Shown here piece by piece: positions 1 through 64,000 of a DNA stretch of 64,000 nucleotides. The position numbers were made by a program, and so were the translations under genes. Location of the stretch: the NCBI GenBank assembly GCA_000004985.1, contig GG738900.1. One strand, written 5' to 3'. How positions within the stretch are numbered: the first letter of the stretch is position 1; each line of letters starts with the position of its first letter. The DNA is from Naegleria gruberi. Taxonomy: Eukaryota. The notes under the pieces were generated by a model. It was not told the DNA's origin. It saw only the letters and a program-made list of their open reading frames with translations, and made no database searches.

Positions 1-8
1 CTGTTCCA

Positions 9-269
9 TTGCATAATAATAATAATATCAGACACTTGAAATCGATTGCAAAATATGTGGACCGTTTACTTGGTCGTTTTGTGATTCAAGCAAGCACTTG
101 GTTTATTCGTACAGTTTTGATGATCTTGGGTAGTTGTTGTGTGATGACAATTTTTCTGGTTGAAAAGAAACGCCGACAAGATATTAATGATTCAAGCAAT
201 AAGACAGACTATTTCACAGCTATTGGTACTATTAATCGGGCCATCTTCTTTTGCTTGGTTTGTGATTGA
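9..269 (+). CDS. Possible 3'-terminal coding fragment of a gene that starts upstream of the window. The frame is open from base 3. The product is a hydrophobic, Cys-rich tail with no recognisable domain.
   Basis: The frame is open to the window edge with no ATG (TTG at 9), and an NNNN tract is typical of this genome. There is no homology signal. Confidence 0.15.
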   Translation: MHNNNNIRHLKSIAKYVDRLLGRFVIQASTWFIRTVLMILGSCCVMTIFLVEKKRRQDINDSSNKTDYFTAIGTINRAIFFCLVCD

Positions 270-872
270 GAATACTTTTTAAAACAAGTATCGGTATTTC
301 TATCTTCTTTTTAACCATTGAGAGGAAGTCAAAGGACAAGTAACTTGATTTTGTATTTCTTCATGATGCTGATGATTAGAGAATTGGCTCTTTATATTGA
401 AAAACTTTTGGAGGAGGGTTGGTGAATTTGATGAGGATGATACTAGTTTTACAGCATTATGATGAGAGAACAATGTTGGAAATGTCTTCTCGGATAGCAA
501 CAAACTGTCATCATTAGTTGATGAAAACAAGCCTTCAAAGAAAGGTCAGAATGTTATTGACATGAATACATACCGGTATGTAGATAATGGATGGCGTTGT
601 TCAGATTAGAGTTATTGTGATACATTGTCGTTATTCTGTTGCTTTTTCTTTTAATTGAAACTTTAAATAGATGGTTTATAAAGATGTCCAAATGGAGAAT
701 GAGATGATAAATAAGGTGAAAAGTAAAGCCAGCTTTAAATATTGTCAAAACTAGCAAAGAAAAATATTTGTGAACGTTGCTGCAATAGATTTAAATGAAT
801 TATGAAAATAATGGAAAATGAAATGTGTTGAAATCCAACTAAAATTAAGATAATTTTTATCCCCATTGTGAA

Positions 873-946
873 GCCTTCCTAGCTCAGTTGGCAGTAGCGC
901 TGTCCTAGTAAGACAGAGGTCTTGGGTTCGATTCCCAAGGGAGGCA
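873..946 (+). tRNA. tRNA-Thr (anticodon AGU)
   Basis: Manual cloverleaf fold. The acceptor stem GCCUUCC/GGGAGGC is 7 bp with one G-U pair. The anticodon stem CUGUC/GACAG closes a loop CUAGUAA (U33, anticodon AGU, A37). The variable loop is 5 nt. The T-arm is UUGGG-UUCGAUU-CCCAA, with discriminator A. The D-arm is slightly atypical: a 3-bp stem plus a mismatch and a 9-nt loop. Confidence 0.8.
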
Positions 947-1269
947 AATTTTAATGTTAAATTAATTCATTCCAATTCAGCAACCTTTCTACTTTTTTTG
1001 TGCAGAATATCTCTTTTCAGCCACCCTTTCCAAATAAATATCTTGCTATCTGTTCTCAAGTAAATCCGTACTGCTGTCAACACAAATACACTTTTTCAAT
1101 TAATTAAAAAATAACTTTCATCAACCTCTGAATTTTTCTTCAAAAACGCAAACCTTTGAGTCTCAATAATACAGTTAATTGGGTGTGGCAATATTTCATC
1201 AACACTACCTTGGTGCATTCCTGTGATTCTCTTGTGAGAGTAGATTGAGAAAGTCTCACACAACAATTA

Positions 1270-3827
1270 ATGATGAACAACAATAACAAGGAAGGAGTTT
1301 CAACCTCTTCCTCACCGACTCACCAACCAACAACTACACCACCTCCTCCTCATAAAACCTTTTCAATGCCTCATATACCCTCCCTCTCCCTTCAGAAACT
1401 CTCCAATTCATCTTCATCAATATCCACTCAAGATGCTCCACCATCAACAACAACATCTTCATCCTCTTCCTCTCGAGGTCAAACCACACCAAGAACACTC
1501 TTTGAAAGTTTTAAGAGGAAACTTTCACGAGGTTTTCTAAGTCCACGTTCTTCCTCTCCTCCAACAACAAACAATCATAATAATAATTCGTCATCATCAA
1601 CATCAGCATCTCTATCATCATCTTCAAATAGTTTTGAACAACAAGCACAGACGAAACGAGCCACTTCATTCATGGTCGTGGAGGATGATCCAACTCTATT
1701 GAGTGTTCAACAACATACGACAACTGCCAACACCATGACAGATTATACACTCTCTCCACCTACTTCACCTCTTAATGGCATGCCAAATCATCACCACCAG
1801 AATCATCATAATCTTGGAGTTACGAGTCCAACCACTACAACAACGTCTTCCTTGTCGCCCTCTTCTCGAACAAGCTCATTCTCCTCAGTTTATTCTCTAT
1901 ATAATGGTTCGTCTTTGAATATGGGAAACTATTCGAATGGTGCCAATAATAACAATAGCAACCATACAACAATAATTACTCAGCAGAATTCATTCACGAC
2001 TACTACTCCAACAACACCATCCTCTCCAGGAACTAATAGCTCATCTTCTTCACTTTCTGGAAGTAATAAGAAGGCAAAGAAGAGAGGATCCTTTCTTTCA
2101 ATGATTACGAATGTAAAGGCTACAAGTGGTGGAAGTGTTGGAGGAGGTAGCTCACAACAGCCCAAATCTCAACCTCCCATTGATTCATTATTTGATGAGA
2201 CGAGAGCTGAATTGGAAGCTTCACCTAGAGTTGCAAATTCAAAGAAAAAGAAATCACTTTCGAATAGTTTTTCGAATTATGAAGAGGATTTATCAATCAA
2301 AACCAATAATTTGTTCAATAGGAGTAGAAACAGATCCAAGTCAGCTTCCAATCAATTGGATGTACCAAAAATTTCTTTATTCAATACAATTTCATCCAGT
2401 CCAAGTGCCAGTAATTCCCTTCTCACACCAAATGGTTCAGTTTTGAGTGATAATGGGTCACCATTTTCTGGACTCAATCCAGAATCACCCAAATCTGCAA
2501 CCTCACCACGAGTTTCATTTCAAAGATTGACTTTGGGAAGCGGAATTGACGATGCTCCTGAATATCTAGATACAACTGATGATGAATTTAGACAATTAAT
2601 GGATTCAGAAAATGGAAGAGAAATTTTCTTTGCATTCATCCAGAAACATTCTCATTCTGAACAAATTGAATTTCTACAAGAAACCATTCGTCTCTATCAG
2701 GTAAGTTTCATCGATATTTGAGTGATATTAATATCTATCTATTCGAATGATTTATTTTCTTGAAATTTATTGAATATGTTAATTGAACTATTTAATTTTT
2801 ATGCAAATATATATAGGATAATGCCTCCGTTCTTCCAAAATGTACATCACCAAGCTCCAATGCTCATATCCATGAAAATACACCATTCTCTGTCTCATTG
2901 CCTGATAATGGAGACAATCAATTGGGTAGATGTTTATCTCCTCCTTCAAGTAGCAGTTTTATTGGTAGCTCATCATTGTACGATTCTACTTTTGAAAGTC
3001 AATCATCAGTGCCTCATTTCTCCTCTTCCATCTCCTCGATTGGTACTCTCAAAAAGGTGATTTCCAAGAACAAACTCTCCAAACAATCGTCCACTATTGA
3101 GGATAAGTCCCTCATTTCAACCTCTGAAATTTTAATGAGATACAAACAACAAAAATTGCAAACAATTCAACAATCAATCATTTCACAACCATCCCAACAA
3201 CCTCATGTATTTTTCGGATTTAATTTGTATCATATTGACAATCTTGTAAATAAGTTCATTCTCGAACATTCACCCAAAGAATTGAATTTGAGCAAGAGAC
3301 AACGACAAAAAGTTTTGGATCTTTTCGAAAAGCTAAAGAATGAAAAACTAGAATTTTTAAATAGAGAAGTTTATGTAGAAGGTGCAGGAGTTAAAAAAAT
3401 TCCCTATACATTATATACTGACATTCTAGTGACCGAGGAAGAATTTGTTGAAATTTTTAGAGAGATTATCAGTGTTATTAATTTACAATTGAAATTGGAA
3501 TGTTTCAGAGAATTTAGACGATCTAAAGAATATCTAGATGTAATCTTGTGCAATATGGGAGATGTCATTGGTGTGGCCAGTGTAGTTGGTAGCATGAGTC
3601 AGGATAAATTAGAAGCTCTGGTCTCTCCTCGAAGACACATTCTTAATCGTCTAGGAAAATCACGTCGATTATCAGAAGCAGATCTAGGAAAATCTGAATT
3701 CTCTCCCTATCCATTCGGCGAACGTGGTCAATCCAATATCAAAACTCCTAGAACCATGATGAGAAATATGAAAAATCCTCTAGAGCTCTTCCAGTTATTT
3801 GCCAACATTCATCCTCACCACAGATAA
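1270..3827 (+). CDS. RGS (regulator of G-protein signalling) domain protein, about 813 aa. Exons are 1270..2700 and 2817..3827 (intron 2701..2816, GTAAGT...TATAG). The N-terminal half is a long S/T/P/N-rich low-complexity region.
   Basis: Exon 1 ends with ...FRQLMDSENGREIFFAFIQKHSHSEQIEFLQETIRLYQ, the N-terminal half of an RGS box (compare [21 protein letters not shown]). The C-terminal RGS helices (...LECFREFRRSKEYLDVI, compare YPRFLKSDLYLDL) reappear about 230 residues later in exon 2. The intron leaves both exons in phase 0 and keeps one continuous frame. Confidence 0.7.
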
Positions 3828-3938
3828 CAACAGCACAACTTCTTTATCATGTGAGCAAGTTTTCTCCAATAAACAGAATAGCTTTCATTTACATCATTAA
3901 GACCACAAAGCCGTTTCACAAATCATCTGTTAAAAAAA

Positions 3939-5104
3939 ATGTCGGCAAATAAACTAACACGAAATCCTCTCAGCTGTGCAATGGTGTTGATAATTTGCAT
4001 CCACATGCTCAGTCAGGTAATGATGATGGTAGAATGTGGACAAACCACCATTAAATATGCCTCCTTTAATATTCAAGTATTCGGACAAACAAAACTTCAA
4101 AAAACCGATGTTGTGGATGTTCTGATGAGAATTGTTTCACAATATGATTTGATATTTGTGATGGAGGTGAGAGATAGTTCCAATACCACCATTCAAAGTT
4201 TTACATCACAATTAAATAATTATGTGAAAAATTATAGATATGATTTTCAATTGAGTGAAAGATTGGGAAGAACATCGAGTAAGGAACAATATGCATTCTT
4301 ATATAATCCAGAGAAGGTGAAATTTGTCAAGACATTGCAATATATTGATACAAATGATTGGTTTGAGAGACCACCTTATACGTAAGTGTATTGATTTTGG
4401 ACTTGTGTGTTTATTGAGTCGACGAATGTGGTCTGTTATATCAATATTAATAATTTGGAAATGATTCAATTTATTTGAAATTGGAATGAAATTTAATATA
4501 TAGATTTGTGTTCCAATCAGCAGTTGTTTCAAACTCTCCTCAATTTGCAATTACAGGATGCCATATTAAGCCAGAAGCTGCTGTTGATGAAATGTCTAAA
4601 TTGGTCAATGTTACTGATTCATATTCGAGTGAAACATTTTATCCTAATGTTATTCTTTCAGGCGATTTCAATGCAGGTTGCTCATATGTTTCCAATTCTC
4701 AATGGTCACAAGTAGCTCTCAGAACTGACACCAGATTTTCATGGCTCATATCAGATCAAGCGGATACAACTGTTGCTGTTTCCTCATGTCCATATGATCG
4801 TTTTGTTATTTTCCAAAATGCTGCCAAGAGAAATATTACTACTGGAGACGGTTTTGAATATTCCAATGTTGGCATTTTCAGATTTGATAGTGAGTATGGT
4901 TTTAACACAACCTATGCCGCCACTGTAAGTGATCACTATCCAATTTACATGTCGATCAATGTGAAAACTCCAACTCCTACCACTAGCTCATCAGTAATTA
5001 TTCCAAAGAATAGTACTATTGTTCTTTCTCAAGCCAATTCGCAACTTTCTGCGTACATTGGATATTTGATCATGTTCATTTGTCTTTGTTTTGTTCAAAT
5101 GTAA
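3939..5104 (+). CDS. Deoxyribonuclease I (DNase I family) precursor, secreted. Exons are 3939..4381 and 4504..5104 (intron 4382..4503, phase 2).
   Basis: The N-terminal signal peptide is followed by IKYASFNIQVFG, YDLIFVMEVRD and LGRTSSKEQYAFLY. Exon 2 carries SGDFNAGCSYV, WLISDQADTTV, CPYDRFVI and SDHYPIYMSI. These motifs are collinear with mammalian DNase I catalytic motifs (MGDFNAGCSYV, DTTA..CAYDRIVV, SDHYPVEV). The C-terminus is a hydrophobic stretch (YIGYLIMFICLCFVQM). Confidence 0.85.
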
Positions 5105-5549
5105 TTAAATTCAAATGATATTCGTTAACTAGGGAAAAACTGTGGAAAAATATTTTGTAACACCTTATAACTTCACATGTTCCATGGTATTCTATGGTAT
5201 TCAATGTTGAAATCAAACTGAAATTCTTAATTTGTTGGTCTTTTCAATTGGAATTTGAACTTCCTTAAATTCTAGAACCTTAAGCAACTTGGATTTCAAA
5301 AACGTTCAAACTCGATTTAGAATTCAATCCAACAATGACTATGAAAAAATTGCCTCTTGAACAAAATTCCATCAAACACCAAACCTTTATAAATAAAAAC
5401 AACTACAATTCAACAACCTTAACGTACCGATTGTTGACAAAGTTTCTCTCTAATTTGCTTTCAATTACCGTTGAAATACGTTCGATTTTAGAATGGTATT
5501 GTCGACTTTTTAATGTATAGCGGACAATACATCAATTTTGGTGTTTTAT

Positions 5550-5635
5550 ACAAAAGTGATGAGATACAAGTGCACAAAGAATCTTCAAGCCTATTGTTAG
5601 CGTCGCCGTTTTGCCTGAGGTCTGCTGATTTTTTG
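5550..5635 (+). ncRNA. Candidate box C/D snoRNA, about 85 nt.
   Basis: A C box GUGAUGA lies at 5556-5562 and a D box CUGA at 5625-5628. These are flanked by a potential terminal stem (CAAAA at 5551-5555 pairing with UUUUG at 5631-5635) and followed by a T6 run. The element sits in an otherwise GC-richer island within an AT-rich intergenic region. Confidence 0.25.
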
Positions 5636-6093
5636 CGCTTCACTCATAAATTCAAGTCTGCTCTTCGTCATGATGGAAACCAAGTATAAAAAATTAATAA
5701 ACGTTCCTCACGGTTCTGTAGGATCGATTACCTTGCTTTAAACTTCCTCACTCTAGGTGTGTGTTGTTGAGCTCAACGCTGCATTTGTTGTTTGTTTGGT
5801 TGCTGAAATTTCTCTCCTTTTTTTGCTCTTTGTAAGGCTGCATTATACAATTCCCATATATCATTCACATCTCTCTCTAGTAATTATTACTACTATTCAA
5901 TTACACGAAACAACATCATATTTAATACGATAACATACACAATATTCAATCATCAACAACAACACAATTGAAACAACAATTCATTACCCATTTTTCTAAA
6001 ATCAAGTCATTACTCATCAACTAGGATTTTGCATAATATTATCACAAAATATCTTAGACCACACAATTAATTGAAAAAATCATCAACATTGAA

Positions 6094-7617
6094 ATGTCTT
6101 CCTCACTTACTATTGAAGTTGTAGAAGAAGGTACATCCGATTTGGATTTTCTAACAATGACACCATCAAATTTTGATTTTACAAGTGACAGTTTACCTTC
6201 CTTCTCCAATTGTATTGATTTTTGTCCCAATCCATCCCTTTTACCACCAATTATCAACACTTTCCGTCAAGAAACTACTGACAATCCTCCCACCAATGCA
6301 GCTTATTTCCCCAATCTTTCCTCCGAATTACTTACAAAACAGCAACCAAAGCGTAGAGTTACCAACAACCAAAGTTTTGATAGAAGAACAATTGACTTGC
6401 ATCCTACAAAAAATCTATCCTCACTTTCTCACAAAAAATCCGAATCCATTGGAGTTTCAAATTCCGTTCCTCAATTTTCCCCTCCGACAGAAGGTGTGAA
6501 TTCTGTAAAGATCCCAACAAGTGGTACCACAACTCAACCACAACGTTCAAAGCTTAGAAGACTTAGAAAGCCAATGAACAATACCAAAAAGTCATCAAGT
6601 CCTACCTCACTTCCAGCTCAGACTTCAAATCTTTCTATCGATACCAATACTGGTTTTGATTATTCACAAAGATTGAAGACTCCTAGTAGCTCTAGTGTGA
6701 ATAGTGAAACTTATCCATTATTCCCTGAAAACTCTAACACTTCTCAAGTTGACCAATCCATTGACGAAGATGATGTCTTCTTGAAGGAGGAAGAAATCAC
6801 TGAATATTGTAGTGATAGAGTTAACTATTCTGCTAGTGCTTTTGACTCTTATCAACTTGAAGATATGGATTCTCAAGATATGTTTGATAGTTTCACACCA
6901 ATTATCTTGCATTCTGAAGATCCATTCATGGATGATGAAGAAGTCACCAATGCCTTCTTGTATTCACAACCTCAACATAATATGGATACTTTGAATGGTA
7001 TTGTTATTCCATCTCCTCTATTGATGACTCAACCAAACAATCCCTCTTCCTTATTGCCTCACTACATTCCACCAATCCAAGATAAGAGCATTGCTGACAA
7101 GTCTAAAAAATCCCTTAGAAGACCTTCTAAAAACAAATCATCTCAAAAACCAATTTTACCTTCCAATTTGAGAAATGAAGTTTTTCCTTCCTTGATTAGG
7201 GTTGAATCAAAAGAGACAGTACAATCTACTGCCTCCGATTTAAGTGAAAGTTCTTCACAAACTTCTATTCCATCTAGAAGCAAATCTCAAGCTATCCACC
7301 ACTCAAATAGTGGTGTTTCAAATGTTCAAACCCACTCAAAACCTAAGCAACCAGACAATCCTAACAAACAAATTACCTTTTGTGACAGTGGATATGAATT
7401 GCCAGCAACCAAAAAATCAACACCTACTCCTCAAATTCAGTTCGTTTCAAACACCCCAAAGGCTCCACAAGGTATTTCCAAACCATGTAAGATGTCTACA
7501 TCTAGTGGTTGGAAGTTCCACAACTTTGACAGAGAGAAGCAACCAATTAGAGATTCTAGTGGTTTGACCTATCACTTTTATCAACCAAAGTCAAAAATTG
7601 CTGCTACAACTCAATAA
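6094..7617 (+). CDS. Hypothetical S/T/P-rich low-complexity protein, 507 aa, with no recognisable domain.
   Basis: A long ORF with a proper ATG, codon usage like its neighbours, basic patches (KLRRLRK, KKSLRRPSKNKS) and serine/threonine-rich composition. Confidence 0.4.
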   Translation: MSSSLTIEVVEEGTSDLDFLTMTPSNFDFTSDSLPSFSNCIDFCPNPSLLPPIINTFRQETTDNPPTNAAYFPNLSSELLTKQQPKRRVTNNQSFDRRTIDLHPTKNLSSLSHKKSESIGVSNSVPQFSPPTEGVNSVKIPTSGTTTQPQRSKLRRLRKPMNNTKKSSSPTSLPAQTSNLSIDTNTGFDYSQRLKTPSSSSVNSETYPLFPENSNTSQVDQSIDEDDVFLKEEEITEYCSDRVNYSASAFDSYQLEDMDSQDMFDSFTPIILHSEDPFMDDEEVTNAFLYSQPQHNMDTLNGIVIPSPLLMTQPNNPSSLLPHYIPPIQDKSIADKSKKSLRRPSKNKSSQKPILPSNLRNEVFPSLIRVESKETVQSTASDLSESSSQTSIPSRSKSQAIHHSNSGVSNVQTHSKPKQPDNPNKQITFCDSGYELPATKKSTPTPQIQFVSNTPKAPQGISKPCKMSTSSGWKFHNFDREKQPIRDSSGLTYHFYQPKSKIAATTQ

Positions 7618-7655
7618 AGCATTTTTGAAAGTTAATTTATTTTTCATTTCACACT

Positions 7656-8756
7656 CTACCTTACAATCACATCTGGATCGACATGAGGTTTTTTTCTCGT
7701 TTTGGCAAAACTGGAAATCTCCACAAGACCATTGTATGGTTTCTTAGTATTTCCATGGAAGAAGGGCTTTTTGGCTGTTGGTGTATGAGTTGTTGGATTG
7801 TATCGTTTTGAATAGGAATGAGGAGAAATGTTTTGAACACCATGCACTTTTGAAAATATGAAACCACTGAGAGCTGTACATGATATTGTGGGTGTAGTAT
7901 TGGGTTTACCTTGAGGCATGTGATGGTAATGTTCTCGTTCAAGTGTTGTGTTTAAAATTGCACTGTTAATCGTCCTTTGATGATTGTCATGAGCTAGTGA
8001 AAGGGTATTATTATGTTTGTCAAAGACAATATCTTTCTTTTGATGAATGTTGGGTAATCTTGTTTGGGGGTGATGTATTGGAGATGACAAAACTTGTGAG
8101 TTGGCAACAGAACTCACAATGCTATTATTTACAGATCTAATGTTGGCCTTTTCAATTTCTAGAGAATTATTCAATGTCTCTAAATTATTTCTATCATTTC
8201 GAATATCCATGGATTGGAGATGGGCCTCATATTTGGGTGGCCTTATTTGACTTGATTTGTTGCTCGAGTTTAAAGGTGTGGGTGATACAGACCTGTAATG
8301 CTGATCGAATGCTTCCTTATTTTCGATTTGATAAAAACTCATTGAAGGCATTACAATATCATAGGTAATCTTCTTAACAGATGGATCCTGCTGACTCTGA
8401 ACAATATTCGAAATGGCTTCCCTTTTAGAAGGAGAAAACACATTTCCAGTATTGATTCTGACTACTTGAGAGCTTGACACTGAACTATCACCAGGAAAGT
8501 AAGAAGAAGACGTATCGAGGGAATTTCTGGGAGAGTCTTGATTATTTCCATATTGTTGCTGTTGTTGTTGTTGAATTAGAGCTCTTCTTGATATTGTCTC
8601 TTTCTGAGGAGGAGCAATATCGATAGAAGAACCCTCAAGACTTAAACTTCCTCTCTTCTTTTCAACTACAACAGGGGCATGGAATTGAACATCTTCTAGA
8701 ACCATTCCTCCATTATTTGTCAGTGAAGTATTGAAGGTAATTCTGGCTTCATCCAC
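7656..8756 (-). CDS. Hypothetical low-complexity protein (Q/S/N-rich). The 5' end is uncertain. The frame is open upstream to about 8822 with no in-frame ATG, and the first in-frame ATG corresponds to MVLEDVQFHAP.
   Basis: A 1.1-kb ORF. The listed start is GTG, so the true start is either the internal ATG or an unrecognised upstream exon. Confidence 0.35.
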   Translation of the reverse strand: MDEARITFNTSLTNNGGMVLEDVQFHAPVVVEKKRGSLSLEGSSIDIAPPQKETISRRALIQQQQQQQYGNNQDSPRNSLDTSSSYFPGDSSVSSSQVVRINTGNVFSPSKREAISNIVQSQQDPSVKKITYDIVMPSMSFYQIENKEAFDQHYRSVSPTPLNSSNKSSQIRPPKYEAHLQSMDIRNDRNNLETLNNSLEIEKANIRSVNNSIVSSVANSQVLSSPIHHPQTRLPNIHQKKDIVFDKHNNTLSLAHDNHQRTINSAILNTTLEREHYHHMPQGKPNTTPTISCTALSGFIFSKVHGVQNISPHSYSKRYNPTTHTPTAKKPFFHGNTKKPYNGLVEISSFAKTRKKPHVDPDVIVR

Positions 8757-9474
8757 TGGGTGATGTTTTTTCTTATTAGGAGGTTGATTAAGGATTGTTG
8801 TCCACTCATATTTGAAAAGATGATAAACTCAAAGCGCTTCCATCACACAATACATAAAGAATGTTCTTGCTGATAGTGAGGCACTTTTTTGCTGCTGCTT
8901 TTTAAAGCTGTTATTCTTGACTTGTATGGATGTTGATGTTGGTTCAACAATGTCTCTTGGGCTATTAATATGTTCAATAGTAATATTACTTCTTCTTGAT
9001 GATTCTCCTCTTCTAATAGGGAATGCAATGGGAGAATAAGGCTCTGACCTTCAGCGGAATGCTTTTTCAAAGAAGTAATAAGAGACTCACAGAGAGTGTT
9101 TTAATAAATGTGCTCCTTCTTCTAAGAGTTTGTGTCTCAATGAAATGGACCTCTCCTCTTTTTTTATTTAGATAAAATCGAATGCACACAACAGTGGAGA
9201 TAAATAAGCTACAACAGTTGAGTGGTGCTTATAATAACGAACCACAATGCAATGGAATGCAGCTGCTTTTATGTTCGCCTATTGAGAACTACATGTAAAT
9301 TGGGTTGAGTATTTTTAAATGGACAATTTAGAGGTATATTATTGGGATGAACTGTTTACTATTTAAGAGGTCTTTAACACTTTTATTGTAATAACTATTA
9401 AATACATAAATATATTTATTTCCAAATTTTCATTGTAAAAAACAAAAATCTTCTTCAAAACACAAGAAAAAAAA

Positions 9475-10878
9475 ATGGTCGAACACACACTCCAATTTCC
9501 ACAATCCATACAGGATCTTGTCGAGGTTAGCCATCTTCAATTTGTAAATTTTGATCGGAGGGTAGTTTCTACGAGGAGTATGGATGCAGTGGTGATCAAT
9601 GATGATCATTTTGGTGATGAACCCGATGATTATCACTATTTATTGTCTTCTCACTATGATGGAACTATTTGTTGTTTTAAAATTGGTGGAGCAACCAAGG
9701 GTACTAAATTACACTCCTCCTTCTTGTTTCAATTTAAAACAAGTGAGGAGGAAGATGTTGGAGTGTTGTACTTTGATGTGGATAGATCGAGTGGTGCTGT
9801 CTATAGTGCTAATACGGATGGAACTGTTCGTGTTCATTATCCTTTCAAATCGGTACAACAATTGATCAAGTCAAATATTGTTGATTGCTCTGATGATATT
9901 GCTAGTAATTCGGGAAGTAATTTCTTGTATGATTTAAAATCGAGAGAGGAGAGAGCAGTTTATATGGATTTTTTGGGATCAGATCAGGCAGAGTATTGGA
10001 AACTTTGTGATTCGAATAGCTTACAGCAAATGGATGAAACTGATGATTCGGAGAGTGTGGAAAAGACCAGTTTTAAAAAGTTTTTAGCTTCAAAGAAAGT
10101 ACTTGTTGACAAGAGCAATTTAATGCATGTGAATAATAGAATAATTGGAAGACACAATGATGCTGTAAATCATGTTTTCTATATTGAAGAAATTGGATGT
10201 GTTGCGAGTGCATCGTGGGATGGTTTTCTTAAATATTGGGATATTAATGATGATAGTTGTCAACCACTGCTACAATTGGATTTGAAAGGAACAGTTCATG
10301 CAATGGATGTACATTTTCCTCTTCTTATCATTACTACAGCACCAAGAAATATTATCCTCTTTGACTTGACAATGCCTCATATACCTGTCAAGATTTGGAA
10401 AAGTAATCTGAAATGTGAAACTCAAAAACATTGTCTCAAATTCTTTTCTGACAGATTTGGGTTTATTATATCAACAATTGAGGGAAGAGCTGCCATTCAC
10501 CATATGGACAGCAAGAATGTGTCCAGTAATTTCATTTTCAAATGTCACAGAACTGCCAACGATGTGTTTGCACCAAATTCAATAGATTTTAACCCTTTGC
10601 ATGGCACATTTTCTACAACTGGAGCTGATAAGAAGGCATACTTTTGGGATAAGGATTCCAAGCAAAAAATCTACACCACTCCTAACACAGCAAGAGAGGT
10701 AGGTGTTGGAAAGTTCAGTCAAGATGGTTCATTATTTGCCTACGTTGTTCAATATGATTATTCTAAAGGAAAATATGGCCTTGACAGTACTTCTACTGCT
10801 GAGAAGGTCGCCATTCATCTTCACAAAATGCTACCGGCAGAAATTGAAAATAGAGGTAAGTTTTTAACTTCATTCTAA
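9475..10878 (+). CDS. Bub3-family WD40 repeat protein (mitotic checkpoint Bub3 / Rae1-like) with an extended, insert-rich N-terminal half.
   Basis: The C-terminal half is collinear with Bub3: ASWDGFLKYWD (compare GSWDQTVKLWD), STIEGRAAIHHMD (compare SSIEGRVAVEYLD), FIFKCHR...NSIDFNPLHGTFSTTGADKKAYFWD (compare YAFKCHR...[26 protein letters not shown]) and SQDGSLFAYVVQYDY (compare SNDGTTLAIASSY). A GTAAGT at 10857, just before the stop, may indicate an alternative short terminal exon. Confidence 0.7.
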   Translation: MVEHTLQFPQSIQDLVEVSHLQFVNFDRRVVSTRSMDAVVINDDHFGDEPDDYHYLLSSHYDGTICCFKIGGATKGTKLHSSFLFQFKTSEEEDVGVLYFDVDRSSGAVYSANTDGTVRVHYPFKSVQQLIKSNIVDCSDDIASNSGSNFLYDLKSREERAVYMDFLGSDQAEYWKLCDSNSLQQMDETDDSESVEKTSFKKFLASKKVLVDKSNLMHVNNRIIGRHNDAVNHVFYIEEIGCVASASWDGFLKYWDINDDSCQPLLQLDLKGTVHAMDVHFPLLIITTAPRNIILFDLTMPHIPVKIWKSNLKCETQKHCLKFFSDRFGFIISTIEGRAAIHHMDSKNVSSNFIFKCHRTANDVFAPNSIDFNPLHGTFSTTGADKKAYFWDKDSKQKIYTTPNTAREVGVGKFSQDGSLFAYVVQYDYSKGKYGLDSTSTAEKVAIHLHKMLPAEIENRGKFLTSF

Positions 10879-11037
10879 ATATTCATTAACTCAAATCCAG
10901 TTGGTCCATTTTACCAAGACCACAACACGTTTAGAAATTTCATGTTGTAGAAGTTTACCCAATTTGGAAAATATACGAAACTGGTGCTAATCTTTTACTG
11001 GTGAATCAATTAGCATAATCAATCATCACTAGAAAAA

Positions 11038-14037
11038 ATGTCTTCAGGAGGATCTGGTTTCATAGAACAATTGGAGTCAAATCCCTTTTTCAAGAATGGT
11101 GGTGTTTTTGTAACAATTGCTATAAACGTTATTTTACTGGTAATTGTTATGAGCATCTATGTTTGCTGCATTCGATACTGCACAATATTCAATGTGAGAA
11201 AGAAGAAGAGACTCATAGCCAAATGTTTGAAACGAGAGGATGAATTATTTGTGGAACAACAGTCACACACAAGAGATTCTGAAAACAATCACAACAATCA
11301 AGAAGACGAGATTCGTGAAGAATCAAACAGTGAAAGAGAACATCATGAATCAAACAAGGGAAAATCTCTTTCCAAAACAGTTGACCAACATGTAGAAGAT
11401 GACTCTTCCTTTTTCGAAGTTAAAGATTTGAGAGCAAAATATTTAAGCAATCATTGCCTCTCTGATTGGTATTTGAGAAGTGTCTTTTTCTGGAGAATTA
11501 CAAAGAGTTTGATTCAGGCACCTTTTCTAATCATCTATAGAACTCTATTTAATGGAAGAAACAAGTCATGGTTCGGTGCAGCCATCAAGGAGGAAAAGAG
11601 AGTGATTAGAAATTATGGAAGAGATGTTCTGACATATATCAAATTCCATCAGCTTTTATGGTGGGTCTTTACCATTATGTTAGTATTATTCAGTGCCCTG
11701 CTGTATCCAATTCACATAACCAATCAGGGAAATTTGGATCCAGCACAGAAGGAGAAATTTTCCAAGAATGTTACTGGACTAAAGGTTGGATCATCAGATC
11801 AATTTCTTGTCGTTTCTTCAATTAATACAGTGATTGGTAGACCTGATATATTGATTCTACATGTAATTCTATCAGTCATTACGGTTGCTCTCGTTCTTGC
11901 AATGCTTCTTCTCTTCACAAGGGATAAATCATTGAGAGATTATGATTACTGTGGTTGTGATCAAGAGGGAATCTATGGATCCTTCTCTCCTTACTTGCCT
12001 CATTACTTTGGAGCAGAATTTGCCTTGAAAACTCAAAACATGTCCCTTGGAACGCCTCACGAAAATCTCAATTACAAATCCCTATCTCCATTCACATTGG
12101 AAATTCACAACATTCCCAAGCATTATACAAATAAGGCGCTTTTTCACCAATTGATGAAGAAGATATTCAGTCACAATGCAACTGATTTGAATGCTCCAAC
12201 AAATCCACATATTCTCTCATCCTATCATGTTATTAATTTCGCAAAGAGAGAAAAGCTGCAACAGAAATTTGAAACTCAATTGGATAATCTTGAAGGTTAC
12301 AATTGGCAACTTGAAACAAAGAATACGAGACCCAAGAAGAAGTGTTTCTTTCAGAAGCAAGATGATGGCGATTCCAAGAGAAAACTAATTCAGAGCAAAG
12401 ATGCAATCGTCTTTACAAAAGAGAAAATTAGAAACTTGAATACAGAAATTGAAGATTTAGAGGAAGAATTAACACTTTCCAGTAATTATCCAAACAGAAT
12501 TAGTAGTTCCATTCAGGGAAGTGGCATTGGTTATGTGGTCTTCTCTTCTAGAAGTTCAATCGTTTATGCTCTCAAGAAGTTTACAAAATTGGGAACATTC
12601 AAAGTTTACAAAATGAAGGAAACTGATGATAATGGACAAGAGATTGAAAAATTGTTCACTCCTGCAGAAAGAAACCAACTTCCAATAGATGCCAAAGTAA
12701 CATGCATTAGAATGAGGGCCACTAATACCAATTATGAGCAAAGAGATTGCTTCTGGACTACTCTCTATACAATGTATCAACATTCATGGATCAAGCCAGT
12801 TATTTTGAAAATTACAATCTTTATCGTTATTCTGATCATATTTGTATTTTTCACAACACCCGTAGTTATTGTTTCATCCATTGATACCTTTTTTGCAATT
12901 CCACCAGTTACAGAGACTATTAAGAAGATTGTTGAAGTTGGTGGTCCAATGATGTCTGTTATATTCCAGTATATTCCCTCATTATTGTTGGTGGCAAGCT
13001 CTGCTTTGATTCCAGTATTCATTTACCAGTTGACCAAACTTGAGGATATGAAAACATTCAGTGAGTTTAGTAGAACTATTCTCAGAAGAATAACAATATT
13101 CCTCTGGCTCAACGTGTTCATTCTACCAACTCTAGTTTTAACAACTTTGGATGGCATAACAAACTTTTTCACAAATCCAGACAGTTTGGCAAATGTCTTT
13201 AAGAATTTATTCATGTCTGACAATGGCTCTCTGTTCATCAACTTTATATTGAATAAGACACTATATGGGCTGGCATTTACTTTAATGCCTCTCTTATCAT
13301 TGATTCTCTATTCGGTTTTCACATTGTGTACCAGCAGTGTCAGTAAGAAACTCAGAATAAGCAGAAGTATGAAACCAAAAGACAAATTGAAATGGGCCGA
13401 AGGAGATTCATTCTCTCTCGAGTATTCCTATGCCTATTCGATCCTTATTATGGCTATTGTTTTCACCTTTAGTTTATTTTCACCATTTATCTTACTGGTG
13501 ACCTTTATTTATTTCACTCTGAGGTATTATGTTGAGAGATTCACCATTGGAAGAATTTATTCACATAGACTCCTTCAGCATCATCACAAGAAGAAGAGGC
13601 ATCTCATCACAAGTCAGGGATACTATCTCAGTGACAGTGCAGACCAAACTATTTCTCCTGCAGTTGTGAGACATAGTTTTGGATGCTTGTTTGGATTCAA
13701 AACAGATTACGTTGCTCACAGAAGATCCATGCTCTTGATTTCCAAATTGTGTATTGTTGCCCTTATTATGTTTACAGTGTATTGCATGCTATTCTTTGCA
13801 TTCAAAACTCCTGAAAGTCAATACTTTATTTTCCATGTTACTATTGAGGCAATTTTAACCTTATTCCTTCTTATTGTGTTCTTTGCTATCGAAATTAAAA
13901 TGACAAGAGACATTAGAACATTGAACAAGCAACCTTTAATAGTTAATGAGGAAAGTGCTAGCAAGAAAACCTTGTATGAACCAAGCAATTATTGGAATTA
14001 CAAGAAAATGTTCAATGACACTGTAACCAACTTATAA
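11038..14037 (+). CDS. OSCA/TMEM63/CSC1-like (DUF221) calcium-permeable stress-gated cation channel, 999 aa, single exon.
   Basis: The predicted topology has three N-terminal TM helices, a roughly 300-aa cytosolic domain containing the RRM-like motif SGIGYVVFSSRSSIVYALKKF, and eight C-terminal TM helices. The region YAYSILIMAIVFTFSLFSPFILLVTFIYFTLRYYVERF is characteristic of the RSN1_7TM region. Confidence 0.55.
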   Translation: MSSGGSGFIEQLESNPFFKNGGVFVTIAINVILLVIVMSIYVCCIRYCTIFNVRKKKRLIAKCLKREDELFVEQQSHTRDSENNHNNQEDEIREESNSEREHHESNKGKSLSKTVDQHVEDDSSFFEVKDLRAKYLSNHCLSDWYLRSVFFWRITKSLIQAPFLIIYRTLFNGRNKSWFGAAIKEEKRVIRNYGRDVLTYIKFHQLLWWVFTIMLVLFSALLYPIHITNQGNLDPAQKEKFSKNVTGLKVGSSDQFLVVSSINTVIGRPDILILHVILSVITVALVLAMLLLFTRDKSLRDYDYCGCDQEGIYGSFSPYLPHYFGAEFALKTQNMSLGTPHENLNYKSLSPFTLEIHNIPKHYTNKALFHQLMKKIFSHNATDLNAPTNPHILSSYHVINFAKREKLQQKFETQLDNLEGYNWQLETKNTRPKKKCFFQKQDDGDSKRKLIQSKDAIVFTKEKIRNLNTEIEDLEEELTLSSNYPNRISSSIQGSGIGYVVFSSRSSIVYALKKFTKLGTFKVYKMKETDDNGQEIEKLFTPAERNQLPIDAKVTCIRMRATNTNYEQRDCFWTTLYTMYQHSWIKPVILKITIFIVILIIFVFFTTPVVIVSSIDTFFAIPPVTETIKKIVEVGGPMMSVIFQYIPSLLLVASSALIPVFIYQLTKLEDMKTFSEFSRTILRRITIFLWLNVFILPTLVLTTLDGITNFFTNPDSLANVFKNLFMSDNGSLFINFILNKTLYGLAFTLMPLLSLILYSVFTLCTSSVSKKLRISRSMKPKDKLKWAEGDSFSLEYSYAYSILIMAIVFTFSLFSPFILLVTFIYFTLRYYVERFTIGRIYSHRLLQHHHKKKRHLITSQGYYLSDSADQTISPAVVRHSFGCLFGFKTDYVAHRRSMLLISKLCIVALIMFTVYCMLFFAFKTPESQYFIFHVTIEAILTLFLLIVFFAIEIKMTRDIRTLNKQPLIVNEESASKKTLYEPSNYWNYKKMFNDTVTNL

Positions 14038-14042
14038 TAAAT

Positions 14043-15180
14043 TTATCTTAAATCTACAATTTTTGAAAATTCATCATTATCTGCTTTTGTCATTTGAACA
14101 TGATAGCAATCCTCAAACCAGACACTGTCTGTTGCTTCGTGATTATTTCCCCAGTCTATGTTCTTTCTGAATTGACCACGTATCTTTTCCATTCCATTAA
14201 TCGACTTGTCTTTTGAGAAATTATCCTTAATTCTGAAAATTCCTAATTTCTTGTTAGCTCTTGGAGCTAGAACCACTCCTATTGCCTCTGGTAAGCTACA
14301 TTGATATCCATATTGAGTTTTCAAATCTACTGTTGACAGGAAACAATCTTGAGTTGGATGTGTATGGATCCAGCCCAGAGTTACCAAGCCCAGCAACTCT
14401 TGTCTATTGAAAACAGTAATTTCATTCAGTGCTCTGCAACTATCCTCTGTACAATCTTGCTTTGGAATAAAGCAATGAGTTACTTGGAAAGATTTTTCCT
14501 TACTAGTTCCAACTAGAAAACCAGAAAGAATTCCACAAAATTCCAAATTATTTGCCGTATTATTTCTAGCTGCCTGATTAAATTTCTCGATCAGTTTCAT
14601 ATCAATTTTTACATTAATTAAAGTTGTCTGTACATTAATTGGTTCATTCTTTGATCCTGCTGGCAAAGAATTTTTAGGAATAGCATTGTCAACCTTTAGC
14701 CCTTCGTATTCATCTACTTCTTTCTGTTTAATTTCCGAAACACTCAATGACACAATTCCATTCCTCTCTTGATCCAACAAATTCTTCTTAATCACCTCAC
14801 ATTGATCCATTGCATACGAAGCCAATTTCTTCAAATTACTAAACCTGGTTGAATACGGCTGTTCACTCGCCAACTTGTCCTTCTTTAATATATTTACAAA
14901 AAGCAATACAAATCTACAATATAATATAAAAGCCTCCTCTAACAATCCATCCTTATGAAAATGATTCGCCTTTGTTAATATTCAATTATTCATTTGATTG
15001 CCAATTAATCTTCCCTTTAGCAATTTTGATCAAAATTCAAAAACCTACTGATGAATAAATTTCCTCTCCAGCCTTCAAATAGGAGCCATACGTTCGGGAT
15101 GGATCAGCCTGTTTGACAAACTTAATCTCTGCCTTATCCATCAATTTTTGAAAGTATTCATGTCCTCCGAGATTATTCAT
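14043..15180 (-). CDS. AMSH/STAMBP-like JAMM (MPN+) metalloprotease deubiquitinase. Exon 2 is 14043..14969. The putative exon 1 is 15048..15180 and contains an apparent 1-nt frame disruption near 15120-15121.
   Basis: The catalytic core GWIHTHPTQDCFLSTVDLKTQYGYQCSLPEAIGVVLAP (HxHx7S...D JAMM motif) and the C-terminal ...DLR match AMSH. LLEEAFILYCRFVLLFVNILKK matches the AMSH N-terminal helix [20 protein letters not shown]. Exon 1 begins at an ATG (MNNLGGHEYFQKLMDKAEIK) and continues in the +1 frame (FVKQADPSRTYGSYLKAGEEIYSS) to a GTAGGT donor. Its length of 133 nt (3n+1) fits a single-base insertion. Confidence 0.7.
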
Positions 15181-15383
15181 TTTCTTCTATTTATAAAATC
15201 AAAACAATGAAAAAATTGAGAGAGTTTGATGTTGTTCTATTTTTTTCTATTTGATTTTTCCTTTTCCCTCCAAATTTAAATTCGAATAGAATGGAAAGGA
15301 ATTAGGATGGAGGAGGAAGGAAATATTTCGATGGACTTGGAGTGAACATTATTTAATAAATACAGTATTTCATTATGGTACAA

Positions 15384-17234
15384 TTAGAATCTGCTGACAT
15401 CTCTGCCAAAGATTGCTGTTTTCACCCAATCAGAAGCGAGTGAAAATCTATTCTTCCAAGAAACTTGCTTGGAAAGATAGGCAGCTCTGTATAAATAGAA
15501 AGCTTGCCAACTGGTTACGGTAGTTCCAGAAAGGTCAGCAACTGCATGGTTGTTGCCAATGTAGGCGAATGAGCCCAAATTCTTATAAGTAAATGGTGGT
15601 ACATAGGTAATTCCCTTTTCAATGTCATTAAGGCAATTGCCAAGATAACTTCCTTGCTTGGAGGCGACTTGTGCTGTTTGTGGTAGTGGAGCATAGTATT
15701 CATTGTCAATTCTTTGGATGAGAGATTTGAATTCATCTTTGGAAAGAACATTATCTCCATTCACATCTGCTTGTGTGAAAAGCTTTTTGAGTTTTTGATT
15801 GATTGTGGCAAAGTTTGGATATTCCTTTTCTTTTGCCTTGATTAATGATTCCATTTCTGTAAATGATATAACTCCATCCTTATTGATATCAGCTTGTTCA
15901 AAGAATGACTCGTATTTTTGAACAAGTTTAGGTTGGTCAATTTTAGAACAATCTCCAATAGCATAAACATTATTCAATCCAACAACTTGTAAATGAGCAT
16001 CAACAACGAGTGATTTTTCATTCTTTTGCTTGTAAATATTTTCTGCCAATTTTTTAACAAGTGGAACTTGAGCAACACCAGTCGTCCAGATACAAACTCC
16101 AAAAGGTAATGATACTGGTTCACTCTTCTTTTGTTGATCCTTAAATACGACAACTAGATCATTTTCTCTCACTTCCACAACTCTTGCATTAGTTTTCAAA
16201 TCAACATTATTGAATATAAATTCCTTTTCGCACATTTCACTAATTTTACAATCATAGGTATTTAAAATATGATCTGAGCTATGAATAACTGTAATCTTGA
16301 GTTTTTCAACAATATCCTTTGGAAATAATTTGGAAATATCTTCCTTTACAAAGTCAACCAAGTAACCAAGTGTCTCAATTCCAGCATGTCCTCCTCCCAC
16401 AACTTGAAGAAGTCAATAAAATGTAAAGAAATGTAGAAACTTACCAACTACACTGAGTGCCTTTTGTCTTTCTTCATCTGTCAAGTTTGGCATGCAAGCT
16501 GATTCCAAAACATCCAAAAGTTTCTCTCTAATCTTGACTGCGTGTTCTGGTTGTTTCATTGGAACACTGTATTGATCAACACCTTTCACACCAAAACTAT
16601 TTGGTTGACTTCCAACAGCAATTACCAACTTATCATATTTCAATTCAAAATCATTAGCAATATCACTTCCATTCTGATGATGAATTACATAATTTGAAAT
16701 ATCCTTGCATTTGATCACACCCCTCTCATAATCAACATCATAACATTCAGCTTCATAATACTCAATCAGAGATTTATCCTTTCTTACTCTATTAATCACA
16801 CTTCTGATTGGTTCTGTAATACTTTGCATGGAAACAGTTCCTGCAAGAGCTGCTGGAAGCATTGGAGTAAAAAGGAAATAATTCCTAGGACTAACTACAT
16901 AAACATCATACAAATCCAAATCAATGGATTGAATCAGACCCACTGATGCCCAACCACTTCCAAGAATTACTAATTTCTTCTTTGGTTGATAGGGAGAGTT
17001 ATTAGTTGGTGATGATTTTTCTTCTGCTTGAATAATTAGATTATTAGCTAATACTGATCGGTGATGTTGATCAACATCATGATTGTCTTCATTGGGAGCA
17101 AATTTAACTTGATTGTTGTTGTTGTTGAGAAGGAAATAGGCAGAGGTTGTGATGGTTGCTGCTGCTGTGGTTAGGAGTAACTTTTTCTTGTTGATTATTG
17201 CCTTGGCTGAGAGTATTCTGAAGAGACTCTGCAT
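15384..17234 (-). CDS. Type II (alternative, rotenone-insensitive) NAD(P)H dehydrogenase with a Ca-binding EF-hand insert, likely mitochondrial and external-facing. Exons are 16445..17234 and 15384..16402 (intron 16403..16444, 42 nt).
   Basis: The N-terminus is a presequence-like region. The first dinucleotide fold is ILGSGWASVGL...YDVYVVSPRNYFLFTPMLP. The second is VVVVGGGHAGIE and is reconstituted only after splicing, which joins ...ALSVV to VVGGGHAGIE. EF-hands are present (DINKDGVISFTE, DVNGDNVLSKDE). The overall architecture resembles plant NDB and fungal NDE enzymes. Confidence 0.85.
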
Positions 17235-17393
17235 TGTGTGATTAGTGTTGATATTTGTTTTTGTTTGATTAATATTAATATGGATTGATGTTTTCTGGTT
17301 TGAGAATCTTTTTTTATGAACTTGTGAAAAGTTTGCAACAATTCTTTAACTAAAAAGCATTTTGCTCGTTTTTGACAAGGTGGTTATTGTGGA

Positions 17394-18428
17394 TTATTGT
17401 TTGGTTTCTTCTTCTTTCTTTTCGTCTTGTTTTTGGGTGGTTGATTGTTTGGCTTTTTGCAAGTTTTCATAGTGGAGAGCATATCGTTGACCTGGCTTGT
17501 ATTTGATATCGATTGGTTTCATCTTTCCACATTGTGGATGAACACACATCCACAAATTACTTTCCACAGCAGTTCTCCAAACAAATTCCTCAATGGATGG
17601 AGCTTGGAATTGTAAATCATCCAATTTAACTACTTGTGAATCATCATCTTCCAAATCAGCAATGCTTATTCCAGTGACAACAATTGGATTTTCAAAACAT
17701 CCTGGCATATTGTTGAATTCTTCCTTAGAGGCCTTTCTATCAAAGAGTGCAAACCATGTCAAACAAGATTGTTGATCATTGAAGAATGGAACGAGACAGA
17801 ATTCATGTTTTGGAGAGTAGGATGAGAGTGGAATTGGTTTCATCAAACTAAAGTAACAAGCAGTTGGAGATTCAATATCTGATGTCAAAAAGTGGAAGTA
17901 AACATCATTGAATAGTACCTTAAGAACTGGTGGGAGCAAATCAACATCGGATTGAGTATAGGTCGGATCAATTTGTGTCAAGCCAAACTTTTCTCTCTTA
18001 TTGTTCTTTCTCTTTTCATTGCCTCTTAATTGTTTAAATTCTTCAATTTGTTCCTTCATTGATTTTAATTTCCATTCCCAAGTACCATCAAATGATGGTT
18101 GTTTAAATTGACATTCATCACCTTCTTCACTCTTGTAAATATCCTCAATTTTAGGTAATTCATCATAGGAAAAACATTCATAGGTTGTATATTCACCAAC
18201 TCCAGGTCTAATCGGTGGCATTGGAGTAAAATACCAACTCTTTACTAGACTATCAATGTGATTCTTTAAACTTTGTTCCATGTTGGAGGATGAAGTGGCC
18301 TTCTTTGATTGACTTTCCGAAGAGTCTTCTTCTTTGGAATTTTCAACTTGATCATTACTTCTCTTCCCAAGAACTGATGCTTCTTGTTGTTCACTTGATG
18401 ATGATGATGATGCTGATGGTGGTGACAT
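17394..18428 (-). CDS. Conserved-looking hypothetical protein, 344 aa, with an acidic S-rich N-terminus, a globular core and a basic K/E-rich C-terminus. No family assigned.
   Basis: A clean ATG-to-stop ORF with non-repetitive, hydrophobic-core-like sequence (WYFTPMPPIRPG..., CYFSLMKPIPL..., CLTWFALFDRK...). I could not match it to a named family from memory. Confidence 0.5.
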   Translation of the reverse strand: MSPPSASSSSSSEQQEASVLGKRSNDQVENSKEEDSSESQSKKATSSSNMEQSLKNHIDSLVKSWYFTPMPPIRPGVGEYTTYECFSYDELPKIEDIYKSEEGDECQFKQPSFDGTWEWKLKSMKEQIEEFKQLRGNEKRKNNKREKFGLTQIDPTYTQSDVDLLPPVLKVLFNDVYFHFLTSDIESPTACYFSLMKPIPLSSYSPKHEFCLVPFFNDQQSCLTWFALFDRKASKEEFNNMPGCFENPIVVTGISIADLEDDDSQVVKLDDLQFQAPSIEEFVWRTAVESNLWMCVHPQCGKMKPIDIKYKPGQRYALHYENLQKAKQSTTQKQDEKKEEETKQ

Positions 18429-18654
18429 ATTTTTTATTCTAATTGAAACACAGTTTGAGAGTTTTTATTTTAAATCATTCAACGGTTTCAAACATGAAAA
18501 AGGCGCCAATACGCAAAAATTTTGTATTCCACCCAAACCAAAGTTTCAAAGAGTAGCTGGCTACTCTTCTATTACAACAAAAGCAACACAGAAGGCTACA
18601 TAAGGCAATAAATACGAATAAATATTATGAATACCATAAAATCAAAAGTTGATA

Positions 18655-18735
18655 CGCAGACTGCAGGATTCGAACCTACGAAGGTTTCCCCAACAGATTT
18701 CAAGTCTGTCGCCTTAACCACTCGGCCAAGTCTGC
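18655..18735 (-). tRNA. tRNA-Ser (anticodon UGA), class II with a long variable arm.
   Basis: Reverse complement reads GCAGACU-UG-GCC-GAGUGGUUAA-GGC-G-ACAGA-CUUGAAA-UCUGU-(long variable arm UGGGGAAACCUUCGUA)-GCAGG-UUCGAAU-CCUGC-AGUCUGC-G. The anticodon is UGA in a 7-nt loop with U33 and A37. The D-stem is 3 bp, as expected for Ser, with discriminator G. Confidence 0.85.
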
Positions 18736-18959
18736 TTCATGGCTATTTTTAAAATTACCAATCATATACAGCACACAATTAATTTTTAAAAATAGGTCTA
18801 ACGCTTTTGGTTACCGTTGAAAAAATTCATCAAAAAAACAAGTCAATGACATTTATGGTCCTATTCAACCAAACGTCAATACCGCTGCTCTTCACGCAGA
18901 TGTTAATGTTCCATTGAACTATTAGCCACCTAACCACATCATTTCTTTTTAAAAACAAA

Positions 18960-21045
18960 ATGCCTCTCTTCTCAAGTAAAACTCCCTTCAAGATTGAAAA
19001 GATTGACCTCACCACAACACTCAGTCTCAAACAGTGGTCAAGTGAGAATTTGAAACAGTGGTTGTTGGATGCTGGTTACGATAAAAAGACAGTTGTTGAT
19101 CGTATGTTATTGTTATTGTTTTTACTGTTTTATATTCCTATTATTATTAACCGTTTGTTTGCTTGGACGAAACTTATTCTAAACTATTTAGCAATTTATA
19201 AACAACAATTTGATGGATCGGCCATTATTATTATCAAACCAGAGGATTTGCTAGACATTGGTATTCCAAGAGGAGCTACTCTTTCTTTACTGTCAAAAGT
19301 CAAAGATTTAGTAGACCAACAGGTACAACTTGGTTTGATTCAGGATAGTAATATGGCAACTGGTTTGCAATTATCTAAGAGCCCTCGTGCTGGAGTTGCT
19401 CATTCACCTCGAACAAATGTTTCACCTAGAAATTCGAATAATAATTCGAATAGTGTTGGAGCACCACTAACAACACATACAACAACAAGTACATCGGTTT
19501 CTCCAAGAAATAATAGTAACAACAACAATAGTAATCATCAATTACTTCCTCCAACAACTCCACATCAGCATCAAGGAGATTCGAATAATAATAAGAAACC
19601 ACCTCTCCTACCACGTAAGTCAGAGGCAACTCTTTTACTCCAAGCAAAAGTTGTGCAGAAACAACACGAAGACGAACCAGAAAACCAGGAGGAAGCTTCC
19701 ACTTTGTCTGTTTCCACAGTTTCTTCCAATTTTCATGAAGAAACAGAAGAAGAAACAGATAAATTGGAAGATGAATTAGCATTTGATATTGAACATGGTC
19801 TAAAGATTAGTAAAACAGATAGAGATATTGGATGTGTATCGAATTTATCAAATGTTATTGATCCAATTCACATTGTTGATGTGGAAATGTGGAATTTGGA
19901 CGAATTGAGTGATCAAAAGAAAGAACGTGAGTTTTATTTGATTGAATTTGTAACAATTTTCATATTAGAATTCAAGTATTGTTTTGAAAAATTGAAGAGT
20001 ATGGTAAAAAGTCATGGAGAAAAGTCAACTAGTACAGTTTGTCAAAATTTATCATTTTCTGAAAGATTCAGATATAAATATTTGAATAGTATGTGTGCTC
20101 CTCGATATGATCATGGTTCCAATAAGGTAGAACCTTTCATGAAGGTCAAAATAATCATTACAGAAATGGATGATAGCTCCCTCCACAGATTTATCAGAAG
20201 ATTCGGCTCCATTCTCAATAATCCATCCATTCAAAAGATGAAATTTGGAATGGTATGTTTTAATTTCTTGTTCATTCTTTGAAAATCATGCATTTTAAAC
20301 ACAGTTTCATGCAGCTCTCATTATTGGACCTTGGTATTTGGAATGGGGAAATAGCTCGATAGCAGTTGTGAGAAATCGATCGAGTTCAAAGGCAGTTTTT
20401 GCAATGGATGTTGGGAAAATTGAGGGTGAAATTGAGGTTTCCAAGGCCATTGATAAACTGGCAGCCATTTGTACCTATTACAACACTAGAAAATATTACG
20501 ATAATAGGAAGTGCAATTGTCAACATTTTGTGGAGGCAGTTCTTGATCATTTGGGTTTAAAGAATGAATTTGAGGAGAAATTAGAGGGACCATTAAGGAA
20601 ATATGTGGAATTATTGAAAAAGGAGGGAGTTTGTGAAATGAGCTATCGAATAGATTCTGCCATTAGAGATTTAATTCTCCAAGATTCAGAAGTGAGTGAG
20701 GAATTGAAACTTCTAGTCAATCAAAAGTACATTCTCTTCAATAATCACAGAATTTTGGATGAATTCGTCAATTCCATCCAGAAGAAAAGCAAACTCTACT
20801 TTTCAGGCAGTGGCGAGTACGATTATCAATTATTGAAAGCATTTGACAGAGCATTCTGGCTTCAAACTCAATCCTCTAAACAATTAGATCCCACCATCTC
20901 ACAACCACTCACTCGCAACAACATTTGCATGTGTCCTTTCAATAAGGATCACACTGAAATGGATTTAGTCAACAATACCATTGTTGGCATTGATTATGAA
21001 TTTGGAAATTTAAAAGCTGCCATTCCAATTCTTCGTAAACAGTAA
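18960..21045 (+). CDS. SAM (sterile alpha motif) domain protein, about 636 aa, with three exons: 18960..19101, 19192..20252 and 20305..21045. The middle is low-complexity N/S/T-rich and the C-terminal region is globular.
   Basis: An N-terminal SAM-like sequence is split by intron 1 (GTATGT...TTTAG, phase 1): LKQWSSENLKQWLLDAGYDKKTVVD / PIYKQQFDGSAIIIIKPEDLLDIGIPRGATLSLLSKVKDL. Intron 2 (GTATGT at 20253, ACAG acceptor at 20304, 52 nt, phase 0) joins the two long ORFs into one frame (…QKMKFGM / FHAALIIGPWYLEWGNSS…). Both downstream ORFs start at non-ATG codons, which supports splicing rather than separate genes. Confidence 0.55.
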
Positions 21046-21118
21046 ATTTATTGATTAAATTATAATATTTTGAATAGTTAAACATTTGTCCAAAAATTAG
21101 TAACATTCAAACTTTACA

Positions 21119-22294
21119 ATGAAAGTTAGTACTCGCTCAATTGAAATGTGTGAAAAAGTTGTGAAAAAACCTGCAAAAAAAATGGCATCGCTCGTTTTTA
21201 CCAACGACCCTGCTTCCTATCAACAACAACAGCAACAACAATCGACCACCACCACTCTTAAAACAACACTCTCGGAAGGACCAACAACTACCACTTCCTA
21301 TTATGGAAATAATCACAATCTTGAATCAGTAGCGTTGGATGATGATGAACAAAACAATCATTATTCTTCTTCAAATGATCCGATATATGGTCTTAGAGCA
21401 TCATCAATGAATGGAATTAGAATTGGAAAATATATTTGTTGTCCATCGAGTAGTTCATTCATGAGTTTCATTTCAGTGTTGATATTTGCATTGTGGATTA
21501 TTCCGTACATGTTGATTATTGCCTTGTTGATTGTTTGTGGAATTGATACAAAGGTGACGACTGCAATTTCATATTGTGGAACACATCAACATCATTTGAG
21601 ACCAATGTTTGTGGCTACGTTTTGTATTAATGGAGTTTTGTTTTCGATTGTGTTTGTGATAAGGGCTTTGGTTTTGTATGTGAAATGGTTTGGATGGAGA
21701 GAGACCAATAATAATTATAATACCTCTAGATGGAGAAGATTATTAACATGTCAGTTCAGTAATATTAAATTCCCTGGAAGAAGAGAGTTTTTGTCGATTC
21801 CTTTTTGGTTGATCATTGTGCAATTGATTCCAGGAGTTTCTGCTAATATTTTACTTATTATTATGGCTATATATCCTGATGAAAAAGCAACGAGAACAGT
21901 GCATTTTGTCACAGCTTTTTTGGGATTGTTATTCTTGATTATTTATACAGGTTTCTCGTTTATTATTCAAGCATGGCGATTGTTCAGAGCTTGTAGAGGA
22001 AAAACTCAACCATTTCATTTTATAAGACATGTTAATTCATTGACTATTAACAAGAGAAAAATGTACATTTTATCTGTTTCTGGCTTTTCAATTTCAATGA
22101 TTTACCATTTTAGTTGCATGATTGGAGCGATTATTTGTATTCCAATTTATTTAACCAAATTTATTCCAATTGCTGAATGGATTGCAGTGTTATTGATATT
22201 GTTAGGAATGGTACCATTAATGTTTGATAACATGCTGTCAATTAGGGAAGGTCCTGCAACATTGGATGAAAATCCGCAAGCGTTATTAAGATAA
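21119..22294 (+). CDS. Multi-pass membrane protein, 391 aa, about 6-7 TM helices. The family is uncertain and Frag1/DRAM/Sfk1-like is only a weak possibility.
   Basis: A Q/T-rich N-terminus is followed by repeated 20-25-residue hydrophobic helices separated by short basic loops. Confidence 0.45.
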   Translation: MKVSTRSIEMCEKVVKKPAKKMASLVFTNDPASYQQQQQQQSTTTTLKTTLSEGPTTTTSYYGNNHNLESVALDDDEQNNHYSSSNDPIYGLRASSMNGIRIGKYICCPSSSSFMSFISVLIFALWIIPYMLIIALLIVCGIDTKVTTAISYCGTHQHHLRPMFVATFCINGVLFSIVFVIRALVLYVKWFGWRETNNNYNTSRWRRLLTCQFSNIKFPGRREFLSIPFWLIIVQLIPGVSANILLIIMAIYPDEKATRTVHFVTAFLGLLFLIIYTGFSFIIQAWRLFRACRGKTQPFHFIRHVNSLTINKRKMYILSVSGFSISMIYHFSCMIGAIICIPIYLTKFIPIAEWIAVLLILLGMVPLMFDNMLSIREGPATLDENPQALLR

Positions 22295-22309
22295 AAAGTT
22301 ACTGTTTAT

Positions 22310-25300
22310 TTACTTTCTTTTGAGGAAGGATGGTTTACCAAAGAATGAAGACTTAATGCTTTGAAGTTCACCTACCGATTGTAAATCATTTCCTTCAGTC
22401 TCATTATTTTGTTCAGGATCTGTCTTCTTATTTCTAGTAAAGAATGATTTCTTTGTATCCAAACGAGGTATAGCAGCTCTAGTATTTTGTACTTCTTCAA
22501 CTACAACATAAACATCTTCTGCTTCATCATCATCTTGTGCAACTTGTTGTGTGCTAATGTTTGAGGAAACAACATGCTGAGTGGAACCGGTTACAACTGT
22601 GCTACTAGAGCTAGAAGAATGGTTAGTAACAGTAGAGCTACTGGTTTGCTTTGTGACAATATTTGAACTACTGATGGCTTGTTGAGAACTTGTTATCACT
22701 GTTTGTCCGGATACTGCTGATGAGTTTGAATTTTCTGTTGTGGTGATAGTGGAAGAGCTTTGCTTTGATCCAAAGGCCCCTTTCACTGCTTCTCTCATGG
22801 AAGTCTTGCTTTTCATTCCCTTCAATGCTTGCCATCCAAATGGCATTCTCTTCTTTTCAACTCCAGTTTCTTCAACTACAACATAAACATCTTCTGCTTC
22901 ATCATCTTCTTGTGCTACTTGTTGACCATTACTACTGGACACAACTTGTTGACTTGAGGATTGACTAACCATTTTACCTGATTCACTTGCTTCGATAGAT
23001 TTGCTACTATTTACAACAGTCTTTTCTTGTGAAGAAAATCTAGTGGATTTAGATTTTTCAGGCTTTCTCTTTGATGATGCTTCTTGGGATTCAACAACAA
23101 TATAAACATCTTCTCCTTCATCAACCTCTTCAGAAGCACCAGATTGTTGAGTTGAGGTCTTTTGAGCTACCATATTAGATGTCATATTTATAGAAGCAGC
23201 TGATCTACTGCTGATCATAGAGTTGGTAGATTGATAGGTACTTAATTGATCTTCTTGGGTGTAATCAGATGATCTACCTTCCTTTGTTATCAATGCATTG
23301 GCAGCATCTCTCATTGACATCTTATTCTTCTTCATATCTTTCAATGCTTGCCATGCTGAAGATTTCTTTCTCTTCTCCTTTGCTTCTGACTCTACAACAA
23401 CATAAACATCCTCACCTTCATCAACTTCTTCCTTCTTGTTAACAACACTACCCACGTTTCGTTCAAACATACCACTACTCAAGGTTTGCAACATCATATC
23501 TTCGTTCTTTTCCTCTTCGAAAGACATTGGTGGTTTACTTCTGTTCACAACAGTATTCTCTTCAAAGGAACTTTCATTGTTGGAAGAAGAGTTTGGTAAA
23601 GTCTTACTTGATTTGCTAGATTTAGACTTTTCAGGCTTTCTCTTTGATGATGCTTCTTGAGATTCAACAACAATATAAACATCTTCTCCTTCATCAACCT
23701 CTTCAGAAGCACCAGATTGTTGAGTTGAGGTCTTTTGAGCTGCCATATTCAATTCGCTGGATTGTTGATTTGAGGATTTTTGAAGTTTTCTACTACCAGA
23801 AGTAGAGTTAGATTGGTGGACTTGTTCTTCATCAAGAGATACTGGAGGCTTACTTCTGTTAACAACTGATTTTTCTTGAGAAGATTTTGTGGATGATTTT
23901 CCGTTCTTTGACTTCTTGTTTGATCTCTTCTTTGATTTTTCTTCAGATTCCACAACAACAAAAACATCTTCTCCTTCATCTTCTTCAACAGAATTGGTCA
24001 CATTTTGTTGCATCGATTGTGCTTGCATTCCAGATAAGTTACTTGTTGGTATCTTTTGCTTGCTTTCTTTTGGTTTGCTGACTGGTTTCATCTTCTTTTC
24101 TTCAGATTCTACAACTACGAATACATCCTCTCCTTCGTCCTTGCTTTCTGTTGCTGTAGCCATTATTGATTCTCTGTGAGATAATGGCGAGCTCCTAACT
24201 GCTGGTTGGGTTGGTTCTTCATCAAATGACAATGGAGGCTTGCTTCTGTTGACAACTGAATTTTCACTAGAATCTCCAATATATTTGGAAGAAACCTTAA
24301 TTGGTTTGTTTTGCATGATATCTTCTTGAACTGGAGGAGCGTATTTCTTGGCTTGTTCTGATTCTGCAACAATATAAACATCTTCATCAACCTCTTCAGA
24401 AGCAGCAGATTTGTTAGACACTTGTGGTCTTGTTTCCTCAGAAGTGAATTTCTTATTTACAACACTTTCTTCGAACTTATTAGCAGCAAACATGTCACCA
24501 TACAAAGATTGTAACATCTTCTTATTTTCTTCCTCTTGTACGACATTTAGTGGAGAGGCCTTTACTATCTTTTCTTCCTCAGTATAAACTTGTCCTCTAA
24601 CAGTTTGAGAGTTAACACTTGATGGTCTGCTACTGGTTGTTGAATTCAATTCCACATCTCTAGTTTCCTTGGATGCTGACTGAACTCTAGTTCTTCTTGT
24701 TGGGAGTCTTGGACTACCGTGAGATTGAGGTCTTGATGAGCTTTGGTTTGATGTAACTCTTGGAGCACTCTTATTGTTCAAAACAACGTTTTGCAATGAT
24801 TTTTCCTCTTCCTCTTCTTCATCAATATAAACTTGGCCTTGAACTGTTTGAGATTTAGGAGCAACATAGGATCTTGGTTTGGAAGGTTTAACTTCTTCAG
24901 GTGTTGTTTCCACAACTTGCTTCTTTTCCTTTTCTGAGAATAATTCACCTCTCAAGGTTTGAGCCTTATTACTTTGTAAAACTCTTGGCTGAACAAATTC
25001 AGGCGTCTTACTATGATTAACAACTTCCTTTTCTTCAGTTTGCTTGGTTTCACTAAATACATCTCCTCTCATGGTTTGAGATTTGTTACTTGGTAAAACT
25101 CTTGGACTCTTTGGTTGAGCAACTTCTAGGGCTCTACTATGATTAACCACTTCCTTTTCTTCCTTAGAGTTTGCATAAAGTTCTCCCTTCAAGGTTTCCG
25201 TATTTGCACTTGAAATATGCTTCTTTTCTGGAACTTTACCGATTGGCTTACTAGATACATCACTACCGGTAATCAAATTGGCATTCTCATCGACAGTAGT

Positions 25301-28300
25301 AACACTCTTCTCTCCAAATAAATCACCCCTAATGGTTTGAGCCTTATTACTTTGTAAAACTCTTGGACTCTTTGTTTGAGCAAATTCTGGGGCTCTACTA
25401 TGATTAACAACTTCCTTTTCTTCAGTTTGATTGGTTTCACTAAATACATCTCCTCTCATGGTTTGAGATTTAGTTTCAGTGGAAGTTCTTGGAATCTTTA
25501 CTTGTGTTGGAGCAAATTCTGGGGCTCTATGGTTAACCACTTCCTTTTCTTCAGTATTCTTGTCCTTGAGTATTTGAGAAGAAACCTTAATAGGCTTGTT
25601 GAATAACAAGTCATCCATAGTCTTTTCTTCGTTTTGTTCAGTCTTTCTAAATATGCTACTTTCTTCCATCTCTTCACATTCATCTTCAGTAGATCCCATC
25701 GAGAATGGATTTAATGATGATAATTTGGCAGGTTTTGGTTTTGTGCCCCGTTGTACAAAATCTTTTTCATCTACCAATTCTACACTACTTTCCTCTTCAT
25801 GTTCATCCTTAACACGTCCGTTGGCATATGCAAACTCGTTAACAAGACCTTCTTTGACAAGTTTTACAGAGTTGCTACTTCTTCTCAAATCGTCAGTTTC
25901 TTCAACCAAAGATTCGTCTTCATCTTCAGTGACACTATGTTGCATTGAAACATCTCTTTCTCCTTGAATAATATTTGATTTCTTTGATAGCCTTGGTGTG
26001 AATGATTGTACTACGTTTGGCTGGACTTCAGTTTCTTCAGTATAATTTTGTTTGGCGTAAGGATTGATTGATTGCATTGTCATCTTATTCTTCTTTTCTT
26101 CAAATGTTTCTTCATCATCCTTCAAATCCCAGATAGAACCATTTGAATTCTTCACATTCACTTCCTTTTCTTCCTTTTCTTCTGTTTCTTCGTATTGATT
26201 TTCATTCAAGTCAACAAGTGTACCTCCAAGAAGTGGAAGAACCTTATTCTTTCCACCAGTGGTTTGTTGTACAAGTTTGGCATCTCCTGGAACAATTTGA
26301 ACCTTTCTCATAGATCTACCGGTCTTCTTAAGAGGTCTATAAGCAACAAATGGTTCTTCAACCTTAAGACCTTGCTTGTTCATAACTTCCATTTCAACTT
26401 CAGTTTCCTCGTTATATTCTTCTGCAGCTTGAGTCTTAATAGCTATTTGTTGAATCTTCATTTCTTCTTCCTCATCATATGAGATATCAGATTCAGTTGA
26501 TCCTCCAACAACAACTTCTTCTTTATGAACACAGCAACAACAACAACAGAATCCTGCAAATCTTCTTCTATTTCTACACAAGATAATGCAAGAAATAAGA
26601 CAAGTTAGAGAGAAACCACAAATAATAACAGCAGCAGCTCCTAAAGCAGCAACATAGGTGTATGAATAATAGATAACAGTGCTTGTTTGCAGCACAAATA
26701 CGTTGGTGAATTGCTTGCAACGACATTTGGCAAAGGTATCATTTCTAGAAATTGGAGCTACAAGAGAACACTCAGTTCTGATCAAAGAAGATCCATCCTC
26801 AAAATCACCACAAGTATAGGTTTCGGAAACAGTTGTAAAGTCAAGGACATCATGAATAATTTCTGTTTCGACCTTACTAAAGTTAAGTGGAATTGTATAG
26901 ATAATGTCATTCTCGTTAATTGGAGTGGCAACATCAATAAATTCAACAGAAACAATTGGTGAAATCAAGTTAGCCAAAGTATTTGCGTTGGAGAAACTAC
27001 TGGCTGATGTAATCTTTTTAGACTGTTTCAATTGCGAGTTAAGTGAGTAAATATCTTCAGAAACGCACAAAACATAAATAAATGGTTTCTTAACAAGGTA
27101 TGAAAGTTTTGACACTTCAAATTCAAAGAAACCTGACAAGACATCAATACTGGTTTGTGTAATTGGTTCTTGGACATATGTTGGATAATCGTTCAATGTA
27201 CTTTTACCAATTACGACATGGAAGAATGGACCCTGATATCCCTTCTTAAGTCTACCAGCAGACATTCCTCTGGCCATCAAGTAAGAGGTCATCTTCAATG
27301 TCAACAATAGTCTTCTAGAGTTGACTTTTTGATCAATAAGGTATTGTTTGTCAACTACATAGTAATATGCAGAACGAATGCAACCATCTAACATGATATT
27401 CATTCCTGAGGTAAGCTTCAAGCTAGGATCAGAAAGTGAGAATGTAAGGAAAGTGTTCAAAGTATATAAAGATCTATCTACAGTCACACTAGTAAGATAA
27501 GGATAATTCAATAACATTGAATCAACAGCAAAGGAAAGCAAAGATAAGTATTCAACGCTTACAGTTCCTGTTGCATTGGCAATATTGTTCATATCATCGA
27601 GTGCGTGAATCTTTGATAATTGGATATTATTAAAATCTTTGACTTCAATATCACAATATTGGCCTATCCATTCATCCTTACACTTGCAAGAACCAGCAAT
27701 ATCAACACCATTTATACATTCCAAAGAACTAGAGGAACTAGAATGTTGAATAGTATCAGAAATTGTTTCTTCCAACATTACTGAGCCTGTTCTGGAAGAT
27801 GAAGAAGATTGGTAGATACTCTTACTGTATTCTCCCTCCAAAATATAGCTTTGACCTGCATCTGCCCAAGCGATGATTGTTGTTTGGACTTCTTCAACTT
27901 GTTGAACAAATGGTTTATCAATGGTAATGTTAGTGTAAGTAGTTGTTGAAGCACCTGTAAGAGTATTAATTACTTCAAAGTAACATGTTAAAATACTTCC
28001 AGTAAATGGAGCTGGAAGTTTTGAAGAATAAACCTCGCCAAGACTATATAATGGAAGCTTGGCACCTGATCTATCATCAATAAATCCGTATACATAGTCG
28101 ATATGATTTGCATCATCTTTACAATTTGTACAGTAGAATTGGAAATCTGTTTGTTGGGCAATACCTTCAGGAGGATTGATTGTACACAAACATGGTTTTG
28201 GAGAGGTTGCAACTTCGAAAGTATATGTAGTAGATGTTGAGGCTCCAGTGTTTGGATCATAAGCAGTGATAACAACAGTATTATTTGTTCCTTCTTCAAA

Positions 28301-31300
28301 TTCGCTTGTATCAATGTTGATTGTTGATGAATCGACAATACCTTTGTTCTTTGAATTGATTGTCAAGTTGGTTCTTGTAAGTGAAGGATCACTGGAGGTA
28401 TATGTTTGAATAGTAACTGTTTGACCTTGGATAACATATGTCTTTGGTTCAACATCCACAATATTAACAATAGGAGGTACGTTTACAAAGTAAACTACTG
28501 TTGTTGCAGAAATAGATCTTCCATCAGACTTTTCAATTGTCAAAGTAAGAGTAATATAGGATGGAACAGTTTCATTAAATATCTTGGATTCAATTGTAAA
28601 CTCAGTAGATCTATCTTTAGAAATATTGAAAAGGAATTCCAATAATGTTTGGTTACTATTTTCCAAACAAGTCCAAGTCCATTGTTCAGTAATACCTGTG
28701 TGGTATGTTGATTCAGGGTCAGAGTATTCAACATCAATTATAGTATAATTCTTTCTAGCTTCTCTTTGAATAATAGATAAAACCATATCTATTGGTTTTG
28801 TTATTAATGTTACGATACTTGTTGTGTTCAATTGAGGATAGGATGGATAGAAGGCTGTAACTAAGAAAGTATATGTTTGATAGCCAAAGGTGGAAATAGA
28901 AGGAATGTAAAGATTTCCAAAGGTATCGACTTGATAATCTATTATCGGTCCTGTAAGTTGTTCCCATTTAACAGCAGATTTTTGTGATTTACAAGATGAT
29001 TCTGATACAGTCTTCTTAAAATAGACAGGGAATTGAGAGGCATCCTTTTCTTGGTGAGTGATTGGAACATAAATTGATGGAATTGGCTTTGATGCCTTAG
29101 TAAATACATTAGAATAAACAATAGAACTATTCTTTCTAGCAAATGTACTCTCAACTTGGAGAGAAACTAGGTATGAACCAGGTAAAAGACTAGAATTTTG
29201 CAATTTGATGAAAGGGCTGTTTGCAAAATTGGAATAAAAAACTTGATAGGTTGTAGAATCAAGTAAATTCCAATAATAATGCAGTGATTTTCCATCCTCT
29301 GAGTGACTCATAGATCCATCAATAGTAATATCATCACATGAACTGTAAAATTCATCCAAAGTAGAAATAACAGCAGTTGGCCAAATATTGGAAGGCATGG
29401 CAACATCTATTTGAACATAATAATTTTGTTGAGTAACGTGATTGATTCTATCAATAACAAGAGTGTTGATATTGATTGTATCAATTTCTGGTTGCAAGGT
29501 ATAATCCATAGAACCAAAGCTAATAATGAACAAATTGTTGGTTCTATCAATAAATTGACATTTAAGGTTTGATAGTGTACCAAACAAGTTTCTATTAATA
29601 TCAGTCTCACTCAATAGATAACTGCAAGGTATATCAATCTTTGTGTATGAGTCAGGAACATAGAGATTAAAGATGAGTCCTCTAAAATCTGAGGAGAAAA
29701 CAGCAGGTCCTACAACCTTTGTAGCACACAACTCACCATAATAATCTTGGTCACACTTGTTACATGTAAATCCTGTCCAAAATCCTTGGGAGTAATCTGT
29801 GTAACATTCACATGCACCACTGATTAAACATTCACCATGATTAGTACAATTGATTTCCTTTTTACAAGTACCATACATTATCATAATTTCACAATTAGTA
29901 CCATTATAACCAGTCTTACAATTACAAGTGTCAATATCTACACACTTTCCTTTTCCTGAGCAAACAGATTTTACGTTTCTTGAAACACCGAAACAATCAT
30001 ATTCTTGACATGTTGAGCCGTAATAAGTATCAACACAAGAACAATTATTATAATCTATACATTGACCTCTTCTGGAGCATACACTATTATTGTTTGATCT
30101 GACATTTCCACATGTAGTCAAGGCACAATCATTACCAAAGTAGTGTGGTCTACATGAACAATTATTATAGCTTGCACACACTCCTCTTCCTGAGCAAACA
30201 GATGGGTCAGTGTTGTTACCTTCTAAACAAGTATAGAATTCACAGTTAACTCCATAGTATCCAGTATCACATGTGCAGTTAGAATACTCAGAACATTTAC
30301 CTCTTCCAGAACAAACAGAGTTGTTAAGGTGTTCCACGTTGTTACAAGTGTAGAATTCACATGTAGGGCCATAATAACCTTCATCACAAGAGCAGTTATT
30401 AAAATCAATACATTGTCCTCTTGACGAGCAAACTGTTGTTTCGTTGGATTGTACATTACCGCAACTAGTTAATTGACAGTCAACACCCCAATAATTGGTG
30501 AAGCAGGTACAATTATTATAACTGGAGCATTCACCTCTTGCGGAGCAGGAGTTTGATTCAGTGTGATTGACATAATTGCAGGTGAAGAATTGACAATCAT
30601 TTCCAAAGTAACCTTCATCACATTCACATTTTTCATAGCTTGTACATTTACCATGCGTTGAACAAACAGATGAATTCAAATGTTCAATTCCATTACAATC
30701 ATAGAACTCACAGACAGGTCCATAAAAATCACTCTTACATTCGCATATATTGAAATCTGAGCAATTACCTCTCGATGTACAAACAGTGGAATCATTGGAT
30801 TGAACAGAACCACATGTGGTCAATTCACATGTATCACCAAAGTAGTTATCTCTGCATGAACAATTGTTGAAAGAGGAACATTCACCTCTTGATGAACAAA
30901 CTGTTGTTTCCGTGTGGTTAACACCATTACAAGTAAAGTATTGACAATCATTTCCAAAGTAACCTTCTTTGCATATACATACTTCAGGAATTGTACATTT
31001 ACCATACGTTGAACAAACAGATGAATTCAAATGTTCAATTCCATTACAATCATAGAACTCACAGACAGGTCCATAAAAATCACTCTTACATTCGCATATA
31101 TTGAAATCTGAACAATTACCTCTCGATGTACAAACTTTAGAATTATTAGATTGAACAGAACCACATGTGGTCAATTCACAAGTAGATCCAAAATAGTTAT
31201 CTCTGCATGAACAATTGTTATAGCTTGAACATTCACCTCTTGAAGAGCAAACTGTTGATTCAGTGTGATTGACACTATTGCAGGTGAAGAATTGACAATC

Positions 31301-34300
31301 ATTTCCAAAGTAACCTTCATCACATTCACATTTTTCATAGCTTGTACATTTACCGTGCGTTGAACAAACAGATGAATTCAAATGTTCAATTCCATTACAA
31401 TTAAAGTATTCACAATTATCACCATAATATCCTTCATCGCATGCACAAGAATCAAAATCTGCACATTGTCCCTTTCCAGAGCATACATTGGTATCGTTGG
31501 AAAGAACTCCATGGCAAGAGGTTACATCACATGCAAGGTCCATATAATTTTCTCTACATTTACAATCACCAAAGTTTGTACAATTACCTCTACCTGAACA
31601 TACAAGAGGTTCTCCCTCAGTAATATTGAAGCAGCTATAATGTTCGCAAATATCACCAAAGTAGCCATATTTACAAACGCAAGTGTTGTAATCAATACAC
31701 TTTCCTTTTCCAGAACATACATAAGGGTTATTTGAGTTGACAGTACCACATGTTGTCAATTCACATGTATCACCAAAGTAGTTGTCTCTGCATGAACAAT
31801 TGTTGAAGGAGGAACATTCACCTCTTGATGAACAAACGGATGAATTGGTACTGTTAATGCCACCACAAGTGAAGAATTGGCATTCACCTCCAAAGTACCC
31901 ATTTTCGCAATCACAAACATCATAATCTACACAAATACCCTTGCTATAACAAACGCTTGAGTTTGTGTTAAGAACACCAAAACATTGTACCAATTCACAC
32001 TCAGTGCCAAAATAGTTAATCGATGAGCAATTGCAAGTATTGAAATCTGAACAATTACCTCTCGATGTACAAACCTTAGAATTATTAGATTGAATAGAAC
32101 CACATGTGGTCAATTCACATGTATCACCAAAGTAGTTATCTCTGCATGAACAATTGTTGAAAGAGGAACATTCACCTCTTGATGAACAAACTGTTGTTTC
32201 CGTGTGGTTAACACCATTACAAGTAAAGTATTGACAATCATTTCCATTATAATGTTCTTCGCATTGGCATCTGTCAAATGAAGCACATTTACCAAAACCA
32301 GAACAAACTGATGATGTGTTAGAGGACACTCCATTACATGTTGTAACTTCACATGTTGAACCGTAGTAGTTTGTATCACAATCACAATCATTTACATCAA
32401 CACAAGAACCATGACCACTACAAACGCTGGAATCATTACTCAAAATACCATCACAAATGGTAACTTCGCACATTGGACCAAACATATTGGCCATACAAAC
32501 ACATGTATTTCCATCAATACAATCACCACGACCAGAGCATGTTGAATTGGAGAATTTTGAAACACCGAAACAATTGAAATTTTCGCATTCACTTCCGTAG
32601 TAACCAGCAGAACAATTACAAATATTGTAATCCATACAGGAACCCTTTGAAGAACAAACCTTAGAATCATTAGATTGAATTGAACCACATGTGGTCAATT
32701 CACAATCGTTACCAAAGTAGTTGTCTCTACAAGTGCAATTGTTGTAGCTTGAACATTCACCTCTTGAAGAGCAAACTGTTGATTCAGTGTGATTGACACT
32801 ATTGCAGGTGAAGAATTGACAATTATTTCCAAAGTAACCTTCATCACATTCACATTTTTCATAGCTTGTACAATGACCTCTTGAGGAACAAACAGATGAA
32901 TTCAAATGTTCAATTCCATTACAATTAAAGTATTCACAATTATCACCATAATATCCTTCATCGCATGCACAAGAATCAAAATCTGCACATTGTCCCTTTC
33001 CAGAGCATACATTGGTATCGTTGGAAAGAATTGAATTACAACTAGTTAATTCGCATTCGTCTCCCAAATAATTAAGGAAACATGAACAATTATTGGTTGA
33101 CATGCATGAACCACGTGAATGACAAGCTGTCAAATTGACGTTTAAAATTTCAAAACATTTGAATTCAGAACAATCAGAACCAAATGAATTTTCAAAACAT
33201 TGACAGGAATTAAATTGAGCACAAACACCCTTTCCTGAACATGTCAAATCTGTTTGATTGGACGGAATTCCAAAACACGAAGTAACTTGACAGAATTGAC
33301 CATAATTATTTTCAGTACAATTGCAGTGATCTGTTTCAATGCATTGACCACGACCAGAACAAACAATTGATTCGTTGCTCAACGCTCCATTACATTTGTA
33401 CAATGAACAATCAGGACCATAAGCGTCTGGATCACAAATACAAGTATTCATATCAGAACATTGTCCTCTACCTGAACAAACTAATTGTGATTGATTTGAG
33501 GCAATTGAATAACAATTTGTCACTTGACAATAATCACCATAATAACCCTCTCTACATGAACATTGGTTTGGTGATAAACATTCACCTCTTCCAGAACAAA
33601 CCATTGTTTCATTACTTAAAACAGCATTACAAATAGTAACAGAACAGTTCAATCCAAAGTAATTTGAAGCACATTTACATTCATCTGTACGTGAGCAAAG
33701 ACCATGTCCAGAGCAAACTTTAGATTCTGTGTTATTCAAACCAAAACATGTATGATATTGACAATTATCTCCATAGTATCCTTCTGAACAATTACATTGA
33801 TTGTAATCAGAACAAAGACCTCTTCCAGAACAAACACTCTTATTAGCCATATCGACTCCATAACATGATGTTCTCTCACAGAATTTACCATAATATCCTT
33901 CTGTACAATTACAAGAATCTGTTCCAATACAGTGTCCCCTTGAACTACAAACAATATTGGTAAAATTACTAAATGTGCCATTACATTTAGATATGGAACA
34001 ATCATCACCATACGCATCTGAAAGACAAACACACGTATCGATATCTGAACAATTACCTCTTCCCGAACAAACAGCTTTTTCGGTATTCATTGTTCCACGA
34101 CATGAAAAGACAGAACAAATACTTCCAGAATAACCCAAATTACAAGTACAATTATTGTAAGTTGCACAGAACCCGTGACGGGAGCAAACTTGGTGACTAG
34201 TAGAGGAAACTCCGCCACAAGTTGTATTTTCACAATTTGATCCAAAATATCCTGTATCACAACTACAATGATCAGCTCCAGTACAAGAACCATGAGAACT

Positions 34301-37300
34301 ACAAACTGTAGAATTTACAGCTGGAATGCCGTTACAAATTGGAATTTCACAGTTTGAGCCTTCATATCCCAAGGTTTCATCACAATTACAAATGTCCAAA
34401 TGTGTACAGAAACCACGACCAGAACAAACACTAGGAATATTAGTTGGTACCCCAAAGCAACTGGTGATTTCACAGAAATCACCAGAGTAAGTGTTTGGAC
34501 AAACACAAATATCAAGATCAATGCAAGTACCTACACCATTACAGACCTCTGTAGAATTGGAAGAAATAGAATCACAGGATGTAAATTCACAACGTGGTCC
34601 ATAATAACCATCAAGACAAGAACAAACATCAAATCTGGAACAAGATCCTCTTCCTGAACACACCGTAGAATGGTTTGTTGCTTCAATACCAAAGCAAGTT
34701 GTAAGTTCACACCAAGGTCCATAATAGTTTTGAGTACAGTTGCAAGTATCTAGGCCGACACATTTACCATGACCACTGCAAGATTTGGTTTCATTACTAT
34801 AAATATCATTACATGATGTAACTTCACAATTGATTCCATAGAATTCAGGTTGACATACACATGTATCATAATTAACACATGAACCCTTGCCTGAACAAGT
34901 TTCGTTTGATAATCTAGAGATACCAAAACATTCAAAATCTTGGCAAGTATGTCCATAATAACCTTCTAAACATGAACACTTGTCAAAAGCAGTACAATTA
35001 CCCTTCTCTCCACAAACGGAAGAGTTGGTGGATTCAACACCATAACATGTTGTTATTTCACACCATTTACCATAATAACCATCAGCACAAGAACAATTGT
35101 TTGGTGAAATACAATCTCCTCTTCCTGCACCAGAACATAAACCAACTAATCCATTACATATTGGAATTTCACAATCTGGACCACCATATCCAAGAGTTAA
35201 ATTACAAGTACAGTTATTGTAGAATTCACAAACACCACGTTTGTTACAAGCAAGAGGTGAAGTATTGTTAATACCATTACAAGTTGTGAATTGACACATT
35301 TGTCCATAATAACCAAAATCACATACACACTTGTCTCTTCCAGCACAGTTACCATGTCCACTGCATACATATGTTTCATTACCATAAACACCATAACAAA
35401 TGGAGACAGAGCAGTCATCGCCATAGGAATCTTCCTTACAAATACATTTGTTGTAGTCAATACATTGACCTTTTCCTGCACATGTGAGATTAGAGTGATG
35501 ATCAATTAAATAGCATGAGAAAATATCCAAGCATTCAGAATTTACATAAGGCTCCTTTGGATCACAAGTGATTGGAGCATCAAATGAAGCTTCTTGGAGA
35601 GTAACTTGACCCAATTCCTCAGAATGAACCCAAACTGCACCGTGTATCTTACCTGCAACCCAAAATTCTTGACCATACTTTGCAATAACAGTTCCATGAA
35701 CATGATTGACAAAGACATTTCCGTGAAGTGTTGTACTTAAGATCCAATCAGAAACGGTATTGCCAAAGTAATAAGTAGACCAGAATACATTTCTATATGA
35801 GGCACATTTTTCATATTTGAATTCTGCACCATAATAATGGATATATGGTGCTCTGAACACTACAGGTTCAGTTCCGACAATTACAAACTTGTGACCTTCA
35901 ATTAGCCAACTGTCCCTCAAACAATAGACACCCCCAAATTCAACAATGATGAGTTTTCCTAAAGAATCTGGATTATTAATGATGAAATCACATGGGAGTG
36001 TATTCAATTCATCAACTCTTTTTCCAACCTCATCAACTAGATTTTTGCCAAATTCATCATATGTGTATGTAATTCCATAACTTCCATTTCCAACATAAGG
36101 ATAGACTGGATCAGGGAATAGGAAGGTTGGAGGAGTAATAACCTGAGAAGGAATAGCAATACTTGCTGTCAAGACAGAATTAGCTAGAGAGTTTTTAGCA
36201 AGCAAAGCAGGTTTGTTACTGATCATCTTGTAGCAAGCAAAAATATCACTTTCACATTCAGCACCAGCATAACCACCACGCAAGAACAATNNNNNNNNNN
36301 NNNNNNNNNNNNNNNNNNNNNNNNNNNNNNNNNNNNNNNNNNNNNNNNNNNNNNNNNNNNNNNNNNNNNNNNNNNNNNNNNNNNNNNNNNNNNNNNNNNN
36401 NNNNNNNNNNNNNNNNNNNNNNNNNNNNNNNNNNNNNNNNNNNNNNNNNNNNNNNNNNNNNNNNNNNNNNNNNNNNNNNNNNNNNNNNNNNNNNNNNNNN
36501 NNNNNNNNNNNNNNNNNNNNNNNNNNNNNNNNNNNNNNNNNNNNNNNNNNNNNNNNNNNNNNNNNNNNNNNNNNNNNNNNNNNNNNNNNNNNNNNNNNNN
36601 NNNNNNNNNNNNNNNNNNNNNNNNNNNNNNNNNNNNNNNNNNNNNNNNNNNNNNNNNNNNNNNNNNNNNNNNNNNNNNNNNNNNNNNNNNNNNNNNNNNN
36701 NNNNNNNNNNNNNNNNNNNNNNNNNNNNNNNNNNNNNNNNNNNNNNNNNNNNNNNNNNNNNNNNNNNNNNNNNNNNNNNNNNNNNNNNNNNNNNNNNNNN
36801 NNNNNNNNNNNNNNNNNNNNNNNNNNNNNNNNNNNNNNNNNNNNNNNNNNNNNNNNNNNNNNNNNNNNNNNNNNNNNNNNNNNNNNNNNNNNNNNNNNNN
36901 NNNNNNNNNNNNNNNNNNNNNNNNNNNNNNNNNNNNNNNNNNNNNNNNNNNNNNNNNNNNNNNNNNNNNNNNNNNNNNNNNNNNNNNNNNNNNNNNNNNN
37001 NNNNNNNNNNNNNNNNNNNNNNNNNNNNNNNNNNNNNNNNNNNNNNNNNNNNNNNNNNNNNNNNNNNNNNNNNNNNNNNNNNNNNNNNNNNNNNNNNNNN
37101 NNNNNNNNNNNNNNNNNNNNNNNNNNNNNNNNNNNNNNNNNNNNNNNNNNNNNNNNNNNNNNNNNNNNNNNNNNNNNNNNNNNNNNNNNNNNNNNNNNNN
37201 NNNNNNNNNNNNNNNNNNNNNNNNNNNNNNNNNNNNNNNNNNNNNNNNNNNNNNNNNNNNNNNNNNNNNNNNNNNNNNNNNNNNNNNNNNNNNNNNNNNN

Positions 37301-40300
37301 NNNNNNNNNNNNNNNNNNNNNNNNNNNNNNNNNNNNNNNNNNNNNNNNNNNNNNNNNNNNNNNNNNNNNNNNNNNNNNNNNNNNNNNNNNNNNNNNNNNN
37401 NNNNNNNNNNNNNNNNNNNNNNNNNNNNNNNNNNNNNNNNNNNNNNNNNNNNNNNNNNNNNNNNNNNNNNNNNNNNNNNNNNNNNNNNNNNNNNNNNNNN
37501 NNNNNNNNNNNNNNNNNNNNNNNNNNNNNNNNNNNNNNNNNNNNNNNNNNNNNNNNNNNNNNNNNNNNNNNNNNNNNNNNNNNNNNNNNNNNNNNNNNNN
37601 NNNNNNNNNNNNNNNNNNNNNNNNNNNNNNNNNNNNNNNNNNNNNNNNNNNNNNNNNNNNNNNNNNNNNNNNNNNNNNNNNNNNNNNNNNNNNNNNNNNN
37701 NNNNNNNNNNNNNNNNNNNNNNNNNNNNNNNNNNNNNNNNNNNNNNNNNNNNNNNNNNNNNNNNNNNNNNNNNNNNNNNNNNNNNNNNNNNNNNNNNNNN
37801 NNNNNNNNNNNNNNNNNNNNNNNNNNNNNNNNNNNNNNNNNNNNNNNNNNNNNNNNNNNNNNNNNNNNNNNNNNNNNNNNNNNNNNNNNNNNNNNNNNNN
37901 NNNNNNNNNNNNNNNNNNNNNNNNNNNNNNNNNNNNNNNNNNNNNNNNNNNNNNNNNNNNNNNNNNNNNNNNNNNNNNNNNNNNNNNNNNNNNNNNNNNN
38001 NNNNNNNNNNNNNNNNNNNNNNNNNNNNNNNNNNNNNNNNNNNNNNNNNNNNNNNNNNNNNNNNNNNNNNNNNNNNNNNNNNNNNNNNNNNNNNNNNNNN
38101 NNNNNNNNNNNNNNNNNNNNNNNNNNNNNNNNNNNNNNNNNNNNNNNNNNNNNNNNNNNNNNNNNNNNNNNNNNNNNNNNNNNNNNNNNNNNNNNNNNNN
38201 NNNNNNNNNNNNNNNNNNNNNNNNNNNNNNNNNNNNNNNNNNNNNNNNNNNNNNNNNNNNNNNNNNNNNNNNNNNNNNNNNNNNNNNNNNNNNNNNNNNN
38301 NNNNNNNNNNNNNNNNNNNNNNNNNNNNNNNNNNNNNNNNNNNNNNNNNNNNNNNNNNNNNNNNNNNNNNNNNNNNNNNNNNNNNNNNNNNNNNNNNNNN
38401 NNNNNNNNNNNNNNNNNNNNNNNNNNNNNNNNNNNNNNNNNNNNNNNNNNNNNNNNNNNNNNNNNNNNNNNNNNNNNNNNNNNNNNNNNNNNNNNNNNNN
38501 NNNNNNNNNNNNNNNNNNNNNNNNNNNNNNNNNNNNNNNNNNNNNNNNNNNNNNNNNNNNNNNNNNNNNNNNNNNNNNNNNNNNNNNNNNNNNNNNNNNN
38601 NNNNNNNNNNNNNNNNNNNNNNNNNNNNNNNNNNNNNNNNNNNNNNNNNNNNNNNNNNNNNNNNNNNNNNNNNNNNNNNNNNNNNNNNNNNNNNNNNNNN
38701 NNNNNNNNNNNNNNNNNNNNNNNNNNNNNNNNNNNNNNNNNNNNNNNNNNNNNNNNNNNNNNNNNNNNNNNNNNNNNNNNNNNNNNNNNNNNNNNNNNNN
38801 NNNNNNNNNNNNNNNNNNNNNNNNNNNNNNNNNNNNNNNNNNNNNNNNNNNNNNNNNNNNNNNNNNNNNNNNNNNNNNNNNNNNNNNNNNNNNNNNNNNN
38901 NNNNNNNNNNNNNNNNNNNNNNNNNNNNNNNNNNNNNNNNNNNNNNNNNNNNNNNNNNNNNNNNNNNNNNNNNNNNNNNNNNNNNNNNNNNNNNNNNNNN
39001 NNNNNNNNNNNNNNNNNNNNNNNNNNNNNNNNNNNNNNNNNNNNNNNNNNNNNNNNNNNNNNNNNNNNNNNNNNNNNNNNNNNNNNNNNNNNNNNNNNNN
39101 NNNNNNNNNNNNNNNNNNNNNNNNNNNNNNNNNNNNNNNNNNNNNNNNNNNNNNNNNNNNNNNNNNNNNNNNNNNNNNNNNNNNNNNNNNNNNNNNNNNN
39201 NNNNNNNNNNNNNNNNNNNNNNNNNNNNNNNNNNNNNNNNNNNNNNNNNNNNNNNNNNNNNNNNNNNNNNNNNNNNNNNNNNNNNNNNNNNNNNNNNNNN
39301 NNNNNNNNNNNNNNNNNNNNNNNNNNNNNNNNNNNNNNNNNNNNNNNNNNNNNNNNNNNNNNNNNNNNNNNNNNNNNNNNNNNNNNNNNNNNNNNNNNNN
39401 NNNNNNNNNNNNNNNNNNNNNNNNNNNNNNNNNNNNNNNNNNNNNNNNNNNNNNNNNNNNNNNNNNNNNNNNNNNNNNNNNNNNNNNNNNNNNNNNNNNN
39501 NNNNNNNNNNNNNNNNNNNNNNNNNNNNNNNNNNNNNNNNNNNNNNNNNNNNNNNNNNNNNNNNNNNNNNNNNNNNNNNNNNNNNNNNNNNNNNNNNNNN
39601 NNNNNNNNNNNNNNNNNNNNNNNNNNNNNNNNNNNNNNNNNNNNNNNNNNNNNNNNNNNNNNNNNNNNNNNNNNNNNNNNNNNNNNNNNNNNNNNNNNNN
39701 NNNNNNNNNNNNNNNNNNNNNNNNNNNNNNNNNNNNNNNNNNNNNNNNNNNNNNNNNNNNNNNNNNNNNNNNNNNNNNNNNNNNNNNNNNNNNNNNNNNN
39801 NNNNNNNNNNNNNNNNNNNNNNNNNNNNNNNNNNNNNNNNNNNNNNNNNNNNNNNNNNNNNNNNNNNNNNNNNNNNNNNNNNNNNNNNNNNNNNNNNNNN
39901 NNNNNNNNNNNNNNNNNNNNNNNNNNNNNNNNNNNNNNNNNNNNNNNNNNNNNNNNNNNNNNNNNNNNNNNNNNNNNNNNNNNNNNNNNNNNNNNNNNNN
40001 NNNNNNNNNNNNNNNNNNNNNNNNNNNNNNNNNNNNNNNNNNNNNNNNNNNNNNNNNNNNNNNNNNNNNNNNNNNNNNNNNNNNNNNNNNNNNNNNNNNN
40101 NNNNNNNNNNNNNNNNNNNNNNNNNNNNNNNNNNNNNNNNNNNNNNNNNNNNNNNNNNNNNNNNNNNNNNNNNNNNNNNNNNNNNNNNNNNNNNNNNNNN
40201 NNNNNNNNNNNNNNNNNNNNNNNNNNNNNNNNNNNNNNNNNNNNNNNNNNNNNNNNNNNNNNNNNNNNNNNNNNNNNNNNNNNNNNNNNNNNNNNNNNNN

Positions 40301-43300
40301 NNNNNNNNNNNNNNNNNNNNNNNNNNNNNNNNNNNNNNNNNNNNNNNNNNNNNNNNNNNNNNNNNNNNNNNNNNNNNNNNNNNNNNNNNNNNNNNNNNNN
40401 NNNNNNNNNNNNNNNNNNNNNNNNNNNNNNNNNNNNNNNNNNNNNNNNNNNNNNNNNNNNNNNNNNNNNNNNNNNNNNNNNNNNNNNNNNNNNNNNNNNN
40501 NNNNNNNNNNNNNNNNNNNNNNNNNNNNNNNNNNNNNNNNNNNNNNNNNNNNNNNNNNNNNNNNNNNNNNNNNNNNNNNNNNNNNNNNNNNNNNNNNNNN
40601 NNNNNNNNNNNNNNNNNNNNNNNNNNNNNNNNNNNNNNNNNNNNNNNNNNNNNNNNNNNNNNNNNNNNNNNNNNNNNNNNNNNNNNNNNNNNNNNNNNNN
40701 NNNNNNNNNNNNNNNNNNNNNNNNNNNNNNNNNNNNNNNNNNNNNNNNNNNNNNNNNNNNNNNNNNNNNNNNNNNNNNNNNNNNNNNNNNNNNNNNNNNN
40801 NNNNNNNNNNNNNNNNNNNNNNNNNNNNNNNNNNNNNNNNNNNNNNNNNNNNNNNNNNNNNNNNNNNNNNNNNNNNNNNNNNNNNNNNNNNNNNNNNNNN
40901 NNNNNNNNNNNNNNNNNNNNNNNNNNNNNNNNNNNNNNNNNNNNNNNNNNNNNNNNNNNNNNNNNNNNNNNNNNNNNNNNNNNNNNNNNNNNNNNNNNNN
41001 NNNNNNNNNNNNNNNNNNNNNNNNNNNNNNNNNNNNNNNNNNNNNNNNNNNNNNNNNNNNNNNNNNNNNNNNNNNNNNNNNNNNNNNNNNNNNNNNNNNN
41101 NNNNNNNNNNNNNNNNNNNNNNNNNNNNNNNNNNNNNNNNNNNNNNNNNNNNNNNNNNNNNNNNNNNNNNNNNNNNNNNNNNNNNNNNNNNNNNNNNNNN
41201 NNNNNNNNNNNNNNNNNNNNNNNNNNNNNNNNNNNCACCATAATAGTTTTCGGTACAATTACAAAGATCTGGACGGTAACAAATACCACGTCTATCCTTA
41301 GTACATACGCCAGTAAGTCCATTACAGATTGGAATTTCACAGTTAAAGCCTCCATATCCAAATGTACTATTACATGTGCAGTTATTATAAAAATCACAAG
41401 AACCACGTCCACTACAGACATCTGGAGAGTTGTATTCAATATCGGCGCAAGTTGTCCATTCACACCAAGTTCCATTATAATTAGGATAACAGCTACATGT
41501 ATCCTTTGCAATACAAGCGCCATGACCATTGCTACAAACTGATGATTCAGTACCTAGAGTACCGTTACACATGGCAATAGAACAATCTTGGCCGTATTGA
41601 TCTGGTAAACACAAGCAAGTATTGTTACCTATACAGTAACCATTATTTGAGCATCCATCTTCAACAATTGATTTGGAATTGAAACAGAATGTAAGTAAAC
41701 ATTGCTCATTAATGTATGGTTCGTATCCGTTGAATGTGATTGGAGGAGTGAATGTTACATCGAATAATAGCATCTGTGTACCACCCATAAACCATAAAGC
41801 GCCCTGAATAGTATCATAAATTTCAATTTGATGGTATGGAGCCATTCCTACCACTGTACCGTGAACATTTCCAGAGAAAAAATTACCATTTCTACCATAG
41901 TCCCAAGTCAACCAAAAGACATTTCTATAGGAGGCACATAACAGATAGTAAAAAACGGCATTATAATAATTGACGTATGGAGCCTTAAAAACAACAGGCT
42001 CAAGACCATGGATAATAAAAATATGATCCTTAATTGTGATACCATTAGGGAAACAATACACACCACCATGCTTGATAACAGTAATATTCTGTAATTCATC
42101 TTGACTATTAATGGTATGTGTACAATCCATGTACAATAATTCCATGGATTTCTTTTCCATTTCTTGAATAATCAACTCTGTCATCGGATCATTTTGAGGT
42201 TTTGAAATGACAACATCATTTCCACTTGGTTCGTACATGACTGGAGTTGTTGGTGAGTAGGCATGAGAAACCTGAATGTCAGGTAAGGCGAAACTTGCCT
42301 GTAATTCCTTTTTAGAGTTTCTGGCAATCATAATAGGTTTGGAACTGATAAGTTTGTAGCCAGCAAATATATCTACAGCACAAGCCTCACCAATGAAACC
42401 AGTTTGGCAAGTACAATTGTTGTATGAAATACAAGTACCGTGTCCAGAACAAACTAAAGGAGAATTAGAATCATCACTGAAACATTGTGTCAATTCACAA
42501 TTAGAGCCAAAATAATTATCTACACAAGAGCAAGAGTCAGGAGCAGTACAGTTACCTAGTGAGGTACAAACAGAAGCATTAGAGAAATGCACACCAGAAC
42601 AATTCCAATGTTGGCACTTATCACCATAATATCCATACAGACAATTACAGTTATCAGAACCAATACAGTCACCGTTACCAGAGCAAACAGTTGAATCGTT
42701 TGATCCTATACCATAACACCAATGAACGGTGAAAATCTCTTCATCACAATTGTTACCAGAGTATCCATCAGTGCACAAGCATTTGTCTAAGGCTGTGCAA
42801 TTTCCTTGGCCATTACATACCAGTGAGGAGTTTGACAATACACCAAAGCATTGAGTAACTTGGCAATCATTTCCAAAATAATTGGAACTACATTGACAAT
42901 TATTTAAATCTACACAAGCGCCATTACCAGAGCAAACAGTTGAATCGTTTGATCCTATACCATAACACCAATGAACGGTGAAAATCTCTTCATCACAATT
43001 GTTACCAGAGTATCCATCAGTGCACGAGCATTTATCTAAGGCTGTGCAATTTCCTTGGCCATTACATACCAGTGAGGAGTTTGACAATACACCAAAGCAT
43101 TGGGTAACTTGGCAATCATTTCCAAAATAATTGGAACTACATTGGCAATTATTTAAATCTACACAAGCGCCATTACCAGAGCAAACAGTTGAATCGTTTG
43201 ATCCTATACCATAACACCAATGAACGGTGAAAATCTCTTCATCACAATTGTTACCAGAGTATCCATCAGTGCACAAGCATTTGTCTAAGGCTGTGCAATT

Positions 43301-43789
43301 TCCTTGGCTACTACATACCAGTGAGGAGTTTGACAATACACCAAAGCATTGAGTAACTTGGCAATCATCTCCAAAATAATTGGAACTACATTGACAATTA
43401 TTTAAATCTACACAAGCGCCATTACCAGAGCAAACTCTAGAGTCATTACTTAGAAGTTCATTACATTCAAAAACAGAACATAAAGGACCATAATAACCAC
43501 TATCACACAAACAATTATCTGGTGATTGGCAACCATGTCCTGACAATATTAACGGATTGATTTGTGGATATTCCAAGCATTCTATATATTCACAATTGTT
43601 GCCTGAATATCCTGTAAGGCAACTACAAGTCTCATCAGCTATACAAGTTCCGTTACCTGAGCAAACCAATAGATCGGTTGAATCCAACGAATTACAGGTA
43701 AAGGCTTGTACACACTTAGTTGAAAAAACTACTAAGAGCGTTACTAACACAACACACTTAATAAATAATGAGGTGTTGATTCCGCTCAT
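22310..43789 (-). CDS. Giant type-I transmembrane protein of at least 7,159 codons including the gap. Reading 5' to 3': a signal peptide; more than 100 tenascin/laminin-type EGF-like modules in several arrays; two copies of an uncharacterised ~250-aa Cys-poor module; a large S/T-rich extracellular stalk; one TM helix; a poly-Cys juxtamembrane patch; and a roughly 1,500-aa acidic repetitive cytoplasmic tail. The CDS is interrupted by assembly gap 36291..41235.
   Basis: The N-terminus MSGINTSLFIKCVVLVTLLVVFSTKCVQA is a signal peptide. The EGF unit is recurrent: 6-8 Cys per ~31-aa unit, such as CSGNGACVDLNNCQCSSNYFGNDCQVTQC. Module copy 1 spans about 41630-42380 and copy 2 about 35500-36290; both contain ...EPVVF[KR]APY[VI][NH]YY...CASYRNVFW...HGTV.... 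The TM and poly-Cys sequence is YVAALGAAAVIICGFSLTCLISCIILCRNRRRFAGFCCCCCCVH, at about 26560-26690. The tail carries repeated EEVDEGEDVYVVVESE-type motifs. The single ORF is in frame on both sides of the N run. Confidence 0.8.
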   Translation of the reverse strand: MSGINTSLFIKCVVLVTLLVVFSTKCVQAFTCNSLDSTDLLVCSGNGTCIADETCSCLTGYSGNNCEYIECLEYPQINPLILSGHGCQSPDNCLCDSGYYGPLCSVFECNELLSNDSRVCSGNGACVDLNNCQCSSNYFGDDCQVTQCFGVLSNSSLVCSSQGNCTALDKCLCTDGYSGNNCDEEIFTVHWCYGIGSNDSTVCSGNGACVDLNNCQCSSNYFGNDCQVTQCFGVLSNSSLVCNGQGNCTALDKCSCTDGYSGNNCDEEIFTVHWCYGIGSNDSTVCSGNGACVDLNNCQCSSNYFGNDCQVTQCFGVLSNSSLVCNGQGNCTALDKCLCTDGYSGNNCDEEIFTVHWCYGIGSNDSTVCSGNGDCIGSDNCNCLYGYYGDKCQHWNCSGVHFSNASVCTSLGNCTAPDSCSCVDNYFGSNCELTQCFSDDSNSPLVCSGHGTCISYNNCTCQTGFIGEACAVDIFAGYKLISSKPIMIARNSKKELQASFALPDIQVSHAYSPTTPVMYEPSGNDVVISKPQNDPMTELIIQEMEKKSMELLYMDCTHTINSQDELQNITVIKHGGVYCFPNGITIKDHIFIIHGLEPVVFKAPYVNYYNAVFYYLLCASYRNVFWLTWDYGRNGNFFSGNVHGTVVGMAPYHQIEIYDTIQGALWFMGGTQMLLFDVTFTPPITFNGYEPYINEQCLLTFCFNSKSIVEDGCSNNGYCIGNNTCLCLPDQYGQDCSIAMCNGTLGTESSVCSNGHGACIAKDTCSCYPNYNGTWCEWTTCADIEYNSPDVCSGRGSCDFYNNCTCNSTFGYGGFNCEIPICNGLTGVCTKDRRGICYRPDLCNCTENYYGXXXXXXXXXXXXXXXXXXXXXXXXXXXXXXXXXXXXXXXXXXXXXXXXXXXXXXXXXXXXXXXXXXXXXXXXXXXXXXXXXXXXXXXXXXXXXXXXXXXXXXXXXXXXXXXXXXXXXXXXXXXXXXXXXXXXXXXXXXXXXXXXXXXXXXXXXXXXXXXXXXXXXXXXXXXXXXXXXXXXXXXXXXXXXXXXXXXXXXXXXXXXXXXXXXXXXXXXXXXXXXXXXXXXXXXXXXXXXXXXXXXXXXXXXXXXXXXXXXXXXXXXXXXXXXXXXXXXXXXXXXXXXXXXXXXXXXXXXXXXXXXXXXXXXXXXXXXXXXXXXXXXXXXXXXXXXXXXXXXXXXXXXXXXXXXXXXXXXXXXXXXXXXXXXXXXXXXXXXXXXXXXXXXXXXXXXXXXXXXXXXXXXXXXXXXXXXXXXXXXXXXXXXXXXXXXXXXXXXXXXXXXXXXXXXXXXXXXXXXXXXXXXXXXXXXXXXXXXXXXXXXXXXXXXXXXXXXXXXXXXXXXXXXXXXXXXXXXXXXXXXXXXXXXXXXXXXXXXXXXXXXXXXXXXXXXXXXXXXXXXXXXXXXXXXXXXXXXXXXXXXXXXXXXXXXXXXXXXXXXXXXXXXXXXXXXXXXXXXXXXXXXXXXXXXXXXXXXXXXXXXXXXXXXXXXXXXXXXXXXXXXXXXXXXXXXXXXXXXXXXXXXXXXXXXXXXXXXXXXXXXXXXXXXXXXXXXXXXXXXXXXXXXXXXXXXXXXXXXXXXXXXXXXXXXXXXXXXXXXXXXXXXXXXXXXXXXXXXXXXXXXXXXXXXXXXXXXXXXXXXXXXXXXXXXXXXXXXXXXXXXXXXXXXXXXXXXXXXXXXXXXXXXXXXXXXXXXXXXXXXXXXXXXXXXXXXXXXXXXXXXXXXXXXXXXXXXXXXXXXXXXXXXXXXXXXXXXXXXXXXXXXXXXXXXXXXXXXXXXXXXXXXXXXXXXXXXXXXXXXXXXXXXXXXXXXXXXXXXXXXXXXXXXXXXXXXXXXXXXXXXXXXXXXXXXXXXXXXXXXXXXXXXXXXXXXXXXXXXXXXXXXXXXXXXXXXXXXXXXXXXXXXXXXXXXXXXXXXXXXXXXXXXXXXXXXXXXXXXXXXXXXXXXXXXXXXXXXXXXXXXXXXXXXXXXXXXXXXXXXXXXXXXXXXXXXXXXXXXXXXXXXXXXXXXXXXXXXXXXXXXXXXXXXXXXXXXXXXXXXXXXXXXXXXXXXXXXXXXXXXXXXXXXXXXXXXXXXXXXXXXXXXXXXXXXXXXXXXXXXXXXXXXXXXXXXXXXXXXXXXXXXXXXXXXXXXXXXXXXXXXXXXXXXXXXXXXXXXXXXXXXXXXXXXXXXXXXXXXXXXXXXXXXXXXXXXXXXXXXXXXXXXXXXXXXXXXXXXXXXXXXXXXXXXXXXXXXXXXXXXXXXXXXXXXXXXXXXXXXXXXXXXXXXXXXXXXXXXXXXXXXXXXXXXXXXXXXXXXXXXXXXXXXXXXXXXXXXXXXXXXXXXXXXXXXXXXXXXXXXXXXXXXXXXXXXXXXXXXXXXXXXXXXXXXXXXXXXXXXXXXXXXXXXXXXXXXXXXXXXXXXXXXXXXXXXXXXXXXXXXXXXXXXXXXXXXXXXXXXXXXXXXXXXXXXXXXXXXXXXXXXXXXXXXXXXXXXXXXXXXXXXXXXXXLFLRGGYAGAECESDIFACYKMISNKPALLAKNSLANSVLTASIAIPSQVITPPTFLFPDPVYPYVGNGSYGITYTYDEFGKNLVDEVGKRVDELNTLPCDFIINNPDSLGKLIIVEFGGVYCLRDSWLIEGHKFVIVGTEPVVFRAPYIHYYGAEFKYEKCASYRNVFWSTYYFGNTVSDWILSTTLHGNVFVNHVHGTVIAKYGQEFWVAGKIHGAVWVHSEELGQVTLQEASFDAPITCDPKEPYVNSECLDIFSCYLIDHHSNLTCAGKGQCIDYNKCICKEDSYGDDCSVSICYGVYGNETYVCSGHGNCAGRDKCVCDFGYYGQMCQFTTCNGINNTSPLACNKRGVCEFYNNCTCNLTLGYGGPDCEIPICNGLVGLCSGAGRGDCISPNNCSCADGYYGKWCEITTCYGVESTNSSVCGEKGNCTAFDKCSCLEGYYGHTCQDFECFGISRLSNETCSGKGSCVNYDTCVCQPEFYGINCEVTSCNDIYSNETKSCSGHGKCVGLDTCNCTQNYYGPWCELTTCFGIEATNHSTVCSGRGSCSRFDVCSCLDGYYGPRCEFTSCDSISSNSTEVCNGVGTCIDLDICVCPNTYSGDFCEITSCFGVPTNIPSVCSGRGFCTHLDICNCDETLGYEGSNCEIPICNGIPAVNSTVCSSHGSCTGADHCSCDTGYFGSNCENTTCGGVSSTSHQVCSRHGFCATYNNCTCNLGYSGSICSVFSCRGTMNTEKAVCSGRGNCSDIDTCVCLSDAYGDDCSISKCNGTFSNFTNIVCSSRGHCIGTDSCNCTEGYYGKFCERTSCYGVDMANKSVCSGRGLCSDYNQCNCSEGYYGDNCQYHTCFGLNNTESKVCSGHGLCSRTDECKCASNYFGLNCSVTICNAVLSNETMVCSGRGECLSPNQCSCREGYYGDYCQVTNCYSIASNQSQLVCSGRGQCSDMNTCICDPDAYGPDCSLYKCNGALSNESIVCSGRGQCIETDHCNCTENNYGQFCQVTSCFGIPSNQTDLTCSGKGVCAQFNSCQCFENSFGSDCSEFKCFEILNVNLTACHSRGSCMSTNNCSCFLNYLGDECELTSCNSILSNDTNVCSGKGQCADFDSCACDEGYYGDNCEYFNCNGIEHLNSSVCSSRGHCTSYEKCECDEGYFGNNCQFFTCNSVNHTESTVCSSRGECSSYNNCTCRDNYFGNDCELTTCGSIQSNDSKVCSSKGSCMDYNICNCSAGYYGSECENFNCFGVSKFSNSTCSGRGDCIDGNTCVCMANMFGPMCEVTICDGILSNDSSVCSGHGSCVDVNDCDCDTNYYGSTCEVTTCNGVSSNTSSVCSGFGKCASFDRCQCEEHYNGNDCQYFTCNGVNHTETTVCSSRGECSSFNNCSCRDNYFGDTCELTTCGSIQSNNSKVCTSRGNCSDFNTCNCSSINYFGTECELVQCFGVLNTNSSVCYSKGICVDYDVCDCENGYFGGECQFFTCGGINSTNSSVCSSRGECSSFNNCSCRDNYFGDTCELTTCGTVNSNNPYVCSGKGKCIDYNTCVCKYGYFGDICEHYSCFNITEGEPLVCSGRGNCTNFGDCKCRENYMDLACDVTSCHGVLSNDTNVCSGKGQCADFDSCACDEGYYGDNCEYFNCNGIEHLNSSVCSTHGKCTSYEKCECDEGYFGNDCQFFTCNSVNHTESTVCSSRGECSSYNNCSCRDNYFGSTCELTTCGSVQSNNSKVCTSRGNCSDFNICECKSDFYGPVCEFYDCNGIEHLNSSVCSTYGKCTIPEVCICKEGYFGNDCQYFTCNGVNHTETTVCSSRGECSSFNNCSCRDNYFGDTCELTTCGSVQSNDSTVCTSRGNCSDFNICECKSDFYGPVCEFYDCNGIEHLNSSVCSTHGKCTSYEKCECDEGYFGNDCQFFTCNYVNHTESNSCSARGECSSYNNCTCFTNYWGVDCQLTSCGNVQSNETTVCSSRGQCIDFNNCSCDEGYYGPTCEFYTCNNVEHLNNSVCSGRGKCSEYSNCTCDTGYYGVNCEFYTCLEGNNTDPSVCSGRGVCASYNNCSCRPHYFGNDCALTTCGNVRSNNNSVCSRRGQCIDYNNCSCVDTYYGSTCQEYDCFGVSRNVKSVCSGKGKCVDIDTCNCKTGYNGTNCEIMIMYGTCKKEINCTNHGECLISGACECYTDYSQGFWTGFTCNKCDQDYYGELCATKVVGPAVFSSDFRGLIFNLYVPDSYTKIDIPCSYLLSETDINRNLFGTLSNLKCQFIDRTNNLFIISFGSMDYTLQPEIDTININTLVIDRINHVTQQNYYVQIDVAMPSNIWPTAVISTLDEFYSSCDDITIDGSMSHSEDGKSLHYYWNLLDSTTYQVFYSNFANSPFIKLQNSSLLPGSYLVSLQVESTFARKNSSIVYSNVFTKASKPIPSIYVPITHQEKDASQFPVYFKKTVSESSCKSQKSAVKWEQLTGPIIDYQVDTFGNLYIPSISTFGYQTYTFLVTAFYPSYPQLNTTSIVTLITKPIDMVLSIIQREARKNYTIIDVEYSDPESTYHTGITEQWTWTCLENSNQTLLEFLFNISKDRSTEFTIESKIFNETVPSYITLTLTIEKSDGRSISATTVVYFVNVPPIVNIVDVEPKTYVIQGQTVTIQTYTSSDPSLTRTNLTINSKNKGIVDSSTINIDTSEFEEGTNNTVVITAYDPNTGASTSTTYTFEVATSPKPCLCTINPPEGIAQQTDFQFYCTNCKDDANHIDYVYGFIDDRSGAKLPLYSLGEVYSSKLPAPFTGSILTCYFEVINTLTGASTTTYTNITIDKPFVQQVEEVQTTIIAWADAGQSYILEGEYSKSIYQSSSSSRTGSVMLEETISDTIQHSSSSSSLECINGVDIAGSCKCKDEWIGQYCDIEVKDFNNIQLSKIHALDDMNNIANATGTVSVEYLSLLSFAVDSMLLNYPYLTSVTVDRSLYTLNTFLTFSLSDPSLKLTSGMNIMLDGCIRSAYYYVVDKQYLIDQKVNSRRLLLTLKMTSYLMARGMSAGRLKKGYQGPFFHVVIGKSTLNDYPTYVQEPITQTSIDVLSGFFEFEVSKLSYLVKKPFIYVLCVSEDIYSLNSQLKQSKKITSASSFSNANTLANLISPIVSVEFIDVATPINENDIIYTIPLNFSKVETEIIHDVLDFTTVSETYTCGDFEDGSSLIRTECSLVAPISRNDTFAKCRCKQFTNVFVLQTSTVIYYSYTYVAALGAAAVIICGFSLTCLISCIILCRNRRRFAGFCCCCCCVHKEEVVVGGSTESDISYDEEEEMKIQQIAIKTQAAEEYNEETEVEMEVMNKQGLKVEEPFVAYRPLKKTGRSMRKVQIVPGDAKLVQQTTGGKNKVLPLLGGTLVDLNENQYEETEEKEEKEVNVKNSNGSIWDLKDDEETFEEKKNKMTMQSINPYAKQNYTEETEVQPNVVQSFTPRLSKKSNIIQGERDVSMQHSVTEDEDESLVEETDDLRRSSNSVKLVKEGLVNEFAYANGRVKDEHEEESSVELVDEKDFVQRGTKPKPAKLSSLNPFSMGSTEDECEEMEESSIFRKTEQNEEKTMDDLLFNKPIKVSSQILKDKNTEEKEVVNHRAPEFAPTQVKIPRTSTETKSQTMRGDVFSETNQTEEKEVVNHSRAPEFAQTKSPRVLQSNKAQTIRGDLFGEKSVTTVDENANLITGSDVSSKPIGKVPEKKHISSANTETLKGELYANSKEEKEVVNHSRALEVAQPKSPRVLPSNKSQTMRGDVFSETKQTEEKEVVNHSKTPEFVQPRVLQSNKAQTLRGELFSEKEKKQVVETTPEEVKPSKPRSYVAPKSQTVQGQVYIDEEEEEEKSLQNVVLNNKSAPRVTSNQSSSRPQSHGSPRLPTRRTRVQSASKETRDVELNSTTSSRPSSVNSQTVRGQVYTEEEKIVKASPLNVVQEEENKKMLQSLYGDMFAANKFEESVVNKKFTSEETRPQVSNKSAASEEVDEDVYIVAESEQAKKYAPPVQEDIMQNKPIKVSSKYIGDSSENSVVNRSKPPLSFDEEPTQPAVRSSPLSHRESIMATATESKDEGEDVFVVVESEEKKMKPVSKPKESKQKIPTSNLSGMQAQSMQQNVTNSVEEDEGEDVFVVVESEEKSKKRSNKKSKNGKSSTKSSQEKSVVNRSKPPVSLDEEQVHQSNSTSGSRKLQKSSNQQSSELNMAAQKTSTQQSGASEEVDEGEDVYIVVESQEASSKRKPEKSKSSKSSKTLPNSSSNNESSFEENTVVNRSKPPMSFEEEKNEDMMLQTLSSGMFERNVGSVVNKKEEVDEGEDVYVVVESEAKEKRKKSSAWQALKDMKKNKMSMRDAANALITKEGRSSDYTQEDQLSTYQSTNSMISSRSAASINMTSNMVAQKTSTQQSGASEEVDEGEDVYIVVESQEASSKRKPEKSKSTRFSSQEKTVVNSSKSIEASESGKMVSQSSSQQVVSSSNGQQVAQEDDEAEDVYVVVEETGVEKKRMPFGWQALKGMKSKTSMREAVKGAFGSKQSSSTITTTENSNSSAVSGQTVITSSQQAISSSNIVTKQTSSSTVTNHSSSSSSTVVTGSTQHVVSSNISTQQVAQDDDEAEDVYVVVEEVQNTRAAIPRLDTKKSFFTRNKKTDPEQNNETEGNDLQSVGELQSIKSSFFGKPSFLKRK
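22480..25620. repeat. Imperfect tandem repeats encoding the cytoplasmic tail of the giant gene. There are about 8 copies of a 150-370-bp unit encoding ...EEVDEGEDVYVVVESE..., and about 6 copies of a unit encoding QT[IML][RK]G[DEQ][VL][FY]...EEKEVVNHSRAPEF.
   Basis: The DNA motif tcaacaacaa(c/t)ataaacatcttc(t/c)(g/c)cttcatca recurs at about 22490, 22870, 23095, 23390, 23670, 23945, 24110 and 24370; the 23090 and 23660 copies are identical over 80 nt or more. The protein-level repeats are visible in the 7,159-aa translation. Confidence 0.75.
30665..32430. repeat. Intragenic segmental duplication of EGF-module coding blocks, about 1.29 kb apart.
   Basis: Near-identical stretches of at least 180 nt occur at about 30820-31005 and 32110-32295, where the ORF track shows identical 61-aa reverse-frame ORFs. 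Further duplicated protein blocks occur downstream (VTSCHGVLSNDTNVCSGKGQCADFDSCACDEGYYGDNCEYFNCNGIEHLNSSVCS... twice, FTCNGVNHTETTVCSSRGECSSFNNCSCRDNYFGDTCELTTCG... three times). Confidence 0.7.
36291..41235. other. Assembly gap (4,945 N) inside the giant EGF-repeat gene.
   Basis: An unbroken run of n. The flanking sequence is highly repetitive EGF-module coding DNA, so the gap likely reflects repeat collapse. The ORF-track X-runs through the gap are artefacts. Confidence 0.99.
42680..43430. repeat. Three tandem, near-identical 249-bp repeats, each encoding an 83-aa double-EGF unit, inside the giant gene.
   Basis: The motif accagagcaaacagttgaatcgtttgatcctatacc recurs at 42678, 42926 and 43175, a period of 249 bp. 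The protein unit EEIFTVHWCYGIGSNDSTVCSGNGACVDLNNCQCSSNYFGNDCQVTQCFGVLSNSSLVCNGQGNCTALDKC[SL]CTDGYSGNNCD is repeated three times with one or two substitutions. Confidence 0.9.
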
Positions 43790-44410
43790 TTTGAGTACGT
43801 TTTCTTAGTTATTGTTATTATTATTATTAGTATCGTTAATAAAATTAAGCGTTTTTTACGTTTCTACGTTGTTGCGTTTTTTGTTTTTTTGCAAGGGTCC
43901 TTAATTGTTGCACATTCAATCATGGCGGGCACGTATCTATTATTAAACCTAGCCTTATTCATGTGGAGTGTTCTTCATAAGAACCCTTAGATGAAACATG
44001 TTTCCATCTCCTTTTGGACAGCATCTTGTTTTGTTAACCGTTATTACCAAGACTTGGCAGTTGAACAATTTATGGGAATGAATACTAAAATCGGCCACTT
44101 TGATGCCATTTTAATTATTGTGAAATGTCTCTTTTGAATTTTTTATAATATTAATAAATATATGAAATTTAAAACTCATATTTTGTTAACATAAACCTTT
44201 CAAAAGAACACAATCAATATAATTTTCTTCATCATCCTGGAAGATGGAGTTGAAGATATTCCGATAGTAATGCACACGCTCCACAATAGTATGAATTAAA
44301 TGACCAGTTTCACCAACGAGACTCATTTTCTTTTTTTTGAACCAATGATGCTTGAATATTAGTTGATCAACAGAAAAAATAAAAGCAACACAAAAGAAGA
44401 TTACAACATC

Positions 44411-46272
44411 ATGTTCAACACAAGAGCAACTATTGTTGCTGCTGCTTCTCTAACAAGACTTGTCGTAAAATCCAAAGGTTCATTCTCCAACTCTACCAGA
44501 GCCTCACCAACAAAATTACTATTATTGAATGGAGGTTCTCAACAAACGACCAGTCGATCGGCTACTAATACAACCTCACCTGCGTCATCATCATCATCAT
44601 CGGAACAAACAATTCCATCTTCATGTCCTTATCATCAAAAGGATGCAACTTCCAACAAGGAAGAAGTAAAACCTCAACCATGGACTGAAGTGCCAGGACC
44701 AAAGCCATTGCCACTGATTGGTAATTTGATTCAAGTTCAAACCAATTCTAAAAACATGTCAGAATATTTAATGACACTATGTAAACAATATGGAGATTTA
44801 GTTAAATTGACTGTTTTTAATTTTAACATGTTGATGATTGCTAATCCACATTTATTAGGAGAATTATATAAAAAGGAAGAAAGAAGAAATGAAGTTGACA
44901 GTTTTAGACATTACAAATTGAAGAAGGGTCAAATTCTTACTCCAGTTGAAATGAGATATGATGAAGATTGGTATTCTATTCGTCAGCTTTATAACATTGC
45001 AATGAAACCAGAATATCAAGAAACCATTACACTTCCTCAATTATCTGAATTGAATGGAGACTTCATGAGAAGATTGATTAAGAGTTTGCAATCTGTCAAA
45101 GGAAGTGAAGCATTCAAATATGTCAACAGTTCAGAAACTAATTCAAGATATGCCTTTGATGTTGTCATGAAGGTCTTTCTTGTAAGTTCTATTCCAAAAT
45201 ATTTAAATATTTATATTTTAATACTAATTGAAATAATGTAGGGTGTGAAAATGACAGATGAAGTGACAAGCACTCTTCCATTCGATATTAATGAATTTGT
45301 CAATTATACTGTCCATGCCACTGATGTTGCTGTTAGATTGACAACCAAATTCCCAATGTACAAATATTACAGGACTCAAGAGTATAAAAGTTTTGAAAAT
45401 TTAATGGATAAATCATCAGAATATGCAAGATATTGCATTCAAAGATTCAAAACCAATCCATCTCAAAACGCCAGATTATTAGAATTGATTGAGGAAAGAG
45501 CTAAAGATCAAGATAGACCAGATGAAAGAGTTGAAAGCGTCTTGATGCAATTTTTACAAGGTGGTGTCGATATCACTGTTAGAATTATGAATAATTGCTT
45601 CCATAGATTAGCTCACCATCCTGAATGCCAAGAAAAGATTTATAAGGAATCTGTAGCAGTTTTTGGTGAACCATCATTGGAAGAAGTTACATCTGAAGAT
45701 GGACTTTCTATCAATTTGGAGCAGTACAAAAAGCTCAAGTATACCAAACACTTTATTGATGAGGTATTAAGATTGAATGCATTTGGTTATCTCACCATGG
45801 GAAGAAAATTGGATCAGGATACCGAAATTGGAGGATATATGATTCCAAAGGACACAATGATTCTTGCAATGCAAAGATGGGCAACTCTCAAAGATGAATT
45901 TGTTCCTCGTGGAGAAGAATTCATTCCAGAACGTCATGAAAAGGGTTCTCCATTAGCACCAGTCAATAATTTTGTTTCGCTACCGTAAGTAGTAGTTTGT
46001 TGTGGAATATCCCAATAATTTTCTAATATGAAAGATTTGGAGTTGGAGCTCGTAAGTGTCCTGGTTCACGTGTAGCAACCACAGAACTGCTCATTGGAAT
46101 TATCAATGCTGTCAGACATTTCCAGTTGTGCAACAATAATCTAGCATCATTCCCACCATCTTCTTTTGATCAATCCTTGCTTTATATTGATTCTGAAAAG
46201 TATCCACTTTATTTCACACCAAGAGATCATGTTAAGGAATTTGTAGAAAAGAACTCCAAGGTGTCTCAATAA
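44411..46272 (+). CDS. Cytochrome P450 monooxygenase, about 583 aa, with three exons: 44411..45181, 45242..45984 and 46035..46272. The N-terminal extension is presequence-like and S/T-rich.
   Basis: PGPKPLPLIGNL is a proline-rich hinge. QGGVDITV is the I-helix oxygen-binding motif, DEVLRL the K-helix ExxR and FIPERH the PERF motif. The haem-binding loop FGVGARKCPG is reconstituted across intron 2, where ...NFVSL-P(cc|a)-FGVGARKCPGSR forms only after splicing with a phase-2 split codon. The ORF track starts at TTG 44363, and the first in-frame ATG is 44411. Confidence 0.85.
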
Positions 46273-46344
46273 CAAAGCAGCAAGGCCAAATAATCTAGTG
46301 TTCCCTCTTGTTGGTGGAATCAATCATTCGAACAATAAATGTGT

Positions 46345-48097
46345 TTATTTGTCAAGAATCTTTAAAGGAAGTTTGCCCTTCCATTCTGCAAACTTTTCCA
46401 GTAGCGGCATCATGTGAATAAGAATGAGAGAGAACATTCTAGTCTTCTTCCAAGCATCATGAGGATCCACCAAAATATCCTTCGAAATGTGTGGTTTCTT
46501 TGGTCTTGGGAAGTTGACACCAGTTGCAGCTCCTAAAATATCACCAACTGGATGTCTGGTCTTTTCTTGGTATTTGAGCAATTTAACAACCATATCACAA
46601 CTACTTGTAATTAAGCAACCTTAATAATAATCATATTAAGTATTAAATATTCATAAATACTTACCTGCACCATAACGTGGTTGACCCAATCCAATATAAA
46701 TCAAATTCTTTCTATTTGGAACAAAGATACCATGAATTAACTTTGGATATCCAAATTCAGTCTTTGTAACAAAATTATCCAACAATGGTACTGATGTAAA
46801 GTAACCAGTACAACAAACGATAACATCAAATTCCCTCTCTTCACCATTCTTGAATTCAACCTTATTTCCTCCTTTGAAACATTTGATATCTCCGTGTGGA
46901 TGAATTTCACCTAACTTTAAATATTGCAACAATTCAGAGTTAATAGTTGGGTGAGTTTCAAAGAGTCTGTGAGTTGGTGTTGGAATACCATAGTCCTTTT
47001 CATAGTCCAAACCAGTTGTAATTTTCAAAATCAATGTAAAGATTATTTGTTGAAGACGGAGTGGCAAATAAGGAATGATCAATTCAACAGATGGTTTACC
47101 AAATAAAGTTCTTGGTAAAAAGTAATAACCTCTTCTGATAGAAATGTGACTTTCCTTACCATATCTTGCAGCTTCAACAGCAACATCACAAGCACTGTTT
47201 CCTCCACCAATGACCAAAACACGTTTATCCTTAAAGATTGAAGGTTCCTTATAATCCTTACTGTGAATTAAGAGTCCAGTAAATTTGGATTGACCTTCAT
47301 AAGATGGCATTCTTCTACACCAATGGTGACCATTATTAATAATAACACCCTTATAGATACGTGTGAATTTTTGACCATTCTTTTCAAATTCAACCTTATA
47401 TTCAGAATCCTTATTCTCAACAGGTTCAATACTATTAACAGTAGTTTCCAATGATAATCTTTCAGCAATTCTGTAATGTTTACAATAATCATGGAAATAT
47501 TCCATCATTTGACGACAGGATGGGAATTGAGGGAATGAAGAAGGCATTGGATAATCTTTGAATTCAGTTGTCAATCTACTACTAATGATGTGTGTCGATT
47601 CATAAACTCCAACACTCCAATTACCTCCGATAACATTATTAGTATCTAATGAACAGAGTTAATTTTTCCATGAAATTTAAAAAGATTAACATTCGTGTGT
47701 GAATAAAATTATTCGATAATAATAATTAGAAACCTACCGACAATATCAAAAGGAATACCATAACGAGTCAATGTGGCACTACTTCCCAAACCACTGAATC
47801 CACAACCAACAATTAAAAATTTGTTTTCTAAATTAATTTAAATCATCAAATCATCAAATCATCATCGGATCATGAAAATATATTAATATTGATAAATTGA
47901 TTATAGTTTGAAAACATACCAGTCTTTTCGAATGGAGCATCACTGAAAATTTCATCATACTTGCTTCTATCGTAGTGGAATGGAAATTCAGTTGGAGGAC
48001 ATTTCACTGGATCTGACCAGTAGAAAATCAAATCACTCCAATAAAGCAAGTAGAGTCCCAATAGAGAGATGGCAATGCAGCCAAGAAGTATTAACAT
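46345..48097 (-). CDS. Flavin-containing monooxygenase (FMO-like, class B flavoprotein), about 507 aa, with four exons: 47920..48097, 47738..47827, 46665..47645 and 46345..46619.
   Basis: Exon 1 encodes an N-terminal membrane anchor (MLILLGCIAISLLGLYLLYW...). Exon 2 carries the FAD GxGxxG motif (KFLIVGCGFSGLGSS). Exon 3 carries DTNNVIGGNW (FMO-identifying-like), the NADPH GxGxxG/A motif (VLVIGGGNSACDVAVEAA) and IVCCTGY (FATGY-type motif). The donors are GTATGT, GTAGGT and GTAAGT, and every junction restores the frame. Confidence 0.8.
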
Positions 48098-48497
48098 TTT
48101 TTTCTTTTGTGCAACAAAGCAACTTGAAAGATTGTGCCATCAACAACAGTTCAGTGTGTAATAAAGATGACACTTCTTGTGTGATGATGAAGCTTGTTTG
48201 AGGAAGGACCTCAACACCGTGGTCCTCTTTTTTGTGCGAAGGCATTATTGTTCACTTTTTTCCTTAGCCAATTTGTCAAATCACTTACCATACTTTCTAT
48301 TGAGTCCCTTAAAAGGAATTAAATTTGCCATACTTTACTGAAATACAGTTGTGAATTTTCCTGGATCTATTATGTCAATTCTAAACATTCATTATTGTGT
48401 TTAGATCTTCTAGAATAATAAATTATTCAAAACAGGTCAAGTTAATAATTAATAGTTTTTGTTTTTTTATGAAGAGTTAATACAGGTTTGTACAGGT

Positions 48498-51299
48498 TTA
48501 ATATTCATCATCATCAGATCCATAGATTTCGCCCAATTCCCACAAATTCAAACGACGGCTAATGGCAAAATCTTGTTCTTCGAGATAGGACTTGGCAACT
48601 GACTTGAATTCAGACAAAAGGAGCTTCTTATCAGCAAAAACTAATCCACTACGGATCATTTGCTTATTCAAGTTATCTTCTTGCTTGGCACCATTTTGGA
48701 CAAGGGTGACATAGTTTACACCTGCATCAGAATATTCAACAGTTAATTGCCATTCACCTTCCATCAAAGTTTCTCTCAAAAAGGTTTCCAATTCAAATCT
48801 AAGATTTTCGTGATCCTTAACGAAAGCCAAACGAGCCTTTTGAGCACATTCTGGAATAGTGAGGAGTTGATTACCGGCTGGAATAGTCTTGAGAGTTGAA
48901 ATGGCAACTTCTTCGCTGTTACCAAAATCAGAATATAAAACAACAGCATTAGCATTATTGACAGAAATAACCTTAGCTCTGTACCAAGAATTATCTTCAG
49001 TGAATTGGGCAAGACAGACTGAACCAACAGTTGCTGAAGCAAGAGCTTCAAGTTGAGCAACGTTAAGTTCAGCAATCAACTTTTCAACAGTCTTCAACTT
49101 TTCGACAACATCAGAACCTTGGTAGTAGAAAGTAATTGGATCTTCAAAATCGGTAACTCTGATAGTTTGTGTCTTTCTAGAGTGAGAAACAGAGAATGAT
49201 TGAGCAACTGGCTTGGATTTTTGTTCTTGTTCTGGTTGTTCTCTCTTCTTTCTTTCTGGGAAAGCAACAGTGTGATCTTCCAATTTCCAAACACCCTTCT
49301 TGGCCTTCTTAGCCTTACCTTCAGCTTCATTCAATTCTTCAAAGATCTTCAATCTCTTAGCATATGGTTGAACAATAGCAAGACCAGCTTCCAACAAAGT
49401 GTTAGTATAATTCTTACCATTGATCAACATTTGACCAGTGAGTGAGCTAGCCTTATCAACTTCAGCTTCAAGAACGAGTTCAACATCTCTGCATGAAGTA
49501 GAGATCAAAGTAAGTTGCTTAGCTTCTTCAGCCAAATCCTTACCGAGTGGTTTATCAGATGATGGAATAGCAATACCAGCCAATGAGAAAGTGACAACAG
49601 AGGCATCATTTGGAAGACTCAAAACGAATTTAGAAGCAGAAAGAATCTTTTCAACAACAGCCTTAGTGTTACCAGACTTACCAGTCAAAAGCTTGTTCAA
49701 TTTACCAGCAGCATCACCAGAAACAACAGTATATGGATGTTGTGGAGCTCTCTTCTTTCCGTGGAGACCCTTTTGTCTCTTGATGGCTTCATTTTCAGCC
49801 AAAATGAGACTATCAAAAGCAGATGATCTTTCTTCATCAGCCTTAAGCTTCATAACTTCAGCATAACCTTCTCTGACCAATTCAACAGCAACAGATTTCT
49901 TATTGACAAGAACAGTACAGAATCTTCTAAGTTCCTTCTTTTCAGTACCTAATTCTCTTCTATAGTCAACTTCAACTTGAATTTCCTTTCCAGCAACCTT
50001 GCTTCTCAACAATTCTCTAGCTTCCCAAGCCCATTGTTCAGATTCTGGCTTCTGTTCAGCTTGCTTGGAAGCTTCCTTCTTTTCTGGCTTCTTTGTGTAT
50101 GAAATGAATTTCTTGGTTCTAATGTTTGAGAGAGAAATCTTTTCTTCTTGTCCATCATTCTTGACAATCTTCAAAGTATCACCTGAAAGAACTTCCAAAA
50201 CTCTAGCAGTGAAACCAGTGTCAGATTGATGTAATGATTGTTTTGGTGGTTCATAATCAACCCACAAATTCTTTCTTTCATTCTTAGCTTTTTGTTCAGC
50301 ACTTCTGAATCTTGGAGCATACTTAGACTTTGGAGCGCTTCTTTCATCAACAGAAACATATCCGATCATCAAGAGTTCTTCTTGATAAGTGAATGGCTTG
50401 TCACTATTTTCATCAACAGAAATAATAATACTTCCGTGCAAATTGCTTGTCTTTTCCTTTTGTTCCTTAGCATCCTTGCCATCCTTTGATTTATCCTTCT
50501 TTGGAGTATCAATACCTTCGAACAAGACAGTAACATCTCTGTTCAACAAACGAACTTCAGTATGAGTCTTGGCTTCCTTTGAGAATGGTTGAGCAACCTT
50601 TTGTTGAGTTTCTTTACCCTTGGTTGTACTTGGGCAATAAACACCAGTCAAATTCATGAAAACAACTTCATTAGTTGGGAGTCTAACCTTCAAAGCAGTA
50701 CCGCTAATGACATATTCAACAATAACATCAACAGTCTTACCCTTGAATGATTTCAACAAAGCTTGTGGATCTTCAGTCTTGGCTTGTTTGGCATATTTCT
50801 CGCTATTTGACCAAACACCAATCTTTTGTTCTTCAGCAGCTTTTTGGAGAGCAATCAATTTCTTATAATCATCAGATTGATTCTTAATATCCTTGACTTT
50901 ACCCCAACCAGCTTCAACAACAGATTCATTAATATTTTCATCATCCAAGAAGATTGTAGCATAGTTCATTCCTGTTTCCTTGACAGTGTAATCGACTCTG
51001 AATCTAATGGTTTTACCAATGAGTTTCTTTCTCAAGAATTCTCTTGCTTCAAAAGCCCAAGGCTATTATTGTTGTAAAGTAAATTAAACACAACAAATGT
51101 GTGTGAATTAGATTATTGTTCTAGTTATCAATGATTTTCACAAAGAAATACTTACTTCATCTTCTCCATCTTTTGTACCTAAACGTGGTGCTTTAACATC
51201 AGCAAGGATTAAAGTCTTTTCTCTATCGTAGAATTGTGGATGGCAGATTTTAATAGTGTTACCACCAAGGACTGCTTTGACGATACCTTCCATAGACAT
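48498..51299 (-). CDS. Tudor-SN (SND1, staphylococcal nuclease domain-containing protein), about 902 aa. Exons are 51156..51299 and 48498..51062 (intron 51063..51155).
   Basis: Exon 1 MSMEGIVKAVLGGNTIKICHPQFYDREKTLILADVKAPRLG matches the Tudor-SN N-terminus. Exon 2 has four SNase-like repeats and a Tudor domain (...CLAQFTEDNSWYRAKVISV...). The GTAAGT donor and AATAG acceptor both sit in phase 0. Confidence 0.85.
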
Positions 51300-51878
51300 T
51301 TTTTTATAAACTTAAACACCGATTAAATAATGGTGGGATTTTTAAAACACAGTAATATACTTTGTAGCTAAAAAGCTAAATAGTATCAAAACAAAAGACT
51401 ACTAAACAGAAAAATAAAGAGTGATGATGAGATTCCACAAAGCAGATATACCTTATGGAGTCAAGGAGGGTTTTGGATTTTTTTTAAGAGTGAAAAATAA
51501 ATATTTTATTGTTGCTCCATCAATATGATCACAGGAGGTTTTTTCTTTGTGTTTTTGCCACGTATCGCAAAAAGCCTTCCGTCCAGCTCTGTTTACAATA
51601 TCCAACCACGAACCATAGCAACTTCTTCATTGACCTGTACACACAAAAATTAATTAGAAAGGACCTTTTTGCAACCATGTCGATTATCATAACTAATTAA
51701 TATTTTCATTCATCATCATGTATGAAGTATCATTAGCAACAATGAAGCTGCATACATTGATCAATTTGATTATTACATTTGGAAATTTAACGTGATTGAC
51801 CTGCCACATGCATTTCTTCTCAATCCATAAACCTAATATGAGTGAATAATAATATTACAAAGATCATCATGATACAAT

Positions 51879-53474
51879 TTATTTAGTCTTTTTAGATGGT
51901 TTTTCCGAATCTCCTGATGACTTCTTTCGTTTTCTTGTAGTTCCATCATCCTTAGCATCCAATCCAGCTTCCTTCAGAAGAGCAGCAGTTTCTGACTCCA
52001 AATCATCTTCATCTTCATCACTGGCATCTTCGTCTTCTTCATCAGATTTGCCAACAAAGTCTTCATCATCTTCTTCATCATCATCTCCCATAATTTGATC
52101 CATTTTAATCTTATCATCTCTGATATCTTTTTCTGTTTTGAGGTCCTTACTCTTTAAGAATTCTGACAATAGTTCACTTTCATTTTGATCAATATTCAAA
52201 AAGGTGTGACTCTTGCCATTCTTCAAAATAATTGACAAATCAAAGAATCTATTACCACTAGAAGCTCTAAGGAATTTGATTAATTTGATTTCATCATGTC
52301 TTATATAAATAACTGGTTTGTGTAAGAAAAAGACTGATTTTTCAAGGAAGAATAATTGACCTTCGTTGGCCTTAAGTGAACATTTCAATGCCTTATCATT
52401 TCCATGTGTAACATATTTACCAGATCCGATAAGTTTCTTCTTAGTTAGTGATCTCAAAACTTTAGCAAAAACTTCATAGATCTTTCCATTCATCTTAGGA
52501 GTCAAATCTCCCATTTCATTCTTTTCTAATTTAATAGAAAGTGGTTCATCCAATGTTTTGTGTTTTTCAATTTGGAATACAATGTGGAAGTGTGATTTTT
52601 GTCCTTGTCTGAATGGTGTATCTAAACTAATGACAAGGTACATGTGTTGGTCACCAGGTTTTGGAAGAAGGAAGAGTGTGGAAATTTGTTTGTATGTAAT
52701 CTTGTGTACATAGGTTCTACCATAGAGCCTGAGATGGCTCTTGAATAAGTCAACATTGTATTTACCTCTAGGAATGAGAACTGGCATTTGTGAAAATGAT
52801 GCAACAGGTGTTCCCAAATCTTTAGAAAGATCAGCTTTTTGTGAAATCTTTTCATGTAAAGCATCTGCTGTCATATCTTTGATTGCTAGATTCTTTTCTT
52901 CTTGTTCCTCTTCATCCTGATCTTCTGCTGGTTCGGATGTTTCAGGACAAACAAAACGAATTTCTGTCAATTGGATTGAATTCTTATCTGTATGTTCATC
53001 ATCTCTAAATTCCAAAAGTAATTCGGAGTTCTTTGGTATCTTTTGGCAATTTTTAATATCATCAGCAAGTGAAATTGAAAATAATTCCTTGTCTTCAAAG
53101 TACATCATCATATGACTACCTTTAATGACAGGTTTTCCCCAGTTAACACCCTTCATACAAGTTTCTACCTTGTTGAAAGGAATATCACTTTCGACTTGGA
53201 CTTGAACAATTTGTGATTCCAACTGTTCATAATCGGCTTCTTTGAATCCTAGGTAGCTAACAAAATCGTCATCAGCTTTCCAAAGTCTCAACTCGTATCC
53301 TCTAGGTGTGTATAACCAATCAATTGATGAAATTTCACTTTTTTTAACGGCTGAAATGATCGATTCGTTCCCAACAGATTTCCAAACAAACATTTCTTCA
53401 TTCTTTGCATCAACAATAATAGAACCTTGAGTGAAGGATCTACCGAGAAATATGTGAGAAAACTCCTTTGACAT
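51879..53474 (-). CDS. FACT complex subunit SSRP1/Pob3-type, with no HMG box, 531 aa, single exon.
   Basis: Collinear with SSRP1 over its length. [10 protein letters not shown] matches [75 protein letters not shown] matches [79 protein letters not shown] matches YVHKPPVHIRFDEI. An acidic/basic C-terminal tail follows. Confidence 0.9.
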   Translation of the reverse strand: [531 protein letters not shown]

Positions 53475-53643
53475 TTTTTTTTAAATTTTTTTGAATTAGT
53501 TTTTTTGTATTGGCGGGAAAAGTGAAAGCCAAATTATTAGTTGTTCAACCAGATTATGGAAACACAATCCAGTTTCTGTGTGAGTTGAAGGGAGAAATGT
53601 TTATTCAATTTAATATTTAATTAGATAATACATTTATTTACAT

Positions 53644-54494
53644 TTAGAATTTCATACAATTGTAGAAAGCATATCCTAGGGCAGTATCTGGATCTTCAAC
53701 TGCAACCATAAACTCTTCATAGTCAATAGCTCCACTTCCATCCAAATCCATTCTATCGAAGGCAACTGACAAGTGCTTTTCGAGAGTATGCCATCTTTCA
53801 GAACTCAATCTATAACCGTTCATTTTAGCTTGACCAACATAGAATCTCTTAAAGAAGGATAATAATTCATTCTTTTCAACAGTTCCATCATTGTTGATAT
53901 CAATCAAGTTGTAAACGACTATAATGTACATGATCATTATTATGTAAAATTGAATGAACAAGATCATATTGATGAATCAATCGCAATCAATTAAAAGTTG
54001 TATAATAATTGAACAACTTACATTTCAATAATTCCTTCTTATCGGTAAAGAGAGTACCACTCAAACCAGTAGCTAATTCTACAAAATCTACGTAACCACT
54101 CTTATCAGCATCAAATACATCAAAGATCTTATCTATCGAAACTAAATCACTTTCGGAATGAGAACCTAGAGTTTTGACCACAACTTGTTCAAATTGTGGC
54201 TTGCTTAGTCTACCCTTACTATCACTGCTCTTTTTAAAACTTGCCAACAAAACCTTCATATTAGATGGAGTTACTATTGTTGGATGGAAAATTGGAAAAT
54301 TGGTTGATAATTAATTAAGAGAAATACAACTTACATTTCAAATTCCTTGATGATTCCTTGAGAACATTTCCACCATTTGATGTTTGGTTTGGAGAAGAGT
54401 TTTCCATATCAACACCCTTCACTGAGCCCAACCTTGGTCTGGCCTTCTTCTTACTATTCATCAATTCCTGCAAGAGTTCTTCTGCGTTACTCAT
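53644..54494 (-). CDS. EF-hand calcium-binding protein (calcineurin-B/CHP-like), about 227 aa, with three exons: 54335..54494, 54022..54273 and 53644..53918.
   Basis: Three canonical EF loops are present: DADKSGYVDFVE, DINNDGTVEKNE and DLDGSGAIDYEE. The GTAAGT donors at both introns, the AATAG and TTATAG acceptors, and the phase-1 junctions all preserve the frame. Confidence 0.7.
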
Positions 54495-54898
54495 TTTTTA
54501 TTTGTGTTTGTATCTCCAAGTTCCTTAGGACCAATCTTTTTGTTGGTGCCTCCTCTCTCTCAATAAGCACCACACAGTACAACATCAAGCCAGGTCAAAT
54601 AAAACATTTGAACGGGTTTAATGTGTTTATTTGAGACCAGGTGATTAGAGATTCAACTAGATTCAACTGTTAATTATGGATGTGCTTTGAACGGTATATT
54701 TACAACAGGTTCTGTCAATGGTCATTAAGTGGTTGCAAATAAATATTGGAGATTGGTTTCGAGATTCTTGGATGAGAATCAAGTTTGATACAAAGTACCC
54801 GATCTAAATGATTCACTCGACATCTAAATGTGGTAGATCTTCCTCGTATTCTTGTCTTATACTCAATAAATTCATTTCCAATAATGTTCTTGAAAAAG

Positions 54899-56773
54899 TT
54901 ATTTTATTCTTGGTGAGTTAACTGTTTTCCTAGGTGTAGTTGGTGATCTAATTGGGGAGATTTTATCAAAACTCTCATCCAAAGAATTATTCATTGATCT
55001 TCTGGGCGATTGAGCATCAAAACTTGGGAGAGTGACATCATTAGCTTGATTATGCTTATTGGCGCTCCTCTCTGCTCTCTGAATGACCTCTTTAACAAAT
55101 GTTTTCAGTTCTAGAATTTTGGTGAGAACTTCAGAGTCTCTCTCGAAATAGATCCCACCCAAAGTTACTAGGAGAGACTTTTCGAGGAGAAATATGGCCT
55201 TTTCAATTTGTTGCATGAGAGAAACGAGTCTATACCTCTCCTTGACAATTGACCCCTCACCAAATGAGCTTCTGTTTTGCAACAATTCGACTTGAGTTGT
55301 TAGTTTCATCTTCTCCTCTTGCCAAGCTTGCTTTTCCATTTGGAGATATCTGAGATCTTCCTCAATACTCTCCTTTTCCTTGTTGAGAGCAAGAACCTTA
55401 TCAGAAATGGTGTCGAGTACACTTTTTACCTTTTTACATTCGTCTTGACCTTCCACTAATGACTTTTGTAATCCTATATTCTTCTGCTGCAAGAGATCAA
55501 TATCGAACATTTTCTTTGAAAGTTCATTACTCACTCTATCATATTGCTCATTCATTTCTTCCAACTCCTCAGCTGTAATTTTGAGACTGTTGTCGAGCAA
55601 TTCTGATTTTTTTTGCAAAGCCAATTTTTCTTCTTCTATTTCCTGTCTCAAATTCAGAACTTGCTCAAGAGCCTCCTCAAGTTGCATGACAATGCCTTCT
55701 TTTTCTTTCAATTGAGAGAGTAATTTCTTCTTTTCCTCTGTTGAACCTTCCTTAGAGTTGGAAATTTCATGTTCAAGATCTGAAATTTTGATTCGTTCTG
55801 CCTCAAGTGTTTTTTCCAAGCCTGCTCTAACATCAGAAACTTGTTTCTCCTTCTCATCGAGAGAGTTTGATAAATTTTTAATGTCATCCAACAGTTTTAC
55901 TTCCTTCTCCTCAAACTTTTTAACAGTTTCCTTCTTATCTTCAATGAGGTGGTCTATTTCTCCTCTCAGGTTTTTTAAAGATCTCTTAGATAGGCACAAC
56001 AGGATGGAGCAAATTGCAAGTAAGAGTATGGAAACAGCCGATGTCAAACTCAAAACTACTGGAGTTTGAGCGGAAAACATTTGAGCCAGTGCAACTTGAC
56101 CTGCTCTTGGTTGCTCCACTGTAACGAGTGAGGAATGTATTGTTTGAACTTCAAAGAGTTCAGTCAATTCCAATTTGGATTCCTTATTAAGACCACTATC
56201 CAATTTTTTAAATATATCGACCGATAATTGTCCACATTTGTCCAGAGTTTCCTTAAGACTATTTCTCACTTTTGAATCCTTCGTTTGGAGTCTATTCTCG
56301 ACGAATGAAACAACTTGTTTTGCTATTATCATTTCAACAATTATATCGGAGCAGTGAGGCACTGCTTCTAATTCTTTGATTGCATTCTCCAGTGTTTCTC
56401 TCTTTTTCAATTCTTCAACTTCAGTACTAAATCTGACCTTGTATGCTTTGAGGTCACTAGGGTTAAACATTAATGGTATTCCAAAGCATTCCTTATTTAC
56501 ACTCGCAATTTGAAGCTCTAACAATTCTGTTATCTTGTCAGAGTTGTTCTCATTCCTATATAACGAAACCACCCTATCAAATATTATATTCTTTGCTAAT
56601 TGTCTGTGGCATTTGGCTAATTGTTTGTTGTTTTGATGTTGTGCTGAAATAAACCCTGAACATATTATCAACACTATTGATGCAACTGCTAGGGTTAATT
56701 TAAACATTGAGCCATTCCCCGAAACATTGTTTCTTCTATCATGATGAGCTGAAAAGTATCCTTTCATGGACAT
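54899..56773 (-). CDS. Type-I membrane protein with a long cytoplasmic coiled coil, 624 aa. It has a signal/anchor, a roughly 230-aa extracellular region, a TM helix and a roughly 370-aa heptad-rich tail. No family assigned.
   Basis: The N-terminus has a hydrophobic segment LTLAVASIVLIICSGFISA and a central TM VVLSLTSAVSILLLAICSILLCL, followed by E/K/L-rich heptad repeats. Confidence 0.5.
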   Translation of the reverse strand: MSMKGYFSAHHDRRNNVSGNGSMFKLTLAVASIVLIICSGFISAQHQNNKQLAKCHRQLAKNIIFDRVVSLYRNENNSDKITELLELQIASVNKECFGIPLMFNPSDLKAYKVRFSTEVEELKKRETLENAIKELEAVPHCSDIIVEMIIAKQVVSFVENRLQTKDSKVRNSLKETLDKCGQLSVDIFKKLDSGLNKESKLELTELFEVQTIHSSLVTVEQPRAGQVALAQMFSAQTPVVLSLTSAVSILLLAICSILLCLSKRSLKNLRGEIDHLIEDKKETVKKFEEKEVKLLDDIKNLSNSLDEKEKQVSDVRAGLEKTLEAERIKISDLEHEISNSKEGSTEEKKKLLSQLKEKEGIVMQLEEALEQVLNLRQEIEEEKLALQKKSELLDNSLKITAEELEEMNEQYDRVSNELSKKMFDIDLLQQKNIGLQKSLVEGQDECKKVKSVLDTISDKVLALNKEKESIEEDLRYLQMEKQAWQEEKMKLTTQVELLQNRSSFGEGSIVKERYRLVSLMQQIEKAIFLLEKSLLVTLGGIYFERDSEVLTKILELKTFVKEVIQRAERSANKHNQANDVTLPSFDAQSPRRSMNNSLDESFDKISPIRSPTTPRKTVNSPRIK

Positions 56774-57186
56774 TACCGTAAGAGAGTTATTATTGGGAGA
56801 TGGTGCTTGTGGGGTCTACACGAAAAACAGTAAGGGTTGTTGTTTTTGATTTTTTTTTCAAATTTTGGCGCCAACTTTAGTTGTCACTCAATGACCATTA
56901 ATCTTTCCATCATCATCATGATCTTTAAATATTATTATTAATATTATTGCATTAATAATCTGAATGTCATTACAAGTAGATCAATATTCCTAACCCCATA
57001 AGAACCTTCAAAACTTGTTCTTCTAATTTGAAGAAGCACTAAAGATTACAAAAAAATTGTTCGATTTAAAAGCCTCGGACAATAAACCATTACTCATCAC
57101 ACAATTAACATGTTATTTGGAGTTGTTTACACTTGATAGTGAAACACATGACGAATAGGAAGTTGATTCTCCGATAGTTGAAAAAA

Positions 57187-59193
57187 ATGCAAGAAGAATC
57201 TTCACCACTCGTTACTTCATCATCATCAACATCAAATCAACATGCTGCTGCCGATCATGAGGAATCATCTTCTTATAATAATAACACGTCAACTCCCACC
57301 CTGATTGAGGAGGATTATGGAGTGTATAAGAAACAACGACATCCTATCATTGTCAAGTTTTTGCAATTTAAACAATTCTATCAATCGGAAAAGTTGAGAA
57401 AAGTTCGGAGATGGATTGCATTTGTTATTGGTGCTGCCATGATGATTGCTGCTGGAACACAGTATGCATTTTCATCGATTAGTCCTTCTTTGAAAAAGTA
57501 AGTTGTGTGAAAAAGATCAATATATTTACCTAGTAATAATTATTTTAATTATTAATCATTGGAATATTAAAATAGACGATTTGATTTGACTCAAACGGAG
57601 GTGAATACTATTGGAACAGCAGCAAATTTGGGAACTAATTTCAGTTTTCTCTTTTCTTTGGTGAATGATTTTCTTGGAGCTCGTTCTTGTAGTTTTGTTT
57701 CTGGTGCCTTCTTGTTTGGATCTTATTTTCTGATGGCATTGACAGTTTCTGGAGCTATTCCAGGAGCAGAGAATTATATTGCACTTTCTGCATTCATGTT
57801 TATTATGGGTAATAGTAGTGGTGGAGCTTATACAGGTAGGTTTCGTATTGAGCTTTTTGAATTTATTATTTGCAGCTGCCATGACAACAAGTGTGAAAAA
57901 TTTTCCTGAAAGAAATAGAGGATTAGTAGTTGGTGTTCTTGCCTCATTCTTTGGTATCAGTAGTGCCATTTATTCTGGCTCATATCAGTATATTTTCCAA
58001 TTGCAATTACAACCTTACATGATATTTTGTGCCGTTTTGGGAGGAATAGTTGTCTTGATTTTGGGAACTGTATTTTTGGATGGAAAGTCTTCAGCCGATA
58101 AAAATGATGCTGGGAAGAAGGTATCTACTGCCAATACCATTAATTCATCTCAACAAGAAGCCACCACCACCTCTGAGGAAGGAAAGCCAATAGTTGTGGA
58201 TCCAAGCACTGGTGAGCTACCTGCAGAACAAACTTTGGAATCTACAACAATGATGGAAGAGGATACTCAAACCTATGAAGAAGATGAACTCAGGGAAAAA
58301 TTACAACAATTGGAAATTCCAAATGTTAACTCTTTGAAGATGCTCATTTCACTTGATTTCTGGCTTGCTTTTTTGGTTATTTTCATTGTAAGTGTGTGAA
58401 ATTTTAGATTTAACAATATATTTTTATAATTTACCTCTAATATAATAGGTTGTTGGATCAGGAATTACTGTCATTAACAATTTAGGATCACTCGTATTGG
58501 CCTATGGTGGATACAATGGCCAACAAAACATGATGGTGATTGTCTTTTCAATTTGTAATTGTTTGGGAAGATTACTTTTTGGTATCTTGAGTGACAAGTT
58601 ACTTTCTCCAAAGAGAGGTATCACTAGAATTACATTCCTTTCCATTTGTATTGTCATGATGACAGTCATTCAATTCTTATTTGCCGTGATGCCTCTTGAA
58701 GGTTTTTATCCACTTATCATTTTCTTGGGTGTAAGTTTTACTAAATTTTACAAAAAATTGTAAATCAAACGTGAACACCAATCAATTCATTCAAATTTGT
58801 CTCATAACTTTCCAGATTTGTTATGGAGGAACATATGCACTGACACCAACATTCAACAGTGAAAGATTTGGAGCTAAATATTTTGGTATGAATTCTACAA
58901 TTCAATCAATGGCAGCAAGTTTAGGATCCTATGCATTCTCAACTGGATTGGCCGGCTATTTGTATCAAGTTAATATTGAAAAACCAAGAACTCTAACATG
59001 TCATGGTAGACCTTGCTATGAAGCAACTTTCTACATTTTATCTCTTCTTGGTTGTGTTGCCCTGATTATTTCCTTAATTTTACACAAGAGAACTTTGTGG
59101 TTATACAAGACATTGTATAAGAGAAGACATTATGCAACGCTATTGGATCGATTGATTTCAAATAATGGAAAGAGTACAACTAAAAACATATAA
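57187..59193 (+). CDS. Nodulin-like / major facilitator superfamily transporter with five exons: 57187..57497, 57576..57835, 57876..58387, 58449..58730 and 58816..59193.
   Basis: RWIAFVIGAAMMIAAGTQYAFSSISPSLKK together with LTQTEVNTIGTAANLGTNFSFLFSLVNDFLG forms a Nodulin-like N-terminal domain split by intron 1. VKNFPERNRGLVVGVLASFFGISSAIYS follows. There are about 12 TM helices and a central hydrophilic loop. All four introns (78, 40, 61 and 85 nt) have GTAAGT/GTAGGT donors and AG acceptors that restore one frame. The ORF track start is a TTG; the first ATG is 57187. Confidence 0.8.
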
Positions 59194-59546
59194 ACATGAT
59201 ATCTATTGAGAGGTTTATCTTTGATTGAGATTCGTATTGAACGTGCGGGAAAGTCCAATATAGGTTTCCAATATATCAACATGACGGTTATTGGAACATC
59301 TCTAGCAAATTAGAATACTACGGTTGCTTTTATTAGTTTTGAGGTTTCATGATGTTATTGACTGAAGTTTTGTTGTTAGCCGCACGACATTAAAAGACTT
59401 TTCAAAAAACAAAAGAAATCAAAAACCTCAATCGATTCTTATTCGGAATCACACATCTTTTGTATAAGGCACATTGAAGCAAAAATACTGTACAACATTT
59501 TTTATTAGAAACATAGAAGAAACTATCAGAAAACACAACAACAAGA

Positions 59547-62081
59547 ATGGTAGCTTCCATACATCCTGTAAACTCTGACGACCAAGATGACAACCCTCAC
59601 CAAGCAGTCAAATCAGAAACAGACTCAGTTTTATCCGATCACACCTCTTCCTTCAATGCTCAATCCATCAAATTCTGCCTAATCTTCCTAATTAGTGGAC
59701 TAGTTATCTTGAGTGTTCTCGTCCTCTCTGGCACATGGTTAGCAAGTTTTGCTCCAGCCATTACAAAATCATCCAATGCTGAAAGAGATTCCGAATTGAA
59801 ATCAATCATTAATTATATTGAAACAACTTTTAAAGAATTGGTCATGTCTTCGGTGAATATTAAACAGCAAATGGTTGGGGATGGGATTGATCCGTATGAT
59901 GAGAAGGTGACTCGACAAAAGACATTTAGTGGATATAAGGTTAGTATTTAATTGTAATCTTTTACAAAAATTGTAATATTGTAATATTTCCAAATATAGA
60001 GTGTTAAGAAAAATCATGATGGAATGATAATATCGAGCTATGTTGGTGATCCAAACAATTACTGTTTTGGAACAATCAATTGGGGCAATGGCTCTGCAAT
60101 CTTTAACATTACCAAAGTTGACCAAAAAATTTACTATTGCGACAATTGGGAAGAAACACTTTTTTGTAATTCAAGTTCAACTCCAGATGAGATTGCAGCT
60201 TCTTTTGATTTAAGTGTCATTATCGCTCAATGCAAGGACACGCCAACTGTCATTTCCTACACGCCAAGTTATGCTGACCCAGCCATGCCTCAATATGTCT
60301 TTATTTCATTGATTAATTGTGTGGCTAATCCAGTTACCAACAAATTTTGGTATTATTACGGAAATGATTTGACTACGGGTTCAATTTCTGAATTTTTACA
60401 AAAGAAAGTTGAAACTTTGGAAGGATCGAGAAGTTTCATTGTCGAAACTTCGTCTGATTATTTGATTGCAGTTGATAATTCAGTGTCTATTTCAAGATGG
60501 GGAAGTGATGGTGCATTGGTGAGAGAAACAGCTCTTACTGTATCAGATTCGTCTATTAATTCGATTACTGCCACTACACGAAACTTTCATCAAAAATGGA
60601 AAGATTTCAAATGCAATGAAATCGAAGTTTCAACCTCATCAACAGATTACATCTCTGTTTATAGACTATGTACAGATACAAACATTGATTGGATCATTGT
60701 CTTGTCCATTCCTCAATGGAAATACATTGGATCAACAATCATTGCTGTCATCACTTCCTTAATTGGAAGTTTACTAATCGTAACTATTGGAATCGTATTG
60801 GGAATTGTTGTGTCCATAAAGATTGTTAAGCCATTCAGAAATTTGATGGATCTATTCGAAAGTGTGGCCAATATGGATTTGGATAACATTGAAGTGATTC
60901 CAAGTTATTTCTCCGAAGTTAAATCTTTGCAGAAACATTTCGTCAACATGGTCAAACAGATTAAACTCTATCGATCTTTCATTCCTGCTCATATATTGTC
61001 AGAATTGGATTCAGGTAATGAGGAGGAGAAAGTTGGAGGAGTTAAAGCTGCTTCAGGAAAGGTGGAGGAAAGTATGAGATCTAGCTCTGAACGAAACTCG
61101 ATGGAAAGTGGAAATTCGAAAGAATCAAGGATGGGTGCTCATTCATCAAAGCACTCATCGAATCAATCGTCAAGAAAGAGATATTCGAAAGATATTAATC
61201 GATTTGCTCTTTATTTGGAAAAGAGAACTTTTACTGTTATTCAATTAAGGATAAAAGGCCTTAACGAATTGTTGGGAAATACAGAATACGAAAATGTTAC
61301 CAAGATTCTAAGTGAAATATTCGAAACTATTACTGTGAGCAGTAAGCTATATGGTGTTCATGTTTCTGGTTTGGAAAATGACAATATTTACATTTCCATT
61401 AACGCTTCATCCAATCAGACGAATCATGAAGAGAAGGCAGCTACTCTTTCTCGAGCCTTAGAAGAAAGATTACTCAAACTCAAGTATTCGAAATGGAAAA
61501 ATTTGGAAAGTTTCAAGAAGAAACCATTCTTACTGGAAGATTTGACCTTTCGAATGGCCATCCACTCTGTTCAAAGTCACGTTGGTAATATTGGAACGAA
61601 TGACAGTAAGGCCTTCACCATACTTGGAAGTGGCAAGACCAATCTATCCGAAATGATTGAACTTGCCGATTCTCTTGACATTTCAATTGTTTGTTCTGAC
61701 AAAATCAAGGAAAAGATTGACGTTTCATTCCAGACAAGATTTTTGGATTTCCAACAATTTCTCAATGATTCACTCGTCATGTCAAGCTCAGCCACTAATA
61801 GAAATAGTAACAATGATGAGATGGTTAATTGTATGACGAGAGGTTCTGTGCACGAGTTGGGAGTTTCCAATCATGTTCAAGATGATGAATGGTTATACGA
61901 ATTGCAAGAGAAGGAGAAGAAACAAAAGTGGACACTGTATAATCAGGGAGTTGAGCATTTCTTGGAAGGAGATTTCGAATTGGCTTTGGAAAAGTTTAGT
62001 CAACATGCGATGAAAGATCCTACAGATAAGGCAGCAATTCGAATGGTGGAAAAGTGCAAGGACGTTGGAAATAATTTCTAA
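59547..62081 (+). CDS. Receptor-type membrane protein with a class III nucleotidyl-cyclase homology domain (apparently catalytically degenerate) and a C-terminal TPR-like tail, about 825 aa. Exons are 59547..59939 and 60000..62081.
   Basis: The order of domains is TM1 (FCLIFLISGLVILSVLVLSG), a roughly 250-aa extracytoplasmic Cache/CHASE-like region, TM2 (IIAVITSLIGSLLIVTIGIVLGIVVSI), a HAMP/CTE-like linker (LYRSFIPAHILSEL), a low-complexity insert, and then a cyclase-like core. The core reads TFTVIQLRIKGLNELL...YGVHVSGLENDNIYISI...AATLSRALEE...FRMAIHSVQSHVGNIGTNDSKAFTILGSGKTNLSEMIELA...SIVCSD. The metal-binding Asp of the FADIVGFT motif is replaced (IQLRIKG) and the transition-state Arg is replaced (NLSEM). 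The C-terminus WTLYNQGVEHFLEGDFELALEKF is TPR-like, as in many class III cyclases. Confidence 0.6.
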
Positions 62082-62108
62082 TAAACATTATTATGGTGAA
62101 TACGAAGA

Positions 62109-64000
62109 TTAAATAACCAATTTACTAAACTTGAGGAAGAGTGCTTGTGTTAATGTTCTGGTTTTTTCATTCTTGCTCATAATCATGCTACAGAAGGACA
62201 CGTGGAGGATCTTCCAATGTTTTAGGAATTGTTCATCCTTTAGTTCAGTATATCTTTCCAAGAGAATATCGACAAGATCGTTAAAAGTTGTGAAATAGTA
62301 ATCGGATGGAGATTTCACAATGAGAGAGGAGTATTGTTGGAAGATGGTATTAATGGTGGAAATGAATCCTTCCTCCTTCTCATTGATGGAATGATAAATG
62401 GTAAAGTAGGATTCGAATACAAGTGTCAAGGATTGAATTTCTACATCAATACTGCAGTTTGTAGATTTTTCAACATTGTAGGAATGATAATCAGTATAAC
62501 ATGAGGTGAGACTATCAATCAAATGTTGAACAATAGAGTCAATCTTGTTGTTTTTGAGTAGATAATCCTTGATAGATTTGACAGTCTTGATTACTTCACT
62601 TCTACACAAATTGCTATCTGAAATCTCTCCACATAATGAGTTTACATTTTCTGTTAAAAGATTCTTGATTATTTCACAAACATTCATCCAGCATTCCTCA
62701 GTAAAATTTTCTCCAAACAAGTCAATGAATAAGAGTAAATTTGAACAGCCAACTGTAACTAATTTCAAGCTCTTGAATTCTTTGCTTTCCTTTCTGAAAC
62801 AGGTTGGTAAAATTTCAAAAATGGATTTCAAAGCTGCACTATTATCAGAAAAGTAAGAAGTAAAAGCTGTTATCAATAACTTGATAGAGTCATCACCAAC
62901 TCTTTGTACCCAAACATTATTGGTATTATCATCCTTGAATTGGTCGAATATTGGTAATAAAACTCCTTTGAAAATTACATTCCAATTCTCTTTTGACAAT
63001 TTAGAAGGAAGGGCAGTTTCGAGGAGAGCTGCATGCAAAGCTTTAAATGCTTTAATTTGTACTTCCTCTCTATTATCATTAGAGACAACAGTTGCATAGC
63101 TTGAAAGAATTTGGTACCACTGTCCCAAGAAATCAACCTCCTCCATCTTCTCGCTAGATTTCTGAATGAGTTCAATAGCTTCTACAGACAACTTGCAGGT
63201 TACTTCACTGGCAAATTGACTGAGGCAATTGATCAAGTTACTGAATGCATTATTCTTTTGAACATTTTCAAAATGTTCACCTTCTTGCACAATACAACGA
63301 AGGACATTGAAAGCTTCATTTTCAGTGGCTGCAAAGCCAGCTGTCATGGAGAGCATGCCGAACAATTCCTTCCAACCTGGTTTGATAAATGAAGATCTGA
63401 CAAGCACAATTTGATGAACGGATTGAGTGACTAATTTTCTAACTTCCTTATCCAAACAAGTTTGATAGATACGAGTGAATGGTTGCAAGAATTGTTGTTG
63501 GTAATCAATGATGGACTCTTGTTCTAAAAGTTTCATGCACAACTTGCACAATGAGTCAATACAATAAAGAGCAAGGGTGGTATTCTTGGAGCTGGCAATT
63601 TGTGAAATGAATGGACAAATATGACTCTCCCACAAGGTATCCAAAATGGTATTGATACGGTGCATGTTCAAATACAAGCTCTCAATAACTTTCTTCAAGT
63701 AAAAGATGAGATTGGTACTCTTCTTCTTACACAATCCTTCAATGTAGAAGGTAAGAGATTCCTCACTCAATTTTTCACAATTAAACACAATTCTATCGAC
63801 AATGTCAGGATCTATGGCTTTGAGCATTGGGGTTTTATCGACAGTATCAAAAATGTGCAATCTATCAATTTCTGCAATAATGTCAATGATATCACTCCAG
63901 GCATCTTTGATATTGTTTCCTTCTGTCTCTGCCAATTCTAACAAGAGTTTCAATGCTTCGACATGTCTTGCCCGTAATTGACTCTTGAGTCCAGTGCATT
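62109..64000 (-). CDS. C-terminal part of a large alpha-helical HEAT/ARM-repeat protein. The CDS is partial and continues beyond the window end. It may be the C-terminal region of a Sec7-family ArfGEF (BIG/GBF) or a MON2-like protein.
   Basis: The frame is open from 64000 to the stop at 62109, more than 630 codons, with no in-window start; the ORF track M is a TTG. The sequence is a repetitive amphipathic-helix composition typical of ARM/HEAT solenoids. Confidence 0.45.
   Translation of the reverse strand, partial: CTGLKSQLRARHVEALKLLLELAETEGNNIKDAWSDIIDIIAEIDRLHIFDTVDKTPMLKAIDPDIVDRIVFNCEKLSEESLTFYIEGLCKKKSTNLIFYLKKVIESLYLNMHRINTILDTLWESHICPFISQIASSKNTTLALYCIDSLCKLCMKLLEQESIIDYQQQFLQPFTRIYQTCLDKEVRKLVTQSVHQIVLVRSSFIKPGWKELFGMLSMTAGFAATENEAFNVLRCIVQEGEHFENVQKNNAFSNLINCLSQFASEVTCKLSVEAIELIQKSSEKMEEVDFLGQWYQILSSYATVVSNDNREEVQIKAFKALHAALLETALPSKLSKENWNVIFKGVLLPIFDQFKDDNTNNVWVQRVGDDSIKLLITAFTSYFSDNSAALKSIFEILPTCFRKESKEFKSLKLVTVGCSNLLLFIDLFGENFTEECWMNVCEIIKNLLTENVNSLCGEISDSNLCRSEVIKTVKSIKDYLLKNNKIDSIVQHLIDSLTSCYTDYHSYNVEKSTNCSIDVEIQSLTLVFESYFTIYHSINEKEEGFISTINTIFQQYSSLIVKSPSDYYFTTFNDLVDILLERYTELKDEQFLKHWKILHVSFCSMIMSKNEKTRTLTQALFLKFSKLVI

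What the first reader, a model, noticed from the sequence alone, without database searches (positions are those of the whole stretch)
59547..62081. Receptor-like protein with a Cache/CHASE-like ectodomain, two TM helices and a degenerate class III cyclase domain plus TPR tail
The domain order is TM, ectodomain, TM, HAMP/CTE-like linker (…LYRSFIPAHILSEL…), cyclase homology domain, TPR-like C-terminus. This mirrors osmosensing and receptor adenylyl cyclases such as dictyostelid ACG and bacterial Cya-type enzymes. However, the first metal-binding Asp motif (FADIVGFT) reads IQLRIKGL, and the Asn-x-x-x-Arg transition-state motif reads TNLSEM. The protein is therefore likely a pseudo-cyclase that either signals by heterodimerising with an active cyclase or has been repurposed as a sensor scaffold. 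A membrane pseudo-cyclase receptor has not, to my knowledge, been characterised in Amoebozoa.
Basis: inference. Interest (0 to 1): 0.7.

Follow-up and report, generated by a model that had tools for sequence, protein, structure and literature searches.

The report
Naegleria receptor with dead cyclase domain
This is an intact Naegleria gruberi gene for a bacterial-style membrane receptor whose output domain has the fold of a cAMP/cGMP-making enzyme but has lost residues needed for catalysis, and every relative examined in a large family has lost them too.

Summary
Positions 59547-62081 (+) encode an 824-aa protein from two exons with a 60-nt GT..AG intron. Its order is TM1, extracellular double-Cache domain, TM2, HAMP, a conserved YRSFIPxHLL helix, a 62-aa Ser-rich disordered spacer, a class III cyclase homology domain (CHD) and a short TPR-like tail.

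The organism is Naegleria gruberi (Heterolobosea), not an amoebozoan. The gene is also not a one-off: all 89 relatives tabulated, from the 167 cluster representatives at E<=1e-30 (Naegleria spp., Percolomonas, a diplonemid, environmental contigs), lack the Arg, and 88 lack the first Asp.

Because it lacks part of each half-site, it cannot complete an active site with any partner. The best reading is a ligand-sensing pseudo-cyclase receptor with a non-catalytic output. Its partner and ligand are unknown. It is a new variant of a known kind, of moderate interest.

The parts
59547..59939 (+). Exon 1 (aa 1-131): cytosolic N-terminus, TM1, and the start of the ectodomain (stalk helix)
   Evidence: ORF list and sequence. 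Spliced translation. The N-terminus 'M..IHP' aligns with the homologues' starts.
59940..59999 (+). Intron, 60 nt, GTTAGT...ATATAG, with an in-frame stop
   Evidence: Sequence. The exon junction is spanned without a gap by 9 full-length homologues.
60000..62081 (+). Exon 2 (aa 132-824 plus the stop codon)
59670..59738 (+). TM1 (aa 42-64, KFCLIFLISGLVILSVLVLSGTW)
   Evidence: Kyte-Doolittle window >1.6. Mean pairwise identity 53% among paralogues.
59739..60722 (+). Extracellular double-Cache (dCache-like) sensor domain, aa 65-372 (spans the intron). It has 7 Cys and 3 N-glycosylation sequons.
60723..60806 (+). TM2 (aa 373-400)
   Evidence: It continues as one long helix into the HAMP in the AF2 models.
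60807..60962 (+). HAMP-like domain (aa 401-452): KPF..L... AS1, connector, SEVKSLQKHFVNM AS2
   Evidence: The top PDB hit of the family sub-profile is the NarQ HAMP, end to end, E 0.018. hhalign to a dCache_1-HAMP chemoreceptor gives E 1e-3. The AF2 model shows helix-loop-helix. Borderline statistics.
60963..61010 (+). Conserved helix KLYRSFIPAHILSELD (aa 453-468). It is the most conserved segment of the family; F, P and H are invariant.
   Evidence: Mean pairwise identity 69%. Invariant F458/P460/H462. It resembles the 'YLSPALVAKL' segment that directly precedes the CHD in the canonical cyclase P0223. A 23-aa profile finds no cyclase in the PDB.
61011..61196 (+). Ser-rich low-complexity spacer (aa 469-530; 17 Ser of 62), predicted disordered
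   Evidence: pLDDT <50. Mean identity 17%. Composition.
61197..61877 (+). Degenerate class III cyclase homology domain (aa 531-757). The core is aa 531-712. It is followed by a poorly conserved insert where canonical enzymes have the KGK hairpin, then the last strand, VHELG.
61248..61250 (+). Arg548 at the position of the first metal-binding Asp (FxDIxGFT)
   Evidence: Same register in the phmmer, hmmsearch (CyaB and Cya2) and hhalign alignments. No Asp at this position in 88 of 89 relatives.
61380..61382 (+). Asp592, the second metal-binding Asp, retained (LENDN aligns with FVGDC)
   Evidence: It is D or E in 11 of 14 close relatives.
61641..61655 (+). NLSEM, in place of the transition-state motif N-x-x-x-R: Asn679 kept, Arg replaced by Met683
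   Evidence: HMMER and BLASTP gapped register. The hhalign ungapped register gives Thr678/Glu682. No Arg in either register. The aligned position is L, M or I in 81 of 89 relatives, never Arg or Lys.
61878..62078 (+). C-terminal DEWLYEL motif plus a TPR-like four-helix tail (aa 758-824)
   Evidence: AF2 shows four helices with pLDDT 80-89. Pfam TPR_1 E 0.06. Designed TPR proteins E 0.014-0.07. hhalign aligns it with the C-terminal tail of the canonical bacterial cyclase P0223.

Best explanation
The gene encodes a bacterial-type, two-pass membrane receptor of Naegleria gruberi. An extracellular double-Cache domain binds an unknown small ligand. The signal passes through TM2 into a HAMP domain and a strongly conserved helix (YRSFIPxHLL). 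The cytosolic output module is a class III cyclase domain followed by a small TPR-like tail.

That cyclase domain keeps its fold, its 'GNIG' hairpin, the second metal Asp and probably the Asn. It has lost the first metal-binding Asp (Arg548), the transition-state Arg (Met683) and the base-specifying Lys/Glu (Gly588). The KGK phosphate-binding hairpin region is replaced by a poorly conserved insert. It therefore most likely makes no cAMP or cGMP.

All 89 relatives tabulated from a large family show the same losses, yet the domain is about as conserved as the sensor domain. It is therefore a maintained pseudo-enzyme, not a decaying one.

The inferred output is conformational. Ligand binding changes the arrangement of a dimeric pseudo-CHD/TPR module, which binds or releases a cytosolic partner.

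Shown: architecture, folds, missing residues, family-wide pattern, conservation. Inferred: loss of activity, dimeric state, and protein-interaction output.
For: - Architecture and folds.
- CHD homology.
- Catalytic positions: four alignments agree on Asp1 and Asp2, and none finds an Arg.
- Family pattern: Asp1 is absent in 14/14 close and 88/89 wider relatives, and Arg is absent in 89/89. A regex scan finds no canonical F-x-D-I-x-G-F-T motif in any of the 89.
- Purifying selection: mean identity among 10 full-length paralogues is 42% for the CHD, 38% for the ectodomain and 17-24% for the disordered linkers.
- Family size and spread: 167 cluster representatives at E<=1e-30, from N. gruberi, N. 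fowleri, N. lovaniensis, Percolomonas and Lacrimia.
Against: - No activity assay exists.
- Class III enzymes with unusual substrate-binding residues are known, so sequence alone cannot prove inactivity.
- Many close relatives carry Asp/Glu two residues after the lost Asp1, which might partly compensate. In this protein that position is Lys550.
- The Asn/Arg register is ambiguous by one residue.
- No interaction partner, ligand or expression data are available.
- The dimeric state was not modelled.
Confidence: 0.62

Rival explanations
1. Ligand-controlled modulator of active cyclases. The pseudo-CHD pairs with the CHD of a catalytically competent Naegleria paralogue. Both composite sites of such a heterodimer would be incomplete, so the receptor would act as a regulated inhibitor or allosteric subunit that tunes cNMP output.
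For: - CHDs act as head-to-tail dimers (established knowledge).
- The 'GNIG' hairpin is invariant in the family and identical in type to that of CyaB, Cya2 and P0223.
- Naegleria carries dozens of cyclase genes: at least 81 (PMC9928731).
- Fungal NeoR, whose cyclase domain is inactive on its own, works only in heterodimers with an RGC partner (PMC10622942).
Against: - Unlike NeoR or mammalian C1/C2, this protein lacks part of each half-site (Asp1 on one side; Arg and the base-specifying Lys on the other). It cannot complement a partner.
- No partner was identified.
- The 62-aa disordered spacer would loosen the coupling between HAMP and CHD.
- No multimer model could be run.
Confidence: 0.22
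2. Nucleotide-binding sensor. The degenerate CHD still binds ATP or GTP (or a cyclic nucleotide) without turnover, and couples the extracellular signal to cellular nucleotide status.
For: - The second Asp, the Asn and several invariant Lys residues (K610, K668) are retained in the CHD.
Against: - The base-specifying residues are lost.
- The KGK hairpin that holds the triphosphate is replaced by a poorly conserved insert.
- No binding data exist.
Confidence: 0.1
3. It is still an active cyclase that uses non-canonical residues, for example the conserved Asp/Glu at +2 and a Lys in place of Arg.
For: Most close relatives have D or E two residues after the Asp1 position, and invariant lysines lie nearby.
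Against: - In this protein both the Asp1 position and the +2 position are basic (Arg548, Lys550).
- The residue at the Asp1 position varies freely in the family (H, L, Y, K, R, F), which is not the pattern of a catalytic residue.
- From established knowledge, mutation of either metal Asp in class III cyclases abolishes activity.
Confidence: 0.04
4. A decaying pseudogene or an assembly/annotation artefact.
For: No identical or >=50%-identical protein exists in the two large protein collections, although the neighbouring gene's product is present.
Against: - The reading frame is intact for 824 codons, with one clean in-frame intron.
- All family-invariant residues are present, and the length and termini match the homologues.
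- Its identity to relatives is as high in the CHD (39%) as in the ectodomain (40%).
Confidence: 0.02

Closest known systems
Bacterial receptor-type class III adenylyl cyclases (P. aeruginosa CyaB, PDB 3r5g; CHASE2-cyclases such as metagenomic P0223)
   Different: Those enzymes keep FxDxxGFT, K..GD and NxxxR. This protein has Arg, Gly and Met at those positions. Its sensor is a dCache instead of MASE2/CHASE2. A 62-aa Ser-rich spacer is inserted before the CHD.
dCache-HAMP chemoreceptors and kinases (PctD, TlpQ, McpX, PscC, B. subtilis McpB; NarQ for the HAMP)
   Same: The input half is the same: TM1, a double PAS-like ectodomain with a long stalk helix, TM2 and HAMP.
   Different: The output is a pseudo-CHD, not an MCP signalling domain or a kinase. 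There is no sequence-level Cache match. The ectodomain is Cys-rich and carries N-glycosylation sequons, as expected for a eukaryotic surface protein.
NeoR subunits of fungal heterodimeric rhodopsin-guanylyl cyclases
   Same: A membrane receptor with a single CHD that is inactive on its own (PMC10622942).
   Different: NeoR forms a working enzyme with its RGC partner. Here residues from both half-sites are missing, so complementation is not possible. The sensor and lineage are unrelated.
P. aeruginosa class III adenylyl cyclase-like ATP-binding protein (PDB 6yii)
   Different: It is described in the entry as a transcriptional regulator and was solved as a soluble protein, not a membrane receptor. 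ATP binding by the Naegleria domain is untested.
LapD-type receptors (HAMP plus degenerate GGDEF-EAL)
   Same: The logic is the same: a membrane protein with a HAMP followed by a catalytically dead nucleotide-cyclase-fold domain that is used as a switch. Fold-level hits are 3pjx and 6pwj. Their function is from established knowledge.
   Different: It is a GGDEF/EAL domain, not a CHD. LapD signals inside-out on c-di-GMP binding. The two are not homologous at the family level.
Dictyostelium ACG and trypanosome receptor cyclases
   Different: Those are active enzymes with other ectodomain types, in other lineages.

Membership tests
Class III nucleotidyl cyclase (CHD, Pfam PF00211) | Cyclase (palm-like) fold superimposable on solved CHDs | tested here: met
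Class III nucleotidyl cyclase (CHD, Pfam PF00211) | Significant sequence match to CHD profiles or members | tested here: inconclusive
   Pfam Guanylate_cyc gives no hit for this protein. Six of 14 relatives hit it at E<=1, best 2.9e-4. However, phmmer to CyaB gives E 2e-4, the family profile gives E 1.5e-8, and hhalign to a PF00211 protein gives E 4e-6. Homology is therefore met, but no Pfam Guanylate_cyc match is reported for this protein.
Class III nucleotidyl cyclase (CHD, Pfam PF00211) | Two metal-binding Asp residues | tested here: not met
   Asp1 is replaced by Arg548. Asp2 is retained as D592.
Class III nucleotidyl cyclase (CHD, Pfam PF00211) | Transition-state Asn and Arg (N-x-x-x-R) | tested here: not met
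   The motif reads NLSEM: Asn679 is kept and Arg is replaced by Met683. The alternative register gives Thr678/Glu682. No relative of the 89 has Arg there.
Class III nucleotidyl cyclase (CHD, Pfam PF00211) | Base-specifying pair (Lys/Asp for ATP, Glu/Cys for GTP) | tested here: not met
   Gly588 and Gly676 occupy the aligned positions. In the family, Ser is the commonest residue at the first position.
Class III nucleotidyl cyclase (CHD, Pfam PF00211) | Synthesis of cAMP or cGMP | not testable with these tools
   Needs an enzyme assay.
Complementing half-cyclase (mammalian C1/C2, sGC alpha/beta, NeoR/RGC type) | Carries one complete half-site: either both Asp, or Asn+Arg+base-specifying residues | tested here: not met
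   It has only Asp2 from one half and only Asn from the other. The same holds across the family.
dCache sensor domain | Two stacked PAS-like modules on a long N-terminal helix, located between two TM helices | tested here: met
dCache sensor domain | Match to the Pfam dCache_1/2/3 sequence models | tested here: not met
   No Cache family is reported at E<=10 for the query, and none is among the 25 listed of 28 families matched at E<=1 by the 14 relatives. The similarity is at fold level only.
dCache sensor domain | Known ligand-binding motif (for example the amino-acid motif) | not tested
   Model coordinates could not be inspected. The segment 'SYADPAMPQY' only loosely recalls the dCache 'DPRxRPWY' region. 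That comparison is from memory and is not a test.
HAMP domain | About 50 aa directly after a TM helix: AS1 with a conserved Pro, a connector, and AS2 with a conserved Glu and an F-x-x-M | tested here: inconclusive
   The position and motifs are present. The NarQ HAMP is the top PDB hit, end to end, but at E 0.018. hhalign to an MCP HAMP gives E 1e-3 with probability 21%. Pfam HAMP gives E 0.16 in one relative.
Cyclase transducer element (CTE) | Short conserved helix-turn element immediately N-terminal to an active CHD | tested here: inconclusive
   The YRSFIPxHLL helix is the most conserved segment and resembles 'YLSPALVAKL' before the CHD of P0223. However, its 23-aa profile finds no cyclase in the PDB, and it is separated from the CHD by 62 disordered residues.
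TPR repeat | Tandem 34-aa helix-turn-helix repeats matching TPR profiles | tested here: inconclusive
   Pfam TPR_1 gives E 0.06, below the cut-off. Designed TPR proteins give E 0.014-0.07. The AF2 model shows four helices.

The most novel reading that the evidence does not exclude
A large family of ligand-sensing dCache-HAMP pseudo-cyclase receptors, found in Heterolobosea and at least one diplonemid, has no cyclase activity. It either titrates or gates active cyclase paralogues by forming dead heterodimers, or it signals through a cNMP-independent partner bound by the pseudo-CHD/TPR module. If so, part of the well-known 'cyclase expansion' of Naegleria is not enzymatic but a distinct receptor class.
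Probability: 0.3. Interest if true: 0.65.

Novelty: new variant of a known kind. Interest (0 to 1): 0.48.

Why it matters
Naegleria is often cited for its very large repertoire of adenylate/guanylate cyclases, which is read as evidence of rich cAMP/cGMP-based environmental sensing. This gene and all 89 relatives tabulated carry the cyclase fold but not the catalytic residues. Many of them are labelled 'guanylate cyclase domain-containing protein' or 'adenylate/guanylate cyclase' in public databases.

If they are non-catalytic, counts of cyclases in these genomes are inflated. A conserved receptor class with an unknown output would then exist in a lineage that includes the pathogen N. fowleri. 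It would also be a clear eukaryotic case of a bacterial-type sensor module (dCache-HAMP) coupled to a pseudo-enzyme.

Pseudo-enzymes are common, however, and no function is shown here, so the interest is moderate.

Tried and rejected
- Pfam on the single protein gave no Guanylate_cyc, Cache or HAMP hit. I therefore moved to family profiles and fold comparison.
- Exact look-ups of window proteins and of SSRP1 in the contig index found nothing. An exact look-up of the spliced and the ORF-only products in the 15-billion-protein collection also found nothing.
- A third homologue search with the 89-sequence profile returned few named hits because the word prefilter saturated. It did yield one canonical cyclase (P0223) and one dCache_1-HAMP chemoreceptor (P0224), which were useful for profile alignment.
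- A 23-aa profile of the 'CTE-like' helix against the PDB found nothing relevant.
- BLASTP of a spacer-deleted construct against P0223 did not extend from the helix into the CHD. The 'insertion into a canonical pre-CHD segment' idea therefore remains unproven.
- A scan of bacterial and archaeal genomes for the family's most conserved peptide found no relative.
- The idea that an Asp at +2 or +3 could be the true Asp1 under another register was rejected for this protein, where those positions are Lys550 and Gly551. For the close family, three independent alignments place the conserved Gly on the canonical Gly.
- CHASE was rejected as the ectodomain type because all top fold hits are dCache domains.
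- The literature search found no paper describing pseudo-cyclases in Naegleria.
Full report
**The gene**

The ORF list shows an ATG-initiated frame at 59547-59951 and a long frame at 60024-62081. Between them lies a 60-nt sequence, GTTAGT...ATATAG, that carries an in-frame stop. Joining 59547-59939 to 60000-62081 gives an uninterrupted 824-codon reading frame. Nine full-length homologues align across the junction without a gap. Their N-termini ('M..V/I.P') and C-termini coincide with those of this model.

**The organism**

The window has about 35% G+C, spliced eukaryotic genes and an assembly gap of Ns at 36291-41235. The SSRP1 gene at 51879-53474 (-) is 100% identical over its full length to a Naegleria gruberi protein. 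It is 58% identical to N. lovaniensis and 55% to Willaertia. All named close homologues of the target are from Naegleria. The organism is a heterolobosean (Discoba), not an amoebozoan.

**Architecture**

- Two hydrophobic segments (aa 42-64 and 373-400) flank a 308-aa region.
- An AlphaFold2 model of the exon-2 product has pLDDT of about 85 in the ectodomain and in the cytosolic globular domain. It has pLDDT below 50 in two linkers.
- A model of the full-length paralogue P0001 adds TM1 and a 70-residue stalk helix.
- No Cache model of Pfam matches by sequence.
- The ectodomain has seven Cys, mostly conserved, and three N-glycosylation sequons.
- Directly after TM2 comes a HAMP-like segment. 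A 30-sequence sub-profile has the NarQ HAMP as its top PDB hit, aligned end to end, at a borderline E of 0.018. hhalign to a dCache_1-HAMP chemoreceptor gives E 1e-3.
- Next is the helix KLYRSFIPAHILSEL. It is the most conserved part of the family, at 69% mean identity with F, P and H invariant.
- That helix resembles the 'YLSPALVAKL' segment that directly precedes the catalytic domain in a canonical bacterial cyclase. I could not confirm it statistically as a cyclase transducer element.
- It is separated from the cyclase domain by 62 Ser-rich disordered residues.
- The C-terminal 67 residues form four helices. They have weak TPR similarity and align with the tail of the canonical cyclase P0223.

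**The cyclase domain is real**

- Pfam reports nothing for this protein.
- phmmer of the cytosolic part finds P. aeruginosa CyaB at E 2e-4.
- The 14-sequence family profile finds CyaB at 1.5e-8 and Cya2 at 3.6e-6.
- hhalign to a PF00211-annotated CHASE2-cyclase gives E 4e-6.

**The cyclase domain is degenerate**

| Canonical feature | This protein | Support |
|---|---|---|
| First metal Asp (FxDIxGFT) | Arg548 (QLRIKGLN); the +2 position is Lys550 | Same register in every alignment |
| Second metal Asp | D592, retained | |
| Base-specifying Lys/Glu | Gly588 | |
| Transition-state N-x-x-x-R | N679-L-S-E-M683 | HMMER and BLASTP; hhalign is shifted by one, giving T678/E682. No Arg in either register |
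| KGK hairpin region | Poorly conserved, low-confidence insert | |

Its refutation conditions are not met.

**The family**

- A profile search of 1.84 billion cluster representatives gives 167 hits at E<=1e-30. Many span the full architecture.
- Named members come from N. gruberi (at least eight paralogues including this one), N. fowleri, N. lovaniensis, Percolomonas cosmopolitus and the diplonemid Lacrimia. There are also environmental contigs whose versions carry an N-terminal ankyrin block.
- Of the 89 relatives tabulated, the Asp1 position holds Asp once. The Arg position is L, M or I in 81 and never Arg or Lys.
- No member contains a canonical FxDIxGFT motif anywhere in its sequence.
- The residue at the Asp1 position varies freely (K, R, H, Y, L, Q...), which is not how a catalytic residue behaves.
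- The pseudo-CHD is nevertheless about as conserved among paralogues as the sensor domain (42% versus 38%), against 17-24% for the linkers. It is therefore maintained by selection.
- A scan of bacterial and archaeal genomes for the family's signature peptide found nothing.

**Mechanism**

Class III cyclases form head-to-tail dimers in which one subunit supplies the two Asp and the other supplies Asn, Arg and the base-specifying residues (established knowledge). This protein has only one residue of each half. Neither a homodimer nor a heterodimer with a fully competent CHD would contain a complete site. This differs from mammalian C1/C2. It also differs from fungal NeoR, whose cyclase domain is inactive alone but works in a heterodimer with RGC (PMC10622942).

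The best-supported reading is a ligand-sensing receptor whose output is the conformation of a pseudo-CHD/TPR module, which acts on a partner. Rivals are:
- a regulated inhibitor or allosteric subunit of active paralogues;
- a nucleotide-binding sensor, with PDB 6yii as a precedent by its title;
- residual non-canonical catalysis;
- a pseudogene.

The last two are unlikely, for the reasons given above and because the frame is intact.

**What is known**

[quoted passage not shown] The Naegleria pangenome paper counts at least 81 cyclases without commenting on catalytic residues (PMC9928731). Full-text searches found no description of pseudo-cyclases in Naegleria. Public databases label several relatives 'guanylate cyclase domain-containing protein'.

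**Verdict**

It is a new variant of a known kind of receptor cyclase, with moderate interest (0.48).

Noticed in passing
window 59547-62081: The product of this gene has no identical protein and no relative of 50% identity or more in the two very large protein collections. The neighbouring SSRP1 product, by contrast, is present at 100% identity as a N. gruberi protein. The gene appears to be missing from the public N. gruberi protein set.
   Followed up: partly
window 22310-43789 (-), with an N gap at 36291-41235: A single giant minus-strand reading frame of more than 7000 codons, interrupted only by the assembly gap, encodes a massive EGF-repeat protein. It matches Pfam EGF_TEN, EGF_2 and EGF_Teneurin, at E down to 1e-140.
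   Followed up: partly
L001 5661-9182 (JGI metagenome contig Ga0606064_0021, 130 kb) and proteins P0111, P0114, P0123: Environmental relatives of the family carry an N-terminal ankyrin-repeat block of about 390 aa in front of the same TM-Cache-TM-HAMP-degenerate CHD-tail architecture. The host organism is unknown. The contig's neighbouring genes mostly lack Pfam hits.
   Followed up: partly
proteins P0001-P0013 (alignment A1), position two residues after the lost first Asp: Ten of the 13 closest relatives have Asp or Glu at +2 ('H-L-D-G-L-N-E-W'), whereas this protein has Lys and P0007 has Arg. Whether that acidic residue has any role is unexplained.
   Followed up: no
P0223 (metagenomic CHASE2-adenylate cyclase), residues ~637-681: A canonical, catalytically intact bacterial cyclase has a C-terminal tail that aligns with the TPR-like tail of the Naegleria family. 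The tail is probably an ancestral appendage of this cyclase subgroup rather than a Naegleria addition.
   Followed up: partly
window 1-64000, other genes: The neighbouring genes are ordinary eukaryotic genes with no evident functional link to the target:
- an RSN1/OSCA-like channel, 11038-14037 (+)
- a JAB/MPN protease, 14043-14945 (-)
- an NDH2 with EF-hands, split by an intron, 15384-17234 (-)
- a P450, 44363-45241 (+)
- an FMO, 46651-47574 (-)
- an SND1-like protein (four SNase domains plus Tudor), 48498-51035 (-)
- a nodulin-like MFS transporter, 57779-58399 (+)
- a BIG/Sec7 C-terminus, 62109-63953 (-)
.
   Followed up: partly
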